From: Terriglobales bacterium
GTDB lineage: Bacteria > Acidobacteriota > Terriglobia > Terriglobales > Acidobacteriaceae
DNA length: 64,000 nucleotides
NCBI GenBank assembly: GCA_035567135.1
Contig: DATMQI010000112.1
Span: 51,297 to 115,296 of the forward strand
Direction of reading: 5' to 3'
The notes under the pieces: model-generated
The model's input: only the letters and a program-made list of their open reading frames with translations
Told to the model about the DNA's origin: nothing
Databases searched by the model: none
Program-made: the position numbers and the translations under genes
Shown here: in pieces, positions 1 to 64,000 of the stretch
Position numbering within the stretch: the stretch's first letter is position 1
How the letters are laid out: each line of letters starts with the position of its first letter

Positions 1-91
1 CGTTCACCACGATACGAGTCGGAAAAAGGAAGTTCCCTTTCGTCCAGCGGCTGGCAACAAAGGTCTCGCCATCGGAGGTTGCATTAGTCAT
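1..91 (-). CDS. hypothetical protein, 5' end only (runs off the left edge)
   Basis: The ATG at 89-91 on the minus strand opens the frame MTNATSDGETFVASRWTKGNFLFPTRIVVN, which stays open to position 1. It is too short for the ORF track. No family recognised. It does not look like NuoB. Confidence 0.25.
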   Translation of the reverse strand, partial: MTNATSDGETFVASRWTKGNFLFPTRIVVN

Positions 92-172
92 AAAGCGAAC
101 AGTTAGTTGAAACGAAGTGCGGCCCCGCATTACTGGGCTGAATGCTAAGTGCTAACCGCTAATTGCTGGTTC

Positions 173-529
173 CTACACCCATTCCAGCGCTCCTTTGCCC
201 CATATCCAGATGTAGCCGACGATCAGGATGCCCAGGAAGACCAGCATCTCCATGAGCCCGAAGGTGCCCAGCGCCTTGAACTTCACCGCCCAGGGAAACA
301 GAAAAATGGTCTCCACGTCGAAGACCACGAACAGGATGGCGATAATGTAATAGCGAACGGTGTAACGCCCCCGGGCGCTGTCAATCGGATCAATGCCGCA
401 TTCGTAGGGCATTAATTTCGTTCGGCTGGGATTCTCTGGCCGAATCAGTTTGGCTGCCAGCAGCGTGATAGGGATCAGTACCCCCACCACCGCGATGAAT
501 ATAAACAGCGGGACGTAGTTTTGCGGCAT
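173..529 (-). CDS. nuoA: NADH-quinone oxidoreductase subunit A
   Basis: The translation has the NuoA/ND3 core (LMPYECGIDP, YYIIAILFVVFDVETIFLFPWAV) and three hydrophobic helices. The track ORF starts at 601. I prefer the internal ATG at 527-529 because it gives the usual NuoA length. Confidence 0.85.
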   Translation of the reverse strand: MPQNYVPLFIFIAVVGVLIPITLLAAKLIRPENPSRTKLMPYECGIDPIDSARGRYTVRYYIIAILFVVFDVETIFLFPWAVKFKALGTFGLMEMLVFLGILIVGYIWIWGKGALEWV

Positions 530-661
530 CGGTCTCAACTTCCCTGTTCGATTGAAAACTTCAAAGCAGTTTATAGTACCGCCCATTGCCACTGGCTTCA
601 AGGACTCTCGTCACCAGCTTGTTTATAATCGATCTTCAACTTTTGCGATCAAAGGAACCCA

Positions 662-2206
662 TTGGCACTCGACGAAAACATTTACAAACTGCGGTGCGAG
701 AAGCTGAAGCAGATCGAAGCGCTGGGACAGCGGACGTATCCAACGAAATACGAATTTACTCACACCATTCCCGCAATTCTGGCTGTCTACTCGCAAAAAC
801 CGGCTGAGGAATTGGAGAACCCGCGAGTCAATGTGCACATTGCCGGACGAATCATGGCGATCCGGTTGATGGGCAAAGCGGGCTTTGCGCATCTACAGCA
901 AGGCGGGCAGAAGCTGCAGATCTACGTGAAGAAAGATGCGGTCGGCGAAAAAGGATTTGAACTTTACCGGTTGCTCGACCTCGGAGACCACGTCGGAGTC
1001 AGCGGATATTTATTCCGCACCCGCACCGGCGAACTCAGCATTCACGTCGAAGAGATTACGTTCCTATCCAAGGATCTGTTGCCGCTACCCGAGAAGTGGC
1101 ATGGCTTGACCGACGTTGAATTGCGATACAGGCAACGCTACGTCGATCTGGTCATGAACCCGGAAGTGCGCGCAGTATTTCTGAAGCGCAGCAAGCTGGT
1201 GCAGTCCATGCGGCGGTTCCTCGACGCGCATGACTTCATCGAGGTCGAGACCCCGATGATGCAGCAGATTGCCGGCGGCGCGGTTGCCAAGCCGTTTGTC
1301 ACGCATCACAACACCCTCGACATGGATCTTTATTTGCGTATCGCTCCGGAGCTTTACCTCAAGCGCCTGACCGTCGGCGGGTTCGACCGCGTCTACGAAA
1401 TCAACCGCAACTTCCGCAACGAGGGTCTCGGATGGCGATGGAATCCCGAGTTCACCATGCTCGAGTTTTACCAGGCTTATACCGACTATCGCGGGGTGAT
1501 GGATCTCACGCAGCAGTTGATTGAGCAGGCAGCCATTGACGTGAATGGTGGAACGAAATCGAAGTGGGGCGAAGACGAGATCGACTGGTCGGGATCGAAT
1601 TGGCGTCGCATGACCATGCGGGAAGCCATCATTCACTATTGGCCGGAGGCGGCAGGGGCGAAGCCGGAGATGGCGGACTTCAGTTCTCATGATTCGGTAG
1701 AAGCGCTGGTGACGCGCTTCAATACAGCCCACGCGCATCTCGCTTACGACCCGAATGAGCCGGTCGGCAAGACGATCGCAAACCTGTTTGATGCTGCTGC
1801 TGAAGAGCACTTGATTCAGCCGACGATCATTTACGAGTTTCCCACCGCGGTCTCGCCACTCTCGAAGCAGAAGGCAGACGAGCCCGACTGGACTGAGCGT
1901 TGGGAGATCTTCGCCGGGAAGATGGAGATTGCCAACGGGTTCAGCGAACTCAACGATCCTGAAGACCAGCGCCGTCGTTTCGAACAGCAATTGAAAGAAC
2001 GCGAGCGCGGCGACGAAGAGGCTCACCAAATGGATGAAGACTACATCCGCGCACTCTCGTACGGCATGCCGCCGGCCGGAGGTGTCGGCGTCGGCGTGGA
2101 TCGACTGGCGATGCTTTTGACCGATTCCCACACAATCCGCGACGTGATTCTGTTCCCACTGCTGAGGCCAGAAAAAGCATCGAACACGGAAGATACAAAG
2201 GAATAG
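662..2206 (+). CDS. lysS: lysine--tRNA ligase (class II)
   Basis: OB-fold N-domain ([23 protein letters not shown]). Class II motifs [21 protein letters not shown] and [16 protein letters not shown] start as in the track. Confidence 0.95.
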
Positions 2207-2253
2207 GGTTGATCGCACGGGCAAAACACTTGGTCGCGCCGACAAATTACATG

Positions 2254-2280
2254 ATTCTTGGCTTCGCTCAGAATGACAGC
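2254..2280. repeat. short REP-like intergenic element, copy 1
   Basis: attcttggcttcgctcagaatgacagc lies between lysS and the TonB receptor gene. It matches 23 of 27 positions of the copy at 9261..9287. Confidence 0.4.
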
Positions 2281-2328
2281 AGTAGTTAGCTTGATCCCGC
2301 ATAGCTGAGAATCGCCTAAAATAAGGCG

Positions 2329-4644
2329 TTGACGACAAAGATCTGTCTAATCCTCACTCTCTCGGCAGTCTCGCTTTGCGCGCAAAGCAATAGCGGAGAA
2401 TTACGGCTCAAGGTCACCGATCCGGCCGGACTCGGCGTGAAGAGCTCGGTGCAATTGATCAGCGAAGTGAACCAGGTGCGGAAAACACTGGTCACCGACG
2501 AAGCCGGAAATCTGACCGCTAAGCTGCTTCCTTTCGGACTGTACCGCCTCGAAGTGCGGCGTGAAGGTTTCGCTCCATTTTCGAATTCAATCGAAATCCG
2601 GTCCGCCGTTCCGGCCGATTATCACGTTACTCTCAGAATCGCTCCGCTGAGCACCTCGCTGACCGTCAACGATCGGGAGACTCTGATCGATCCCCATCGC
2701 TCGGGCACCATTAATCGAATTGGTAAGGAGACAATTGAGGACAGAGTGACTTCGCTGCCCGGCCGCTCGCTGCAGGACCTGGTCAACTCCCAGCCTGGCT
2801 GGGTGTATGAAGGCAACGCCGTCCTGCACCCGCGCGGATCCGAATATCAAACCCAGATTGTGATTGACGGAATTCCGCTCACCGACAACCGCTCGCCGAG
2901 TTACGGACCTGAGATCGAAGCGGAGGACGTCCAGTCGATGAGTATCTACACTGCGGGCATTCCAGCGGAATATGGAAGAAAAATGGGCGGTGTCGTCGAG
3001 ATGGTCACGGCCAAAGATTCGAGGCCGGGATTGCATGGCGAAGCTGAATTGGCGGGCGGCAGCTTCGCCGCCGCCGATGGCTACCTGCTGACGCAGTATG
3101 GATGGGGCAAGAACACGCTTGCGGTAAGCGCTCAGGGCGCAAGCACCGACCGGTATTTAAATCCGCCGGTGCTTCAGAACTTTACCAACAACGGTAGCAG
3201 CGGAGATTTCGGAGCCAGCTATGAGCGGGATTTTTCCAATCACGACCGCCTGGGTTTCTCCGTTCGCCACGAATTCACCCGTTTTCTGGTGCCCAACGAG
3301 CAGGTTCAAGAGGCGGCGGGACAGCGGCAGGACAGAAACAATTTTGAAACCATGGGAATCGCCTCTTATCAGCATTTGTTCTCTCCCAGCATTGTGGGAG
3401 ACTTTCACGGAATGGTGAGGGATGATTCGCAGGGGCTTTCGTTAAACCCGCTTTCCACGCCGCTTATCGCCTTCCAGGAGAATGGCTTTCGCGAGGGGTA
3501 TTTCAAGGGGACGATTTCCATCCATCACGGCAATCAGGAGTGGAAAGCTGGCATCGAATCGGACTCTACGTTTCTTCGCGAGCATTTCAGCGATATGATC
3601 ACGGACTTCACCCAGTTCGATCCCGCCACGCCAGCCACATTCAATTTCGCGGAAAATCGTCGGAGTCTCGAGCAGTCTGCATTTCTCCAGGATCTTATCC
3701 GTTTTGGCAAATGGACAGTTAGTGCAGGATTGCGGTGGGATCACTATCAGTTGCTGGTGAACCAGAATGCCGTGAGCCCACGCCTGGGAGTTTCACGCTA
3801 TTTCCATTTGGCTGATTTGGTGTTGCATGCGTCTTATGATCGGGTTTTTCAAACTCCCGACTTCGAGAACATCCTGCTCTCCAGTTCTCCCGAGGTCATT
3901 TCCTTGAATCCGCAAGTTTTGCGCTTGCCGGTAGAGCCTTCGCACGGCAACTATTATGAGGTCGGATTCACTAAGGGTCTTTTCCAGAAAGTCAGGTTAG
4001 ACATCAATGGCTTCGACCGAAGCGTGAACAACTTTGCCGACGATGACCAATTCCTCGACACAGCGGTCAGCTTTCCAATTGCTTTCAGAAAAGCAAATAT
4101 TTACGGTGCCGAAGGGAAACTCGACATTCCGCATTGGGGGCGTTTGTCCGGGTTCGTCAGTTATTCCTACATGGTCGGCGCTGCATATCTTCCGGTCACC
4201 GGCGGACTGTTTCTCGGCGAAGAGGCCAGCAACGCACTCAGCCAGGCGCGCGGACGTTTCTGGGTCACTCAGGACCAGCGCAATACGGTCCGGACTCGCT
4301 TTCGCTATCAACTTGTGGAGCGTGTGTGGGCCGCGCTGGGAGCGGAATATGGGAGCGGTCTCCCGGTGGAATTCGATGGCACCGAACAACAAGCAGTAGC
4401 CCAGTTCGGCCAAGCCGTCGTGAATCGCGTGAACTTAGCTGTTGGCCGCGTGCGGCCTTCGCTCTCCATTGACGCTTCTGCTGGCGCTGATCTGTGGAAG
4501 AAAGACAAGCGGAACGTGCGCTTACAAGCCGATGTTCAGAACCTCAACAACCGGCTGAACTTGATCAACTTCGCTGGACTGTTTTCTGGAAACAGCATTG
4601 CTCCTCCGCGCAGCTACGCTCTCCGTCTCACTACTGCCTTCTAA
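2329..4644 (+). CDS. TonB-dependent outer-membrane receptor with N-terminal carboxypeptidase-regulatory-like domain
   Basis: Signal peptide (LILTLSAVSLCAQS). CarboxypepD_reg-like segment (GELRLKVTDPAGLGV...GLYRLEVRREGF). Plug-like segment (SLPGRSLQDLVNSQPGW...IVIDGIPLTDNRSP). Long beta-barrel-like region ending in the aromatic terminus LRLTTAF. TTG start. Confidence 0.85.
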   Translation: MTTKICLILTLSAVSLCAQSNSGELRLKVTDPAGLGVKSSVQLISEVNQVRKTLVTDEAGNLTAKLLPFGLYRLEVRREGFAPFSNSIEIRSAVPADYHVTLRIAPLSTSLTVNDRETLIDPHRSGTINRIGKETIEDRVTSLPGRSLQDLVNSQPGWVYEGNAVLHPRGSEYQTQIVIDGIPLTDNRSPSYGPEIEAEDVQSMSIYTAGIPAEYGRKMGGVVEMVTAKDSRPGLHGEAELAGGSFAAADGYLLTQYGWGKNTLAVSAQGASTDRYLNPPVLQNFTNNGSSGDFGASYERDFSNHDRLGFSVRHEFTRFLVPNEQVQEAAGQRQDRNNFETMGIASYQHLFSPSIVGDFHGMVRDDSQGLSLNPLSTPLIAFQENGFREGYFKGTISIHHGNQEWKAGIESDSTFLREHFSDMITDFTQFDPATPATFNFAENRRSLEQSAFLQDLIRFGKWTVSAGLRWDHYQLLVNQNAVSPRLGVSRYFHLADLVLHASYDRVFQTPDFENILLSSSPEVISLNPQVLRLPVEPSHGNYYEVGFTKGLFQKVRLDINGFDRSVNNFADDDQFLDTAVSFPIAFRKANIYGAEGKLDIPHWGRLSGFVSYSYMVGAAYLPVTGGLFLGEEASNALSQARGRFWVTQDQRNTVRTRFRYQLVERVWAALGAEYGSGLPVEFDGTEQQAVAQFGQAVVNRVNLAVGRVRPSLSIDASAGADLWKKDKRNVRLQADVQNLNNRLNLINFAGLFSGNSIAPPRSYALRLTTAF

Positions 4645-4656
4645 GCCTGGGAGTTG

Positions 4657-5427
4657 CTACTTACGATCGTTGCGCAGCGGCTTGACAGCGGGAGGACGGT
4701 TCTCCTCTGGTGGAGAGACCTTGGCGGCAGCATTGGACGTGGTCGACGACTGCATGAGCTTAAAAACGTACAGCACCACCTCCACGCGGCTCGATACTCC
4801 GAGCTTGTCGAAAACCCGGAACAGGTAGTTCTTCACGGTGTGTTCCGTGAGTTTCAAACGATGGGCGATCTCGCGGTTGGAAAGCCCATCGGCCACGCAG
4901 AGGACGACGTCCTGCTCGCGCTTGGAAAGCGCAGGCAAGCTGCTTCCGTCTGGCGGCCGCATCGAAATCGCCTCGGAAATAGCGTCGAGGAGATACTGCT
5001 GCTCCTGGCTATTTGCCCAAACCTGGCCGTTGTGAGCGCAATGAATGCATTTGGCAAGCGTCTGCAGGGATTCAGTGCGGCTGAATACGCCACGGGCACC
5101 GGCGCGAAATGCCTCCACGACCGAATTGCGCTCCGAAGCATCCAGCAACATGATGATGTGGGTCTCAGGATGGAGCGCACGTAGTTGGCGGGCCACTCGC
5201 AGCCCCGAAGAGGGATCATTTTCCAGGATCGCGCTCAGCAGTACCACATCAGGTTTTTCCCTGACCACGGCGGCCAGGATCGCATCCTCTGTGGGGTCAG
5301 ATTCAATGACCAGAAAGCCGTTCTCGCGCCCTAGAGTGTTCCCCAGCAACTGAGTGTTCATGCGAGTCTTGTCGGCAGCCAGGACTCGGATCGGGGATGA
5401 GACGGAAGAAAGAGTTTGTTCTGCCAT
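4657..5427 (-). CDS. LuxR/NarL-family response regulator with degenerate (Asp-less) receiver domain
   Basis: C-terminal LuxR HTH (LSKREQDVVLCVADGLSNREIAHRLKLTEHTVKNYLFRVFDKLGVSSRVE). N-terminal receiver fold (IRVLAADK...PDVVLLSAIL...IIMLLDA). Start moved to the ATG at 5425-5427 (MAEQTLSS). The track start is 5496. Confidence 0.85.
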   Translation of the reverse strand: MAEQTLSSVSSPIRVLAADKTRMNTQLLGNTLGRENGFLVIESDPTEDAILAAVVREKPDVVLLSAILENDPSSGLRVARQLRALHPETHIIMLLDASERNSVVEAFRAGARGVFSRTESLQTLAKCIHCAHNGQVWANSQEQQYLLDAISEAISMRPPDGSSLPALSKREQDVVLCVADGLSNREIAHRLKLTEHTVKNYLFRVFDKLGVSSRVEVVLYVFKLMQSSTTSNAAAKVSPPEENRPPAVKPLRNDRK

Positions 5428-5615
5428 TGGCGTTCTGCCTGCGGTTCTTGGACAGTGCGCCAAGAGCTTTTGACCGGCTCGTATATGCCTTGGCACTTGT
5501 CAGCTTGTAATCTAGTCTCCTAGAACTTCGGCGCATACAGTACTTTGGTACCTCCGGGCTATGTTGCTGGCCGCAAACGACAATCTTCGTTTCTTAAATC
5601 AAACGCTTATGGCGC

Positions 5616-5639
5616 AAAAAAAGCCCGCAGAAGCGGGCT
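5616..5639 (-). terminator. putative intrinsic terminator downstream of the GT26 gene
   Basis: Stem AGCCCGC, loop AGAA, stem GCGGGCT (5622..5639). On the minus strand it is followed by a run of seven T (5616..5622). It lies about 50 nt after the stop codon at 5693. Confidence 0.6.
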
Positions 5640-5692
5640 GTTTATGCGGCAAGTCGTGATGTAGATTTAAGCTTAAAAACAAACCCTGCGAA

Positions 5693-6493
5693 TCACGAAC
5701 GCAGTTTTTTCTTCAGAGCCTGCAGCATCACTGGTAACACGAACATGTGGAAATCGGCGTAATGCCGCTTCTTCCAGAAGAGAGTGGGATCCTGGCCAAT
5801 TCGGTACCAGAATTCTAGGCCTCGGTGCTGCATCCAGCGCGGAGCACGCTTCCGCATTCCGATGTGATAATCAAATGCGCCGCCTACGGCTCCTACAAAG
5901 CGCGCCTGGATCCGATCCCGGTTTTTCCAAACCCAGCGTTCCTGAAGCGGAGCTCCCAGACCGACCCAAAGAATGTCAGGTTGGGTGCGCGCAATTTCGC
6001 CGAGGATGTATTCGTTCAATTCGCCCTCGATGGGCCCCATTGGAGGCGTCCAAGAGCCTACGATCTTGAGGTTGGGATGAGCCTCCTGGAATGCCGCAGC
6101 AGTACGCTCGGCCTTGCGGTCGCCTCCGCACATGACAAATACCGTGTACCCCTTCTCAGCCGCGCGGGCATTCATGTGCACCAAAAAGTCTGGACCACAA
6201 CAGCGGCCGGCTACCGGTTGACCCAGGACACGGCTTGCCCAGACCAGGGGAATGCCGTCGGCCATGGGGAAGTCGGCCTCATTGAGCGCTTGCCGGTATT
6301 CTGCTCCCTTGCGAGCTTCAATCACGTTGTAGACGTTGATGAAGACCGCATAGCGGCGCTCGCCGCGTTGAATGCAGCCTTCGACAAGATCGAGGGTTTG
6401 AGCAAGGCTCGTGCGTCGCACGCGAACGCCCAAAATATCCGTCCGGTCTTCGCTACCGCTGGCGGCTGGGGACACGGTTTCCAACGAGGGCAT
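5693..6493 (-). CDS. WecB/TagA/CpsF-family glycosyltransferase (GT26)
   Basis: Family-typical stretches ILGVRV...FINVYNVIEA, FPMADGIPLVWASRVLG, DILWVGLGAPLQERWV and GVGGAFDY. Start moved to the ATG at 6491-6493 (MPSLETV). The track start is 6625. Confidence 0.85.
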   Translation of the reverse strand: MPSLETVSPAASGSEDRTDILGVRVRRTSLAQTLDLVEGCIQRGERRYAVFINVYNVIEARKGAEYRQALNEADFPMADGIPLVWASRVLGQPVAGRCCGPDFLVHMNARAAEKGYTVFVMCGGDRKAERTAAAFQEAHPNLKIVGSWTPPMGPIEGELNEYILGEIARTQPDILWVGLGAPLQERWVWKNRDRIQARFVGAVGGAFDYHIGMRKRAPRWMQHRGLEFWYRIGQDPTLFWKKRHYADFHMFVLPVMLQALKKKLRS

Positions 6494-7130
6494 GGTTTCT
6501 ACGAACCCTCGCTCTCGCTCGGCATGTCTTCCCGAATCATTACAAAACTGTGCAGCATTGCTTTTCCAAATTGGGATGGAGTTTACTGTTTGGTACTCAG
6601 TCCCCCCGCCCCCTAATCTGTGCAAAATCTAGAAACCAAACGATTTAGTTTTCGACCCTGTGCTAGATCTTTAAGTTTTCAAGAGTTACACGCAAAATCC
6701 AGAGAACATGGGAGTTATAAGCCGTACTTGTCCTGGCGCGGTCCGTTTTTGGGACTGGCACACACACATGGTACGTGTCGAATCTCAAAAAAACGTGCAT
6801 TATCCAATAGATAATGTCTTCTGTTCTAGGTTATCTAATTCGAATCCTTGAGTCAACGAGAAAGCGCGTAGCGGATCAGTTTGACGTCGGTTCACGCGAG
6901 ATTCCTCGCCCCGCTGGTAAAAGCGCGGGGCTTCGGAGTGACGCCCTTCAAAATAAGTTAGGGAGGTTGACGCTCTCAGGCGCGTACCGTATTCTGAGTG
7001 TCTCCAGTCGGAGATTTGGTTTGCGTGAATGCCACTCTGCTCCGATCAAATCCCTGTCAACGGCCGGGTCGGCTGATTAAAGAATGTTTGATTCCAACCG
7101 CAGAGTGAGGACGATGAGGAGGAATGCCTA

Positions 7131-8099
7131 GTGAAAGTTCTGGTGGTCGGAGGGGCGGGATACATTGGAAGCCACACCGCGCACGTGCTAAAAAGAGCCG
7201 GCCTCGAGGTGGCGATCTACGATAATTTGTCCACCGGTTTTGAGTTCCTGGCGAACGGTTTCCCACTGGTGGTGGGCGATATCCACGACGGGAAGAAGCT
7301 GTTGGAGCAGGTCAAGCAGTGCGACGCGGTTATGTATTTCGCCGCCAACCATTATGTTGGCGAATCGGTCGTGAATCCGCGGAAGTACTATCGCAACAAT
7401 GTTGAGGGTGGGCTGTCGCTTTTGAACGCGGTTCTGGATGCTGGGAAAAAGAGCCTTGTGATCTTTTCCTCTACCTGTTCGGTCTACGGCGCGCCGGAGA
7501 AAACGCCGATCAGCGAGGACCAGCCGCTGGCTCCAATTAATCCCTACGGTGTTTCCAAGGTTTTCTTTGAGCAGGCGCTGCAGTCTTATGACACGGCTTA
7601 TGGCATCCGCTATGCAAGCTTGCGCTACTTTAACGCTGCGGGCGCGGACGAAAACGGCGAGATTGGCGAATGCCACGATCCCGAACCTCACCTCATCCCA
7701 TTAGCTCTGCAGGCGGCGGCTGGATTGGGTCCTGAGCTTCAGGTCTTTGGAACGGACTATCCCACGCCCGATGGCACCTGTCTTCGCGATTACACCAACG
7801 TGGTAGATCTGGCGGAGGCGCACGTTAAGGCGCTGCAACATCTGCAGGCGGGAAATCCATCGATTTGTGTCAATCTGGGAACGGGTGAGGGCTCTTCGGT
7901 GATGGAAGTCATCTCGACCGTGGAAGAAGTGACTGGGAAGAAAGTTCCGAGAAAAATTGTGCCGCGACGCCCGGGGGATCCTCCGGCTCTGGTTGCTGAC
8001 CCGCGTAAGGCGCAGCAAATTCTACAGTGGAAGACGAAACGTTCGTTGCGCGACAGCGTTTCTACGGCTTGGAAGTGGATGCAGAAGCGGGGGAAGTAG
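7131..8099 (+). CDS. galE: UDP-glucose 4-epimerase
   Basis: MKVLVVGGAGYIGSH Rossmann motif, YGVSKVFFEQ (YxxxK), and GalE-like length and C-terminus. GTG start preceded by AGGAGG. Confidence 0.9.
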   Translation: MKVLVVGGAGYIGSHTAHVLKRAGLEVAIYDNLSTGFEFLANGFPLVVGDIHDGKKLLEQVKQCDAVMYFAANHYVGESVVNPRKYYRNNVEGGLSLLNAVLDAGKKSLVIFSSTCSVYGAPEKTPISEDQPLAPINPYGVSKVFFEQALQSYDTAYGIRYASLRYFNAAGADENGEIGECHDPEPHLIPLALQAAAGLGPELQVFGTDYPTPDGTCLRDYTNVVDLAEAHVKALQHLQAGNPSICVNLGTGEGSSVMEVISTVEEVTGKKVPRKIVPRRPGDPPALVADPRKAQQILQWKTKRSLRDSVSTAWKWMQKRGK

Positions 8100-8126
8100 G
8101 ATCGGTCGTAGTCATCGGACGAGCAG

Positions 8127-8957
8127 TTAGTTGTTCTCGATTGTGACGCCTAGCGATTCCTTGCGCCGTGTCGGGACGCCGTGGGCACCGAGGGCCAGCA
8201 CGCCGAGCGTAGCCGGTTTCACGGTCGGAGCGGTCAGAATTTCATCCGGACTTTCCACGATATCGTCCGATCCCTTGGTCTGGCCTGCGACAATTGCTTT
8301 ACCGGGGATGGTCTCGTAGGCGTAGCCGGTCAAAGTGGCGGCGAAATCATGTGGACTCGTCGTGACGGTGAGGCGCGCCCAGCCAAAGTGAAACCGACCC
8401 TTGATCTTGAACTTTAATCCGAGATACCGATCCTTGACGCCCTTCCCTCCATTGACCCACGGGCCTTTCCAGAAATTGGTGGAGTTATAGCAGCAGACTT
8501 CTCCCAGAACCTCGCGGCCGGATGTGATGAAACGGTCGCCGTGTTGAATTTTCGCTCCGAACCGCAGCGCTGCGTCGAACTCACTGCCCATTGAAACAAT
8601 TGCTCTAATAACGTTCGAACTATGCGTGTTTCTATTCGTGTTAAAACAAAAAGCACCGTGGTAGCTCTTCGGGAGCTGACAAGCCGCAAAATAATGTGCG
8701 CCGCCGAAGTGACTAAAGGAATGTAGGAAGTAGAAATCGACTATCCCATCATGATTGAGGTCCAGCGGAAATGGTCGCTGGCCAGCACGTAAGTGGACGT
8801 GTGCCGGCGTGTAAACGATCTTGGCCTCAGCGGGCTGTGCCAGTGCCACTGCGCTGACTCCAGCCGCAGTCGCCGCGACGGCGTACATGTTCAGTTGTTC
8901 ATGGATTGACTCGGAAAGGCTGGCTGCCGTCTTGGACGGTCGGAAGGTGCGGTTCAT
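8127..8957 (-). CDS. secreted protein of unknown function with PEP-CTERM-like C-terminal sorting tail
   Basis: N-terminal signal-like segment (YAVAATAAGVSAVALAQPAEA). The C-terminus PATLGVLALGAHGVPTRRKE has the pattern Pro-containing motif, short hydrophobic helix, Arg/Lys cluster. Start taken at the ATG 8955-8957, which is preceded by GGAGGA. The track start is 9041. Confidence 0.6.
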   Translation of the reverse strand: MNRTFRPSKTAASLSESIHEQLNMYAVAATAAGVSAVALAQPAEAKIVYTPAHVHLRAGQRPFPLDLNHDGIVDFYFLHSFSHFGGAHYFAACQLPKSYHGAFCFNTNRNTHSSNVIRAIVSMGSEFDAALRFGAKIQHGDRFITSGREVLGEVCCYNSTNFWKGPWVNGGKGVKDRYLGLKFKIKGRFHFGWARLTVTTSPHDFAATLTGYAYETIPGKAIVAGQTKGSDDIVESPDEILTAPTVKPATLGVLALGAHGVPTRRKESLGVTIENN

Positions 8958-9092
8958 AATTCCTCCGGACAGGCCCAAATATTTTCCTCTTCTGCGTGCG
9001 CGGTCAAGGTCAGCGAAAGCTCGCGCCCTGATGCGCCACAACGTGGTTACCGCCGACTTCCCTGAAGGGAAGTCAAATCATCGGGCGAGAAA

Positions 9093-9368
9093 TCACTCAC
9101 CTTTGAGTCCCGATTCCCTGCGCCGCCACAGGACGCCCTGAACACCGAGAGCAAGGATGCCAAGCAATGCAGGCTGCGGAGTGTTTGGAATTGGATTAGT
9201 CAGAGAAGAACCGGGGCCGGTAGGCGTGTAATGTTTGGCCCAGCGAGCAGAAATGCATAGATCCTTCGCTTTGCTCAGGATGACAGCTTTCGTTGTGCTG
9301 CAAATTTTGAGATTCGTTCTTCTGAATTGGACTTTCCAGTGATCATTCGAGAGGTAATCAGAAGTCCG
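9093..9368 (-). pseudogene. orphan PEP-CTERM-like tail fragment (no usable start codon)
   Basis: The frame is open from the sulfotransferase TAG stop to the TGA at 9093-9095. It ends NPIPNTPQPALLGILALGVQGVLWRRRESGLKGE, matching 13 of 23 positions of the tail of the 8127..8957 protein. There is no in-frame ATG or GTG, and a REP-like element is embedded. Confidence 0.35.
9261..9287. repeat. short REP-like intergenic element, copy 2
   Basis: atccttcgctttgctcaggatgacagc. The reverse complement is gctgtcatcctgagcaaagcgaaggat. See copy 1 at 2254..2280. Confidence 0.4.
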
Positions 9369-10274
9369 CTAGGTTCGGGCTAGCTCTGGTTCCTGAAGGG
9401 CATTCGACAGCGCATATCCTAAATTCTGCATAACGTCGCCCCAGGCCGCTTCGATCAGCGCAACCGATTTCGGGGAAAGGTCCGCATGCCATCCCCCAGT
9501 CTTGGCGCTTCGGATGAAGGGTTTGTCCTGGCGGGTTCTTTTGAGCTGCACATGCTGCGACGCTTGCTGCTTCTCGAGGGCACGCATGCGTTCGGGCGTG
9601 CTTAGTTCTACCGCCTGCGCCAGCTTCTCGGGAGAAGTCTCGACTCGGGCGAATCCGGCTTGCTGCAGGAATCGAGCAACCTTAAGCAGCTCGCGTGGCG
9701 TGTTCTCTTTCATATCCTCGTAGCGCAACAGTAGGAAGTTGCTTCCGCCTTGCCGCATGTTCAGCCAGCTCATTACGTTGTCGACCCAGGAGCCGCGGGC
9801 GGAGTCAAATTCGGCGGCAATGAAGCGTGGGATAAATTCGCCTATCGGATAATTGTCGGGAATAAGCCCGGCTTTGATGTTGTGGTGATAGAAGGAGACG
9901 GCAACATCTCTCGGATCGCGGACAATGTGAATGATTCGCGGATATCTGGGATCAAAGACTTCGTGACTCTTAAGAAGACGAGGACGGGGAAGATTCCGCA
10001 GGACCCGGTCAGGATTGAAATAAATCTCAGGAACCCGGGATTCGACGTTAGCAAAAGTAACGGGGTCGTCCGGGTTCAGCAAATTTCCCAGCAGAAAACG
10101 CGTCCAGGTATTGCCTGAGCGAGGATAGGAAGTGAGGTAGACGTCGTCGGGAAAGACGGTTACTCCCCGGCCTGCCGCTGTCTTTCCGGTCAGCAGACGA
10201 ACTGCGGCGACCGCCGCGCGGACTGCGTCCTTCGCGCCTGAACTCTTGACGTACCGGTTTAGAGTCGCTCCCAT
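9369..10274 (-). CDS. PAPS-dependent sulfotransferase (Sulfotransfer_1-like)
   Basis: 5'-PSB loop YPRSGNTWTRFLL and 3'-PB motif IIHIVRDPRDVAVSFYHH. Cytosolic-type size. Confidence 0.85.
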   Translation of the reverse strand: MGATLNRYVKSSGAKDAVRAAVAAVRLLTGKTAAGRGVTVFPDDVYLTSYPRSGNTWTRFLLGNLLNPDDPVTFANVESRVPEIYFNPDRVLRNLPRPRLLKSHEVFDPRYPRIIHIVRDPRDVAVSFYHHNIKAGLIPDNYPIGEFIPRFIAAEFDSARGSWVDNVMSWLNMRQGGSNFLLLRYEDMKENTPRELLKVARFLQQAGFARVETSPEKLAQAVELSTPERMRALEKQQASQHVQLKRTRQDKPFIRSAKTGGWHADLSPKSVALIEAAWGDVMQNLGYALSNALQEPELART

Positions 10275-10316
10275 TTACCGCTGCCTCTTATGTGGTTGGA
10301 TCAGGTACCGCTGGAC

Positions 10317-11807
10317 TTATTTTCTCTTGGCGCAGGTTGAAACCTTGTAGCTCCCGATTCTGGTGTCCCAGTTAATCGGCTTCCCAGTCTCGTTTTGAGC
10401 GAAGTATTCGGTGACATACCAGAAGGTGCAATCGTCGACCGGATCGACGGTCATACTCGAGTAATCCCCCCAACTCTTGGAATCTTCCTCGTCTCCGCTT
10501 CCCCTGAAGATGACGACTTCTGTGGGTGTGGGGTTTTTTGTATTCCACCATGACGATCGGATGCCGGGGTGAGCTCCGCCGTTGGACACGTTGTAACCCA
10601 CGGCGGCGTTTCCCGCGTGGTCCTGAGCGATGCTAGGCATGAAACGAAAACGGACCTGGTCCAGATTGACTGTGCCACTCTGATAAATTGCCGGTGTTCC
10701 ACTGCCCCGGAGCTCATACCAGCCGATGGCAGTCTGAAGATTTTGTGTGTTGGCGCGGACGGTATGGCTAACCAGAAACGATTCGTAAGTACCAAAGTTG
10801 CGATAAGCAAAGCGTGGCATAAACCGGTCGCCTACCGAGTCGACCCGGTTACCGTTGATTTTGGTTGTCGATTCAGGAATGCAGAAGGTGTTGAATGGGG
10901 CCTTCGGGTTGTAGCAGCCGGGAACGTAGGTCGGAACCGTCGGAGACGAGTGCGCAAATGTCGAATTAATTGGATTGACCCAATCGACATGAAAGTCCCA
11001 AAGGTTAATCGAGTTTGAGGTCGTGCTGTGTCCGTCGTTCGGGGGATTCTGGATGCTCACCAGGAACTCGTCTCGACCCGTGGGAGGCGCAGTTGTGCCG
11101 TCAACGTCAGCCGGGATAAGGCTATGCTTAAGATAGAGAGTGCCGTTGAGTGGGATCGGATCAGGATCGCTGAAGCATTGCATCGGATTCGGAGTCGATC
11201 CGGTCAGCATATTAGTGCGGTCCAAGGCGCAAACCACAACACCGATCTGCAGATACTGGTTGTTAATGTCATTCAGATCGAAAGATACATAGTAAGCATC
11301 TGCCCAGGTACCAAACTTAGGCCAGTCCGGCCAGTAAGTGGTTCCATGGGAATTGGCGCCAAGCACATTGTTCAAGGGGAACTGGTAGGTGTACCAACTA
11401 AGATTGCTGGAGGTCAGATCGTCAGTATTGGAAATCGCAACGCAATAGTAGTAAGTGTTTGCGGCAGAGGTCGAGCGGACTGCAATCACCCAGCGCAGCG
11501 CCAGATGATCAAAGGTAATAAGGCCGTCACCGCCAACATTGAGGCAGTTGGGCAAGTTGTTTGTCTGGAATGGCTTGGTGCCCGGGATAGGTGACGACCA
11601 AACCGGAGCGTGGGTTACTTTGTCATAGGCCTGAAAAAAGACGTTGACCCATTCCATGTACTGCTTAGTGCCGACGGCGCCATTGGGATCAACGTCGTGC
11701 TGGCGACGGCCCAGTTGGCTGGCATCGATGCCCTCAAAGGACTGAACCGACTGGGCCTGCGCTAACCACGAACCCAGGAAAAGCACGAAGACTAATTTGC
11801 CGCTCAC
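10317..11807 (-). CDS. secreted protein of unknown function (paralog of the N-terminal module of 40375..43626)
   Basis: Signal peptide VFVLFLGSWLAQAQS. GTG start preceded by AAGGAG. Conserved blocks shared with the 1114-aa protein include WGDYSSMTVDPVDDCTFWY and VDSVGDRFMPRFAYRNFG. Confidence 0.7.
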   Translation of the reverse strand: MSGKLVFVLFLGSWLAQAQSVQSFEGIDASQLGRRQHDVDPNGAVGTKQYMEWVNVFFQAYDKVTHAPVWSSPIPGTKPFQTNNLPNCLNVGGDGLITFDHLALRWVIAVRSTSAANTYYYCVAISNTDDLTSSNLSWYTYQFPLNNVLGANSHGTTYWPDWPKFGTWADAYYVSFDLNDINNQYLQIGVVVCALDRTNMLTGSTPNPMQCFSDPDPIPLNGTLYLKHSLIPADVDGTTAPPTGRDEFLVSIQNPPNDGHSTTSNSINLWDFHVDWVNPINSTFAHSSPTVPTYVPGCYNPKAPFNTFCIPESTTKINGNRVDSVGDRFMPRFAYRNFGTYESFLVSHTVRANTQNLQTAIGWYELRGSGTPAIYQSGTVNLDQVRFRFMPSIAQDHAGNAAVGYNVSNGGAHPGIRSSWWNTKNPTPTEVVIFRGSGDEEDSKSWGDYSSMTVDPVDDCTFWYVTEYFAQNETGKPINWDTRIGSYKVSTCAKRK

Positions 11808-12012
11808 TATCGCTCCTTATCAATCTTCTTTAATTGGCGCTTGGCTGTAAGAGGGGACAATAACCAGGGGCGCGCCGTCACCACGAACGGAAATGTTGAC
11901 AGGCTCGGCGACAAAGTGGCCCCATTTTCTTGATAGCAAAAGCCGTTGTCAAGATTAATCAGGAAGTTACGGCGCAGAGACTCGATACAGTAAGAGATCG
12001 CCGCAGCGTCGG

Positions 12013-13431
12013 CTACTGTTGCGTGTAAACGTAATCGCCGGTGTCCTCCTGGAGGACAAGATCCAGCAGGCCATCTGAGTTGAAGTCTCCCGGAACGACT
12101 CCAGTCGAACTACCAGGTCCCGCTAACACCGATGTCAGGCGTTGAAATGTACCGTTGCCATTGCCCAAGAAAACGCTCAACTTGTGGCCGTTCTCGACCG
12201 AGATCGCAAGATCCGTCTTGCCGTCGGAATTGAAATCACCGGCAGTGAATGACATCGCGTTACCTCCGCCATTGGTCTTGTGGTAAACCGCGGCGTGGAA
12301 CGTACCATCGCCATTCCCCAGAAGCACGGCGATTTTGTCATCCTGCAAGATTGCGAGATCGGATTTTCCATCGTTGTTAAAGTCATTCACCAGCACCGTC
12401 ACTCCAAAGCTGTTAAAACCCACATATGCGCCGAGAGTAATTGTGTTCGGCGCAGCAAATGTGCCATCGCCGTTCCCGAGGAAAATTGAAACCGCTCCCT
12501 GATTCGTGTTACTGAGTACGGCTAAGTCGAGAATGCCATCGCCGTTGAAGTCAGCGGTGGCGATGTCAAACGGATATTCCAGGGATGTGTAGTCCGTCTG
12601 CGCTCCGAAGGTGCCATCGCCGTTGCCCAGCAGAATAGAAACCTTGCCCCCGGAATCCGCAACAGCTAAATCGAGCTTTCCATCGCGATTAAAGTCGCCG
12701 ACCACGACCCGGTGAACGAACGTGAAATTACCGAAGGACCCAACTGTGCGGAAACCGCCTTTTCCATTGCCCTTTAAAACGGCCACACTGCCATCCCGGG
12801 TGAAAGCCAGATCGAGCAAGCCATCGTTATTGAAGTCGCCGAAGACCATCCCAAGTGGTGGCGGAGTTAGACCCTTGTCCACCAGTGCGCCAAAGCGGAA
12901 CGTGCCATTCCCGTTGCCGACCAGGCTCAACAGCCCCGCACTGCCTGCCACAAGGTCGAGGATGCCGTCGCCGTTAAAGTCCGCGGTCACGGTTGACCAG
13001 ACAGGCGTCTTGACGTCGTAAGCTTTCGGACGGTTTACAACAACCCCTGCGGTTGGCAAATGCACTTCCACCAAGCCGTAACTGGAACTGGATTTTCCGC
13101 CTCCTGGAACAGGGTTGGTAACCGTGATGTACCCGGCCGTGGGAGTTGCTACATCCGAAGCCAGAATCTGGGCCTGCAACTCCCTCGCAGAAACGAATGT
13201 AGTAGTTCGAGCCTTGCCATTCCAGTTCACGACCGCTCCAGAGACGAAACCCGCGCCGTAAACGTGAAGCACAAAGGCCTGGCTGCCGGGCGCCACGGCT
13301 TGCGGAATCACGGGTCCGACCACGGATGGCACCGGATTGTTGGCTGCAGCAGCGGCCAGCGATGCGCAACTTAGTAACATTCCCGCGAGGAAAAGCGGAG
13401 CAGAACGCTGAAGGTCGAACGGGGGTTTCAT
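12013..13431 (-). CDS. secreted FG-GAP/VCBS-repeat (integrin-alpha-like beta-propeller) protein with N-terminal Ig-like domain
   Basis: Signal peptide. Seven repeats of the type FNGDGILDLAV, FNNDGKSDLAI or FNSDGKTDLAI, each followed by LLGNGDGTF. The N-terminal IPT-like segment is GAGFVSGAVVNWNG. Confidence 0.85.
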   Translation of the reverse strand: MKPPFDLQRSAPLFLAGMLLSCASLAAAAANNPVPSVVGPVIPQAVAPGSQAFVLHVYGAGFVSGAVVNWNGKARTTTFVSARELQAQILASDVATPTAGYITVTNPVPGGGKSSSSYGLVEVHLPTAGVVVNRPKAYDVKTPVWSTVTADFNGDGILDLVAGSAGLLSLVGNGNGTFRFGALVDKGLTPPPLGMVFGDFNNDGLLDLAFTRDGSVAVLKGNGKGGFRTVGSFGNFTFVHRVVVGDFNRDGKLDLAVADSGGKVSILLGNGDGTFGAQTDYTSLEYPFDIATADFNGDGILDLAVLSNTNQGAVSIFLGNGDGTFAAPNTITLGAYVGFNSFGVTVLVNDFNNDGKSDLAILQDDKIAVLLGNGDGTFHAAVYHKTNGGGNAMSFTAGDFNSDGKTDLAISVENGHKLSVFLGNGNGTFQRLTSVLAGPGSSTGVVPGDFNSDGLLDLVLQEDTGDYVYTQQ

Positions 13432-13495
13432 GCTGATAGACTCCTAGGGAATTCTGGGCGCGGCCAATGAGGCGAGGGCCGCGAAGAACGAGGAA

Positions 13496-14389
13496 CTAGG
13501 AAACGGCGACAGGAGTTGGAGAGGATACTTTCTTCGATCTTTCCTCGAGATATCTAGGCAACGCGTCCTTCCAGGAAGGAATAGACACGCCTGCCGAACG
13601 AAGCTTTGCCTTCGAAAGCACCGAATTCGCCGGACGCCGGACGGGACTCGCAAATTCAGAGGACTTGACGGGCGACAATTTTGCATCAAGCCCAGCCCGC
13701 TCGAAAATGTAGCGGGTAAAGTCGTACCACGAGCATTCTCCCTCGGAGCTGACGTGATAGAGCCCATAGCGTTCCGTCAGGATCAAGTCGCGTGTGGCCT
13801 GCGCGAGATCGGCGGTATACGTCGGAGTGAGAATCTGGTCATCAACCACGCGAACGGCATCTCCGGCCTTGGCTTTCTTCAGCATGGTCTCGACAAAGTT
13901 TCCGCCCTTGCCGCTGCTGCCGGCAACACCGTACAGACCACAAGTTCGGATTGCGAAGTAGCGGTCGGCATAGGCTGCAATCAAGTTTTCTCCCACGACC
14001 TTCGAGGTACCGTAAACATTCACCGGCGCCGGCAAGTCGGTCTCCTCGTATGGGGAACCTTTTTCATATCCCCCAAAGACGTAGTCCGTGCTGTAGTGCA
14101 CAAGGGTTGCGCCGGCAGCCTTGGCGGCTTGCGCTAGATACATCACTGCGGTGCCATTCACCTGAAAGGCGAGCCCGGACTTATGCTCGCACTCGTCCAC
14201 TCTGTGGTAAGCCGCCGTGTTCAACACGACGTCCGGCTTGGCTTCCGCCATGGCTTCGGAAATTTGCGCTTCCGAGCAAACATCGAGCTGAGAGTGGGTG
14301 CGGGGCACTACGGTATCGCCAGCAGCTCGAAATACCTTTAGAAGATCGGTGCCTAACTGCCCGTTGGCGCCGATGAGCAGCACCTTCAT
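13496..14389 (-). CDS. rmlD: dTDP-4-dehydrorhamnose reductase
   Basis: MKVLLIGANGQLG Rossmann motif, YGTSKVVGEN, and RmlD-like length and C-terminal substrate-binding region. Its start overlaps the upstream stop (ATGA at 14386-14389). Confidence 0.85.
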   Translation of the reverse strand: MKVLLIGANGQLGTDLLKVFRAAGDTVVPRTHSQLDVCSEAQISEAMAEAKPDVVLNTAAYHRVDECEHKSGLAFQVNGTAVMYLAQAAKAAGATLVHYSTDYVFGGYEKGSPYEETDLPAPVNVYGTSKVVGENLIAAYADRYFAIRTCGLYGVAGSSGKGGNFVETMLKKAKAGDAVRVVDDQILTPTYTADLAQATRDLILTERYGLYHVSSEGECSWYDFTRYIFERAGLDAKLSPVKSSEFASPVRRPANSVLSKAKLRSAGVSIPSWKDALPRYLEERSKKVSSPTPVAVS

Positions 14390-15378
14390 CGGGACACCTC
14401 AGCGAGTGCGCGCAAACCGTTGTTTGCCGACAGCAGCTTCAAAGTTTCAATGTTGTAGTACTGGGGATTGTCCCAGTCCTTGAATTCGTCCATGTGCTCG
14501 ATGAGATTTTTCACGATGGCTTTGACATTGTGGTTGGGATGGAAGCTGAGAACATTCTCCGCTTTCTCGATGCTGACTTTGTAATTGCGGAAATCGGTTT
14601 TGTGATTGATGGCCAGATGAACCCGAATGCCGAGTTCCTCTTCGATCGCCATTTTGACCAGATCGCCGACTTCACCGACCGTGTAGTTTCCCGAAGCGAT
14701 ATTGAAAATGCCTGAGATCTTCTGACTGGCTTCGATGGCACGAACGTAGGCGTTGGTGGCGTCTTCGATACTCATGATGGGACGCCAGATCGAAGGGTTG
14801 TTCACCGTAATTTCGCGGTTGCGCACGCCATTCTTGAACATGGTGTTGATAATCAAGTCCAAGCGCATGCGCGGGCTGTAGCCGGAAATGGTTCCCTTGC
14901 GGAGAGAGATCACGGAGAACTCGTCGTCCATAAGATTCATGGCCGCCTGTTCGCCCTGCAGCTTGGAGATTCCGTACGGATAAAAGGAGGAAACCGGACG
15001 GGTCTCGTCGAACAATTCATTGACGGTGTAGCCGTACACCGAGCAAGAGCTGGCATACACGTAGCGTTTCACTTTGGCTTTTTTCGCGACATACGCCAAA
15101 TATGCCGGTGCGGCGGCGTTGAAGATGAAATTCTCGCTAGGTGAGTACTCGGCCATGGGATCGTTCGACAAACCCGCCAAGAATACTACCTGCTGGTACT
15201 GCTCGAGATCTGGCACGGTGATATCAAAAATGTCTTTGTGAATGATTCCGGTTTCGGAGGGTAGATGGTTGCCGAACCAGAAAAGGTCCAGCACATCGAC
15301 CTCGTAGCCGCGATCAAGCAGTTTTGGAACCAACACCGAACCGACATAGCCTGCGCCACCTGCGATTAGAATCTTCAT
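14386..15378 (-). CDS. NAD-dependent sugar-nucleotide epimerase/dehydratase (extended SDR)
   Basis: MKILIAGGAGYVGS and YGISKLQGEQ. It sits between rmlC and rmlD. Confidence 0.85.
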   Translation of the reverse strand: MKILIAGGAGYVGSVLVPKLLDRGYEVDVLDLFWFGNHLPSETGIIHKDIFDITVPDLEQYQQVVFLAGLSNDPMAEYSPSENFIFNAAAPAYLAYVAKKAKVKRYVYASSCSVYGYTVNELFDETRPVSSFYPYGISKLQGEQAAMNLMDDEFSVISLRKGTISGYSPRMRLDLIINTMFKNGVRNREITVNNPSIWRPIMSIEDATNAYVRAIEASQKISGIFNIASGNYTVGEVGDLVKMAIEEELGIRVHLAINHKTDFRNYKVSIEKAENVLSFHPNHNVKAIVKNLIEHMDEFKDWDNPQYYNIETLKLLSANNGLRALAEVSR

Positions 15379-15384
15379 TCGCTG

Positions 15385-15978
15385 TTATCTCCCCACCATG
15401 GTTCGATCTTCGGAATACTGGAACTGCTCGGACTCTGGCCGCGCCAGCCATTCTTTCAAAGTCTGCGCCTTGCGATCCTTGTCGGAAAGCTGAACATCAC
15501 GCAGCGGCCACTGGATGCCAATCTCAGGATCGTCCCAGCGGATGCCGGATTCGCCCTTGTTATTGTAAATGCCGGTGCACTTGTACTGAATCTCGGCATA
15601 ATCGGAGAGCACGCAGAATCCGCGGGCAAAACCCGCAGGCGCCCAAATCTGTTTGCGGCTCTCGGCGGAAATCTCCGCCCCAAACCACTTGCCGAGCGTC
15701 GGCGACCCTTTGCGGATGTCTACGGCTATAAGGAAGGCCGTGCCTCGCGTTACCCGCATCAACTTTCCCATGGGAGGCTCCCACTGAAAATGCAGGCCGC
15801 GCAGCACACCGCGCACTGAGCCGGAATGGTTGTCTTGCAAGAATTCATAGGGCAGACCCAGGGCTTTAAACTGGTCAGCGCGAAAAACTTCCGTGAAAAA
15901 TCCGCGCTCGTCCTGGAACACCTGTGGCGCCAGAACACAAACGCCCTCCAACGGCGTAGATTCAATTCGCAGTTCCAT
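15385..15978 (-). CDS. rmlC: dTDP-4-dehydrorhamnose 3,5-epimerase
   Basis: Cupin-type RmlC motifs FQDERGFFTEVFR, LRGLHFQ, KLMRVTRGTAFLIAVDIRKGSPTLGKW and WAPAGFARGF. Confidence 0.9.
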   Translation of the reverse strand: MELRIESTPLEGVCVLAPQVFQDERGFFTEVFRADQFKALGLPYEFLQDNHSGSVRGVLRGLHFQWEPPMGKLMRVTRGTAFLIAVDIRKGSPTLGKWFGAEISAESRKQIWAPAGFARGFCVLSDYAEIQYKCTGIYNNKGESGIRWDDPEIGIQWPLRDVQLSDKDRKAQTLKEWLARPESEQFQYSEDRTMVGR

Positions 15979-16019
15979 TCTTCCTCTTTCTATAAATAGT
16001 CGTCGTGCTGGGAGAGAAA

Positions 16020-17933
16020 TTAATCGTCATCATCGTCAATTTGATTTTCATTCCCTGGGTCGATGTGAGTCGGCAATTCTTTAGTGGGAGCTACCGCAGT
16101 CTCCTCGGCCGCTGTGGTGACACCACTACCGACCAATCGAGCCACGTGTGGAGTGCCCGCATCGCTGTCAGCGATCGTGATTTGCCCCCAACGTGGGCCG
16201 TCAACCTGAGGCGTGAAGGTCACCGTAAACTGACAACTGGCCTTCGGTGCCAGTTGTCCAACGCAGTTGCTGGTCTGTTGATAGTCTGATCCAAAAAGAA
16301 CAATTGAGCTTATTGTGACCGCGGTGGTCCCGTTATTGGTCACATTAAAGTTGGCCTTTGCGCTATGACCTATCTGGGTATTTCTAAACAACAGCATTCC
16401 GAGTTGTCCGAACACCGAATCGACTTTAAGCTGCGGGCCGGAAAGTGCCGATCCTATTCCAGACAGAGCAATTTTTTGTGGGCTATCTGGAAAATTGTCG
16501 GTCAGGGTAAGCGTGGCACTCTCCGGACCTAGCTGGGTCGGCAGGTACTTGACCTTGATTCCGCAAGAATTGCCGGGTTGGATGAAGCCTCTGCACCCAG
16601 AAACCGTAAAATCCGAACTGCCGCTTATGACTGCGGACTTGATTTTAACGGCGGTGGTTCCCGAATTAAAGAGCGGCACGCTATTGGTAATTGCGGTTCC
16701 GGTGAGTTGTTCGCCGAAGGTGGTCGCCTGAACGGTAAAGGGGCATTGGCGTTGAGGGAGCACCAGGGGCGGCAACGGAGTCTGCGAAAAATCAAACGCA
16801 TCGAACATGTTGTTTGCTTCTGCATCGCGATTCGTCAGCGACGGCAGGTTAAAAGTGTCTTCAATAAAGCGCAAGACACTGGAGAATTCGTACTGGGTGT
16901 GATCCACCGTCTTCCCCTTCGCGTAAGGAGAAATAATGATAAACGGCACCCGTGGCCCTAAACCGAAACGGTCCAGCTTGGGAGGTTGAACGTGGTCGTA
17001 GAACCCACCGAAATCATCCCAGGTCAGGAAAATTGCGGTTGAACTCCAGTCCGGTCCGTTCATGATTGCGTTAATCTTCTGCACGGTCCAATTTTCCCCG
17101 TTGCACTCACTGCTGGGGGGATGCTCGGTTTGTCCGTTACGGGCTACCAGCCACGACACTGGTGGCAGCTTTCCATTCAAGGCATCGTTCTCGAAGTTGG
17201 TTTCGTCTTCAATGTGAGTAGCCCAATCCGGACCGTAGCGGATATGAGGAACGTTATTGTAGACGTTCCATTGATAACCCGGGATCCCCGCGGGCACGGC
17301 GTAGTACTTCCAATCGATACCGGCGGCGTCGAGGATATCCCCCAAGGTTTCCATGTCAACACAGGGAGGGCCCAAGGTGATCGTCCCGTCACTTTGCAGA
17401 AATTGCACTTGCAGATTCTTAGTGTTGTCGCAGCCCCATGAGTTACTTTGTTTGTGCCCCTGAGGAGTGCTGATGATGTTACCCGCCTGCGCTGCGATGG
17501 CGTATAGGTGACTGGGCAAACTGGGTCCATCGGTAGAAGAAAATACCTTGTCCGCCAACTCAAAACTCTGCGCGTATGCCCAGTAGTTGGGAATGTCTTT
17601 TTGACTGAACTGAGAATATGCCAAGTAGTCGCCTTGAACATTCCCCTGGTAATTGAGGTCAAACAAATCCATTTTGCCGTCGGAGTCGACTTCGAGGGCC
17701 GACCACCAGTCGTGTCCGAGATCATGAACCGTCTGATCGGAGAGAGGTGCGAGGGGAATGATGTTTCCATTTGAAACCATCCCTTTGGTCGCGCCATCCG
17801 CGCCGGGGAACTGGCCAAAGTAGGAGTCGAAGCTGCGATTCTCCTTAACAATGTAGACAATGTGCTTAATGGGATTGGCTTGAGCAACACAGCTTGCGGT
17901 CAACAACAGGAAAGTTAGCAACCTCTTGATCAT
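16020..17933 (-). CDS. secreted phosphoesterase-family protein (phospholipase C/acid phosphatase-like) with two C-terminal Ig-like modules
   Basis: Signal peptide. The Phosphoesterase-family opening is [26 protein letters not shown]. Two roughly 100-aa modules follow with the G.SC...V.F.P pattern, then the acidic tail QIDDDDD. Confidence 0.8.
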
Positions 17934-18086
17934 TGACGTTCACTCCAGTCTGGCCTCCCGTCGAGCACGGGTCCAACAGCAGAACAATGAATCGCCCGCT
18001 GCGGGACGGCCCTTTGTCGCGGAGGGATAAGACTCTGTCTAGTTTCTAGAACTGAGTACTAACACCTTGGACCTAAGATCCAAAAC

Positions 18087-18830
18087 TCACGCTTGCGGAA
18101 CCATCTCTGCGGACCGGGCCGCACTTAACGTCTTATTCGAGGGTTTCCGCAGCACCATCGTGAAGTCGGTGATGTCTGGATCAATGTATCCAAAACTCGC
18201 AAGCTTGAGCAGCGGTCCCAGGACGGTGTATGCAAAATTGAAGATCCAGTGCTTCTTTTTAACTCGGACCTGCACCTTTTCTTCGTACAGTTCGAGGTAT
18301 TCCAGCGTCAATTGGTTTTGTTGTGCAAAACGCTCCAGCGAACGGGGGGACATGGAATACTTCAAAAATGTGGGAAACGGAACATGCCCGGGCTTGCCCG
18401 CATTCTTGTTGCCCAGGATGCGACGATACACCAACACATGAAACCAATGAGGCGTATATTTCGTGACCATGCCCTTGATGGAGTTGACCACGGGGGCGCC
18501 CACGACGATGATGCCGCCCTCGCGGATCGCACGCAAGAAATTCTCCATCGCTCGGTCAGGATGCTCGAGATGTTCCAGAACGTCCCAGCAAAAAATAATG
18601 TCAAAAGAAGAGGGTTGTAAAGGGAAAGTCTGAATGTCGCCCAGGATCTTTTCGTGCAGGTCCGGATTATTGTCGAGCTGTTCCTGGCAGATGTCGATGC
18701 CGACGAGTTGGGTATTGGGACCGAGTCGAATATGACTTCGCGATCCCGCGCCAGCTTCAAGCACGCGCACGGTTCGGCCTTCCCTCAGCATCTGGTCGAC
18801 TAGGCACTGTACCGGGTCATCGCCAGCCAT
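18087..18830 (-). CDS. class I SAM-dependent methyltransferase
   Basis: Motif I VRVLEAGAGSRS and post-motif DIIFCWDVLEHLEHPDRAM. Confidence 0.8.
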   Translation of the reverse strand: MAGDDPVQCLVDQMLREGRTVRVLEAGAGSRSHIRLGPNTQLVGIDICQEQLDNNPDLHEKILGDIQTFPLQPSSFDIIFCWDVLEHLEHPDRAMENFLRAIREGGIIVVGAPVVNSIKGMVTKYTPHWFHVLVYRRILGNKNAGKPGHVPFPTFLKYSMSPRSLERFAQQNQLTLEYLELYEEKVQVRVKKKHWIFNFAYTVLGPLLKLASFGYIDPDITDFTMVLRKPSNKTLSAARSAEMVPQA

Positions 18831-18900
18831 AACAGTGTTTCTCCTCTGCAGGACGAAATAAGAGTCTGAGTTCGAGCATTAATTATGATGGTGGAAACCT

Positions 18901-19203
18901 TCAATCGGAAAAAACCCCATCGGCCTTGGTAAACTGGGTATCCTGCTTGCCAATTTGGGTACGTTGCCGTATAAGAGTGGCAATTTTCTCGATGCAGCGG
19001 AAGTTTTCGATCTCGAAGTCTTGTATATCGATATGGGTGTCAAAGTTTTGCTCGATGAATAAAAGCAACTCCACAAATCTCTGCGAATCCAGAATTCCCG
19101 TATTAAACAGATCGGTATCTACCGAGGGAACCTCTACGTGCAGAACCTCCGAAAACAGGATTGACAGCCGAGTTTGAATCCTCTTCTGATCGGGGTCTCT
19201 CAT
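18901..19203 (-). CDS. DltC-like acyl/aminoacyl carrier protein
   Basis: LFNTGILDSQRFVELLLFIEQNFD resembles the DltC phosphopantetheine site (GLLDSxGxVELL). Start taken at the ATG 19201-19203, preceded by GGAGG. The track start 19287 would overlap the upstream gene. Confidence 0.75.
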   Translation of the reverse strand: MRDPDQKRIQTRLSILFSEVLHVEVPSVDTDLFNTGILDSQRFVELLLFIEQNFDTHIDIQDFEIENFRCIEKIATLIRQRTQIGKQDTQFTKADGVFSD

Positions 19204-19223
19204 GTCAGTAACTCCTCTACCTC

Positions 19224-20156
19224 CTAGCAAACTTCTACTTCGACGAGCCGATCCCCCGGCTTCAGCAGGCCTTGGGCTGGAACACATCTGTCACTGAGTC
19301 GCAATTTCGTCGCCAAAATCCACTGGTCCCCGCAAGCCACTGCAGCACCGGAATCTGTTACCTCCCCGACCGTTCCGGGTGAGACATGGCAGTCAATGCC
19401 AGTCTTAAGCGCCTTCACTACCGCAACTTCTTGCACACCTAACCGGGTCCGAGGATGCCCCCAAGGCGAGTCGAAGGGCAGGTAATCACAGGCACGAACG
19501 AAATTGATTACCTTGGATGCGGGCCATTCCCAGCACATGCGACCCCGTTCCGGCACCTCTCGACCAAAGTATTGCCGGCTTGCCAGATCCTGGTTTACCG
19601 ACGGGATGCTCTCGCCAGCCGCGGCCACTTCAAGTAAACGCAGCAGGAGCGGAATACCTTCTCGAACGCACTTGAAGCTCAGGGAAAGCGCGGTATCCAC
19701 GTCCTCGATGGGAAAGGAGGATCGATAGACAATCGGGCCAGCGTCGATCTTAGGCACGATGCGATGGACCGTGACGCCGTGGTTTTGCTCACCCCGGAAA
19801 ATCGCCCAACTCACAACATTCAACCCCGCGTAGCGCGGCAAAGGTCCAGGGTGAAGGTTGAAGGCACCCAGCTTCGGTGCAGCCAACACGTCATCGTGAA
19901 TGACGTAGAGGGAATGAACATTCAGGAAAATGTCCACCGCCTCGGATCGCAACCGCTCGGACAAACTGGAATTTCTTACCAGGTTTGCAGGTAAAGTTTC
20001 AAAGCCAAGAGCCTGCGCAGAGTTCCACAAGTTGACTCGGCTTGTGCCCGGCTTCGGAGGCTCTGTAAGGACCGCAACAACCTGATGCTCACTCTGTGCC
20101 AGCGCGCGCAACATTTGCGCGCCGGCAGATTCTTCAGCTGCGAGAACTACTCTCAT
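19224..20156 (-). CDS. Fmt/ArnA-N-like formyltransferase
   Basis: The formyl-transfer site FNLHPGPLPRYAG (Asn and His) and KIDAGPI (Asp) are present, with a C-terminal Fmt-like domain. The ATG at 20154-20156 overlaps the upstream TAA (TAATG). Confidence 0.8.
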   Translation of the reverse strand: MRVVLAAEESAGAQMLRALAQSEHQVVAVLTEPPKPGTSRVNLWNSAQALGFETLPANLVRNSSLSERLRSEAVDIFLNVHSLYVIHDDVLAAPKLGAFNLHPGPLPRYAGLNVVSWAIFRGEQNHGVTVHRIVPKIDAGPIVYRSSFPIEDVDTALSLSFKCVREGIPLLLRLLEVAAAGESIPSVNQDLASRQYFGREVPERGRMCWEWPASKVINFVRACDYLPFDSPWGHPRTRLGVQEVAVVKALKTGIDCHVSPGTVGEVTDSGAAVACGDQWILATKLRLSDRCVPAQGLLKPGDRLVEVEVC

Positions 20157-21853
20157 TACTCTTGGGCGCTGACAGTCCAAGCGAGCCAAGGTTGTTTACA
20201 GGCTACTGCATCCGAGTCAGCCTCGCTGTTGTTGACAAACAACGCGGGCCCGCGCTTGACGCTCCACTTGATTTTATCTCCTGGCGCAAACGCTCTTACG
20301 ATTTCGGGACGATCAATTTTTCCGCTCGCGTTTTTAGGCAGTTGCATACATCGCAGCCAACGCGAGGGCAACATATAGGAAGGCAGCAGTTTGCCCAGCC
20401 TGTTCCCTATCTCCAACTCGCTCATTTGGCAGTGCTCCTGCAGAACGTAGGCGCAGGCGATAAGGTTGCCCTCGAAACTTTCGGTTGGAATGGCCACTGC
20501 GGCACATTCTTTGAGCTCTTTGAAGGTATTCAGGGCAGCTTCAATTTCACCTAGCTCGATGCGATAGCCACGGCTCTTAATCTGTGTATCAGCGCGGCCC
20601 ACGAAATAAACCAGGCCATCCTCCCCGATGCGCGCGCGATCACCGGTGCGATAGATCCGGTCGTTAGACCCGTAAGAAAGAAAAGCTGCACTCGTCTTTT
20701 CGACATCACGCCAATAGCCAGGACTTAGACCTACACCTCGAATATAAAGATCGCCGACTTCACCCTGCGGAACCGGGCGCAGCTCGGCGTCCAGCACAAG
20801 CAACTCTTCTCCGTCGCAACCAATTCCAATAGGAATCGGCTGACGGCTGTCGGTTGGACATCCCGGAACCGTGTGATAACTGCTGGCAATGGTGGTTTCC
20901 GTGGGCCCGTAGAGATTGGTAAAACTAACTCGTGGAAGACGCTGCATCCAGTACATCAAAGCCGGAGTGGGCAGTACCTCACCGCACCAGAGCAGACGTT
21001 TCAGCGCGGGAAAATCATTGAACTCCACCACATCGAACCTTGCCATGTAGTTCAGCACGGAGGGAACAGAGAACCACTGGGTCAGCTTCGAATCGCGTAT
21101 GAAGTCGGCCAGCTTATTGGGCAGCAAACTCAATTCCGGAGGAACCAGATGGAGCTGGGCACCAACGGCGAAGGCACCGAAAATGTCAAAGGTCGACAGA
21201 TCAAAGTGCAGAGGGGGATGACCTGAAATGCGATCATCTGACCCCATTCCGAAGTAACGAGTGGCCCACCGCACGAAGTGGTTTACGTTGGCATGCGTGA
21301 TGACAACGCCCTTTGGTTCGCCGGTCGATCCTGAAGTGAATAAAAGATGAGCAGCATCGTGCGAGCCATTCTCGTAAGGTAGCGGCTCACTTGAAAAGTT
21401 GCTGATATCTTTCCCGACAAACCGCGGCACAAAATTTCGGCAGTCCGGCGACGCTTCCATCCAGCCCACACCAATCGAATTCCGGAATTCATCCTGGGAG
21501 AATAAATCTTCCAGCAAATTGACCGAGGCTCCTGCGCCCAGGATGTAACGAGGCTCGCTCGATCTGATCACCTTGGCAACGCGAGGAGCCGGGCTTGCAG
21601 TATCGATCGGGACGTGAATGCAATCGGCCTTCAAGATGCCGAGGATCGCGATAATGGCCTCGGGACTCTTGGGGAGCGCAAAGCATACGCGATCACCTTT
21701 GCGGCAACCGGCCGCCTTGAGAAGGCGTGCGAGCCGGTTGGTTATTTCGTCCAATTGCCCATAGGTCAGGGTGCGTCCCTGCATCACGAGAGCTACCGCG
21801 TCGGGGCGGCGCTGAGCCTGGATCGAAACCGAATTCTGCAACAGGTCTGTCAT
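20156..21853 (-). CDS. stand-alone adenylation enzyme, DltA-like (D-alanine--carrier protein ligase family)
   Basis: A-domain cores LLFTSGSTGEPKGV, FHFDLSTFDIF, LLWCGEVLP (DltA-like Cys), NLYGPTE, YRTGDRA, KSRGYRIELGEIE and SGKIDR. No C or T domain. Confidence 0.85.
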   Translation of the reverse strand: MTDLLQNSVSIQAQRRPDAVALVMQGRTLTYGQLDEITNRLARLLKAAGCRKGDRVCFALPKSPEAIIAILGILKADCIHVPIDTASPAPRVAKVIRSSEPRYILGAGASVNLLEDLFSQDEFRNSIGVGWMEASPDCRNFVPRFVGKDISNFSSEPLPYENGSHDAAHLLFTSGSTGEPKGVVITHANVNHFVRWATRYFGMGSDDRISGHPPLHFDLSTFDIFGAFAVGAQLHLVPPELSLLPNKLADFIRDSKLTQWFSVPSVLNYMARFDVVEFNDFPALKRLLWCGEVLPTPALMYWMQRLPRVSFTNLYGPTETTIASSYHTVPGCPTDSRQPIPIGIGCDGEELLVLDAELRPVPQGEVGDLYIRGVGLSPGYWRDVEKTSAAFLSYGSNDRIYRTGDRARIGEDGLVYFVGRADTQIKSRGYRIELGEIEAALNTFKELKECAAVAIPTESFEGNLIACAYVLQEHCQMSELEIGNRLGKLLPSYMLPSRWLRCMQLPKNASGKIDRPEIVRAFAPGDKIKWSVKRGPALFVNNSEADSDAVACKQPWLAWTVSAQE

Positions 21854-22878
21854 TTCGCTGCTAACTGCGAAGCTTGAGAGAAGACGACGCCGATGTGTTC
21901 CAGCTCTTCTCGGGTCGGAGGGATATCGAGAATAAAGGTCAGAAACCCGCGTTCGATGTATTTCGCCAGCTCTGACGCAACGCGGTCGTAGCTTCCAACC
22001 AGGTAAGGACAGAAAGTTTTGTAGTTTTCAAATGGCCACAACCAGTACGCGCTGTTGTTGGTCTTGGTTTCGACAGCCATCTGAGAAAGTTGTTTGTGCC
22101 ATGCCGAGTCTGAGGTTTTCATGGCTAGCTGGTGGGTCAGTTGCCCTTTGCGATCGGCCGGAAACCGTGCTTCGGCGACAGTCCATGCTTGCTCTTCTGA
22201 TTCGCGAGCGATAACGCCGACCCGCATGCCTGATTTCATCCCGGACTGACGATTATCCGGTTCACAGGCCGCCGGTTGGGGATATTTGACCGCAAGAGCG
22301 CCGAGGGCAGCCGCGGCCGTCAAACCTGCCTCGGAAGAACCTGAAACGAAGACTCCCGGCATCAATTCAGGATCCAGGGGAGGAGTCAACCGAAGTTTGT
22401 CTACCACATAGAATTCGCCGTGGTAGCTCACCTGCGCATCACCTTTTAGCAATTCCTGAATAATGGTTGTATATTCGACGACACGGGCGTAGCGCTTGTC
22501 GTGTGGGGTGTTGTCATTGAGCGCAGCCAGGTCGTTCTTGAATCCGCCGGCTACCATGTTCAGATATACGCGGCGGCCGTAGAGGTGGCCCAGAGAGCTC
22601 ACCATCTTGGCTACCGCGTACGGATGCAGGTAGGCCGGTTGTACCGCAACCAATGGGCACAATCTCTGCGTGTTCTGAATGATGATTTGCGCTACTAGCC
22701 AGGGATCGACCAGCGAGTTGTCGGTGTAGATGAGAATTCCTTCGCATCCCGCTTCCTCGCTCCAGCGAGCTACATCGACGATATTTTGCAAGTAGGACTT
22801 GCGTTCCACAGCGCTCGATTGGGGCGCGGTAGCAAAAACACGCAGGTGGGTAAGGTGATGAGTACTACGGTTCATCAT
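21850..22878 (-). CDS. LLM-class (luciferase-like) flavin-dependent oxidoreductase
   Basis: TIM-barrel LLM pattern (ARWSEEAGCEGILIYTD..., LVAVQPAYLHPYAVAKMVSSLGHLYGRRVYLNMVAGG). Its stop overlaps the downstream ATG (ATGA at 21850-21853). Confidence 0.8.
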   Translation of the reverse strand: MMNRSTHHLTHLRVFATAPQSSAVERKSYLQNIVDVARWSEEAGCEGILIYTDNSLVDPWLVAQIIIQNTQRLCPLVAVQPAYLHPYAVAKMVSSLGHLYGRRVYLNMVAGGFKNDLAALNDNTPHDKRYARVVEYTTIIQELLKGDAQVSYHGEFYVVDKLRLTPPLDPELMPGVFVSGSSEAGLTAAAALGALAVKYPQPAACEPDNRQSGMKSGMRVGVIARESEEQAWTVAEARFPADRKGQLTHQLAMKTSDSAWHKQLSQMAVETKTNNSAYWLWPFENYKTFCPYLVGSYDRVASELAKYIERGFLTFILDIPPTREELEHIGVVFSQASQLAAK

Positions 22879-22923
22879 CGCTGGTCAAATTTGCGGAGGA
22901 CTCGCTTCGATCGTCGCGAGCTG

Positions 22924-24171
22924 CTACTTACCGGCGGTTTCCAGCATGATCGGTTTATTGCCGATGGTCACTGAGGCAGTTTTCGCAGCCAGCGGAGTGG
23001 AGGCTCCGGAGATATCCCGATAACTTTTGAAGCCGGTCGCGTCAAAGCTCGAGGTTTTTTCGTACTCGTCGTCCCAAACGATTTTGCCGTTGTAAACCGG
23101 CCCTTCAATTTTGCACGTCCAGATGTGATTTTTCGCTGCGCACCCGGAGACGGTGTGCCCGAGCAGCCATTTGTGGACTTCTCGATAAGCGGCTCCTGCC
23201 GGCAATTCACCAGTCGACTCATGCCACATGGAACCGCAGCAGGTTCGTGGATTTCCGTCATACATGTACCAATAAACCCGCCCTACGCCGGCTGAGGCCT
23301 GGAGCACATAGTAACGAACCACGAAGGCGGCCGCCTGATCAAAGCCCTGCCAATTCGCGTAATCGGTTCTGGACCAACTGCCCTCGGTGTTCCAGATAGG
23401 CTTGGACGCGAGCGCTGGATAACGGGCGACCTTCTCTTTAATTTTGTCGAAACTCTCGAGAACCGCGCCCTCGGGAATGGGATGTCCGCCGGGGAGAACA
23501 GCAGGAGAGTAACCATGCCATGCAATGATGTCAGCATACTGCCCGCCGCCGGCTGCGAAGTAATGGTCGAAATAGGGACCGGCTCCAGCTTCCGGGGTCA
23601 GCACCAGAGCGCTGGGATCTACCTCTTTAATGACTGCGGCGGCATCTTTCTCCATGCGCACCATCTGCGCATCTTTGCCATTCCAGAAATTAAAGCCACC
23701 GGGCTCGTTCCAAACGCCCCAATATTTAATCTTGGCATAGCCGGAACCCAGATGCAGGTTGTGGGTCACGATGGATCGGACAAAGGCCTTCCATAGTTCG
23801 TCGGAGCCGCCACCATCCGCGGATAGGTCGCGCGGGGGACTGCATTCGCAGTCCGCGTGAGGTCCCGAGGAAGCCCATACTGGCGTCTTGCCAAAGGTGT
23901 AAACCACATCGTCAATTCCGTTCCGCTTGGCGGTCGCGAGCCAGTCATCCAAACGCTTCCAATTGCAATTCGGGCCGGTCGGGCACAAATGCGCCCAACC
24001 CGTCGCCGTCCCCCACAAACGAATACTGCCGACCGGTACATTCGAGTTAATCGAGGCCATGCGGTTGAAGTGCATGCCGAAGAATGTGGGTGTTATTGGA
24101 CCTTGGGAGAGGCAAGGGATTGCGAGCGCGAGAATCAAAACGAACCTGAGCAAAGGTCTCATCGTTTGCAT
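22924..24171 (-). CDS. secreted clan GH-A-like glycoside hydrolase (paralog of 46866..48191)
   Basis: Signal peptide (LLRFVLILALAIPCLSQG). YWGVWNEPGGFNFWNG has the NEP acid/base motif, and WNTEGSW is a candidate nucleophile Glu. The start is uncertain (24171 or 24162). The track start 24213 overlaps the upstream gene. Confidence 0.65.
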   Translation of the reverse strand: MQTMRPLLRFVLILALAIPCLSQGPITPTFFGMHFNRMASINSNVPVGSIRLWGTATGWAHLCPTGPNCNWKRLDDWLATAKRNGIDDVVYTFGKTPVWASSGPHADCECSPPRDLSADGGGSDELWKAFVRSIVTHNLHLGSGYAKIKYWGVWNEPGGFNFWNGKDAQMVRMEKDAAAVIKEVDPSALVLTPEAGAGPYFDHYFAAGGGQYADIIAWHGYSPAVLPGGHPIPEGAVLESFDKIKEKVARYPALASKPIWNTEGSWSRTDYANWQGFDQAAAFVVRYYVLQASAGVGRVYWYMYDGNPRTCCGSMWHESTGELPAGAAYREVHKWLLGHTVSGCAAKNHIWTCKIEGPVYNGKIVWDDEYEKTSSFDATGFKSYRDISGASTPLAAKTASVTIGNKPIMLETAGK

Positions 24172-24193
24172 TCGTCTTTCAGCAGTCGGGGGA

Positions 24194-24817
24194 TCAGGAG
24201 CGGGCATAAGCAATGAGATTGAGCCCGAAAGGTCCAGCCGCCTCGACGTGAGCCCCGGGCAACATTTGTTGCAGTTCGCGAGCAGATACTAGCCGGAGTG
24301 GCTCCCAACTCCGCATGTGTCCGAAAGAAAGATGAATTGCGATTTCCTGCATCCGCTTCGGCAGTAGATGGTAGAACGGCAAATAGGTGTGGGGGTCGAG
24401 AAAGAAATGCTTGTTCGGTGTGGACAGAAAGTAGCCGACACGCGCGACACGCTGCATTTCCTTGGCGAATTGCTGCTGCTTCGCGAGGTCGCCAACATGC
24501 TCCAGCACCGCATTGGAGAAGACCCAGTCAAAGCTGCGATCCGGATATGGCAAGGAACATCCGTCTGCGACTTCCACAGTGACGTTGGCTGCAGGTTTCT
24601 CGCGAGTGTTACAGTCGGGATCGCAATTCACCACCACGACGGTGTGAAACCGCTCGCGAAGGCGATTCCATTCGCCCGCAATTCCGGGTGAGCCGCCAAC
24701 ATCGAGCAGTGACATCGAACTGTCCGGCTGCATGATCTCAACCGCCGTCTGAGAACGGCTGGCGCGCAACCGAGCGTGGACTGGGCTGGTGAGCCTAAGG
24801 AGCAGAGGCGTGGACAT
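24194..24817 (-). CDS. class I SAM-dependent methyltransferase
   Basis: Motif I LLDVGGSPG and WVFSNAVLEHVGD. ATG at 24815-24817 preferred. The track uses the TTG at 24862. Confidence 0.75.
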   Translation of the reverse strand: MSTPLLLRLTSPVHARLRASRSQTAVEIMQPDSSMSLLDVGGSPGIAGEWNRLRERFHTVVVVNCDPDCNTREKPAANVTVEVADGCSLPYPDRSFDWVFSNAVLEHVGDLAKQQQFAKEMQRVARVGYFLSTPNKHFFLDPHTYLPFYHLLPKRMQEIAIHLSFGHMRSWEPLRLVSARELQQMLPGAHVEAAGPFGLNLIAYARS

Positions 24818-24909
24818 TCGGTGGACCTGACCTTCCTTCGTGAGTCGGAGTGTGTTCCGCAATTATTTCAGCGGAACTCGAACCTATAGGTGAACGATTG
24901 TTAACAACG

Positions 24910-26004
24910 TTAGCGATGCAGCGACGACTCGGCCGGCGAGGTCTTCTTTTTTTGCCACGAGAACGATCGGTTGGTAAGCCTGCGATAACTTTCCCACACC
25001 GGAAGCGGGACAAATGAGTACGTAAGTGGAATGATGAAGTACCACACGCTGAGAATACGATACTTGATCCCGTCCCAGGCTCGCTCTGGTATCGAAGGCG
25101 TTTCTACGCTTCCTTCGAGCGATACCGGATACACTGGCCAGCCTCCATTCTCCTGTTCGCGCCACAGAGAAATGTAGCGTGCAATCTTAGCCTTCATTAC
25201 TGGCGAGAGGCTCTCCGAATTTCGTCGGAACCCGTGAATCTCTTTGCTCTTTACTAATGAATGGTGACCCGCTTCGTCGATCGCACTTCGATCGGCCCCA
25301 TCGAGTATCGTCATCCTCGAATCAAAAGGAATCCGCAAGAAGTCGCAAACGCCTTTCATGACCGCGGTTGGTTCGCTAACGAGCTCTTCGTAGTGAACTT
25401 GGTGAACTGGAAATCGGTGTCGCAGCAGCCAGTCGCACTCACGTTTCAACTTCCGATATCCCAGCAGGGCGCGAAGAGTGATTCCCTTGCGGCTGAAAAA
25501 CGTCCGTTCCTCGCCGGCCTTCGCGATACTTTGACAGATGCTGGTTAAGTCTCGCCAAATGATGATGAATCTTGCGTTCGGAAAAGTACCGGCGAGATGA
25601 GACAGCAGATCGAAGTAGGTGGGAGATTTGCCGCCCCAGATGGTCGCGCCTTTTTTTTGCTCGCAGTATTCCCGCTGCACTGCTTCTAACGCGCCCTTCA
25701 GGTCGTGGATATTTTCAGGGATGTGGCTGCTATCGATTTTGTGGCGTGTAATTGCGCCATTAAAAAAGTCCCACTTGGTAAGCCAGTTGGATGTCTTACG
25801 CCGCACCCAAAACAAAGGGCGCAAGAAAACAAGGTCGTCTTCGTACGTTAAGGCAATTTGTGGATGCTGATTCAACAAAGCGTATAACAATGATGTTCCA
25901 GATCGCCAGATTCCCACCACGAACAACGGCCCATCGGCAATTATCGCTGGCTCCTCGGCGTTTAGCCGAGCGGTTTCCACAGATGGCATCACGAGTTCGG
26001 GCAT
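24910..26004 (-). CDS. sulfotransferase-family protein (Sulfotransfer_3-like)
   Basis: PAPS loop FVVGIWRSGTSLLYALL and FIIIWRDLTSICQS, with a hydrophobic C-terminal segment. ATG at 26002-26004 (preceded by GAGG) preferred over the TTG at 26034. Confidence 0.75.
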   Translation of the reverse strand: MPELVMPSVETARLNAEEPAIIADGPLFVVGIWRSGTSLLYALLNQHPQIALTYEDDLVFLRPLFWVRRKTSNWLTKWDFFNGAITRHKIDSSHIPENIHDLKGALEAVQREYCEQKKGATIWGGKSPTYFDLLSHLAGTFPNARFIIIWRDLTSICQSIAKAGEERTFFSRKGITLRALLGYRKLKRECDWLLRHRFPVHQVHYEELVSEPTAVMKGVCDFLRIPFDSRMTILDGADRSAIDEAGHHSLVKSKEIHGFRRNSESLSPVMKAKIARYISLWREQENGGWPVYPVSLEGSVETPSIPERAWDGIKYRILSVWYFIIPLTYSFVPLPVWESYRRLTNRSFSWQKKKTSPAESSLHR

Positions 26005-26069
26005 TTGTGCCTCAAGTTTTTTTTGAGATTGCAACTCTATCTAAAATGTTGCCTGCGTCCTGCCCGGAC

Positions 26070-29000
26070 TTACAGGCTGGAGTCGCCGTCGAAGAAACTC
26101 GGATCCCAGGGCTCAGGTCTCTCTAGACGAGCCGCCAAGCGCTGGTTATTTGTCCGATAAAAATATCGCCAGGAGGCAAGTTCCCGATGATGCGGATTCA
26201 TACTTTCAATGATCCGCTGTTTCTCAGAGCTGAAGCCGACGGCTTCGAGAATATAGATGCCCTCGTCGTGGCACCTGCGCAATGCCTGGTACAGAATGGG
26301 TCTGAGCAATTCGCTCTTGCCCGGCTCTGCCTGCAGATCGACAAGGCGCATGCGCTTCAGCCCCAGCCCGGGATTGTCCTGCCGGCATACGATTCCGTAT
26401 GCGGCAAGGTCATCCCCGTTATTCACGCTCAGCACCCACGCATTGTTTTTCTTGAGAGCATTTCCAAAGTGCCACTCCAGCACCTCGCGCGAGCGGCAAG
26501 CCCGCAAACCGGACGAACTCTTTCGAACGCGGCTCCAGAATTGCTCAAAGCTCTCGTCAAAGTGCTTGGAGAAACGAACCTCGACTCCGTTTCGTCTGGA
26601 ATGCAGGGCCCGTCCGGTGAGAGCGTCTCGAAGGAACAGTCCGGCGGAGAGCGGGTAACTCAAGCCCGGCGCACCTGGGAACTCCCTCTTGTGAAGAAAA
26701 CTCATGGTGAAAGCGCGATAGTTGGTAATCCAGAATGAGGACCGGTCCCAGGCGCCTGCCGGAACTCGCAAGCATTGGAACATCTCTTGCAGCTTCGACG
26801 CTTTGGCGTTGACCGTAGTATTCAGAAACAGGTCAACATTCGGCTGGTTGAAAAACTCGCCGAGCAGAGCGAAAGAGTAAGGACGATAACGGGAATCGAC
26901 GACCAGAGAGCGGCTGGTGGCGACCAGCAGCGGTTCATCGTCGAACTCGTATAGCAGGGGAATGTTCGCAATTGATCCGACGATTTCCTGGTCGGCATTC
27001 TCGCATACCCAACCGATCGGCCATCGCGATGTTCGTTGATAAGCCGGGTTGCGGTTCCACAAATCGACCCATTCTTCATATTTCTTGGGCTGGAGCCCGT
27101 AACGGGATTCCAGGGCTGCAATTTGGGGATAGTCCTCGAATGTGAGTTCGCGCAGCTGCGGTGCAGCGGACTTAGAACCTCTTTTTGCCGATCGGGACAA
27201 CTCCTTGTCCATTTCGGCGTCTTTCAAACAGACTCGCAGCTTGTCGGCCAGCAAGTCGACATTCTCCTCATGGAACATGGACTCGTGTCCGCCCCGAATT
27301 TTATGAAGTTCCAAATCTCCGCCAATCATTCCATTCCAGCTGGCATGAAAATCCCAATAGCGGCCTTTGGGCCAGTCAGTGGATTGGAAGAACACCACGC
27401 GTCCCGGATACGGCTTCGGGCGATAGACAAATGAAGCCGGATGCACGATGTGCTCCAGATCTTCGAGTCGCTCGATGCTTACACGGCGGTGGAAGGCATG
27501 CAAAGCGCGCCAGTAGCGCACACTGAGACGACGGCGAACGCCAATGACTCGATCGGTGAGGAAATCGGCAAGTCCCGGCAAGCCGCTGCGGCGAAGATTG
27601 GAAAACTGGAATCCGACCCTTCTGCGCAACAACTCGCTCCGGCTTTCCTGCGAGAAGTCCTCGTAATAAGCGGGATTTTGCGCGTCGAAGACCACCAGGA
27701 GCGCAATTTCTTCTCCTTGCTCGATCAGTTGTCTGGCAATCTCGTAGGCGATGACCCCATTTACGCACAAGCCGGCGATAAAGTAGGGCCCTTTGGGTTG
27801 CACTTCCCGCATGCAGCGGAGCAGGGCTCCGGCAATGTCTTCGAGCTTATACGGAACCTGCAAACGCGCAGCCTCAGATGCCGGGAGATGGAGTCCCAAG
27901 AGCGGACGATCCGTGCCCAAGCGGTGAGCCAATGGAAGGAAGAGTGGCCCACCCCGAACCCAAAACAGCGGCGGCTTGGAACCTTCCGGCTGAATTGGAA
28001 CCACCGCGGGATGATGAAGGGGTATTTCCTGTCCGCCTACTAGCCCCGCCAATTGCCGAATCGTAGGCGCTTGGAATATGTTGGCCAGCGTGAGTGCCTT
28101 CCCCAATCGTTGCTCAATCCGGAGCAAGAGCTTGGCGACCAACAGCGAGTTGCCACCCAAATCGAAGAAATTGTCGGTGATGCCGATCTCTTGCTTGCCA
28201 AGAACCGCCTTCCAAACTTCCACCAGTTCGGACTGCAGGGCATTCTCTGGGGGAACAAATGTTGTTGCGGAGACCGTCTGTTCCGCTGTGAGAGCCTGGC
28301 GATCCAGTTTGCCGTTCGGCATCAAGGGCAAGGTTTCCATGGTTACAAATGCCGACGGCACCATGGGCTCCGGGAGCCTCTTGCTTAAAAAGCTGCGTAG
28401 CTTGTCCGAATCAAATTGCGTCGCATTGAGTGGCACAACGAAAGCAACCAGGCCGGGTTCACCTTCCTTGCCTTCACGCAGCGCCACCGCCACTTGCCGC
28501 ACTTCCGGATAGTCAGAAATTACCGCTTCAATTTCCTCCAGTTCGATTCGAAAGCCGCGAATCTTTACCTGATGATCGAGCCTTCCAAGGAGTTCCAGAG
28601 TGCCATCCGGCAGCCAGCGGACCAAGTCTCCAGTCTTATAAAGCCGAGCACCAGGAGTTCGCTGAAATGGATCGGCTATGAATCTTTCCGCGGTTTCCGC
28701 AGGGCGGTTCAGATATCCACGTGCGACGCCAGGTCCACCGACGTAAAGCTCGCCCGGCACACCGACTGGCAAAAGGTTCAAGTGAACGTCGAGCACATAC
28801 ACTTGAGCGTTTGGAATCGGACGACCGATCGGAACCAGCCTCGACGGCTGACCCGCTTCGCACCTGTGCACCGTACTCCACACGCTGGCTTCCGTGGGAC
28901 CGTATTCGTTGTACAGGGTGGCGGCAGGTAGCAGCCGATGATGACGCGCGACGAGCTCGGCAGGACAGCTTTCTCCGGCAACAATTGTCACCTTTAAGGA

Positions 29001-31307
29001 CGCCAATTCTTCCGGCTTTGCCTGATCCAATAGCAGGCTGTACAGGGACGGAACGCACAAAAGATGCGAAACGCGGTGCTGCGCAATCAGCGGCGCAAGT
29101 CGCGTCAAATTCCCCTGAAGCGGCCCTGGAGTTAGGACCAGAGATCCGCCGCGGCACAAAGTGCCAAAAATACCTACGAGCGAACTGTCAAAGGCAAATG
29201 ACGAGAGTAAAAGGAAGCGTCCGGCATCCGGCCCGTAGTAAATTGAGCGGGCGTAGGTGGAGTGAACCAGATTACGATGCGTAATCTGGACTCCTTTCGG
29301 TTTGCCGGTTGAGCCCGAGGTGTAGATCACATAGGCTAAGTTCTCGGGTCCAGCTTGACTGGACACCGGTGTCGTGCTTTCCCCTTCCACACGCGCCCAT
29401 TCCGAGTCCAAACACAGAACTTCGACGTCGTCCGCAACGGGCAACTCTGCTTTCAGATGTTGCTGGGTCAGGAGCACATGAAGCTGAGTGTCGGCAAAGA
29501 CATGTTGCAGCCGTTCGGCGGGATACGTGGGATCCAACGGTACGCATGCCCCGCCGGATTTCAGCACCGCCAGAATCCCGACAATCATTTCGGATGAGGG
29601 CTCGACGAACAGCCCAACCGGGATCTCAGGACCAACGCCGTGCTGTTGAAGGTACGCCGCCAATTGATTGCTTCTGCGGTCGAGCTCAGCATAGGTCAAC
29701 TGTCCGCGGCCATCGACGACAGCCTCGGCATCAGGAGCCCGTTTGACCTGATCTACGGACAAGTCGTGCAGGCGAAGATGTGCTGGAAATGTGGCGCTAG
29801 TGGCATTCCAGTCTACGCAGAGCTGCTGGCGCTCCTGCGCCGAAAGGATTGGCAGAGCGGAGACATGCTGGTCCGGATTCGCGCAGGCACTCTCCATGAG
29901 CAACGTAATATGCTCCGCCATGCGAGCGACCGTTTCAGGTTCAAATAGATCAGTGCTGTACTTGAAGCGCCCCACGATGCCGGAGGGACGGTCATCCAGT
30001 TCGAGGCACAAATCAAACTTGGAAATTCCGGTGTCAACCTCCGACTGGGTGAGAGCCACACTCCAACCATCGTGCGACTGAGGCATCGGTGGTTCCAGGG
30101 TCAATAACACCTGGAACAGTGGATTGAAGCTCAAGCTACGATTCGGGCGTACGGCGTTCACCACCTGGGTAAACGGAGCATCGTCATTCGATAAAGCATC
30201 CAGGGTCACGTTGCGCGTGCGGCGCAGCAATTCGCGGAAGGTGGGATCACCCGCCAAGTCGTTTTGCAGAACGACCGGATTCATAAAGTATCCCAAAAGG
30301 CCTTCCAACTCGGAGCGCTTGCGTCCGGAGCTCACCGTTCCAATGGCCACGTCATCGCGCGCAGAATAGCGATGCAGGAGCGCGGCAAAGCCAGTCAGCA
30401 GCGTCATAAACAAGGATGCGCCTTCTTGCCGACTCAATACCTTCAAGGCGTCAGCCAGGTTTTTGGACAGGGAGACGGGGTGAATTGCACCGCGGAAACT
30501 CTGGATTGCGGGACGGAGATGGTCGTAGGGCAGCTGCAGAGCAGAAGGATTCGCACTAAGCCGCTCCCGCCAGTATGCCAATTGGGAAGATAGCCGTCCG
30601 CCGCGAGGAAGCCATTCCCGCTCCCAGATGGCGTAGTCCGAATACTGGATTGGCAACTCGGGCAGAGGTGACGCTTCTCCTCTAGAAAAGGCCGTGTACA
30701 GAGCAGCCAACTCGGGCAGAAGTACCCGGTAAATCGAGTAGCCGTCGAAAATAATGTGATGAAGGGTTAAGAACAGACGATGTTCAACGTCGCTGAGCCG
30801 GACCAATAAAACGCGGAACAGCGGCCACCGGGACAAATCAAAGGGACGCATCGCGTCTTCGACCGCCAAGCGATGTGCTTCTGATTCTCGTTCCGCGGCT
30901 GGGAGTTGACTCAGGTCGACAAAAGGTACGGCCACCGGAGCCGGTGGGCCGATCAACTGGACGGGTTCGGCTTCGGCCAGAGTAACGGTAGTCCGCCAGG
31001 CCTGGTGCCGCCGTACGATTTCGGTCAGGGCGAGTTCCAGGGCATGTACATCCAACGTCCCCTGACGATGGATGGTCACCGGTTCGTTGTAAACCGGGAT
31101 GCCGGGAACCATCTGCGTGTGCAGCCAAATCTGTTGCTGCGCGAACGACAGGGGTGCCGTATCGCCGTTGGCTCGACGCGTGACCGCGTTCGTAACCGCC
31201 AGTTTGGCAGTCGACGCCGTGGTAGGTTCCTTAACTTGTGCTATGTTGCCCATCTTGGGGGAGTCGCCGTGAGTCAGTTCCAACCCACTCGCGCTACTTC
31301 GGGGCAC
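26070..31307 (-). CDS. non-ribosomal peptide synthetase, C-A-T-TE plus C-terminal tandem-GNAT-like domain
   Basis: C domain: LSFAQQQIW and HHIIFDGYS. A domain: LAYVIYTSGSTGKPKGV, FAFDSSL, NEYGPTE, GELYVGGPGVARGY, YKTGDLVRW, KIRGFRIELEEIE and PNGKLDR. T domain: FFDLGGNSLL. TE domain: YFIAGLCVNG...VVFDA...GGHESMF. A further 361-aa extension follows. The start could be 31307 or the ATG 54 nt downstream. Confidence 0.9.
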   Translation of the reverse strand: MPRSSASGLELTHGDSPKMGNIAQVKEPTTASTAKLAVTNAVTRRANGDTAPLSFAQQQIWLHTQMVPGIPVYNEPVTIHRQGTLDVHALELALTEIVRRHQAWRTTVTLAEAEPVQLIGPPAPVAVPFVDLSQLPAAERESEAHRLAVEDAMRPFDLSRWPLFRVLLVRLSDVEHRLFLTLHHIIFDGYSIYRVLLPELAALYTAFSRGEASPLPELPIQYSDYAIWEREWLPRGGRLSSQLAYWRERLSANPSALQLPYDHLRPAIQSFRGAIHPVSLSKNLADALKVLSRQEGASLFMTLLTGFAALLHRYSARDDVAIGTVSSGRKRSELEGLLGYFMNPVVLQNDLAGDPTFRELLRRTRNVTLDALSNDDAPFTQVVNAVRPNRSLSFNPLFQVLLTLEPPMPQSHDGWSVALTQSEVDTGISKFDLCLELDDRPSGIVGRFKYSTDLFEPETVARMAEHITLLMESACANPDQHVSALPILSAQERQQLCVDWNATSATFPAHLRLHDLSVDQVKRAPDAEAVVDGRGQLTYAELDRRSNQLAAYLQQHGVGPEIPVGLFVEPSSEMIVGILAVLKSGGACVPLDPTYPAERLQHVFADTQLHVLLTQQHLKAELPVADDVEVLCLDSEWARVEGESTTPVSSQAGPENLAYVIYTSGSTGKPKGVQITHRNLVHSTYARSIYYGPDAGRFLLLSSFAFDSSLVGIFGTLCRGGSLVLTPGPLQGNLTRLAPLIAQHRVSHLLCVPSLYSLLLDQAKPEELASLKVTIVAGESCPAELVARHHRLLPAATLYNEYGPTEASVWSTVHRCEAGQPSRLVPIGRPIPNAQVYVLDVHLNLLPVGVPGELYVGGPGVARGYLNRPAETAERFIADPFQRTPGARLYKTGDLVRWLPDGTLELLGRLDHQVKIRGFRIELEEIEAVISDYPEVRQVAVALREGKEGEPGLVAFVVPLNATQFDSDKLRSFLSKRLPEPMVPSAFVTMETLPLMPNGKLDRQALTAEQTVSATTFVPPENALQSELVEVWKAVLGKQEIGITDNFFDLGGNSLLVAKLLLRIEQRLGKALTLANIFQAPTIRQLAGLVGGQEIPLHHPAVVPIQPEGSKPPLFWVRGGPLFLPLAHRLGTDRPLLGLHLPASEAARLQVPYKLEDIAGALLRCMREVQPKGPYFIAGLCVNGVIAYEIARQLIEQGEEIALLVVFDAQNPAYYEDFSQESRSELLRRRVGFQFSNLRRSGLPGLADFLTDRVIGVRRRLSVRYWRALHAFHRRVSIERLEDLEHIVHPASFVYRPKPYPGRVVFFQSTDWPKGRYWDFHASWNGMIGGDLELHKIRGGHESMFHEENVDLLADKLRVCLKDAEMDKELSRSAKRGSKSAAPQLRELTFEDYPQIAALESRYGLQPKKYEEWVDLWNRNPAYQRTSRWPIGWVCENADQEIVGSIANIPLLYEFDDEPLLVATSRSLVVDSRYRPYSFALLGEFFNQPNVDLFLNTTVNAKASKLQEMFQCLRVPAGAWDRSSFWITNYRAFTMSFLHKREFPGAPGLSYPLSAGLFLRDALTGRALHSRRNGVEVRFSKHFDESFEQFWSRVRKSSSGLRACRSREVLEWHFGNALKKNNAWVLSVNNGDDLAAYGIVCRQDNPGLGLKRMRLVDLQAEPGKSELLRPILYQALRRCHDEGIYILEAVGFSSEKQRIIESMNPHHRELASWRYFYRTNNQRLAARLERPEPWDPSFFDGDSSL
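26073..27155 (-). other. C-terminal tandem GNAT-fold (FemAB/CelD-like) domain fused to the NRPS
   Basis: Residues 1385-1745 of the NRPS align end to end with the stand-alone ORF 31340..32551. 28 of the first 60 aligned residues are identical by my count. Both end in the same terminal motif, WDPSFFDGDSSL versus WDPSCFDGDASL. Confidence 0.75.
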
Positions 31308-31339
31308 TGCTGAGTCGAGTACAAAATCTTCACTGGATT

Positions 31340-32551
31340 TTAGAGGCTTGCGTCACCGTCGAAACATGAGGGATCCCAAACTTCTGGATTTTTCAGGATC
31401 TCGGCCAACTCGGGGTTCGCGGTCTTGTAAAAATAGCGCCAAGATGAAAGAACGCGCTTGTGCGGCAAAAGACTATCGATGACACGCTGCTTCTCCGGGG
31501 CAAAGCCCATGGCTTCCAACATATGAATGCCCTCCCTCCGGCAGCGTTCGAAGGCATGACAAAGTAACGGTCTGAGAAGTTCCGTCTGCCCGTTGAGTGC
31601 CTGAAAATCCACCAGGCGTACTCGCTTCAGCGAAAACAACGGGTTGTCCTGGCGAAGGAAAACCGCGTAGGCAGATAATTTCGAGCCCTCGCTGAGGGTC
31701 ATCACCCAGGCCCGGCCGTCTGCCAAAGCGTGCTTGAAATGCCAATCCAGCATCGGCTGGGAGCGATTGGCCAGAAGGCGGTCCGGAGAACTCTTACGCA
31801 ACGTTTGCCAGAAGTCTTCAAAACGTTCGTCAAGTTTGGTGCAGAAACTGGGTTCCAAACCATTGCGGCGTATTCTCAGCGTCCGGCCTTCGAGAGTGTC
31901 GCGAAGAAAGAGGCCCGCCGACAAAGGATAATGGAGCAGCCCTTTCGCTTCTCGCATTTCCTTTCTTGCCAGCAGACTCGCACTGAAGCCTTTGTAGTTT
32001 GTGATCCAAAAGAAAGCTTGATCCCATATTCCCGCGGGCACGCGCCGGGCACGAAAGATTTCGTGGGCCTTCAATGCACCGGGTCCGACAGTAGTATCGA
32101 GAAATAGATCGACTTGTTTCTGGTTGAAGAACAAACTTAAGAGCGGTACAGAGTAGCTTCGATAACGTTCATCGACTACCAAGCCACGAGTGGATGTAAC
32201 AATCACATTGCGGCTGCCCAACTGGTAGCAACGCGGAAGATTCCCAATATAGCCGACCACGCGGTTATCTTCGTTTTCCAGCAACCAGCCGATGGGCCAA
32301 TTCGGAAGACTCTGGCACGCAGGATTGTCCGCCCACAGATGGATCCACGCTTCGCTCGTCTCCGTCTCCATGCCGTAGCGAGCCTGCAGTTCGGAAATCT
32401 GCCGATAGTCGTCAAACCTGACCTGACGGAACCGGACGCTGGATTTGGGGACGGGGTCAGTTGGCACACCATCCGCCGGAACCTTCATCGCCTCGAGTCC
32501 GCCCACCGCGTTCGCACTCGCTTCTTTTGAAAACATCTGCGGTTCAGTCAC
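31340..32551 (-). CDS. stand-alone tandem GNAT-fold (FemAB/CelD-like) acyl/aminoacyl-transferase
   Basis: GNAT-like cores VVGYIGNLP...GLVVDERYRSYSVPLL and LSAYAVFLRQDN...RVRLVDFQAL...FERCRREGIHMLEAMGF. Its GTG start shares one nucleotide with the P450 TAG stop. An alternative ATG is at 32536. Confidence 0.7.
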   Translation of the reverse strand: MTEPQMFSKEASANAVGGLEAMKVPADGVPTDPVPKSSVRFRQVRFDDYRQISELQARYGMETETSEAWIHLWADNPACQSLPNWPIGWLLENEDNRVVGYIGNLPRCYQLGSRNVIVTSTRGLVVDERYRSYSVPLLSLFFNQKQVDLFLDTTVGPGALKAHEIFRARRVPAGIWDQAFFWITNYKGFSASLLARKEMREAKGLLHYPLSAGLFLRDTLEGRTLRIRRNGLEPSFCTKLDERFEDFWQTLRKSSPDRLLANRSQPMLDWHFKHALADGRAWVMTLSEGSKLSAYAVFLRQDNPLFSLKRVRLVDFQALNGQTELLRPLLCHAFERCRREGIHMLEAMGFAPEKQRVIDSLLPHKRVLSSWRYFYKTANPELAEILKNPEVWDPSCFDGDASL

Positions 32552-33789
32552 TAGCCTTTACTCCCAAGGAAGGACACCGGCAAGGCGGTGAGGCCGCGCA
32601 ATCCCAGATTCTCGCGCCAGGTGATTGGCCCCGGTTTCAACTGCAAGTTGTGAAGCCGTCGCAAAATCGTTGAAAACGCGATCTGTCCTTCAATGCGCGC
32701 CAGCGGCGCTCCAAAACAGAAATGAGCTCCGAATCCAAACGCCACATGACGATTCTCTTTGCGGCGGATGTCCAAACGATCAGGATCCGGAAAGCGTTCG
32801 GGGTCACGATTCGCAGCGCCCATGACGGCGATTACTGCCTGGCGCTTCTGGATTTTCTTTCCCCCAAGCTCGATATCTTCCGTGGCCAGCCGCGCCGTGT
32901 GCTGACTGGGACTCTCGTAGCGCAGCAATTCCTCCACCGCCGTGGTAATCAAGGAGAGGTCGTTGCGGAGTTCCTCCATCACATCCGGATTCCGCAACAG
33001 GCTCAAGATGCCGTTGGCGATCAGGTTGGTCGTGGTTTCCTGCCCGCCCACCATGGTGACGATCAGGCTTGCGACGATTTCTTCTTCACTGAGCCGGTCA
33101 CCATCGATTTCAGCGGTGAGGAGCGAAGACACCAGCCCCTCGACGGGATGAACGCGCTGCTCGCGAATCGCCTCCCGGAAATAGGTAGTCATTTCGTCCA
33201 AGCTGCTCCGCACTCGCTTGGTGCGGTTTGGGTTGTGCTGAAAGTTACCCAGCATCTCGGCGAAATCCGCGGACCATCGCTTAAGTTGGACGTGATGGGC
33301 AATAGGAACTCCCAACAGCTCTGCGGTGACGATGGCGGGCAGAGGCGCGGCGAAATCGGAAATTACGTCCATTTCACCCAGAGGAAGTACGGAATCCAAC
33401 AACTGGTTGGCGATGTCCTGAATGTGTTGCCGAAGTGCATCCACGCGGCGCGGCGTAAATGCCTGTGAACACAAGCCGCGCAGCCTGGTATGTGCGGGAG
33501 GATCCATGAACAGCATCTGCTTAACCATGACGCTCGCAATTGGACTCAAGTCCGCCAAGCCCATTTGCGAGAGCTGTTCTGGAGTGGGAGTGCGAAGAGC
33601 AGAAAAGTCCAGCAGTACTTGGGTCACATCGCAATACCGAGTGACTACCCAGGCGTGCAGAAAAGGATCCCAGAGCACGGGATCCTCGGTTCGTAAGCGG
33701 CGATAAAGAGGGTATGGATCGGCCAAGACCTCCGGCCTGAGCAGGTGGTACAGGCTCAAGGGAGCTTCCGGTTTGGCGATGACTGCCAT
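32551..33789 (-). CDS. cytochrome P450
   Basis: I-helix MVGGQETTTN, ExxR in EELLRYESP, and heme-Cys loop FGFGAHFCFGAPLARIEG. Confidence 0.9.
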   Translation of the reverse strand: MAVIAKPEAPLSLYHLLRPEVLADPYPLYRRLRTEDPVLWDPFLHAWVVTRYCDVTQVLLDFSALRTPTPEQLSQMGLADLSPIASVMVKQMLFMDPPAHTRLRGLCSQAFTPRRVDALRQHIQDIANQLLDSVLPLGEMDVISDFAAPLPAIVTAELLGVPIAHHVQLKRWSADFAEMLGNFQHNPNRTKRVRSSLDEMTTYFREAIREQRVHPVEGLVSSLLTAEIDGDRLSEEEIVASLIVTMVGGQETTTNLIANGILSLLRNPDVMEELRNDLSLITTAVEELLRYESPSQHTARLATEDIELGGKKIQKRQAVIAVMGAANRDPERFPDPDRLDIRRKENRHVAFGFGAHFCFGAPLARIEGQIAFSTILRRLHNLQLKPGPITWRENLGLRGLTALPVSFLGSKG

Positions 33790-33834
33790 GTTTTGCGAAT
33801 TCGATTTCGACGATGCTGCGGGACGAGCAGCCTT

Positions 33835-35715
33835 TCAGTCCGCGGAAATTTCGGTGGTTAAGATGCGTTCGATTTCGAACGACAGTTCCGCTGCTGTCGG
33901 CGAATCGAAGACCATCCGCAGCGGAAGCTCGATGCCGAAAATATTTCGGACTCGCGCAATCAACTGCGTGCCCAACAAGGAATGTCCACCCAGAAAGAAG
34001 AAATTGTCATTTACGCCCACCTTCTCCAACCCAAGCAGTTCAGCCAGAATGGAAGAGATTTGTTGCTCCACAGGCGTGCGCGGAGAGAGATAAACTTCGT
34101 CCCCGATCGTATCCACCGGGGTCGGTGCTGGAAGCGCTGCGTAGTCAACCTTGCCGCTGGATTTCAAGGGCAAGGAATCGAGTCGCACAAAAACCGGCGG
34201 CACCATGTAGTCGGGCAGTTGGGCACGCAGGTGTTCCTGAAGCGCGCCCCGGGTGAGCTGAGGATCGGAGCTGACCAGGTAAGCCACCAGCCGTTTGTCG
34301 GCGCCATTGTCTGCTCGCGCCACAACCACGCTGGTTTGCACTCCGGGATATTGGTTCAAGAGACTCACGATTTCGTTAGGCTCAATGCGATATCCGCGGA
34401 TTTTGATTTGCTCATCCTTTCGTCCGAGGAAAGCAATCTGCCCATCCGGCAGGTAACGCGTTAAGTCGCCGGTACGATACAGACGGTCGTTGGGCAAGCT
34501 GCTGAATGGATTGAGAACAAAAGCCTCCGCGTCTTGCTCCGGACGATTCAAATATCCCCGCGCCAGACCAGCGCCTCCAATGCATAACTCCCCGACGGCG
34601 CCAACTGGGACCTGCTGCAGATCATCATCCAAAATGTAAGTCTGCACGTTGTCGATAGGACGTCCGATTGTCGGCTGACGATCCGGGCGCTTATCTGACG
34701 AGACCTGACCGGAGGTTGCAACAACAGTGCATTCGGTCGGACCGTAGTTGTTAATCAGGGAAAATGGCAAGTTCCCCGCAGGATACCGATGCAGCGTGTC
34801 AGCCCCAGTCAGCAGCACGCGAAGTGATGTCTGGGCCGGCCAGTCTAACCCCAGAAGACTTTCCGCCATCGGGGTAGGAACGAATCCGATGGTGATTCCT
34901 TGAGCCAGCAGCCAGTCGCGTAGGTTTCTGGCGACTCCGCGCGTCGCATCATCCGCAAAGATGACAGCGGCACCGGCAGTCAGGTAGGGCCAGATTTCCC
35001 AAACGGCTGCATCGAAACCGAAGCTTGCGACCTGACTCGCTCGGTCGGCTCCAGTAACCGAGAAAGCCCGGCGATGCCAGTAGATCAAATTAAGCAGTCC
35101 GGCGTGGGTGATCTGAACAGCTTTAGGCTGACCCGACGATCCCGACGTATAAATCACATACGCAAGGTTCTGGGCGTTGACAGACACAGCCGGTGCGCTC
35201 CGCGGCGGAGTGGCCACGTCCGCATCTCCCTCGTCCATGATCAAGACTTGCCAATCACCGGCAGGCAAAGTCCGCGCGACCTGCGCGTCTGTGATGAGGA
35301 CGCGAAGTTGTGTGTCGCGCAGCATGAATTCCAAACGGCGCACCGGGTAATCGGAATCCATAGGCACGTAGGCTCCGCCCGCCTTCATTACGGCCAGCGC
35401 GGCGACTACCATTCCCGGCGAGCGCGGCAGGCAAATTCCTACCAGCGCTTCCGGACCTACTCCGAGAGACTGTAGATTCTGGGCAAGTTGATTCGCCCGG
35501 CACTCGAGTTGATGGTAGGTCAGGGTCCGGCTATCCGATTTAAGGGCAAGTGCGTCCGGTGTTGCTCTTGCCTGTTCGCTAACCAAATCCGACACAAGCG
35601 ACTCGCGAGGATAGTCACGAAAGGTATTGTTCCAGGCATGGGATGGCATCTCGGTCGGATGCACCGATGCCATTCCGTCAGTAGGGGAGTTCGAAGTGGT
35701 TATTTGCGGCTTCAA
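33835..35715 (-). CDS. stand-alone NRPS loading didomain, A-T (predicted Leu)
   Basis: A-domain cores LAYVIYTSGSSGQPKAV, FGFDAAVWEIW, NNYGPTECTVVAT, GELCIGGAGLARGY, YRTGDLTRY, KIRGYRIEPNEI and SSGKVDY. T domain FFFLGGHSLL. The start is uncertain (TTG 35715, ATG 35673 or ATG 35649). Confidence 0.9.
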   Translation of the reverse strand: MKPQITTSNSPTDGMASVHPTEMPSHAWNNTFRDYPRESLVSDLVSEQARATPDALALKSDSRTLTYHQLECRANQLAQNLQSLGVGPEALVGICLPRSPGMVVAALAVMKAGGAYVPMDSDYPVRRLEFMLRDTQLRVLITDAQVARTLPAGDWQVLIMDEGDADVATPPRSAPAVSVNAQNLAYVIYTSGSSGQPKAVQITHAGLLNLIYWHRRAFSVTGADRASQVASFGFDAAVWEIWPYLTAGAAVIFADDATRGVARNLRDWLLAQGITIGFVPTPMAESLLGLDWPAQTSLRVLLTGADTLHRYPAGNLPFSLINNYGPTECTVVATSGQVSSDKRPDRQPTIGRPIDNVQTYILDDDLQQVPVGAVGELCIGGAGLARGYLNRPEQDAEAFVLNPFSSLPNDRLYRTGDLTRYLPDGQIAFLGRKDEQIKIRGYRIEPNEIVSLLNQYPGVQTSVVVARADNGADKRLVAYLVSSDPQLTRGALQEHLRAQLPDYMVPPVFVRLDSLPLKSSGKVDYAALPAPTPVDTIGDEVYLSPRTPVEQQISSILAELLGLEKVGVNDNFFFLGGHSLLGTQLIARVRNIFGIELPLRMVFDSPTAAELSFEIERILTTEISAD

Positions 35716-35845
35716 GGTCTGTCTCCAAATCAGTCAGAAAGGGGGAAGAAAAGCAACTAAGTTTCTAACCCTGTGGCGACTATGCGCGAATTGAAGGGCA
35801 ACCGTGCCAGTTGCAGGGGTCTAAAGCTGTTCGATAAGGCCAGAG

Positions 35846-37618
35846 TTAATCGGTAAATACCGGAAGGGATGCGTCCTGACCGGTACGCAACATTCCGGTG
35901 GGAGAGTGCTGCGAAGCTGCTCCTTTATGGTGTGGATGGTGAATCTTAATGCCATCCGGAAATGGGTAAGGCTCGCTGAGAAACCAGGTAAATCGGTTTG
36001 CGGTTTCGTCGAACAAGAAGCCTGAGGACATCCAGAACTTTAAACAAGGCTTGTTCTTGGAGGTTGGAAGATATTGGGCCCGCAACTCCTTCAGGCCTGC
36101 GCCTGCGCAGCATTGGACTGCGAACGCAACAATCGCCTTCTCCACATTTCGGCCCATGACGCGGCAGCTCAGTACAAAGTCCGAGATATACGCCACGTCA
36201 GAATCCAGATCCAAGCTGAGGATGCCGGTCAGTCCGGAGTCACCAAACTTATCCTTGACCCTGAAAGCCCACAGCTTCCGGTTGCCGGCTTGCAACCACG
36301 CCTGCAGTTCCTGTTCCGACACTCTTCGTGTCGATAGATTCATCTGGTTGGTTTTATTCATCAACTGGACCACGCGGACGCGATCCGCATCGCCCAACTC
36401 CTCGACTGTAACTTCGGTATCGAGAGAGCGCAGCCACTCCTCGGCGGAACTGACTTCTTTACCCGACAACTGCCGGCGCTTCTCTGCGGCGTACATTTCA
36501 TTGCGGGAGATGTCTTCGGACGTCGCATACGCGGAATCGAAGCAGTCCAATTCCAGAAGCTGGCTGGCAAACAAAGTCTTGTCATCGGGCCACTCAGGTA
36601 CCAGGACTTCGGGAAGGGCCTCCCGGACCCGGGCGCGCTCCACCGGATTGTCATCAATGAACACTGCCGAATCCAGCCCTAAATTCAATTCCGCGGCGAG
36701 CTCGGCGATATTCGCTGCTTTATCGTTCCAGTTGATCCGGTAGGCCGCGAAGTCATGCAATCGCAAAACCATTTCCGGATGTTTGGCCAGTGCCTCCAAC
36801 GCGACACTTTCCTCATTCTTGCTGACAATGGCCAGCAGAATTCCTCGATTGCGAAGGCCTTTAAGAGCTCTCTGGAAATCGAGATACGCCTCGCCCAAAT
36901 AATCGTGCCCGCCCAGACGGAGATTCTGCCATCCCAGATCGCCAACAACTCCGCCCCACAATGTGTTGTCTAGATCAACGATGACGACCTTTTTGGACGC
37001 CCCCAAGACCGCGGAAATTGCGGACTTCACATCTGCCGCAGCTCGTCGGAATACCTCAGCATGAAACGGCGTTTTCGTCAGATACCACAACTTCGCGCTA
37101 TAGGAATTTTTGCCCACCATTTCCATCCAGCGCTGACCGTCGAGCAGGTAAATGCTGCCGCAACTCTCCAGCTCTTCGGCAAGTTTCAAATTCATTTTAA
37201 GCAACAGCTTGCGCAACCCCTGTCCCTTCAGGCTCAGGATTCCGTTTCCACGCAGGTGAAGGGGAATCGTCCAGGACACGACGAACACTGCGCGAAAATG
37301 CTTCTGCGCCTCGCGCAAGCAATCCGCGAACTGCCGGATCTCAGCAAAGATGCGATCCTCAGAAACTGCCACGCCATTGAGCGCGTCAGGAAAAGTGGGA
37401 ACGATCTTCTCCGCTGATGTCCACACCAGGGCAAAATCGGTAGCTTGAGCATGGGCCGGCTGGAGCAACGCCGGAAAGACTTGCCCAAAGGGCGCAACCG
37501 AAACGGAGAGCTGAGGTGATGCGCCACCGTTCGCGAGATAATGACCGAGCGTTTCGAGATTGAAATCGGAAATAAGGTGCAACTTCAAACGGGTGCTCTC
37601 CGTGTCGGCAGGGTTCAT
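35846..37618 (-). CDS. FkbH-like HAD-IIIC phosphatase/acyl-loading enzyme
   Basis: Hallmark VVIVDLDNTLWGGVVGD, ILLAIVSKNEESVALEAL and AVFIDDNPVERARV, plus a C-terminal acyltransferase-like region. The size (590 aa) is typical of FkbH-family proteins. Confidence 0.8.
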   Translation of the reverse strand: MNPADTESTRLKLHLISDFNLETLGHYLANGGASPQLSVSVAPFGQVFPALLQPAHAQATDFALVWTSAEKIVPTFPDALNGVAVSEDRIFAEIRQFADCLREAQKHFRAVFVVSWTIPLHLRGNGILSLKGQGLRKLLLKMNLKLAEELESCGSIYLLDGQRWMEMVGKNSYSAKLWYLTKTPFHAEVFRRAAADVKSAISAVLGASKKVVIVDLDNTLWGGVVGDLGWQNLRLGGHDYLGEAYLDFQRALKGLRNRGILLAIVSKNEESVALEALAKHPEMVLRLHDFAAYRINWNDKAANIAELAAELNLGLDSAVFIDDNPVERARVREALPEVLVPEWPDDKTLFASQLLELDCFDSAYATSEDISRNEMYAAEKRRQLSGKEVSSAEEWLRSLDTEVTVEELGDADRVRVVQLMNKTNQMNLSTRRVSEQELQAWLQAGNRKLWAFRVKDKFGDSGLTGILSLDLDSDVAYISDFVLSCRVMGRNVEKAIVAFAVQCCAGAGLKELRAQYLPTSKNKPCLKFWMSSGFLFDETANRFTWFLSEPYPFPDGIKIHHPHHKGAASQHSPTGMLRTGQDASLPVFTD

Positions 37619-37625
37619 GCGGCCG

Positions 37626-38000
37626 CTATAGGGCTCCGCCCTGCCTCTTGGCGGTCAATTCCAGAATGTAGGTCGCCAGTGAGTGTATGTTTCTAAAATG
37701 GCCGGTGGTGGGCGAAAATGGATCGTCTTCTGTAAGATCGATTCGAAAGCCGTAGCGCTCTTCCAATTTTTGTTCGGTGATCACGATAAAATTGGCAAGG
37801 CCCAGGGAATCCAGCTTCCCGCCTCCGCCGAAGAGTATTGTGGATAAAGACTTGACGATTTGTTGTTGCGCCGGCAACTGCATATTCAGATCAGAAACCG
37901 ATTCGTAGATGACCTGTAGCACACCATCTAGATCGCTTGCGCGGCTGGTCGACGGTTCTTTGATCAACGACTCCAAGGACTTAGTTCCTTCCATAGTCAT
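37626..38000 (-). CDS. acyl carrier protein (dedicated to the FkbH-like enzyme)
   Basis: GGGKLDSLGLANFIVITEQKLEERYG carries a DSL phosphopantetheine-site motif. Its start overlaps the 3' end of the deacetylase gene by 20 nt. The FkbH gene starts 8 nt downstream. Confidence 0.7.
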   Translation of the reverse strand: MTMEGTKSLESLIKEPSTSRASDLDGVLQVIYESVSDLNMQLPAQQQIVKSLSTILFGGGGKLDSLGLANFIVITEQKLEERYGFRIDLTEDDPFSPTTGHFRNIHSLATYILELTAKRQGGAL

Positions 38001-38793
38001 TTCTCATCCTCCAGAGTTGAAAAAGCGTTCCGTTCGTCACTTTTGAAATATTTTGATGCTGGGAGATCATCTGGAAGACAGTTTCTAACTGCTGCCACTG
38101 TCCAAGTTCCTCGATTTCCCAGCTGTGCAAATACAAGTGGGCAATGCCACCGTGCTGCTCCACATGGTTGAGGCCGCACAGAAAGTGTTGTTGCCAATCG
38201 GTGCTGCCGTTATAAGTGCGTACGAAATTCAGAATCCCGGCAAAATTGCCTTCCAGAACCGCGTGCCGTAGTTGCATGACCTTGCTATGCGAATAAGCGT
38301 GAGTGCTGACTCCCCACAAAAAAGGATTGCGCGGGAATGCATGCAGATTAAAAAGACAGGTGCGTCCGCCGAGGAATCCGGCCTTCTTCACCAGCGCCGG
38401 AGTTGAGGCATTGAACTTGCCTCGGGGATAGCAGAACGAAATCACGCTCTTTCCAATTGTATCTTCCAGCCACTGCTTGCCCTCTGAGATTTCGGTCCAT
38501 GCCTGGGAATCGGGCAGAGACTTCAGGGGTGCGTGATTCAAGGTATGAGCGCCGACTTCGAAACTGGCGGACAGCCCCCGCACTTGGTTGGCGGGCATCA
38601 CCGGACGTTCAGGATTTCGCGCCGGGATGTAGAAGGTCGCCTGCAATCCATATTTGTTCAGCAGTTCCGCGGTCCGTAGATCGGTAACATCGCCGTCGTC
38701 GATACTGATCGTTACAAAGCTGTGTGCGCTGGCATCCGTTTGCGGCTTCCCCAATTGGTTATTATTGCCGTTATTGCGCGCCTTTGTATTCAC
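37981..38793 (-). CDS. polysaccharide deacetylase (CE4/NodB homology)
   Basis: Motif 1 TISIDDGD, motif 2 VGAHTLNH, and later CYPRG. Its GTG start overlaps the upstream TGA (GTGA at 38790-38793). Confidence 0.85.
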   Translation of the reverse strand: MNTKARNNGNNNQLGKPQTDASAHSFVTISIDDGDVTDLRTAELLNKYGLQATFYIPARNPERPVMPANQVRGLSASFEVGAHTLNHAPLKSLPDSQAWTEISEGKQWLEDTIGKSVISFCYPRGKFNASTPALVKKAGFLGGRTCLFNLHAFPRNPFLWGVSTHAYSHSKVMQLRHAVLEGNFAGILNFVRTYNGSTDWQQHFLCGLNHVEQHGGIAHLYLHSWEIEELGQWQQLETVFQMISQHQNISKVTNGTLFQLWRMRNDYGRN

Positions 38794-40034
38794 GCTGGCG
38801 GTACCTCTTCTGGTACCTGAACCGGCAAAGCGGTACCGAATAGGTCCGGCGAGGACACTCGCCCCGCGACAACGTCACGGTAAATTCGCAGCAACTGCAG
38901 ATAGTTTGCGGTCGCTGTGTATTTCCTTTCGTACTCCTTGCGCGCCTGCTCCCCGAGCAAGCGCATGTACTCTGGACGATCCCACGCATTTGCTGCCGCG
39001 CGCGCAAGCTGTGCCGCATCTCCCGGTGGGAAAAACATGCCGGTACGGCCTTCTTCGATGATTTCCTGCATAGCGCCTAGATGAGAAGCCAGTACCGGCA
39101 CACCGCAGGCGAACGCTTCGATAATGGTGAGCGGAAGGTTTTCATATAGCTCGCTGGGGAAGACCACAAAGCGTGCGCCCTTCATGGCCTCGATCACCTT
39201 GTCGCGAGGTTGCATGCCCAAGAAAGAAACATTCGAAAGGCCATGAGCAGCCGCTTCGCGCTCCAATTCTAATCGGGCCGGGCCATCTCCAATTACTCGT
39301 AAGGCACAGGTTCGCGGCAGCTGCTTCCAGGCTCTCAGCAGCGTCGGAGTTCCCTTTTCCTGCGATACTCGCCCCACGCAAAGCGCATAGGACCCTTCCC
39401 CGGTTCGTACACCCGGATCCGGATCCACGCAGTTTCCTTTTACTGTGATCTTTTCTGCCGGTAAGCCAGCCTTCACGAATCGGCTGCGCGCAAATTCCGT
39501 CAGCACAATGTAGCGATCGACCATGCGGTGCCAGGTCTTGCGGGCATGGTGCAGCGATAGCATCAGCGCAACCGGGGCCGTTTCCATTCGCGAGTCGCGA
39601 TAGCATCCGTGTTGCACTCCGTGCCAGAAACTGCCCCCGATACAGTCCTCGCAAGTCTTGCCTGCGCGGAAGAAATTCGCGCCCGGACAAAACAAACGAT
39701 AGTTGTGCAATGTCTGCACGACGGGAACGCGCTGGTTCCGGCATGCCCAATAGACGGACGGTGAAATCAGCGGGAACGTATTGTGAATGTGGACGATCTC
39801 AGGCTGGATTTGCCGAAGAAGAGCGCCAAATTCACGGTAGGTGTCGTCGGCCCAAACCGTTCGGGCCAGAAGGCTGACGCGCCTCGTCGTCGAGTACGAC
39901 TTAATTTCACTGTTGTGGCGCTGATATTCCAAAACTTCGTGACCAGCCGCCTTCAGCAAACCCTTTTCTTGTTCAAAGACGACGTCTTCGCCACCCCGAT
40001 ACTGGTACGTATTGTGAACGAGTAGAATCTTCAT
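38790..40034 (-). CDS. GT4-family glycosyltransferase
   Basis: MKILLVHNTYQYRGGED N-terminus and a GT-B C-terminal E-x7-E-like region (FVVFPSELYENLPLTIIEAFACGVPVL). Start moved to the ATG at 40032-40034. Confidence 0.85.
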   Translation of the reverse strand: MKILLVHNTYQYRGGEDVVFEQEKGLLKAAGHEVLEYQRHNSEIKSYSTTRRVSLLARTVWADDTYREFGALLRQIQPEIVHIHNTFPLISPSVYWACRNQRVPVVQTLHNYRLFCPGANFFRAGKTCEDCIGGSFWHGVQHGCYRDSRMETAPVALMLSLHHARKTWHRMVDRYIVLTEFARSRFVKAGLPAEKITVKGNCVDPDPGVRTGEGSYALCVGRVSQEKGTPTLLRAWKQLPRTCALRVIGDGPARLELEREAAAHGLSNVSFLGMQPRDKVIEAMKGARFVVFPSELYENLPLTIIEAFACGVPVLASHLGAMQEIIEEGRTGMFFPPGDAAQLARAAANAWDRPEYMRLLGEQARKEYERKYTATANYLQLLRIYRDVVAGRVSSPDLFGTALPVQVPEEVPPA

Positions 40035-40374
40035 CTTGCCAGTATCTGCGACCGATGCCGCTCGCAGCTTCGCCCCCTGAGTCACAGTGCAAACCCGAAA
40101 AGCGAAAACCCCGGAACGACGAATTCTACTCGCGACGCTCTTTAACCTTGAATAGAGAAACGTGTTTTTTAAGGGGAAGGGCGTTTGTTACAAGTCGTTC
40201 AGGTTCGCGTTAGCCGGCCATACCGGACCTAAGCTCTAGTGGCTGCAGGATATACATCCCGGCAAGCCCTTGCAAGAGTCAAAAGCTTAGAGTCCAGAGT
40301 CTCTAGTCGTCATGCCGCTCATCCCCGGGCCGGTGCGAGAGTAACTCACGCCCCTACTAACACATGGCCCATGA

Positions 40375-43300
40375 TCACTGTCCAGTTCCCGTAAGGGCGA
40401 CTTCCTGGGGTGTGAACACACCGGAGTGAGTAAAGCTTGCGACGCCGGGGATCGCCCCAGTTGCCGAAGGGCTGAAGGTCACGCTCACAGTACACTGTCC
40501 AAACGCAGGAAGGCTAGTTCCGCACGAATTACTGCCGCCCGGCTGGATCACGTAATCTCCGCTGGCCGTAAAGGTGAGGCTTAGCACACTATTCTGATTA
40601 CTCGTCACCGTCACGATCTGCGGAGGGCTGGTGGTTCCCACATTCTGGGCGGAGAAGATAAGGCTGGCCGGAGAAAGAGTGATCGGGAGCACTCCCGTCC
40701 CGGTGACGTCGAGTACTTGAGGGCTAATACCCGAATCGTCCACCACCATGACTCCACTCTTCACCGCGCCTGAAATGGTGGGACTGAAGTTCACCGAGAA
40801 AGTGCATGACTTTCCGGCGCCCAACGAACCGCCACAAGGAGAGGCGCCGCTGGCAAAGGCAGAAAAATTCCCTCCCGCCTGCACGGCAGAAATGTTAACT
40901 GATGTGCTTCCGTTGTTGGTGACCGTCACGACGCGATTGGGGCTGGTAATTCCTACCACGCCGTTGCCAAAGCTCCATGACTTTGGGGAAAAGACTAACG
41001 GCGCTGTCGACCCGCCCGAACCCGCGCCTGTGAAAGAAACAACTTGGGGACTCAAGGCGCCACCATACGAAATGGCGAGCGAGCCATTGCTCGCTCCATT
41101 CGTGCTAGGACGAAAAGTGACGGCAATCGTACATTTCGCCCGAGGCGCGAGAGTAGCTTGACAGGGCTTGGTTCCACTGCCAGTCGCACTGTAGTCGCCG
41201 CTCGCGGAAAAAGTAAAATTGACCGGCGAGGCGCCATTGTTGGCCAAGGTCGCTGTTTGCGGCAGGCTGGTACTACCCACGGTTATAGTTCCAAACGCCA
41301 TGTTCGCCGGGGCAATCGCCAAAAGCTTCACCCCTGACCCGGACAGACCCACGACTTGAGGAGAGCCACTGGCATTATCGCTAACCGTGAGCGCCCCCGG
41401 AATGGAACCCAACAACGCGGGAGCGAATACCACGGACACAACGCAGGTCTGAGAAGGCTGGAAAGTGTTGCCGCTGCAGTTGTCTGTCTCTGTGTAGTTT
41501 CCACTGGCCGAAACCGCGGCAATGGTTACCGGCAATGCGCTGCTGTTGCGGACCACGACTGCGAGTGGCGCGCTCGATATTCCCACCGCCTGGTTAGGAA
41601 AAGTCAGATGCCCGGGCGACAAGGTCACCGCAGTTAAGACCCCGCTACCAGTCACATTCACCAATTGCGGACTGTTATTTGCGTCGTCGGTTACGTTGAG
41701 GGCGGCATTGCGGGTTCCCGTCGCTGACGGCGTGAAGATTACATTGATGGTGCAGTTGGTCCCGGGCTGCAGGCTGGATCCGCAGTTATTGGTCTGACCA
41801 AAGTCTGCGCTGTTTGGGCCGGTGAAACCAATGTTGCTGATATTTACCGTCGTCGCTTGATTGTTCGCGAGCGTTACCGCCTGCGAGGGACTGGTGCTGC
41901 CGACAAGTTGGCTGGCAAAGGAAAGATTATCCGGTGAAGTGGTGACTCCGGGACAAGCCGAAAATTTGAACGACGCTATGCGGGTATGCCAATTGCCCTT
42001 GCCGCTAATAGGGAAGTATTGGTTGGTATACCAGAATGTGCAGTCGTCAATGGGATCGATACTCATGCCGCTATAGTCACCCCAGCGATAAGTTCCCTGC
42101 TCGACTCCGGCGCCAGCCATCATCAAAGCCTCATCCTCCATTGTTCCGAGGGGGTCGGTGGCCAGGCGTCCGGTGTAGTAGATTCCTGGATTGGTGGTGG
42201 AACTTGATTCGCTATAGCCCAGCGCCATGTCGCCCATCTGATCCATGGCGATACTCGCCATCCAACGAAAATTAGAATCGGGAGCAAATGTGCCTTGCTG
42301 GTTCACGGTCGGAGTTCCGCCCGGATTGCGGATCTCGTACCAGCGCACTCCTACATTTCCAGAACTCGTAGCTACAGAATGCGTCGCAACCAAGGTTTCG
42401 TGATCGCCAAAATTCCGGTAAGCCAGGCGCCACATCAGCCGGTCGCCGAGAGAGTCCACCACCTGCGTCGTCCCCGGCTGAGGAATGCACACAGCAAACG
42501 TCCCTCCGCCACATGCCGGACTGTAGGGCGTAACGGGAATATTGACCGGACCGGTAAAAGTTGAATTGTTGGGGTTGGTGAAATCTACGTGGAACTGCCA
42601 AAGATCAACCGAGTTCTTGTTCAGGCTCAGGAAATAATCAGGAGAACCTGCGGGAGGTGGAGTGTGCCCGTCGAGGTCTGCGGGAAGCAGACTCGAGTAG
42701 GCGGACGAGCTCAAGGCGAAGCAAACGGTGTTCGCGGCGGAACCGTTCAGCATTGCGTGACGATTCAATGCACACACCACCGCGTGGATAAAAGAGCCGC
42801 CGTTTGGGTTCTCGTCGTTGACACTCAGATAATACGCATCTGGCCACACCGACAGCTTGGGATAATCCGGGAAATTGTTCGAAGGCAGTTGGAACGCGTA
42901 CCGGTAGTAACTCCCTGTGGCATCCGAGGTGCTCGAAACCGCGACGCACTGGAAGTCTGGTCCGCCGCGCTGCGACACACGATGCGTCATGACCCAGCGG
43001 CCGGCGGCCTTATCGTACTCGGCAATGATGTCGCCTTCCGCGTCGGTCGAACAAAGTCCACTGAATCCGGACCACAGCGCGGTCTCCAGGACCGGGCCAT
43101 ATAGAATGTTACCGCTCGATTTGTCATACACAGCAAATCGATTGTTCACGTATTGCACATACTGAGTTGCGCCAACGGAGCCGTTCGTGTCCGGCGCCAA
43201 CCAACCGTTGGAGGGGATACCGTCGAAGTTGAGTCCGGGAAGCGCCTGCAGCCGGTTTCCCGGCAATTGTTGAAAGAGCCGGCGGGACGTCTCAGCAGGT

Positions 43301-43626
43301 TTCGAGGGCAGCTTTGCGACAATGGACTGATTACCGCCGTGACCCATTTCCTCAAGTTCCTGTTTCTGCCGTTCTTCCTCTTTTGCTTCCGCTTCTTTCA
43401 GGGCTGAAGTTGTGGTTCGCGCCTTAATGTCTCTTAGAGGAGCCGAGATGTCGTGGTGCGTCGTCGGGTAAACTCGGGGCTTTCCCAAAACCGACTGAGC
43501 CGAACCGTAGGTTGCAGTCAACGCCAGGACGCCGCTAAACAGCCATAAGGACGCCGCTGTTCGTCCTGAGTTGCCCCGTTGTATCGCTTTAGCTGTTTCG
43601 TACCGCCGATCGGAGCTATTCATCAT
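40375..43626 (-). CDS. large secreted protein: unknown-function N-terminal module plus five C-terminal Ig-like modules
   Basis: Signal or anchor segment (TAASLWLFSGVLALTATYGSAQS). A roughly 480-aa module is homologous to ORF 10317..11807, followed by a tandem repeat region. Start taken at the ATG 43624-43626. The track start is 43719. Confidence 0.75.
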   Translation of the reverse strand: MMNSSDRRYETAKAIQRGNSGRTAASLWLFSGVLALTATYGSAQSVLGKPRVYPTTHHDISAPLRDIKARTTTSALKEAEAKEEERQKQELEEMGHGGNQSIVAKLPSKPAETSRRLFQQLPGNRLQALPGLNFDGIPSNGWLAPDTNGSVGATQYVQYVNNRFAVYDKSSGNILYGPVLETALWSGFSGLCSTDAEGDIIAEYDKAAGRWVMTHRVSQRGGPDFQCVAVSSTSDATGSYYRYAFQLPSNNFPDYPKLSVWPDAYYLSVNDENPNGGSFIHAVVCALNRHAMLNGSAANTVCFALSSSAYSSLLPADLDGHTPPPAGSPDYFLSLNKNSVDLWQFHVDFTNPNNSTFTGPVNIPVTPYSPACGGGTFAVCIPQPGTTQVVDSLGDRLMWRLAYRNFGDHETLVATHSVATSSGNVGVRWYEIRNPGGTPTVNQQGTFAPDSNFRWMASIAMDQMGDMALGYSESSSTTNPGIYYTGRLATDPLGTMEDEALMMAGAGVEQGTYRWGDYSGMSIDPIDDCTFWYTNQYFPISGKGNWHTRIASFKFSACPGVTTSPDNLSFASQLVGSTSPSQAVTLANNQATTVNISNIGFTGPNSADFGQTNNCGSSLQPGTNCTINVIFTPSATGTRNAALNVTDDANNSPQLVNVTGSGVLTAVTLSPGHLTFPNQAVGISSAPLAVVVRNSSALPVTIAAVSASGNYTETDNCSGNTFQPSQTCVVSVVFAPALLGSIPGALTVSDNASGSPQVVGLSGSGVKLLAIAPANMAFGTITVGSTSLPQTATLANNGASPVNFTFSASGDYSATGSGTKPCQATLAPRAKCTIAVTFRPSTNGASNGSLAISYGGALSPQVVSFTGAGSGGSTAPLVFSPKSWSFGNGVVGITSPNRVVTVTNNGSTSVNISAVQAGGNFSAFASGASPCGGSLGAGKSCTFSVNFSPTISGAVKSGVMVVDDSGISPQVLDVTGTGVLPITLSPASLIFSAQNVGTTSPPQIVTVTSNQNSVLSLTFTASGDYVIQPGGSNSCGTSLPAFGQCTVSVTFSPSATGAIPGVASFTHSGVFTPQEVALTGTGQ
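40378..41952 (-). repeat. five tandem repeats of about 105 aa (Ig-like, choice-of-anchor-D/ASH-like) at protein level
   Basis: Each unit contains L.F....VG..S....VT..N.G...V.I, then a Cys-containing G..C...V.F.P, and ends in V.(L/V)(T/S)G(T/S)G. The region totals 525 aa by my count. Confidence 0.7.
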
Positions 43627-43823
43627 GTGTCGATTCCCAGCCTCGGCCCAAGAGCCAAACTCTGCAAGTGTCATGGGCTGATCTCCTCCTCTAACCTCAA
43701 AATATTGGAACGTAGCCACAGATGTGACTCAGGTGTTACGAGGGGAGGAATGACTGAGAATAAAGTTGCCGTTGAAAACACTGTGCGGCGGCGACCTCCC
43801 GAGGGAAGTCGCCGCCGATTATT

Positions 43824-46361
43824 TTACGTTCCCGTACCTGTCAGCTTCACAGTCTGAGGACTCAGAGGCGCGTTGTCCTGCACTTTGAGGGTTCCGTTGC
43901 GTACGCCTTTTTGTGTCGGCGTAAACGTAACTGCGATGGTACAGGTTTGCCATGGGGCGAGCACGGCGGGGCATTGATTGGTCTGAGAGAAATCGCCCGT
44001 AGTGGTGATGCTGGTGATGGACATGTCATCCGATCCCGTGTTCTTGAACGTCACGTTCATCGGTTGGCTCTGCTGACCCACTGTCACGTTCCCGAAGTTG
44101 AGCGATTTAACACTCAGTCCGGCAACCGGAACCATGTTGGCAACCTCGCGGATGCGGTTGTTGCCGGCATCGGCGATGAAGAGGCTTTCATGGCTATCGA
44201 TCGCTAAACCTGCGTTGTCGATCTGGGCGTTGGTAGCGAAACCGCCGTCTCCGCGGAATCCGTAGAACCACCACGCCTTATCGTCGCCGGCGACTGTGAC
44301 AATAGTGCCCGTGGCGAGGTCGATGCGCTGGACCAGTTCGTCATTCCCGCCGCCAATAAAGAGGTTGCCACGGGAATCCAGCGCAACCTGAGTTGGATTC
44401 CAGCGTTGGGCGTCGATGGCGGGTCCGCCATCTCCCTTAAACGACTCCGCGCCGTTGTATGCGTAGTCAACAATGGTGCCCACCCCATACTTGTGCTGGG
44501 CATCTCCACAACCGCCCACCGCCCCTATTACACAGCGGACCCGGTTGTTTCCGGAATCGGCGATGTAAATATTTTCGGAACTATCTACAGTCACGCCAGT
44601 GGGACGGCTAAGATCCGCCGACGTCGCCGGACCGCCATTGCCCGAGTACCCCGAGGTACCTGTTCCAGCGACGGTGCTGATGATTCCGTTGATGACTTCT
44701 CGTATCTTCTGAGCGGACGAATCAGCGATGAAGATGTTCCCAGAAGCGTCCACTGCGATTGCGGTAGGTGTCGACAGCTGCGCACTGGTCGCGGCGCCTC
44801 CGTCTCCGCAGCTTCCGGTTGAGGGCGAACAGGCTGAGCCATCGCCCGCGAACGTCTTGATGTTTCCAGCACTCACTTCGCGAACCACATGATTACTGGT
44901 GTCCGCGATGTAGACGTTACTCGAACTGTCGAGCGCCACTCCAATCGGCCCATTCAGTTCCGCGCTGGTTGCGGACCCGCCATCGCCACTGTACCCACTC
45001 AGTCCATTTCCGGCTATGTTGGTGATGGTGCCGCCGCTGACTTCACGAACCGTATTGTTCGTGGTATCCGCGATGTAGTAATTGTCAGCTGAATCCACAG
45101 CCACGCCGTTTGGATTGGCAAACTGGGCTGCGGTCGGGGCCCCGCCGTCTCCCCCATTCCCTCCGCCCAGGATTGTGTTGATTACACCCGAGGGCGCAAC
45201 TTCGCGGACACGCTGATTGCCGGTGTCGGAAATGAATACATTGCCTGCGCTGCCGACATAGACACCGTTCGGATTGGACAACTCCGCATCCACCGCCTGG
45301 CCAGTGTCGCCGGCGAAGCCATGATGGCCGGTCCCGGCAAATGTATTAATTGTCCCCGTGGCGGAGACGATCCGAATGCGCTGATCGCGAGTGTCGGCGA
45401 TGTACAGATTCAGCGACTTGTCCATGGACAGACCTTGGGGATTGCCCAAGTTCGCGGAGAGAGCAGAGCCGCCATCGCCGCAGGTATTCCACGAGGGGAA
45501 GCATGAAGTTCCCGTGCCCGCAAATGCATTGATAATGTGAGTTTTCAAACTTACGACGCGGACACGGTTATCGCCTGAATCGGCGATGTAGACGTTGCCC
45601 TTGTTATCGAGCGCAAGGCCCTCGGGAGCACTCAAACTGGCTTTTACCGCAAGGCCGCCATCGCCACAGGATTGGGTGCCACCGCTGCACGAAGTGGCGA
45701 AGTTCCCAGCGAAGGGATAAATGTTTCCATTCGGTTTTACCACCCGAACCCGGTTGTCGCCGGTATCAGCGATATAGATGTTGCCTTTGCCGTCCAAGAG
45801 AACTCCCTGAGGAGCATTCAACCTTGCCTTCGTGGCCAATCCGCCATCACCACAGCGCCCGGCGTAACAAGGCTTGCTGACGCCTGCGACGACAGTAATA
45901 TTTCCGCTGGTGTCCACCTTCTGGATGATGTTGTCGTTGGTATCCGCGATGTAAACGTTCCCCTGGGCATCGACGGCCACATCGAATGGATTCCACATCG
46001 GCAACGCGTTAGCCTTCCCATTGCCTTGAAAACCGATGACGCCAATGCCTGAGAACTGGCTTACGGCGCCGCCCGCGCTCAATTCGAAAACGTATTGGGA
46101 ATGGGGCGCGGCGATGTAGAGATTTCCCTTCGCATCTTCGACCACGGATGTGGGGCCCGGAATATCCGCTTGCAATGGGTTGCTGTTGACGGTCCCCCCG
46201 CCCGCAGTCGTCTTAATGATGTTGACCTTCTGCGCGCTTGCTGGAAGAACCAGAAACGACAGACTCAATAGAATAGTCAGGGCTGCATTCTTCCCCAAGG
46301 AATTCGCGCCACGACGACCAGCAAACTGCAGTTTGGAAAGGATACTCATAGTGAACTCCAT
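43824..46361 (-). CDS. secreted NHL-repeat (beta-propeller) protein with one C-terminal Ig-like module
   Basis: About a dozen repeats of the form (C)GDGG.A..A.L..P.GV..D..GN(L/V)YIAD..N.R(I/V)R.V. The final roughly 100 aa match the Ig-like module of the 40375 protein (CPAVLAPWQTCTIAVTFTP). Confidence 0.8.
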   Translation of the reverse strand: MEFTMSILSKLQFAGRRGANSLGKNAALTILLSLSFLVLPASAQKVNIIKTTAGGGTVNSNPLQADIPGPTSVVEDAKGNLYIAAPHSQYVFELSAGGAVSQFSGIGVIGFQGNGKANALPMWNPFDVAVDAQGNVYIADTNDNIIQKVDTSGNITVVAGVSKPCYAGRCGDGGLATKARLNAPQGVLLDGKGNIYIADTGDNRVRVVKPNGNIYPFAGNFATSCSGGTQSCGDGGLAVKASLSAPEGLALDNKGNVYIADSGDNRVRVVSLKTHIINAFAGTGTSCFPSWNTCGDGGSALSANLGNPQGLSMDKSLNLYIADTRDQRIRIVSATGTINTFAGTGHHGFAGDTGQAVDAELSNPNGVYVGSAGNVFISDTGNQRVREVAPSGVINTILGGGNGGDGGAPTAAQFANPNGVAVDSADNYYIADTTNNTVREVSGGTITNIAGNGLSGYSGDGGSATSAELNGPIGVALDSSSNVYIADTSNHVVREVSAGNIKTFAGDGSACSPSTGSCGDGGAATSAQLSTPTAIAVDASGNIFIADSSAQKIREVINGIISTVAGTGTSGYSGNGGPATSADLSRPTGVTVDSSENIYIADSGNNRVRCVIGAVGGCGDAQHKYGVGTIVDYAYNGAESFKGDGGPAIDAQRWNPTQVALDSRGNLFIGGGNDELVQRIDLATGTIVTVAGDDKAWWFYGFRGDGGFATNAQIDNAGLAIDSHESLFIADAGNNRIREVANMVPVAGLSVKSLNFGNVTVGQQSQPMNVTFKNTGSDDMSITSITTTGDFSQTNQCPAVLAPWQTCTIAVTFTPTQKGVRNGTLKVQDNAPLSPQTVKLTGTGT

Positions 46362-46865
46362 TGGACTTCTCGCATATTGAACGGCAAAAACGAGAGTCGA
46401 GATTGGTGCTGCATTTTTGGTTTATGTCTGAATCCTCTCGCAATGAAAGCTGCTGGCATCGCGAAAGAACCCGCCTGCTTGAACTCAACCACAACTGATT
46501 TTTCGGAATCGACGGCTCCGCACTTGCGCTTTCTGATCCGTCACTCCGTTAGTTGTTGATACATCCGCGATCGAAAACCTTGTTGTGAAAATTTCCGCCA
46601 AAGCTTGTCCCCACGCTCGCGCACTTAGGCATGACTAAAGTGCAGAGAAAACTCGCCGCGACGGTTGGTCCGAGGCACCACAGCGCTCTCACTTAGGTAA
46701 TCTTCACATTAAAACCGATTAATGACACTCTTCGACTTAGCAGCGTCTCTTCGCGAATAAGAACTCCCGAGGGGGCGCCGGAAAGACAGCCCAGCGCTTA
46801 GTTTCCTCCTCCAGTTGGGGTCTGGTTCTGCGCGCTTCGCTTTTGAAAATCTCGGGAGGTCGATC

Positions 46866-48191
46866 ATGAAGAAACGGTTTTTCACGGCACTTATTATTGC
46901 CGCACTGCTTGTACTCACCCCTGCCGCAACGCCGCTCGGCGTTGCGCAAACCGATTCATCGCAGCGTTCCACTAAGCACCAAAGGCCCGTGGAGCCTTGG
47001 CTCTTTGGCATGTCCACACACTGGTTCGAGCCCTGGCCAATGCTCAACTTTGCCGGATTGAGATTGTGGGGCACCGGCACACTCTGGGCGGAAATGAACC
47101 CGAGCCAAGGTGTATACGATTGGACGACACTGGATAAATGGATAGCCGCATCGCAAAACAGCGGAAGTCACGGCATCATCTTGACCCTGGCTATGACCCC
47201 GACTTGGGCGTCGTCAAATCCCACCGACCAGCAATGCCACTATGGTCCCGGCGAGTGCGACGCACCGAACGATGTGAACCCCGATGGCACTGGTACCGAC
47301 CAACACTGGAAAGACTTCGTTACCGCAGTCGCCACTCATGCCAACGGACAGATTCGCTTCTGGGAATTATGGAACGAGCCAGTTAACTATTACTACTGGA
47401 ACGGAACCTTTCCCCAAATGGTGCGCATGGCCAAGGATGCTTACACGATTGTTCACCGGATCAATCCCAACTCCTTAATGCTGAGTCCGCCCAACGGCGC
47501 CAATCTTCCATACGGCCAGCACTGGTGGGAGAAGTATGCCGCCCAGGGAGGTTTACAGTACGCCGACGTCATCGCGTTCCACGGTTACAGTTTTCCGCCT
47601 CCGTACACATGCGGAGTCTATCCGCAGGCCTCTGCCATCATCGGCCATGTGGCCAACCTCAGAACAATCCTGGCGCAGTACAACGCGCTTGATAAGCCCC
47701 TCTGGGACACCGAAGCGAGCTGGGGTGGAGTCACCCATGATTGCTTCACCGATCAAGATTTGCAGGCTGCCTTCCTGGTTGAGTTCTACATGTTCCATCG
47801 CAGTTTGGACATCCGCCATTTTTACTGGTTTGCCTACGACGATGGTGACGACGGCAAGCTGTGGGATCAGGGATCCGGGAAGCTCAGAAAAGCTGGCGCG
47901 GCTTTCAACGAAGTTCAAAAATGGATGATCGGTAACGCCATGACCGAAAACTGCTCATCCGGCGACAAGACAATCTGGACCTGCGGATTCAAGGGACCTA
48001 AGGGCTATGTAGCACAGGCCATCTGGGATACCGCCGAAACCTGTAAAAACGGCAGCTGCCAGACTATTCAATACCCGGTCGACCCGAAGTACACCGCGTA
48101 CCGTACTTTGGATGGCGACACCATTTCGATAACCAACGGCAAGGTTCCGATCGGAGCAAAGCCCATCATGCTTGAGAACTTCATACCCTAG
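46866..48191 (+). CDS. secreted clan GH-A-like glycoside hydrolase (paralog of 22924..24171)
   Basis: The ATG at 46866 is preceded by GGGAGG. Signal peptide MKKRFFTALIIAALLVL. FWELWNEPVNYYYWNG and WDTEASW parallel the motifs of the other copy. Confidence 0.7.
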   Translation: MKKRFFTALIIAALLVLTPAATPLGVAQTDSSQRSTKHQRPVEPWLFGMSTHWFEPWPMLNFAGLRLWGTGTLWAEMNPSQGVYDWTTLDKWIAASQNSGSHGIILTLAMTPTWASSNPTDQQCHYGPGECDAPNDVNPDGTGTDQHWKDFVTAVATHANGQIRFWELWNEPVNYYYWNGTFPQMVRMAKDAYTIVHRINPNSLMLSPPNGANLPYGQHWWEKYAAQGGLQYADVIAFHGYSFPPPYTCGVYPQASAIIGHVANLRTILAQYNALDKPLWDTEASWGGVTHDCFTDQDLQAAFLVEFYMFHRSLDIRHFYWFAYDDGDDGKLWDQGSGKLRKAGAAFNEVQKWMIGNAMTENCSSGDKTIWTCGFKGPKGYVAQAIWDTAETCKNGSCQTIQYPVDPKYTAYRTLDGDTISITNGKVPIGAKPIMLENFIP

Positions 48192-48208
48192 CCGCACGGG
48201 AAGAGAGC

Positions 48209-49759
48209 TCAACCGACGCCCGAGTAACTCCTTACGCCCACGGGTCTTAAGCCGGCCCGTGGGACTCTAACCCTCCTGCGACGGAGCAGTTCAGCGTAGC
48301 CCACAAGAACGAAGAGCAGCAAGGGTACATGCCAAACCAGTTCAACATTGAAGAACGAATGGACCGTAATCACTGCCAGCACCCCGACTGCTTCGTATGC
48401 CATCTGCCGACCGTGTGGACTCAGAGCTCGGTCCCTGACGCCACGGATTAAGTACCACCAGGTCCCTCCCAATGCCGCCACGAACGGGATGAGACCCGCA
48501 AGCCCCACACCCACCAAGAGCTCGATCCAGTCGCTGTGCAGCGTCGCCGTGTCGGTCCCGAGTTTCGTCATAATGAAGAATCTGCCCGCCGCGTACGCTC
48601 CCATCCCCAGAAGGGGATGCGCCGCAAACTGCTGCAAGGCGAAGGTCCAAACCTCAGCCCGTCCGGTAAGGCTCTTCATTGCTTCCGCGTTCTGCTCGCG
48701 CTGAAGGTAAGCGATCACGATACCGCCCAAAGGAGTAAAGAGAAGAGTAAGCGCGCCGACAACGCTGCCGGTTATCACGGTGAGAATCCGTCCGGAAAGA
48801 ATCAGCACTAGCACGACGGCGAAAAGAAAGGCGCCAACTGCATTTCGTGTTTGCGATATCAGAAGAGAAAGAAAACTAAAGACGAAAAGCAATATATACA
48901 ACGAAGTATTGGTTCGGCGGCGACTCAGCGGCAGTAGCCGGCACAGTGCAATCACGGCGAAGAACGCTCCGGATTGCCCCACCGCGTTCGAGCCTGTTGC
49001 CGGAATAAGTCCCCTGATCCGCGAGTCTGCGAATGAATCGCTGGGCCACAGGGGAACCTGCAACCAAACCCAGGCTAACTCGACTCCGAATATAAGCCAC
49101 GTCCAGTCAAACAGAACCTCGTAATCTTCCAACGTCCAAATGTTGGCGAGCGCAACGCCCAAAACCGAAACGTCGAGGAGGTACTCCAAAGACTTGTAAA
49201 GAGTCCAGGCCGAATAAACCGACCATAAGGTAGAGGCACAGCAGACCAAGGCAAAAATTGTCAACGCCCCCGGAATTCCTCCAAACATGCATCGAATCCA
49301 GGCTACAGCCTCCTTCCGGCGGTAAAGACGAGCCATCAGCCAGAGCCCCACGATCATTTCCGGAATGATCCGCAGCAAAGTCCAGGCATCCAACGGCTGC
49401 GCTTGCGTTGCCTCTTGATCCCGAATTCGGAAGACCAGGGTACTGATATATAAGAGAACCCACAGAGCATGCCACCAGCGCAGTTTTGGCCACAGGGCCG
49501 ACGTTTTGCGCGCAAGCCGAGGGACGGCCATTACTCCCGAGATCAGCGCCAGCGGTACAATCACAACGATTGCTACCGGCGCCGCCATCCCGAATCGCGG
49601 GTAGTTCAGCGCTACCCAGAACAGACCGGAGATCAGCATGAAGCCCAGCGCTGCAATCAGGAGCACCCAAACAACCGTGGACTTGCTCGAAAGCGCGCCC
49701 TGCCGCCACCAAGCGCGGCGACCGTAATCTAGTGGGATTTGAAGTTGTTCGGTTTGCAT
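48209..49759 (-). CDS. O-antigen ligase/polymerase-like (Wzy_C family) integral membrane protein
   Basis: About 11-12 hydrophobic helices and a large loop with SQTRNAVGAFLF, typical of Wzy/WaaL-type proteins. It sits inside the Wzx/Wza block. Confidence 0.7.
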   Translation of the reverse strand: MQTEQLQIPLDYGRRAWWRQGALSSKSTVVWVLLIAALGFMLISGLFWVALNYPRFGMAAPVAIVVIVPLALISGVMAVPRLARKTSALWPKLRWWHALWVLLYISTLVFRIRDQEATQAQPLDAWTLLRIIPEMIVGLWLMARLYRRKEAVAWIRCMFGGIPGALTIFALVCCASTLWSVYSAWTLYKSLEYLLDVSVLGVALANIWTLEDYEVLFDWTWLIFGVELAWVWLQVPLWPSDSFADSRIRGLIPATGSNAVGQSGAFFAVIALCRLLPLSRRRTNTSLYILLFVFSFLSLLISQTRNAVGAFLFAVVLVLILSGRILTVITGSVVGALTLLFTPLGGIVIAYLQREQNAEAMKSLTGRAEVWTFALQQFAAHPLLGMGAYAAGRFFIMTKLGTDTATLHSDWIELLVGVGLAGLIPFVAALGGTWWYLIRGVRDRALSPHGRQMAYEAVGVLAVITVHSFFNVELVWHVPLLLFVLVGYAELLRRRRVRVPRAGLRPVGVRSYSGVG

Positions 49760-49824
49760 TAAATACCGCGATTCGAACTACTCATCGCGAAGTCTTTCTT
49801 TTTTCTTATGCCCTACGCCTGGAA

Positions 49825-50748
49825 CTACGAAATACTGCTGGTGCTCTGAAGCACCGGGTTGAGATCAGCGGCTGATTCTGAAATCCCACTGGCCAGCTGG
49901 TATCCCAAGCGCAGCAGTAAGCTGCCGGCATGCTGTTCGATGAACTGCACCTGCGCAGGGCTAAGTTTCGAGCGCCACGCCTGCACCGAACCAGTGCGCA
50001 CGAAACGATCCTTCACCGACGCCCGCTGTGGCTCCGCTTGCTCCTTCTCCTTCATCTTCTCCAGCAGATTATTGGCCACGGCCCGCCGAATCCGCTCTTG
50101 ATCCACGCGCACACCCAGGAAGTCTGCCATGCGGCTGAAGCCTTCATCGGGATTCTGGCGCAAGTCTTCGAAGCGCATTACCAGCATATTGTCAGTGCCG
50201 GCAATGGGAGAATTCAGCCAGGAAGTAATATGGCGCGGCCAAGGGCCGAAGCCGCTGATCTTTCCGCACAAAAACACGTTTAAGAATTCGTCCAGATCAC
50301 CACGAAAAAACTCCAACGCCCGCGTATAAGCAAATTCAGACAGAATCACATCGCGTACATCGCGTACCAGATAGATCGCTTTCTTGTAGTCAGTCCGATA
50401 CTGCTCGTGGGTGGCAATCAACCTCCCGTTTGCCGGTAGAAGGTGTGCTCCAAATTTGTGTCTGCCAACTCCCCGCACCGCAGCGTTAACCGCGTGAAAA
50501 CTAGCCTCCTGACCCGTAAGAATTTCAAAGAGAGTAAACCGCGACCAGGTCGTACCCGACCTCGGATAGGAAGCGAAGAAGACGTCCGTCGGAGTAATGC
50601 CGCGATGGCGCAGCCAGATGTGAGGGACGCGCAGCTTCGTCTTGGAAATGTGCCGACGAAACTTTCGCCAAGCGGAGGTGGGCTTCTTGCGCCCCGTTTC
50701 TGTGCCCGGTTTTGAACTTGGCTGCGGATTGTGAGACTGCTCACTCAT
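49825..50748 (-). CDS. PAPS-dependent sulfotransferase (Sulfotransfer_1-like)
   Basis: YPRSGTTWSRFTLFEIL and IYLVRDVRDVILSEF. Paralogous to 9369..10274. Confidence 0.85.
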   Translation of the reverse strand: MSEQSHNPQPSSKPGTETGRKKPTSAWRKFRRHISKTKLRVPHIWLRHRGITPTDVFFASYPRSGTTWSRFTLFEILTGQEASFHAVNAAVRGVGRHKFGAHLLPANGRLIATHEQYRTDYKKAIYLVRDVRDVILSEFAYTRALEFFRGDLDEFLNVFLCGKISGFGPWPRHITSWLNSPIAGTDNMLVMRFEDLRQNPDEGFSRMADFLGVRVDQERIRRAVANNLLEKMKEKEQAEPQRASVKDRFVRTGSVQAWRSKLSPAQVQFIEQHAGSLLLRLGYQLASGISESAADLNPVLQSTSSIS

Positions 50749-50814
50749 CGATCGCTCCTCTCTGTAACTGGTAACTGCGTTTTCATCGTTTGATTTTGAA
50801 CAGCGGCCCAGTTC

Positions 50815-52254
50815 CTACTCTGCGGGCAACTCCTCGGCTAGGGCTTGCACGGCGGGGCGCTTCCACCCAAGCCATCGCTCGATGCCGCTGACCCTGCCCG
50901 CGACTTTACTGCGCAACACGGTTAAGACGATCACCCAGGAGAGAACGTCGGCCAAGTTCGTACCCCAAACCGCTCCTCCGACTCCGAATGCCCAAGTCGC
51001 GGGTATCCCGATTAATAAAGAGAGGCCAGTTGCCAGTGCATAGGCGGCGAAGACGGACGCAGGAGATTCCATGGCGCGCAGGGCCGTGGCCGGTCCAAAA
51101 CAGGCCGTCCACACCAGAGATCCGAAGGCTACTGCAGGCAGTAAATGTGCCACTTCGGAATATCGACCGGAGTATAAGAAACGAAATATAGGATGCTGGA
51201 AAATCAAAATCACACCCCAGTACGCGCCCGCCATCGCGACCATGCCGAGCGTCAGTCTGGTGCTTAACGAACCGACACCGGCGCGCCCGCTTTGCGCACG
51301 AACTCGAGCCGCGTAGGGAAGAAACAGCAAGGCCAGTGCTGCTTTAATCTGCTCCACCGGCAAAGTGAAATTCATCAGAGCGCGCAATTGGCCGGAGTGG
51401 GCCATGCTGGAAAACGAACTAAGTAGAGGATAGTAAATGTAAGCGGGGATCCAGTTGGCCACGCAACCGGCTAAGGCCCAGCGGCCATATCCCCAATGTC
51501 GCCGCCAGCTCTCGCCGACGCTTGGTGCCAAGCCGCCCGGACGTAACTGCGAACGCAGGCGCGACAGATTGTAGAACGCTGTTCCCAACGCCGCGAACGC
51601 CATTAATACAAACGCAGTGAATGGCGAAAGCAGCCCACGATGATAAAGCAAGAATAGTCCGCTTACGCTGAGCGCCGAGTAAACAAATGCGCCCAAGGCT
51701 GCCTGCGAGGCGGCTAACTCCAGGTAAAAGGTGCGGCGAGCCAACCAGAACAGCAAGACACAAGGAGACGTGATGGTCACCCCGGCCAGCGCACCTGCCA
51801 ACACATTGGAATGCGAGAACTCTCTGGCCCCAAGTGCGGAAACGCTAAAAACGACTATCATGCCCACAGACAGGGCGAGGTGGATCCAAAGCAGCGATCC
51901 TAAATATCCGCGTAGACAGTTGCGGTACGAGGACCCGCCGAAAACCGCCATCGGTTCCAGCACGAGTGACTGGTACACCAACGAAATCAAAACGAAAAAA
52001 CCGAACGCTACCGCGTAGGCGCCATACTGTTCAGGCACCAGCCAGCGCGCAAGCAGAATGCCGGCTAAAAAATTCGAGCCCGAAATCAATCCCTGGTCGA
52101 GTATGGCGAATCCGCCTCTTTGCACCCACGGAACAGCCTTGGCCAGCGCTGTGTCTGGCCGGATACCGAGTAACCTGCCGGCGAGCAAGTTTCGACGCCG
52201 CTGCGGCGTTTCCGCTGATTCTTCGGTAGATTCTTGAAGCTCAGGTTCCAGCAA
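50815..52254 (-). CDS. Wzx-like polysaccharide flippase (MOP superfamily)
   Basis: About 12-14 helices, with the N-terminal cytoplasmic segment followed by GGFAILDQGLISGSNFLAGILLARWL, typical of oligosaccharide flippases. TTG start. Confidence 0.75.
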   Translation of the reverse strand: MLEPELQESTEESAETPQRRRNLLAGRLLGIRPDTALAKAVPWVQRGGFAILDQGLISGSNFLAGILLARWLVPEQYGAYAVAFGFFVLISLVYQSLVLEPMAVFGGSSYRNCLRGYLGSLLWIHLALSVGMIVVFSVSALGAREFSHSNVLAGALAGVTITSPCVLLFWLARRTFYLELAASQAALGAFVYSALSVSGLFLLYHRGLLSPFTAFVLMAFAALGTAFYNLSRLRSQLRPGGLAPSVGESWRRHWGYGRWALAGCVANWIPAYIYYPLLSSFSSMAHSGQLRALMNFTLPVEQIKAALALLFLPYAARVRAQSGRAGVGSLSTRLTLGMVAMAGAYWGVILIFQHPIFRFLYSGRYSEVAHLLPAVAFGSLVWTACFGPATALRAMESPASVFAAYALATGLSLLIGIPATWAFGVGGAVWGTNLADVLSWVIVLTVLRSKVAGRVSGIERWLGWKRPAVQALAEELPAE

Positions 52255-52323
52255 AGGAGTTTCTTTCGCTATCCGATCTGCTAAGCGCCCAGGCGCCTTG
52301 GCAAACGCCGAGTTGCTGCGAAG

Positions 52324-55125
52324 TCATCTGGCCTGCAAAGCGCGTCCACGGTGCTCGGATTCCATGCCAGCCTGGTCGATGCAATTTTTAAGGCATTCGG
52401 CCAGGGTGTTTACTTGCGGTTCAACCAACATGTCGTAATGGTCGCCGGGGATTTCGTGAATATCCAAACTGGAGATTAAACCATTCCAAGCGGCGAGAGG
52501 ATCTTCGGAGCTTCGCAAAGATTTTTCCGCAGCTCGTATGAGAGCAGCCTTGCCCGCGTACGGCTTTAGCTCATAGCGGTCGGCGGCCGTCGCGTTTGAG
52601 TCGCGTACGTCGCGCAACACTTGCGGCACCCGCCAGTTTTTCAGGCTACGGCGTATTCTCTTCCCGGCTATCCTGGGCAGGTCATGAACCCAATGCTGCC
52701 AAGTGGGGTGGAGCAGTAGACCGATCAAGGAGGTGCCCACGGCCTTCAAGTTTCCGGGATAGGTGTCGAAGAGCACCAGCAGGCCGACCTCTTGGCCGCT
52801 CGCGCGAAGCTGCTGCGCCATTTCGTAGGCGACCAACCCGCCGAAAGAAAATCCGCCCAGGAAGTAGGAACCTTCGGGCTGCAGGCTACGAATCTCATTG
52901 ATATAGTGTGCCGCCATCTCTTGAATGCTGGTATGGCAAGGATGCTTGCCGTCCAGACCTTGCGACTGCAATCCGTAAAAGGGATGGTCGGGACCCATGC
53001 GACGCCCCAGTTCATGAAAGCCGATCGCATTGCCCCCCACTCCGTGGATGCAGAAAAAGGGTGGCTCGGATCCGCTCGGCTGAATCGGCACCAGCGAAGA
53101 CCAATGATGCGACCATCCGTCCTGACGCAGAGCCGCGGCCAGTTGTTCAACGGTTGGGGATTCAACCAGCATCGCCAAAGGTAAATTCTTGCCGAGCACC
53201 TGGCCCGCCCGGTACATGAGTTTGGCAGCGAGCAGCGAGTGACCGCCAAGCTCGAAAAAATTATCTCGAGTCCCAATCCGCTTTTTACCGAGCACCTCTT
53301 GCCAAATCTTAATCAACTGTGATTCCAGAGCATCAGTTGCAGCGTTAGTCTCTCCCGAAACTTCAGCTTCAGGCGCCGGCAATCCACGCCGGTCGATTTT
53401 GCCATTCGGCGTCAAAGGCATCGCAGACAGAATCACGAAATCCGATGGCACCATGTGCTCAGGCAAATCGTTCCGCAAATAGCGGCGGAGATCTTGAACC
53501 GTGATCTTAGTTTGGTGCGCAGGCACGACGTACGCCACCAAACGCTTATCACCGCCTTCATCTTCTCTGGCGACGACGGCAACTTCGCGAAGCGCCGGAT
53601 GCTTGGCCAATGCGACTTCAATTTCTCCCAGCTCAATTCGAAATCCACGAATCTTGACCTGGTCATCGGTTCGTCCCACAAACTCAATTTCACCGGATGG
53701 AAGATACCGGGCAAGATCGCCGGTCTTATAGATGCGCGCGTCCGGGTCAGTCGAAAAGGGATCGGAAATGAACTTCTCTGCAGTCAACTCCGGACGATTC
53801 AGATAGCCTCGCGCCACACCGACGCCGCCAATATGAAGCTCTCCAGCCACGCCAATCGGAACCGGATTCAGTTCAGCATCGAGCAGGTAGATTCGCACAT
53901 TCGCCACCGGACGGCCGATGGGAATGTTCTCCGGAATCCGATCAAAATCAGATTTCGGCTCGTACACTGTCGCCGCGATACTGCCCTCAGTGGGCCCATA
54001 AGTGTTGACCCAACGTGCGCGACGCCCCGCAGAGCCAACCCACGCGGCGTATGCCTTTGCTGATACCTTTTCGCCACCGACGATCACCAGCCGTAGACCT
54101 TCGGGCGCCGGCTTTCTCAACTCCGAAATCTGGTGCATCCACTCATGCCAATATGCAGTCGGCAGATCGAGAACGGTTATGCCGTTCCGCTCAACCCAAG
54201 CAAGGAACTCTGGAACCGCGAGTGGCATCTCCTCCGACTTCATCACCAGAGTGGCCCCGCTGAGCCAGGTGATGAACATCTCTTCAACGGCAATGTCAAA
54301 GCTGACCGAACAGAACTGGAGCACGCGGTCGGCAGGGCTCATTGAATATGCCCGCGCCATATTGAGGTTGTAGTTCACCAATCCGGCATGCGGCAGCAGA
54401 ACCCCGCGCGGCTTTCCCGTGGATCCTGAAGTGTAAATAACGTACGCAATGTCGCTCGGCGCTACGCTGATGTTTGGATTGCTCCGAGGCGAGCTGTCGA
54501 GAGCTTCCGATTTCTCCGCCAGCACAAGCACTTCGCAGCCTGCCGATGTGTTCCCTGACAAAATGCCCCGCTCCGTAATAAGGAGTCGCGCGCCCACGTC
54601 GTGAAGCATGTAGGCAAGTCGTTCCTGGGGATACTTAGGATCGAGCGGAACACAAGCCCCACCCGACTTCAAGACTGCCAACACTGCTACTGCGAAATCG
54701 AGCGAGGGGTTCAGACAGATCGCAACTCTCTCATTCGGTCCGACTCCTCGCTCACCCAAATAATGAGCCAACTGGTTGGCGCGCGAGTTGAATTCGCAGT
54801 ATGAGAGCTGCTGGTCCTTCCAGATAACGGCTGCCCTTTCAGGCACGAGTTGCGCCTGGGCTGCCACCAGTTCGTGTAGGCATTTTTCGCGTGGGTACTC
54901 GCATGCCGTCTGGTTCCATTCAGTCAAGATTCTTCGCCGCTCCTCTTCCGTGAGCATACACAAATCCTGTTCCGGACCGCGCTCCGCGATCGGCATTTGC
55001 TCAGATGCAGGAGCGTGCGCCTTCGGCGGCAAAGATGTCCCGATGGGTATGTTCTCTGTTTGCATGGAGGGGCGAGGAACTAAAAAGACTAAGGGCCGTG
55101 TGAACCGTGAGGGAGCCTGCAGCAC
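52324..55125 (-). CDS. non-ribosomal peptide synthetase, A-T-TE (no condensation domain)
   Basis: A domain: IAYVIYTSGSTGKPRGV, VSFDIAVEEMF, NTYGPTE, GELHIGGVGVARGY, YKTGDLARY, KIRGFRIELGEIE and PNGKIDR. T domain: FFELGGHSLL. TE domain: canonical GGFSFGG, LFDT and PGDHYDM. GTG at 55125 or ATG at 55065. Confidence 0.9.
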   Translation of the reverse strand: MLQAPSRFTRPLVFLVPRPSMQTENIPIGTSLPPKAHAPASEQMPIAERGPEQDLCMLTEEERRRILTEWNQTACEYPREKCLHELVAAQAQLVPERAAVIWKDQQLSYCEFNSRANQLAHYLGERGVGPNERVAICLNPSLDFAVAVLAVLKSGGACVPLDPKYPQERLAYMLHDVGARLLITERGILSGNTSAGCEVLVLAEKSEALDSSPRSNPNISVAPSDIAYVIYTSGSTGKPRGVLLPHAGLVNYNLNMARAYSMSPADRVLQFCSVSFDIAVEEMFITWLSGATLVMKSEEMPLAVPEFLAWVERNGITVLDLPTAYWHEWMHQISELRKPAPEGLRLVIVGGEKVSAKAYAAWVGSAGRRARWVNTYGPTEGSIAATVYEPKSDFDRIPENIPIGRPVANVRIYLLDAELNPVPIGVAGELHIGGVGVARGYLNRPELTAEKFISDPFSTDPDARIYKTGDLARYLPSGEIEFVGRTDDQVKIRGFRIELGEIEVALAKHPALREVAVVAREDEGGDKRLVAYVVPAHQTKITVQDLRRYLRNDLPEHMVPSDFVILSAMPLTPNGKIDRRGLPAPEAEVSGETNAATDALESQLIKIWQEVLGKKRIGTRDNFFELGGHSLLAAKLMYRAGQVLGKNLPLAMLVESPTVEQLAAALRQDGWSHHWSSLVPIQPSGSEPPFFCIHGVGGNAIGFHELGRRMGPDHPFYGLQSQGLDGKHPCHTSIQEMAAHYINEIRSLQPEGSYFLGGFSFGGLVAYEMAQQLRASGQEVGLLVLFDTYPGNLKAVGTSLIGLLLHPTWQHWVHDLPRIAGKRIRRSLKNWRVPQVLRDVRDSNATAADRYELKPYAGKAALIRAAEKSLRSSEDPLAAWNGLISSLDIHEIPGDHYDMLVEPQVNTLAECLKNCIDQAGMESEHRGRALQAR

Positions 55126-55143
55126 GACCGTCGCCGAATCAAC

Positions 55144-56595
55144 TCAGGCAGCGCCGGAGCCGCGAAGCACTGCGGGGATTGTTCTAGCGAGAATTTGAAG
55201 ATCAAGCCACAAAGACCAGTTGCGAACATACTGAAGGTCCAGCTCCATCCACTGGTGGAAAGGCAGCGAACTTCGGCCGTTCACCTGCCACAGACAGGTA
55301 ATTCCTGGGCGCACACTGAAACGGCAACGTTGCCAGTCCTCGCCGACTTCGGTAAACAATTCGTAATCCCGCAACTGCAGGGGCCGAGGGCCGACTAGAC
55401 TCATATCGCCGCTCAGAACATTGAAGAGTTGGGGCAATTCGTCAATGCTCGTCTTGCGCAGAAACCTTCCAACCGGCGTGAGCCGGGGATCGTTCTTGAT
55501 CTTGAATACTGGACCAGAGACCTCATTGAGGTGTTCGATCTCACGCAGCTTGTCTTCCGCGTTCATCACCATGGTGCGGAACTTGAAGATGGTGAAGGTG
55601 CGTTTGTTGAGCCCCACCCGCTCTTGCGCGAAGAACACCGGTCCGGGGGTAGTGAGTTTTACCAGAACGGCGACCACCAAAAGTACCGGCGCCAGCGCAA
55701 TCAGCAGCAGCAGAGAAAGTGTGAAGTCCAGGGTACGTTTGATCACCGTAGGCCAGCCTTCTTCCATGCCGCTATAGTGGGTGATCAACGGAGATCCTTC
55801 GAACTCCGCCATCGAATTTATATTCCTGAGATTGAAAAGGTCCGGCATGCCCCGGATGATAATTCCCTGCTGCTCGCACATGGCCGCAATATCGGACGCG
55901 TGATCATGAAACGAACGCATGGGTATCGCGATAACCACTTCGTCGACTACGCTACGCCGCAAGAATTTGCGCAGATCCGTCAGGTTGCAACGCACCGTCC
56001 AACCGTTTTTTTCGACCTCTTCGATTCCGGCCCACGGGTTGTCGGCAAAACCGATAATCCGGTAACCCAGTTCCGGCCGGGATCGGATCCTCTTCGCAAG
56101 TTCAATCGCCCGTTGATTGGCTCCGACGATCAACATGTTCCGCAGATCGCGTCCGTCCCCGCGGATGCGGCGTAGATACGTGCGGATCGCAATTCGGACG
56201 CACACCGCGGCGCAAGTACTGAATCCCCAAAAGATGAATAAAAATTCCAGGTTCACCATTCGGAAGTGGAGAATGAAAGAAAACATCCCCAATACCAGAG
56301 CTGACAGCGAGGTCGCTTTGATTGCGTCCAGGGCCTCAGCCCGGCGGCTCGAGAGTCGTTTGGAACCGTACAAACCGAGCGTCGTGAAAATGAGATGCCA
56401 GATCCACAACAGCGCAGTAAACATTACGAAATTCTGCAGCTTGATCCGCATCTCGAGGAACTGGGTGAAGAATACCGAAGCGCCCATCGCCAGGTGAGGC
56501 AGCGTGGCCACTCCAAACGAGAGCGCCAGGATCAACAAGTCGAATACCTTGCTGGCACTGGTCAATACTCGGCGTTTCATCGATCCCATTGGCAT
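55144..56595 (-). CDS. polyprenyl-phosphate glycosyl-phosphotransferase (WbaP/EpsB-type priming enzyme)
   Basis: N-terminal TM helices and a CoA-binding-like linker. The C-terminal bacterial sugar-transferase domain reads KRTLDFTLSLLLLIALAPVLL...GPVFFAQERVGLNKRTFTIFKFRTM...SLVGPRP. Confidence 0.9.
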   Translation of the reverse strand: MPMGSMKRRVLTSASKVFDLLILALSFGVATLPHLAMGASVFFTQFLEMRIKLQNFVMFTALLWIWHLIFTTLGLYGSKRLSSRRAEALDAIKATSLSALVLGMFSFILHFRMVNLEFLFIFWGFSTCAAVCVRIAIRTYLRRIRGDGRDLRNMLIVGANQRAIELAKRIRSRPELGYRIIGFADNPWAGIEEVEKNGWTVRCNLTDLRKFLRRSVVDEVVIAIPMRSFHDHASDIAAMCEQQGIIIRGMPDLFNLRNINSMAEFEGSPLITHYSGMEEGWPTVIKRTLDFTLSLLLLIALAPVLLVVAVLVKLTTPGPVFFAQERVGLNKRTFTIFKFRTMVMNAEDKLREIEHLNEVSGPVFKIKNDPRLTPVGRFLRKTSIDELPQLFNVLSGDMSLVGPRPLQLRDYELFTEVGEDWQRCRFSVRPGITCLWQVNGRSSLPFHQWMELDLQYVRNWSLWLDLQILARTIPAVLRGSGAA

Positions 56596-56703
56596 AGTCC
56601 TGTCAGATGCGGTTTCTGTTCGCTGGGTACGGGACGGGGGAGTAGGCTATTGAATTCTCCTGTACAGAAAGGGGGGGGACAGAGAAGAAAAACCTGGTTC
56701 ATG

Positions 56704-56733
56704 CTTTTAAAGCAACCGGACTGGCGTCCGGCT
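56704..56733 (-). terminator. possible weak terminator hairpin after the BY-kinase-like gene
   Basis: On the minus strand: stem AGCCGGAC, loop GCCA, stem GTCCGGTT (one G-U pair), followed by GCTTTAAAAG. The T-tract is weak. Confidence 0.3.
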
Positions 56734-56784
56734 TCGTGCGGAGCCGTACTCCGATTTGCTCGAAGTGCTGAACAATGTGCTGAA

Positions 56785-57543
56785 CTACAGCCGTTTGTAA
56801 ATGCTCTCGGGGATTGGGAAGGTCCGCTCGTTCAGGACGACTCCCAACACTCGCACATTCGATTCCCGGAGCTGTTGTACGGCCTCCCGCGCCGACTCCC
56901 GGCGGGTAGACGTCGCCTTGATCACCAAAACCACGCCGTCCAGCAGACTCCCGAAGGTCATCGTGTGATTACAAATATTCATGGGCGCAACATCCATGAG
57001 CACATAGTCGAACTCTGCGCGCAATTCCGAAATCCGCGAGCGTATTCTGCCGGATGCCACCAACTGCTGGGAATTTTCATTGACCGCGCCGCAACTCAGC
57101 AGCCAAAGATTCTGGCGCGATAGCTGGCGCGCATATTGACGAACTGGACCATCCCCGGCTAACGCGTCGGCCAGCCCAAAGTGATTCTCAACCCCGAATT
57201 GCTCATGCAGAGAAGGAGAGCTGAGATTTCCGTCCACGATACAAACCGAACCTCCGACCTGCGATGCCAGAATCTCGGCCGCATGGGCGCACATCCAAGT
57301 GCAACCGTTGCCCAATTCCGTACCTGTAAAAACTACGTGACGCGGCCCTTGCTCGCCCCCTACAAGGAACAGACGGTGTACCAGTTTGGTTACTTCTTCG
57401 CGCGCCATACCATGAATCTCTACAGTTGGAGTAGTAGGGGAAAGGTCCAGGGGAACGACCACTGTGGGTGCAGGCTCTGCGTCTGCACGAAGCATATCTC
57501 CGGCCTTGCCCACCTGGTATAGTAACTCGAAATTCTTACTCAT
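56785..57543 (-). CDS. BY-kinase-like P-loop ATPase (CpsD/CapB/Wzc C-domain family) with degenerate motifs
   Basis: Family fold and context: VVFTGTELGNGCTWM at the Walker A position, SVCIVDGNLSSPSL at Walker A', and FDYVLMDVAP at Walker B. It lies directly downstream of the PCP gene. Confidence 0.7.
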   Translation of the reverse strand: MSKNFELLYQVGKAGDMLRADAEPAPTVVVPLDLSPTTPTVEIHGMAREEVTKLVHRLFLVGGEQGPRHVVFTGTELGNGCTWMCAHAAEILASQVGGSVCIVDGNLSSPSLHEQFGVENHFGLADALAGDGPVRQYARQLSRQNLWLLSCGAVNENSQQLVASGRIRSRISELRAEFDYVLMDVAPMNICNHTMTFGSLLDGVVLVIKATSTRRESAREAVQQLRESNVRVLGVVLNERTFPIPESIYKRL

Positions 57544-57676
57544 GTTCGGTCCTCAGATTCCCTTTTCGTGACGGAGGTTAGTTTCGTCGGCTGCCCACTC
57601 TCTCATCAGAACTTGGAACGCGGTTCATGCGAATCAGGGAGTTGGGCAACTTTTGTTTCTGGTCGCAATGCAAGTA

Positions 57677-59281
57677 TCAATCGCTCTGCGACCGGGCAAT
57701 CGGGGAGATCGAAGAAGCGGGTTCCGGAGGTACAAATTCACGAATCCGGCCGTGCCCATTGCCATTACCGTTGCCGAGGTTCGACTGGAAGCTGTCTCCT
57801 TTACGGGGCACCGCAGCCAACAATGGAATGTCGAGTTCCGAGGCCACATCGGCAGGCGTGTGGAAGGCCGGATCCAGATGCTCCTGGATATAAACCGCTC
57901 CAGCCGCCACAGTACCAGCGACAAGCACGCCTAGCATCATTACAAGCAGAGGAGGATAAACCGGCAGCGTCGGCACCACGGGATTCTCCGCGACCGCGAC
58001 GTTCACAATCCGAGTCGAATCCAAAGCTTCTGCCATGCGTGCTTCTTCACGCTTGCGAAGGTACAGCAGGTAGCTTTCTTCGTCAGCTTTGTAGTTCCTT
58101 TCAAGATTTTGTTCGACAAGCCCCTTCTGAGCCAAGTCGCGGGATTGCTGTTCATACCTGGTCACAATCATTTGCATGGCTGATTCCTGGGCCTTCAACC
58201 CGGCATAGTCAGCCTTCGCCTTTGCCAGTTCTTCATCGACCCAGGCATAGGTTGGATTGCGATCGGTGGTTTGCTGCTTGATGGGCTTGGCTTCCTCCGT
58301 CGCGATGGAAGCTTTAGTGTCGTTAATCTCCTTGTCGACTTCCTGCACCAGAGGGTATTCCGGCTGATACTTTGTAAGCAGTTCGGTGCGCTTGTTTTCC
58401 AGGGTCATCAAAGTGTTCTTCAATCCCTGCAGCACCGGCGCGTCATCTTCCTCTCTCAAGGCAGTCGTCATACGCTCTGGCGTTAATCCTGCCTGTTTTT
58501 GCAAGGTATGGATACGCATCTCGGTCGCAGCGAGTTGCGCCCGGGTGGTCTGCAGGTTCAGATGGAACTCCGCCAGTTTCTGTAGAAAAAGGTCCCTCGT
58601 CACCGTGGGAGCGACGCCATTCTCCTCATTGGAAAAACTCTTCAGCTGCGCTTCGGCATCGGCAAGGTTTTTGGCGTAATGTTCCGTCTCCTGCGCGAAG
58701 AACTGATACTGTCCCGGAGGTGTATGCAGTTCCTTATATTTCGCGATGTAGGCATCCGCCAAAGTCTGAAGCACACGGACCGTCAACTGAGGGTCGCCCG
58801 ACGTGTAGCTGACGTCGATGAGGTTACTTTTCTTTTCCGGTTCGATCTTGAGGCTTCCCGCCAGACCGTTCACTGCCTTAGCGATCTTCTTCTCAGGCTT
58901 GGCCGGACCGAAAATATATTCGCCGAGGGACTTGTGATTGTACAATCCGCACGCAAGCACGACTTTGCGCAGAACGTCGGCGTCCTGCAGAAGTCCAACC
59001 TCCGAGTTCAACTCTTCTTCGGAAATCGTAGCGGCAACTGCGCCTGCCTTGTCCTTATCCGGGCTAACCGTCGCCTCTTCACGTTGGCGCTCCAACAAGA
59101 ACTTGGTGGTGGCGCGATACTGGGTCGGCATCACGAAGGCAAACAGAAACGCACCCAGCAGAACTCCAGAGAAGCAGAGGGTCGCTATCCGTTTTCGGCG
59201 AAAGGCGATGGCCAGCAGGTCGCGCAGAGATACGCTTGAAGTTACTTTGTCGGTCGGCGGCGCAAAATCGTAGTTGTTCAT
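57677..59281 (-). CDS. polysaccharide co-polymerase / chain-length determinant (Wzz/GumC-like)
   Basis: N-terminal Wzz segment with a TM helix (RIATLCFSGVLLGAFLFAF...YRATTKFLLE), a long coiled-coil periplasmic region, and a second TM helix (LLVMMLGVLVAGTVAAGAVYI). ATG at 59279-59281 (preceded by GAGG) preferred over the TTG at 59299. Confidence 0.8.
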   Translation of the reverse strand: MNNYDFAPPTDKVTSSVSLRDLLAIAFRRKRIATLCFSGVLLGAFLFAFVMPTQYRATTKFLLERQREEATVSPDKDKAGAVAATISEEELNSEVGLLQDADVLRKVVLACGLYNHKSLGEYIFGPAKPEKKIAKAVNGLAGSLKIEPEKKSNLIDVSYTSGDPQLTVRVLQTLADAYIAKYKELHTPPGQYQFFAQETEHYAKNLADAEAQLKSFSNEENGVAPTVTRDLFLQKLAEFHLNLQTTRAQLAATEMRIHTLQKQAGLTPERMTTALREEDDAPVLQGLKNTLMTLENKRTELLTKYQPEYPLVQEVDKEINDTKASIATEEAKPIKQQTTDRNPTYAWVDEELAKAKADYAGLKAQESAMQMIVTRYEQQSRDLAQKGLVEQNLERNYKADEESYLLYLRKREEARMAEALDSTRIVNVAVAENPVVPTLPVYPPLLVMMLGVLVAGTVAAGAVYIQEHLDPAFHTPADVASELDIPLLAAVPRKGDSFQSNLGNGNGNGHGRIREFVPPEPASSISPIARSQSD

Positions 59282-59295
59282 AAGTCTGGCCTCGC

Positions 59296-60018
59296 TCAAT
59301 TGATCGGCACAACTCCGCCGACACCATAGTTCGGGAAGAAACCTTTTACCTTCGAGATGCGGTTTTGAGGAACGTACAGCATGTCGCCGGGATGCAGAGT
59401 CGGATCTTCACGCAGGTTTTTGCTGTTTTGCATACTCTTCACGTTGAATACCTGAGAAGCGACCCATTGGTCCCCTGAGCGGCGGAACAAGACTACTTGC
59501 GAATGCTTGGCATCGTCAGTGAACCCGCCGGCGATCGCGATCGCTTCAGTCAGAGTTGTGTCTGCGCGCAGATCGTATTTACCGGGATGTCCGACTTTAC
59601 CGTTCGCGATGAAGTATGGCTTATTGAAATCTTTGAGCGTGACCGAAATGATTGGATCGTGCAGAACCTTGCCATAAGCATTGCGGATCGTTTCCGTGAG
59701 TTCAGGCACGGTCTGACCCTGCACCTTGGCTTCGCCGACGCCATATAACGCGACGAACCCGTCGGGTTGTACCGTCACCGCAAGCTGGTTATATTCAGGA
59801 CTCAACGGGAATGTGAGATCGAAGGAATCGCTGGGAGCCAGCCGGTAGCGTGGATCGCGTGTCCCAAATTGCGGCGCGGTGTTCGAGGTGGTGGAGGGTA
59901 CCGCTGGAGTCGACGCGGCGGTTAGCGCATTCGAATTTTGTGTTCCAATCTGAGCAATCGATTGTCCAGCCACAAAAATCAGTGCACCGCAAACGAACAG
60001 AACGCAATTCTTTTTCAT
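59296..60018 (-). CDS. Wza-like outer-membrane polysaccharide export protein (Poly_export + SLBB)
   Basis: Signal peptide. YRLAPSDSFDLTFPLSPEYNQLAVTVQPDGFVALYGVGEAKVQGQTVPELTETI is the Poly_export signature. The SLBB-like part reads GKVGHPGKYDL...TLTEAIAIAGG. Confidence 0.85.
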   Translation of the reverse strand: MKKNCVLFVCGALIFVAGQSIAQIGTQNSNALTAASTPAVPSTTSNTAPQFGTRDPRYRLAPSDSFDLTFPLSPEYNQLAVTVQPDGFVALYGVGEAKVQGQTVPELTETIRNAYGKVLHDPIISVTLKDFNKPYFIANGKVGHPGKYDLRADTTLTEAIAIAGGFTDDAKHSQVVLFRRSGDQWVASQVFNVKSMQNSKNLREDPTLHPGDMLYVPQNRISKVKGFFPNYGVGGVVPIN

Positions 60019-60662
60019 GACTTATCCCCGCAACATTTATACACTTTGTTGCTTACTTTCCCGGTTGAGTTGGTCGAAGGGGTTGAGGCTAGTCTCGCAC
60101 CATACCTTGTACGCTGTGAGCTTGTCGTAGCTTCGCCCTCTGAGTCACAGTGAGTGACCCGAAGTTGCCATCGAATCATTTCTATACTTCTTACTTTCTT
60201 CACTTATCGTCGGTGGTTGAAACGATGCGCCCGGAGTGTCATCATGTGGGGAAGAACCAGGCTCCACGGATAGTAAAGCTTCAGCTGCAAAACCAAGCTC
60301 ATTGCCACCGCGACCCTCGAGCCAAGTGAGGTCGAGGCTACATGACCTCGCAACTTCCTGCAAGTGGTAGAAAGCCCTGATGACTAAAGTCTCCATCCGC
60401 AATCCGGCCATTTTTTTCTGTAACTTGCAGAGTTTTGCAACATTTTTTCGCACCCTCGCGTTAGAACGGGAGCGATAAGCATGTTGCGTTCATTTACAAG
60501 CCCGGAAAAGCTACCGGGAAGCAACCGATCGTTCAGTCTCCTGCGACTGTTGCCGCGCCACTTGCTTGCGCCTTGACAAGGAATGCCTCAATCAGCTACG
60601 TTGACCGCCAATCGCTGGGTCGAAGGACATCTTCAGAAACCGAAGTCGCGCGGCAAATACGA

Positions 60663-62321
60663 ATGAATATCCCAGCCCAAGCGAGGACTCGATCTCAATC
60701 CTTGAACGCGCGAGAAGCCGGCGGGCCCGGGGCACTGTCTACACAGCTTGACACAGTTGTTGATACGCTCGAACGATTCGCCGGCCTCGTCGAATCGGCG
60801 CTTATCCGCCAGCCGTGGGTAAGCATTTTGGTACTCTCGCTCGCGTTCCTGGTCAGCACTTCGATAAAGGCGCGACGAGGTCAGCTTTGGAATGACGAAA
60901 TCCTGACCGTTTACGTTGCCGCTTTGCCGGGCTTCGACGCGATCTGGAAGGCTCTAGCCGCGCATGTCGAATCTAGTCCTCCGCTCTTCCACTTAGTCAC
61001 CCGAGCATCTGGCCTTACGTTTGGCTGGTCCCCTGTTGGTCTGAGGTTCCCCGCGATCGTGGGTTACCTGACGATGATTCTATGTGTCTACTTCATCGTC
61101 AGACGCTATATTGGACCACTGTACGCAGCCATTGGCGCACTCGCCAGCTACTTAACCTATGCTCCGTACTATGCCACTCGGGCGCGGCCCTATGGTTTGC
61201 TGCTGGGCCTAACCTGCATTGCTCTTGTCTGTTGGCAACAGGCATCCCGACAGCGTCAGCGCTGGCTCGCGCTGATGGGACTGTGCCTCAGTCTGGCGCT
61301 TGCGCTCGGTGTGCATTATTATGCGGTGCTCTCATTCGCAGCCATCGCCTGCGGGGAACTGGTTCGAACCTGGCGAACGCGCCGGATAGACGGGTTGGTT
61401 TGGGCCGCGCTTGCAATTGCGACCACACCGCTATTGCTTTTTCTTCCGCTGATCCGGGCCAACCAAGTCCTGGCGCAAGGTTATTTTTCCCCGGCAACGC
61501 TGTCTCATTTCGTGGAAAGCACCGCCCTCTTCTACTTCCCTAAGAACGGGATTCTCGCGGCAGCGTTTGTAGTAGTCGCCAGCGCTTGGATCCTGATTCT
61601 TGCCCGAGAGCCCCAGCCCATCGGCACGCCTGAGGCTCCGCCGGCGCACGAAGTCGCAGCGTGGGTGGTACTTTTGCTGGCGCCGGTAGCGGCACTGATC
61701 GCGGGCAAACTGTTCACCGGAATATATCACCACCGTTACGCCATCGTTACCATCATCGGCTTCTCGATTGTTCTACCCTTCATCCTGCAGCGCTTATTTC
61801 GAAATTCACGCGCAGCCGCACTGACCGTATTGCTTGTTCTGGTGGTGTGTTTTGCCGGATGGTTTGCCGTCCGCGAGCAAGCGGAAGAAGAGACGAATGA
61901 TGTCAGCACCGGCCTTGCCCATTGGCTACGAACTGCGAATGTGTTGCACTTGCCGATCGTCGTAGCCGATCCGGTCACATACCTGCCGCTTGCCCACAAC
62001 GCTGCCCATGAACTCGGCGATACTTTGGTATACATTCCCGATACCAAGGAGGCATTGCATTACACCGGCAAGACCAGTGCGGATTACAATTTGGCAGGCC
62101 TGCGCGAAATTGCTCCACTGAATCTTCCAACCTATTCCGATTTTACCGACGCGCATCGGCGCTTTTTAGTGTTGTGGCAGGTCTCGGACCTTGATTGGAT
62201 TGTTCCCAAACTGCGGGACGCGGGCGCGCAGCTTCGATTTTACGATGCCCACGGCTCCCGCCTGTTATTTCTGGTGGATCTTCCAGACACTCCCGCTCCG
62301 AATGCAAGTTCCGTAAAATAG
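60663..62321 (+). CDS. GT-C-fold membrane glycosyltransferase (ArnT/PMT, GT39/GT83-like)
   Basis: More than 10 TM helices. An acidic first-loop motif follows helix 1 (GQLWNDEILTVYVA), and there is a soluble C-terminal domain. ATG at 60663 preferred. The track uses the TTG at 60573. Confidence 0.65.
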   Translation: MNIPAQARTRSQSLNAREAGGPGALSTQLDTVVDTLERFAGLVESALIRQPWVSILVLSLAFLVSTSIKARRGQLWNDEILTVYVAALPGFDAIWKALAAHVESSPPLFHLVTRASGLTFGWSPVGLRFPAIVGYLTMILCVYFIVRRYIGPLYAAIGALASYLTYAPYYATRARPYGLLLGLTCIALVCWQQASRQRQRWLALMGLCLSLALALGVHYYAVLSFAAIACGELVRTWRTRRIDGLVWAALAIATTPLLLFLPLIRANQVLAQGYFSPATLSHFVESTALFYFPKNGILAAAFVVVASAWILILAREPQPIGTPEAPPAHEVAAWVVLLLAPVAALIAGKLFTGIYHHRYAIVTIIGFSIVLPFILQRLFRNSRAAALTVLLVLVVCFAGWFAVREQAEEETNDVSTGLAHWLRTANVLHLPIVVADPVTYLPLAHNAAHELGDTLVYIPDTKEALHYTGKTSADYNLAGLREIAPLNLPTYSDFTDAHRRFLVLWQVSDLDWIVPKLRDAGAQLRFYDAHGSRLLFLVDLPDTPAPNASSVK

Positions 62322-62350
62322 AAATTTCATCCCGTTTCTAGGAGGTCGCT

Positions 62351-63424
62351 ATGTTGCGAGGAACAGTTTTCGGGGGTTTGGGGATCGCGGTCGGAGCATT
62401 TCTTCTGTTGCCGCTTGTGTTCGCGTTGGCGATGAAGCCGGCACCGCAATCCGCTTCTTCTCCGTCAACTCCGATCATCGTCGCAAGTTTTCTGCCCGCG
62501 CCAGGCTCGCGTTGGGCTGCGGACTTTCAGAAATACGTGGTGCCTCACATATCGGCGGTCATGGTCCGCGTGGACTGGAACAAGATAGAAAGCACGCACG
62601 GTGTCTATGACTTTGGACCACTTGATGAGAAGATCACTCCCTGGACGAAACAGGGCAAAAAAGTTGCCATCATCGTCGAACTGGTCAACGACGCGGTCGT
62701 GGGGCGCGGCCCCAACACATCCACGCCAGACTATGTCTTCACCTCAGCTTGGGCAGAGAAATGCTGCAAGTCCAAGCGGCTCGACACTGCCACCTGTCCC
62801 TTCAACTCCAACCCAATCCCCGTGGCTTATGAGAAGCCGTTCGTCGCTGCCGCCGAACCTTTTCTTGCGGCCGTCCTGCAGCACCTCTCCGGCAATCCCG
62901 CGATACTATACGTCCGCTCTGGGTTCGCCGAAGGTGGTGAGAATTCACCCGTGTGTCACAGAAAGTGGCCGGGTTGGTCGGATCGCAAATGGCTCGACTA
63001 CTTCGCTGAGATGAGCAACTACATCGGCGGCTTACACAGCCCGGTGCGCTTCGTCAACAACGCCAGCGGCCTACTGGGGTCAGAAGTCGCTGACGCCGAG
63101 GCAGATCTGCTTCACGCCGCCGGCCTGGGTATCGGCATGCAATCTTTGCGGGATACCGACAAGACCAACTACGAGCAGGGCAAGCCATGCTCGGACGACT
63201 GGTGCGCCTGGACTACAAAATACTCTAACGACTTCCGCTACCTGCAGCCCGCAGGCAATCAGTCGACCCCATTGGGCTTGACGGTCTATGTGCCCTTCGC
63301 TCGTAAACTGGGGATAAATGCCCTGGAGATTTTCAACCGTGATCTCTTAACTGCTTACGATCCCAGTTACCCAGGCTACGCGGAGTACGGTGCCGCGTAT
63401 CGTGCCGCTCTAGCGCTCCCCTGA
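62351..63424 (+). CDS. secreted hypothetical protein, possibly a TIM-barrel glycoside-hydrolase-like fold
   Basis: The ATG is preceded by AGGAGG. There is a signal or anchor helix. VRVDWNKIESTHGVYDFGPLDEKITPW resembles the first strand and loop of clan GH-A enzymes. I could not place catalytic residues. Confidence 0.45.
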   Translation: MLRGTVFGGLGIAVGAFLLLPLVFALAMKPAPQSASSPSTPIIVASFLPAPGSRWAADFQKYVVPHISAVMVRVDWNKIESTHGVYDFGPLDEKITPWTKQGKKVAIIVELVNDAVVGRGPNTSTPDYVFTSAWAEKCCKSKRLDTATCPFNSNPIPVAYEKPFVAAAEPFLAAVLQHLSGNPAILYVRSGFAEGGENSPVCHRKWPGWSDRKWLDYFAEMSNYIGGLHSPVRFVNNASGLLGSEVADAEADLLHAAGLGIGMQSLRDTDKTNYEQGKPCSDDWCAWTTKYSNDFRYLQPAGNQSTPLGLTVYVPFARKLGINALEIFNRDLLTAYDPSYPGYAEYGAAYRAALALP

Positions 63425-63562
63425 CCAGAATTGAAGCCAAACAGAAGGTTTTACTTTAATGCTTTTGCTTTTCGACTGGAACGTAGTATGATCCTTCGGC
63501 CTTCGGCAGGACCTTTAATATTTTGAGGCGAAACTGAAGGTTTTAAGACTGAAGGACAAACT

Positions 63563-64000
63563 GTGGCACTGTCAAACCGAGCTGTATATTTCTCGCTACT
63601 CGTCGCCTTGCTTAGCCTCATACCGGCATTCAATGCTCGCGCCCACGCCCAGTCAAACACCCCGGGCCAACCTCTAATCGCCACTTCCGGCAGCTCTACT
63701 ACGGACGGGATTTTTTGGGATGCCAAACAATTCCCCGGCGCCGACATTTGCGCCCAGATCAATGCTGCTTGGGCGGCTGCCATGACGACCGGCGTTACCA
63801 GCGCGACCATTGATGCACGTGGCATTACGGGGCCCCAGAGGTGTGCCGCCAGTCCCTTCCCCAAGAAGGCAAGCGGAAAGCTGCTGTTGGGCAATACGGT
63901 AATTACGACCGCGGTAACCTGGCAAGTTCCCACATTAACCCATGTTGAAGGCATCGGCGTGAGTGGGTTGGTCGCCTCAACTACCGCCAACACGACCATA
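63563..64000 (+). CDS. secreted protein, 5' part only; right-handed beta-helix (pectate-lyase/tailspike-like) N-terminus
   Basis: The GTG at 63563 is preceded by GAAGGA. Signal peptide YFSLLVALLSLIPAFNARAHAQS. FWDAKQFPGADICAQINAAWAAA resembles the opening of Pectate_lyase_3-type proteins. The frame is open to the window end, so it is absent from the ORF track. Confidence 0.45.
   Translation, partial: MALSNRAVYFSLLVALLSLIPAFNARAHAQSNTPGQPLIATSGSSTTDGIFWDAKQFPGADICAQINAAWAAAMTTGVTSATIDARGITGPQRCAASPFPKKASGKLLLGNTVITTAVTWQVPTLTHVEGIGVSGLVASTTANTTI

Follow-up and report, generated by a model that had tools for sequence, protein, structure and literature searches.

A condensation-less A-T-TE synthetase encoded between the priming transferase and Wzx-like genes of a Terriglobales polysaccharide locus, a candidate for aminoacylation of a pathway intermediate

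In DltABCD, which carries out the D-alanylation of teichoic acids, and in AlmEFG, an adenylating enzyme loads a phosphopantetheinyl carrier from which a third activity acts on an envelope glycopolymer or glycolipid, and the shared effect is the addition of positive charge. In AlmEFG, a transferase works with an A enzyme and a carrier to place glycine onto Vibrio cholerae lipid A (PMC4278540). NRPS-like proteins of A-T-TE architecture are found in fungi and some bacteria as quinone or furanone synthetases, e.g. atromentin and polyporic acid synthetase (PMC9047271). The original prediction for the locus described here listed Dlt, MprF and FemAB as envelope aminoacylation systems; that list stands except that AlmEFG was left out and has to be added (PMC4278540). 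In a literature search of limited reach, we found no paper that describes NRPS genes within the polysaccharide loci of Acidobacteria, and none on aminoacylation of undecaprenyl-linked glycans by an NRPS. Acidobacteriota rank with the most abundant bacteria of soil, and the polymers they secrete influence how soil aggregates and how it retains water. To our knowledge, the chemistry of these polymers is almost unknown.

The window analyzed here is a stretch of 64,000 nucleotides from a soil Terriglobales bacterium. Its minus strand carries an A-T-TE gene with the following features:

52324..55125, minus strand: A-T-TE gene, longest ORF, GTG start, 933 aa
54958..55125, minus strand: N-terminal leader, residues 1-56, unconserved and predicted to be disordered
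53356..54957, minus strand: adenylation (A) domain, residues 57-590, from Pfam, motifs and pocket code
53116..53328, minus strand: thiolation (carrier, T) domain, residues 600-670, with phosphopantetheinyl Ser630
52381..53073, minus strand: type I thioesterase (TE) domain, residues 685-915, with Ser760/Asp787/His896
52516..52740, minus strand: TE lid region, residues 796-870, net charge +8

The GTG that opens the longest frame is probably unused. The true start is probably the ATG at 55063-55065, which would give a protein of 913 aa (MQTENIP...) and is preferred because orthologues begin there; it leaves a gap of 78 nt to the priming transferase gene. The NCBI annotation starts at M57 (54955-54957), for 877 aa. 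Counted from the longest ORFs, the flanking gaps are 18 nt on the priming transferase side and 69 nt on the Wzx-like side, correcting the 19 and 70 nt given earlier. The protein has neither a signal peptide nor a membrane segment, and for this reason it may plausibly act on the cytoplasmic side, ahead of flipping.

Pfam matches on the protein comprise AMP-binding at residues 89-442 (E=1.8e-83), AMP-binding_C at 501-576, PP-binding (PF00550) at 603-666 (E=5e-13) and Thioesterase (PF00975) at 689-909 (E=5e-29), with no match to Condensation (PF00668). These domains and the core motifs agree with the original prediction of A, T and a canonical TE, and no C domain, in the 933-aa ORF. The A domain is of NRPS type, with 461.6 bits against TIGR01733 (cut-off 317.4) and with A3-A10, Asp235 and Lys517 all present. 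The T domain combines the PF00550 fold with the serine of the (L/I)GGxS motif, which is Ser630 in LGGHSL (codon 53236-53238). Fused after it is a type I NRPS thioesterase with a triad of Ser760 in GGFSFGG (codon 52846-52848), Asp787 in LFDTYPG (codon 52765-52767) and His896 in GDHYD (codon 52438-52440). Across 121 sequences of the family, Ser630, the TE triad and motifs A3-A10 show no or almost no variation. In a Foldseek search, the whole predicted model gave its best superpositions with the A-T-TE portions of the AB3403, EntF, SrfA-C and ObiF1 termination modules (E ~1e-65 to 1e-60). The chemistry of A, T and TE is thus intact and conserved and C catalysis is absent; sequence comparison supports an intact protein under purifying selection that lacks a catalytic C domain.

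The window protein belongs to a large A-T-TE family from uncultured Terriglobales, every member of which comes from a metagenome-assembled genome. About two thirds of the relatives (76 of 117) have retained just a C-terminal C-domain lobe, without HHxxxDG. In the 75 long relatives, the match covers only Pfam Condensation positions ~185-456, and HHxxxDG occurs in none (0 of 75). On a neighbour-joining tree this lobe was lost at least seven times, and the C-less state is the end point of decay, by repeated loss of a catalytically dead half C domain. In the window protein, the place of the vestigial lobe of most relatives is taken by the leader, which has 17% identity among relatives and is disordered in the predicted model. 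Mean identity is 75% in the TE core, the best-conserved segment, versus 69% in the A core; a TE decaying like the C domain was rejected on the grounds of this conservation. Four architectures were found among related loci, namely half-C-A-T-TE, A-T-TE, A-T-A-T-TE and A-T-TE-A-T-TE. A canonical C-A-T-TE module is not what the window encodes, given the missing PF00668 match and only 18-186 nt to the upstream gene, depending on the start. A whole-protein search of a representative library was dominated by giant multimodular NRPSs with summed scores and is uninformative on the limits of the family. A Chloroflexi locus (L009, 36% identity) has the same stand-alone A-T-TE architecture; it was rejected as the same system, having none of the window's polysaccharide genes nearby. 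Loci L007, L008 and L010 were likewise rejected, as ordinary multimodular NRPSs.

At the columns of GrsA positions 235/236/239/278/299/301/322/330/331/517, the pocket code is D-I-E-D-I-G-T-I-A-K, formed by D277 (position 235), I278, E281, D320, I348, G350, T375, I383, A384 and K576 (position 517), the same code that had been read originally. The column mapping is validated internally because another A domain of the window yields the textbook Leu code DAWFLGNVVK at these columns. DIEDIGTI[A/C/S]K is found in about 100 of the 121 family sequences, and the acidic pair E239 and D278 is present and conserved in the family. Among published codes, DIEDVGSVVK of Rv0101/MmaA is predicted for Lys, and those of ApnA A1 correspond to Arg (DVEDIGAIEK), Arg and Lys (DVEDIGGVEK) or Arg and Tyr (DVEDIGIIAK). 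The window code agrees with the Arg/Tyr ApnA code at eight of ten positions and with the Rv0101 Lys code at six of ten, and this likeness is in line with the earlier hint of a cationic substrate. The exact code DIEDIGTIAK was not found in a literature search of limited reach. The comparisons suggest Arg or Lys as the substrate, code similarity being the sole guide for the choice between them.

The gene lies among the following neighbors:

59296-60018, minus strand: Wza-like Poly_export, head of the cassette
57677-59299, minus strand: Wzz/GNVR co-polymerase, head of the cassette
56785-57543, minus strand: BY-kinase-like ATPase, head of the cassette
55144..56595, minus strand: priming polyprenyl glycosyl-phosphotransferase (PGT), directly upstream of A-T-TE, CoA_binding_3 + Bac_transf, TIGR03025
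50815..52254, minus strand: divergent Wzx-like gene (MOP/Polysacc_synt), directly downstream of A-T-TE, assigned from Pfam matches of orthologues
49825-50748, minus strand: sulfotransferase, conserved after the Wzx-like gene
48209-49759, minus strand: Wzy_C polymerase, conserved after the Wzx-like gene

The export/chain-length block thus spans 56785..60018 and the sulfotransferase and Wzy_C block 48209..50748, both on the minus strand. Matches for PGT, Wzy_C, Wzz/GNVR, the BY-kinase-like ATPase and Poly_export, with Wzx taken from orthologues, place the locus in the Wzx/Wzy-dependent class. The product of 50815-52254 is a polytopic membrane protein without a Pfam match of its own. The label "Wzx-like" is acceptable because four of nine orthologues match PF01943 Polysacc_synt (best E=3.3e-7; weak matches in L012, L022 and L020), and the predicted Wzx assignment is drawn from orthologues alone. 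The original placement between a priming transferase and a flippase is consistent with Bac_transf/TIGR03025 upstream and the Wzx-like gene downstream, and it holds in the relatives, where a separation of A-T-TE from the EPS genes would have counted against it: in all 13 related loci that could be evaluated for it, A-T-TE is the next gene after the priming transferase, and in 12 of 14 it directly precedes the Wzx-like gene, with a two-gene insertion in the other two. The order PGT, A-T-TE, Wzx-like is common to all related loci at 51-86% identity and across the four architectures. G+C is uniform throughout (0.54-0.58), and promoter and terminator matches between genes showed no excess over the shuffled expectation; horizontal acquisition or separate transcription of A-T-TE is therefore unsupported.

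The remainder of the cassette lies farther downstream:

38790-40085, minus strand: GT4 glycosyltransferase, cassette member in most relatives
37981-38793, minus strand: NodB-type polysaccharide deacetylase, cassette member in most relatives
35846-37618, minus strand: FkbH-domain protein, second NRPS block
33835-35715, minus strand: A-T with Leu code DAWFLGNVVK, second NRPS block
32551-33789, minus strand: P450, second NRPS block
31340-32551, minus strand: U403, tandem-GNAT protein by predicted fold, second NRPS block
26070-31307, minus strand: C-A-T-TE fused to a second tandem-GNAT domain, second NRPS block

The GT4 and deacetylase genes occupy 37981..40085 and the second NRPS block (FkbH, A-T, P450, U403 and C-A-T-TE-GNAT) 26070..37618, both on the minus strand. 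A-T-TE belongs to a conserved hybrid cassette with A-T(Leu), P450, FkbH, C-A-T-TE and two tandem-GNAT acyltransferases, and the NRPS genes are kept together with it in most loci. No A-T, P450 or C-A-T-TE was found within 10 kb downstream in L020, and no MbtH-like gene in the window. The two tandem-GNAT acyltransferases have a predicted N-myristoyltransferase-like fold; for U403 and the X domain, searches of PDB, Pfam and NCBIfam by sequence gave nothing usable, and the predicted fold alone was informative. The 1745-aa protein retains an intact HHIIFDG motif in its C domain. One relative, L015, encodes a Leu A-T and the A-T-TE as a single fusion that lacks an intervening C domain; its first module is 54% identical to the window A-T. 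In view of this fusion, the "single-amino-acid" enzyme of the original prediction, acting alone, is too simple. An amine acceptor may originate from the NodB-type deacetylase, which is absent from the sampled stretch of L021.

We propose that A-T-TE is a working cytoplasmic NRPS termination module minus its C domain, set within a Wzx/Wzy pathway, whose TE aminoacylates a pathway intermediate, a proposal to which we give an even chance. The A domain would adenylate a basic L-amino acid, Arg or Lys, and load it onto Ser630 of its own carrier domain, from which the aminoacyl group would move to Ser760 of the TE. From the TE it would pass, instead of to water, to a nucleophile carried by a membrane-bound, anionic pathway intermediate. 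The likeliest acceptor would be the product of the adjacent priming transferase, a sugar linked to undecaprenyl pyrophosphate, with a hydroxyl, or an amine freed by the cassette deacetylase, as the nucleophile, and the Wzx-like protein would flip the modified unit afterwards. Transfer rather than hydrolysis by the TE, the identity of the acceptor and the order of steps relative to the cassette NRPS and GNAT enzymes are what we infer. The recurrence of the PGT/A-T-TE/Wzx-like arrangement across relatives suggests decoration of the polysaccharide by a basic amino acid, and amino-acid transfer to a lipid-linked glycan, with a presumed acceptor, is the best-supported reading. The cationic lid fits an anionic or membrane-surface acceptor. 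Its net charge of +8 compares with a family mean of +10.8 and a minimum of +5 (n=121), whereas the mean for the lids of terminal TEs from 34 unrelated NRPSs is -2.7.

Some features of the cassette sit less easily with such a role for the TE. The tandem-GNAT acyltransferases could perform the actual N-acylations, the Leu A-T fusion of L015 suggests cooperation with other carriers, and the deacetylase is missing from the sampled stretch of L021.

It is possible, if on balance unlikely, that A-T-TE is instead one carrier module of a multi-protein in-trans NRPS that builds a short modified peptide for a glycan or lipid, together with A-T(Leu) and P450, C-A-T-TE-GNAT, FkbH and a stand-alone A with ACP and formyltransferase. 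Either a tandem-GNAT or the sole C domain of the cassette would consume the basic aminoacyl thioester, the Ser-TE would release or edit, and the glycan or lipid would receive the finished peptide in place of a single amino acid. The co-conservation of NRPS genes with A-T-TE in most loci, the Rosetta-stone fusion A(Leu)-T-A-T-TE of L015, the pair of paralogous tandem-GNAT proteins, one of them fused behind C-A-T-TE, and the intact C domain of the 1745-aa protein all favor this arrangement. However, A-T-TE always stands apart from the other NRPS genes, beside the priming transferase, and retains a fully conserved TE of its own; the tandem A-T-TE-A-T-TE form, with one TE per module, favors independent off-loading, the fused A-T-A-T-TE form lacks a C domain between its modules, and L020 lacks the partner genes in the 10 kb downstream.

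That the TE only hydrolyzes or cyclizes is improbable. The free product (e.g. lysine lactam or a cyclic dimer) would be unrelated to the glycan or attached later by another enzyme, and the gene's position would reflect co-regulation only. The TE sequence is closest to ordinary cyclizing or hydrolyzing NRPS TEs, its nearest PDB sequences being Skyxy-TE, AB3403, EntF and NocB, and sequence offers no proof of transferase activity. Against this stand the invariant PGT-Wzx-like position, held at 51-86% identity across four architectures, and the strongly cationic lid, unlike the lids of terminal TEs from the 34 unrelated NRPSs; moreover, a cycle in which a proteinogenic amino acid is activated and then hydrolyzed would be futile. 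A non-functional, decaying remnant of a former C-A-T-TE synthetase is hardly credible: the C domain has indeed decayed, to its C-terminal lobe in most relatives and to nothing here, but the 933-codon frame is intact, the catalytic residues of A, T and TE are invariant or nearly so in 121 sequences, and these domains keep 69-75% identity versus 17% in the leader.

If aminoacyl transfer by the TE is correct, it would be a new way to aminoacylate an envelope glycan, in addition to those of Dlt, Alm, MprF and Fem, and would extend the repertoire of NRPS thioesterases to glycan acceptors; the prediction is testable with one recombinant protein. More tentatively, and with less confidence than in the TE activity, we picture a sulfated Wzx/Wzy polysaccharide of uncultured Terriglobales in which lipid-linked units are decorated at the cytoplasmic side, with Arg or Lys directly by the TE and hydroxy-Leu acyl or peptidyl groups are added by the carriers and tandem-GNATs, giving a polyampholytic "glyco-peptide" matrix polymer. 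This would represent a previously undescribed class of NRPS-polysaccharide hybrid pathway, with an NRPS TE as glycan aminoacyl-transferase, and the polymer would be zwitterionic and physically unusual because it would be both sulfated and substituted with a basic amino acid. For genome mining, "NRPS-like" calls beside priming transferases should not be taken for small-molecule clusters.

Among known systems, exopolysaccharide loci of the XrtA/PEP-CTERM type also encode alpha/beta hydrolases along with an adenylating enzyme and a carrier, and the Wzz and kinase genes of the window resemble XrtA-system models. Unlike the XrtA/PEP-CTERM ligase, the window protein reaches 235.4 bits against TIGR03098 (cut-off 592.35), and unlike the XrtA hydrolases (TIGR03100/03101) its TE has no match to exosortase hydrolase models. 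No PEP-CTERM-like C-termini were found in the window and no exosortase family member among the scanned ORFs. A PEP-CTERM/exosortase reading was rejected on the TIGR03098 score, the TE result and the missing PEP-CTERM motif.

A precedent for the proposed transfer is Pks13, the mycolic acid condensase, a type I TE of which moves mycolate onto trehalose and so passes its acyl chain to a sugar, not to water. Searched by itself, the window TE has its best NCBIfam match in this Pks13 TE region (E=3e-22). The similarity is confined to residues 10-115 of 259, the N-terminal half of the TE, and Pks13 uses a very long, PKS-derived fatty acyl chain as donor, with no amino-acid adenylation.

The NRPS-like quinone and furanone synthetases share the A-T-TE order without a C domain, and a TE that serves as bond-forming catalyst. 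They differ in activating and dimerizing aryl alpha-keto acids, with A domains that lack Asp235, whereas the window A domain keeps an invariant Asp235 and Lys517, typical of alpha-amino-acid activation, together with an acidic pocket that resembles the basic-amino-acid type, and its gene is set in a polysaccharide operon; the window protein thus falls outside that family.

EntF and AB3403 (Acinetobacter baumannii) are the best full-length matches, by the NCBIfam EntF model (positions 431-1288), by PDB sequence matches and by Foldseek (E=2.7e-65 and 6.8e-65, respectively, over ~890 columns), and share the A-T-TE order, all core motifs and the Ser-Asp-His type I TE. Unlike them, the window protein has no catalytic C domain and hence no upstream donor, lies in a Wzx/Wzy polysaccharide operon rather than in a siderophore (enterobactin) or peptide cluster, and has a strongly cationic TE lid, with no MbtH-like gene in the window.

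The passage from adenylating enzyme through phosphopantetheinyl carrier to a third activity is common to the proposed pathway, DltABCD and AlmEFG. The protein is not itself a member of either: DltA models gave 245.8-257.7 bits versus cut-offs of 476-560, neither MBOAT nor DltD was found among the scanned window ORFs of at least 180 aa, Dlt has a separate DltC carrier and Alm a stand-alone AlmE ligase beside AlmF and AlmG, and the lipid A acyltransferase family had no match among the scanned window ORFs. Unlike in Dlt and Alm, the A, carrier and off-loading domains are here fused in one NRPS-type protein, the off-loader is an NRPS TE rather than MBOAT with DltD or the LpxL-like AlmG, the pocket resembles the basic-amino-acid type, and the enzyme would presumably act on lipid-linked repeat units at the cytoplasmic face.

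The A-T-TE protein, an NRPS protein, is encoded between two polysaccharide genes.

52324-55125, minus strand: A-T-TE open reading frame (ORF) and its translation
55144-56595, upstream of A-T-TE: priming polyprenyl glycosyl-phosphotransferase (PGT), CoA_binding_3 plus Bac_transf; TIGR03025, 428.7 bits vs 295.6
50815-52254, downstream of A-T-TE: Wzx-like polytopic membrane protein; orthologues match PF01943

Pfam searches located AMP-binding (residues 89-442; E=1.8e-83), AMP-binding_C (501-576), PP-binding (603-666) and Thioesterase (689-909; E=5e-29) and found no Condensation domain in the protein, confirming the C-less ORF of the original prediction. In NCBIfam searches, the protein matched the amino-acid adenylation family TIGR01733 (461.6 bits vs a cut-off of 317.4), and residues 56-913 aligned to positions 431-1288 of the EntF model, the A-T-TE part of its termination module. 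It belongs to the A, T and TE families of NRPSs and lacks the C domain defining a canonical module. The AlphaFold model (pLDDT 76.6; first 35 residues disordered) superposed best on AB3403, EntF, SrfA-C and ObiF1 (~890 columns, E 2.7e-65 to 8e-60). Coordinates were verified for the catalytic residues, namely the Ppant Ser630, TE Ser760 (GGFSFGG), Asp787 and His896, and A10 Lys576. The ORF as first described needed minor corrections to its strand (minus), start codon and gaps: the start of close orthologues corresponds to the ATG at 55065 (MQTENIP...), giving 913 aa and a 78-nt gap, the NCBI entry of the identical protein begins at M57, and the gaps flanking the longest ORF are 18 and 69 nt instead of 19 and 70 nt.

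Counting from the A4, A5 and A10 motifs reproduced the previously proposed pocket code, D-I-E-D-I-G-T-I-A-K. The register was validated with a second adenylating protein, in which the matching alignment columns yield the textbook Leu code.

33835-35715, minus strand: A-T didomain protein, Leu code DAWFLGNVVK (exact textbook code)

DIEDIGTI[A/C/S]K occurs in ~100 of the 121 family sequences, and the exact code DIEDIGTIAK was not found in the literature searched. Close published codes are DIEDVGSVVK, the predicted Lys code of Rv0101/MmaA A1 (bioRxiv 10.1101/121228), and those of Planktothrix ApnA A1, in which DVEDIGAIEK specifies Arg, DVEDIGGVEK Arg and Lys, and DVEDIGIIAK Arg and Tyr (PMC5311044). 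ApnA A1 also ranks among the A domain's better structural matches (43% identity, TM 0.87-0.93). Based on these codes and this match, a basic substrate, Arg or Lys, is the best reading of the pocket, and the cationic substrate suggested originally holds as a prediction.

A protein of a 'Terriglobales bacterium' MAG shares 100% identity with the window's A-T-TE, and the best 120 database matches, all at least 51% and 118 at least 62% identical, come from Acidobacteriota MAGs or metagenomes. Fourteen independent related loci were examined (L001-L006, L011-L013, L015, L016 and L020-L022). The A-T-TE gene lies directly after the PGT gene in 13/13 loci with the upstream side present, and is directly followed by the Wzx-like gene in 12/14 (apparently split in L020, one of the 12); in L001 and L022, an FG-GAP/Ig protein and a beta-helix protein are inserted between them. 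Conservation with the EPS genes, on which the original prediction depended, thus holds across these 14 loci. The usual order is (NusG-like, HTH_8) Wza, Wzz, BY-kinase, PGT, A-T-TE, Wzx-like, sulfotransferase, Wzy, GT4 and deacetylase, followed in most loci by FkbH, A-T, P450, an unknown 380-400-aa protein and C-A-T-TE. G+C is even across the genes of this cassette, and no excess of promoters or terminators was found between them. For the window's Wzx-like protein itself, searches extended to E=10 gave no family match. Its name is accepted because 4/9 orthologues (51-96% identity) have matches to PF01943 Polysacc_synt (best E=3.3e-7), with weak matches also for the Wzx-like genes of L012, L022 and L020. 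Large secreted repeat proteins interrupt the otherwise conserved cassette at differing points in different genomes, and a small ORF (no Pfam match at E up to 0.1) occupies the position of the HTH_8 regulator and/or NusG-like gene of relatives.

40375-46361, minus strand: repeat-protein insertion, NHL plus Ig-like (845 aa) and Ig-like (1114 aa)
L001 12594-19202 and L022 13528-19737: repeat-protein insertions, FG-GAP/Ig and beta-helix proteins
60145-60453, minus strand: 102-aa ORF upstream of the Wza-like gene

Additional N-terminal residues (120-300) are present in 76/117 A-T-TE family members and match the Pfam Condensation profile only at ~185-456, which is its C-terminal lobe. HHxxxDG occurs in 0/75 family proteins bearing this lobe, and the intergenic space has no room for the missing one. 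Because presence and absence of the lobe switch at least seven times on a neighbour-joining tree, we regard it as a vestige that the proteins can do without; in its place, the window's clade has a short leader that is not conserved (17% identity). Mean identity is highest in the TE core (75%), followed by T (71%) and the A core (69%), and all catalytic residues are invariant across the family. The 'condensation-less' state is a decayed state of the C domain and, judging from these alignments, the family has dropped condensation while retaining adenylation, thiolation and TE chemistry under selection.

Further enzymes are encoded in the cassette and elsewhere in the window.

26070-27299, minus strand: C-terminal 400 residues behind the TE of the 1745-aa C-A-T-TE protein
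~27243-27944, minus strand: TE domain of the C-A-T-TE protein, second TE in the window
31340-32551, minus strand: U403, free-standing 403-aa protein, paralogue of the C-A-T-TE C-terminus
32551-33789, minus strand: cytochrome P450, after A-T
35846-37618, minus strand: FkbH-domain protein, before A-T; TIGR01686, E=3e-84
37981-38793: NodB-type deacetylase, weak HfsH-like match
49825-50748, 24910-26034 and 9369-10274, all minus strand: three sulfotransferase genes
18901-22878, minus strand: sub-cassette of the four genes that follow
21850-22878, minus strand: luciferase-like monooxygenase
20156-21853, minus strand: stand-alone A domain, pocket DLFSLCLIAK
19224-20189, minus strand: formyltransferase
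18901-19287, minus strand: small carrier protein ORF, GILDSQ motif
662-2206, plus strand: class II aminoacyl-tRNA synthetase, Asp/Lys/Asn type, 514 aa, tRNA-synt_2 plus OB anticodon domain

The A-T(Leu), P450 and FkbH proteins suggest that the pathway also uses a hydroxylated Leu held on a carrier and a unit of glyceryl type. In the C-A-T-TE protein, the C domain is intact (HHIIFDG); its TE reads GLCVNG at the expected GxSxG, so that Cys replaces the nucleophilic Ser, and lacks the HG(V)GGN oxyanion stretch, with Asp and His kept. The lid of this second TE also appears Arg-rich. U403 is 53% identical to the last 400 residues of the C-A-T-TE protein (E=7e-141), and relatives encode this second copy separately, following C-A-T-TE. 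The ~347 members of the U403 family are all annotated as hypothetical, with no Pfam domain or PDB sequence match, and the two paralogues of the window have no NCBIfam match either. The predicted U403 model (pLDDT 84.9, pTM 0.82) matches N-myristoyltransferases (Foldseek E=5e-15, TM 0.5-0.58), predicting for both paralogues a tandem-GNAT fold, which is shared by FemX-type aminoacyl transferases. U403-type proteins are plausible N-acyltransferases using carrier-bound thioesters. The deacetylase occurs in most loci and is absent from the stretch of L021 that was sampled. It could free an amine on the sugar, by analogy with LpxC/LpxD and MshB/MshC, where deacetylation is followed by re-acylation. 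Three sulfotransferases in one polysaccharide region imply a sulfated product, which together with a basic amino acid would, if true, be a polyampholyte. The sub-cassette, kept in L017 and L019, resembles a split form of the formylation-adenylation-carrier initiation module of LgrA. The aminoacyl-tRNA synthetase, ~50 kb from A-T-TE, is probably housekeeping and unrelated.

By sequence, the A-T-TE thioesterase is an ordinary type I NRPS TE. Its closest sequences are Skyxy-TE (E=6.8e-28; structure 7CRN, identified through PMC10510592), AB3403, EntF and NocB, then FAS and Pks13 TEs; in NCBIfam, the isolated domain matched the Pks13 TE region (3e-22) and EntF (1.5e-20) and no exosortase-associated hydrolases.

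52516-52740, minus strand: TE lid of A-T-TE, residues 796-870

The lid has a net charge of +8 in the window protein and a mean of +10.8 in the family (SD 2.3, minimum +5, n=121), vs a mean of -2.7 in 34 unrelated terminal NRPS TEs, of which one reaches +8; the protein outside the lid is acidic. This charge hints at a partner that is anionic or lies at the membrane surface, which may be an Und-PP-sugar, a sulfated sugar or the inner leaflet.

In the best reading, to which we give roughly even credence, A-T-TE transfers Arg or Lys through its own TE onto the lipid-linked glycan before flipping. The A domain would adenylate the amino acid, which would be loaded on Ser630 of the T domain, passed to Ser760 of the TE and, on the cytoplasmic side, delivered to a nucleophilic group of the glycan. 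A possible but less favored alternative is that A-T-TE is one carrier of a trans-acting NRPS set making a short peptide, its thioester being used by the C domain or GNAT proteins. Two related loci have variant proteins in the slot between the PGT and Wzx-like genes.

L015 6927-11540: A(Leu)-T-A-T-TE, 1537 aa, no C domain
L016 33-4238: tandem [A]-T-TE-A-T-TE, at least 1401 aa, truncated by the contig end

Of the two L015 modules, the first carries a Leu code and shares 54% identity with the separate A-T of the window, and the second shares 51% with A-T-TE; this fusion functionally links A-T-TE to the A-T(Leu) protein of the second NRPS block. With U403-type proteins present, it is harder to maintain that every transfer in the pathway must be made by the TE. 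A-T-TE is the sole module with a canonical Ser-TE standing apart from them, and the L016 tandem suggests that off-loading proceeds module by module, each using the TE that it carries. The second A domains of the L015 and L016 proteins have the codes DIESSGTVIK and DIESIGTVIK. That the TE merely hydrolyses or cyclises is unlikely, and a dead remnant, contradicted by the conservation of the family, is highly improbable. Thus, linkage to polysaccharide genes and a basic-substrate pocket stand from the original interpretation, and its lone-enzyme picture and acceptor do not follow from the data.

In the literature searched, we found no account of a polysaccharide operon with an NRPS module placed between its priming transferase and its flippase, which is not proof of absence. 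The arrangement matters in that its conservation is strict, it occurs widely in a soil lineage that is itself abundant, and it can be tested directly. Identity as an XrtA-associated ligase was rejected (TIGR03098, 235 vs 592 bits). A-T-TE 'NRPS-like' aryl-keto-acid synthetases (PMC9047271) share the architecture of the window's protein, which differs in its context and in keeping the amino-acid-binding Asp. Dlt and AlmEFG (PMC4278540), like A-T-TE as proposed, deliver a carrier-bound amino acid to an envelope glycoconjugate; with DltA models below cut-off and no MBOAT/DltD/LpxL-like partner among the window ORFs scanned, A-T-TE belongs to neither system.
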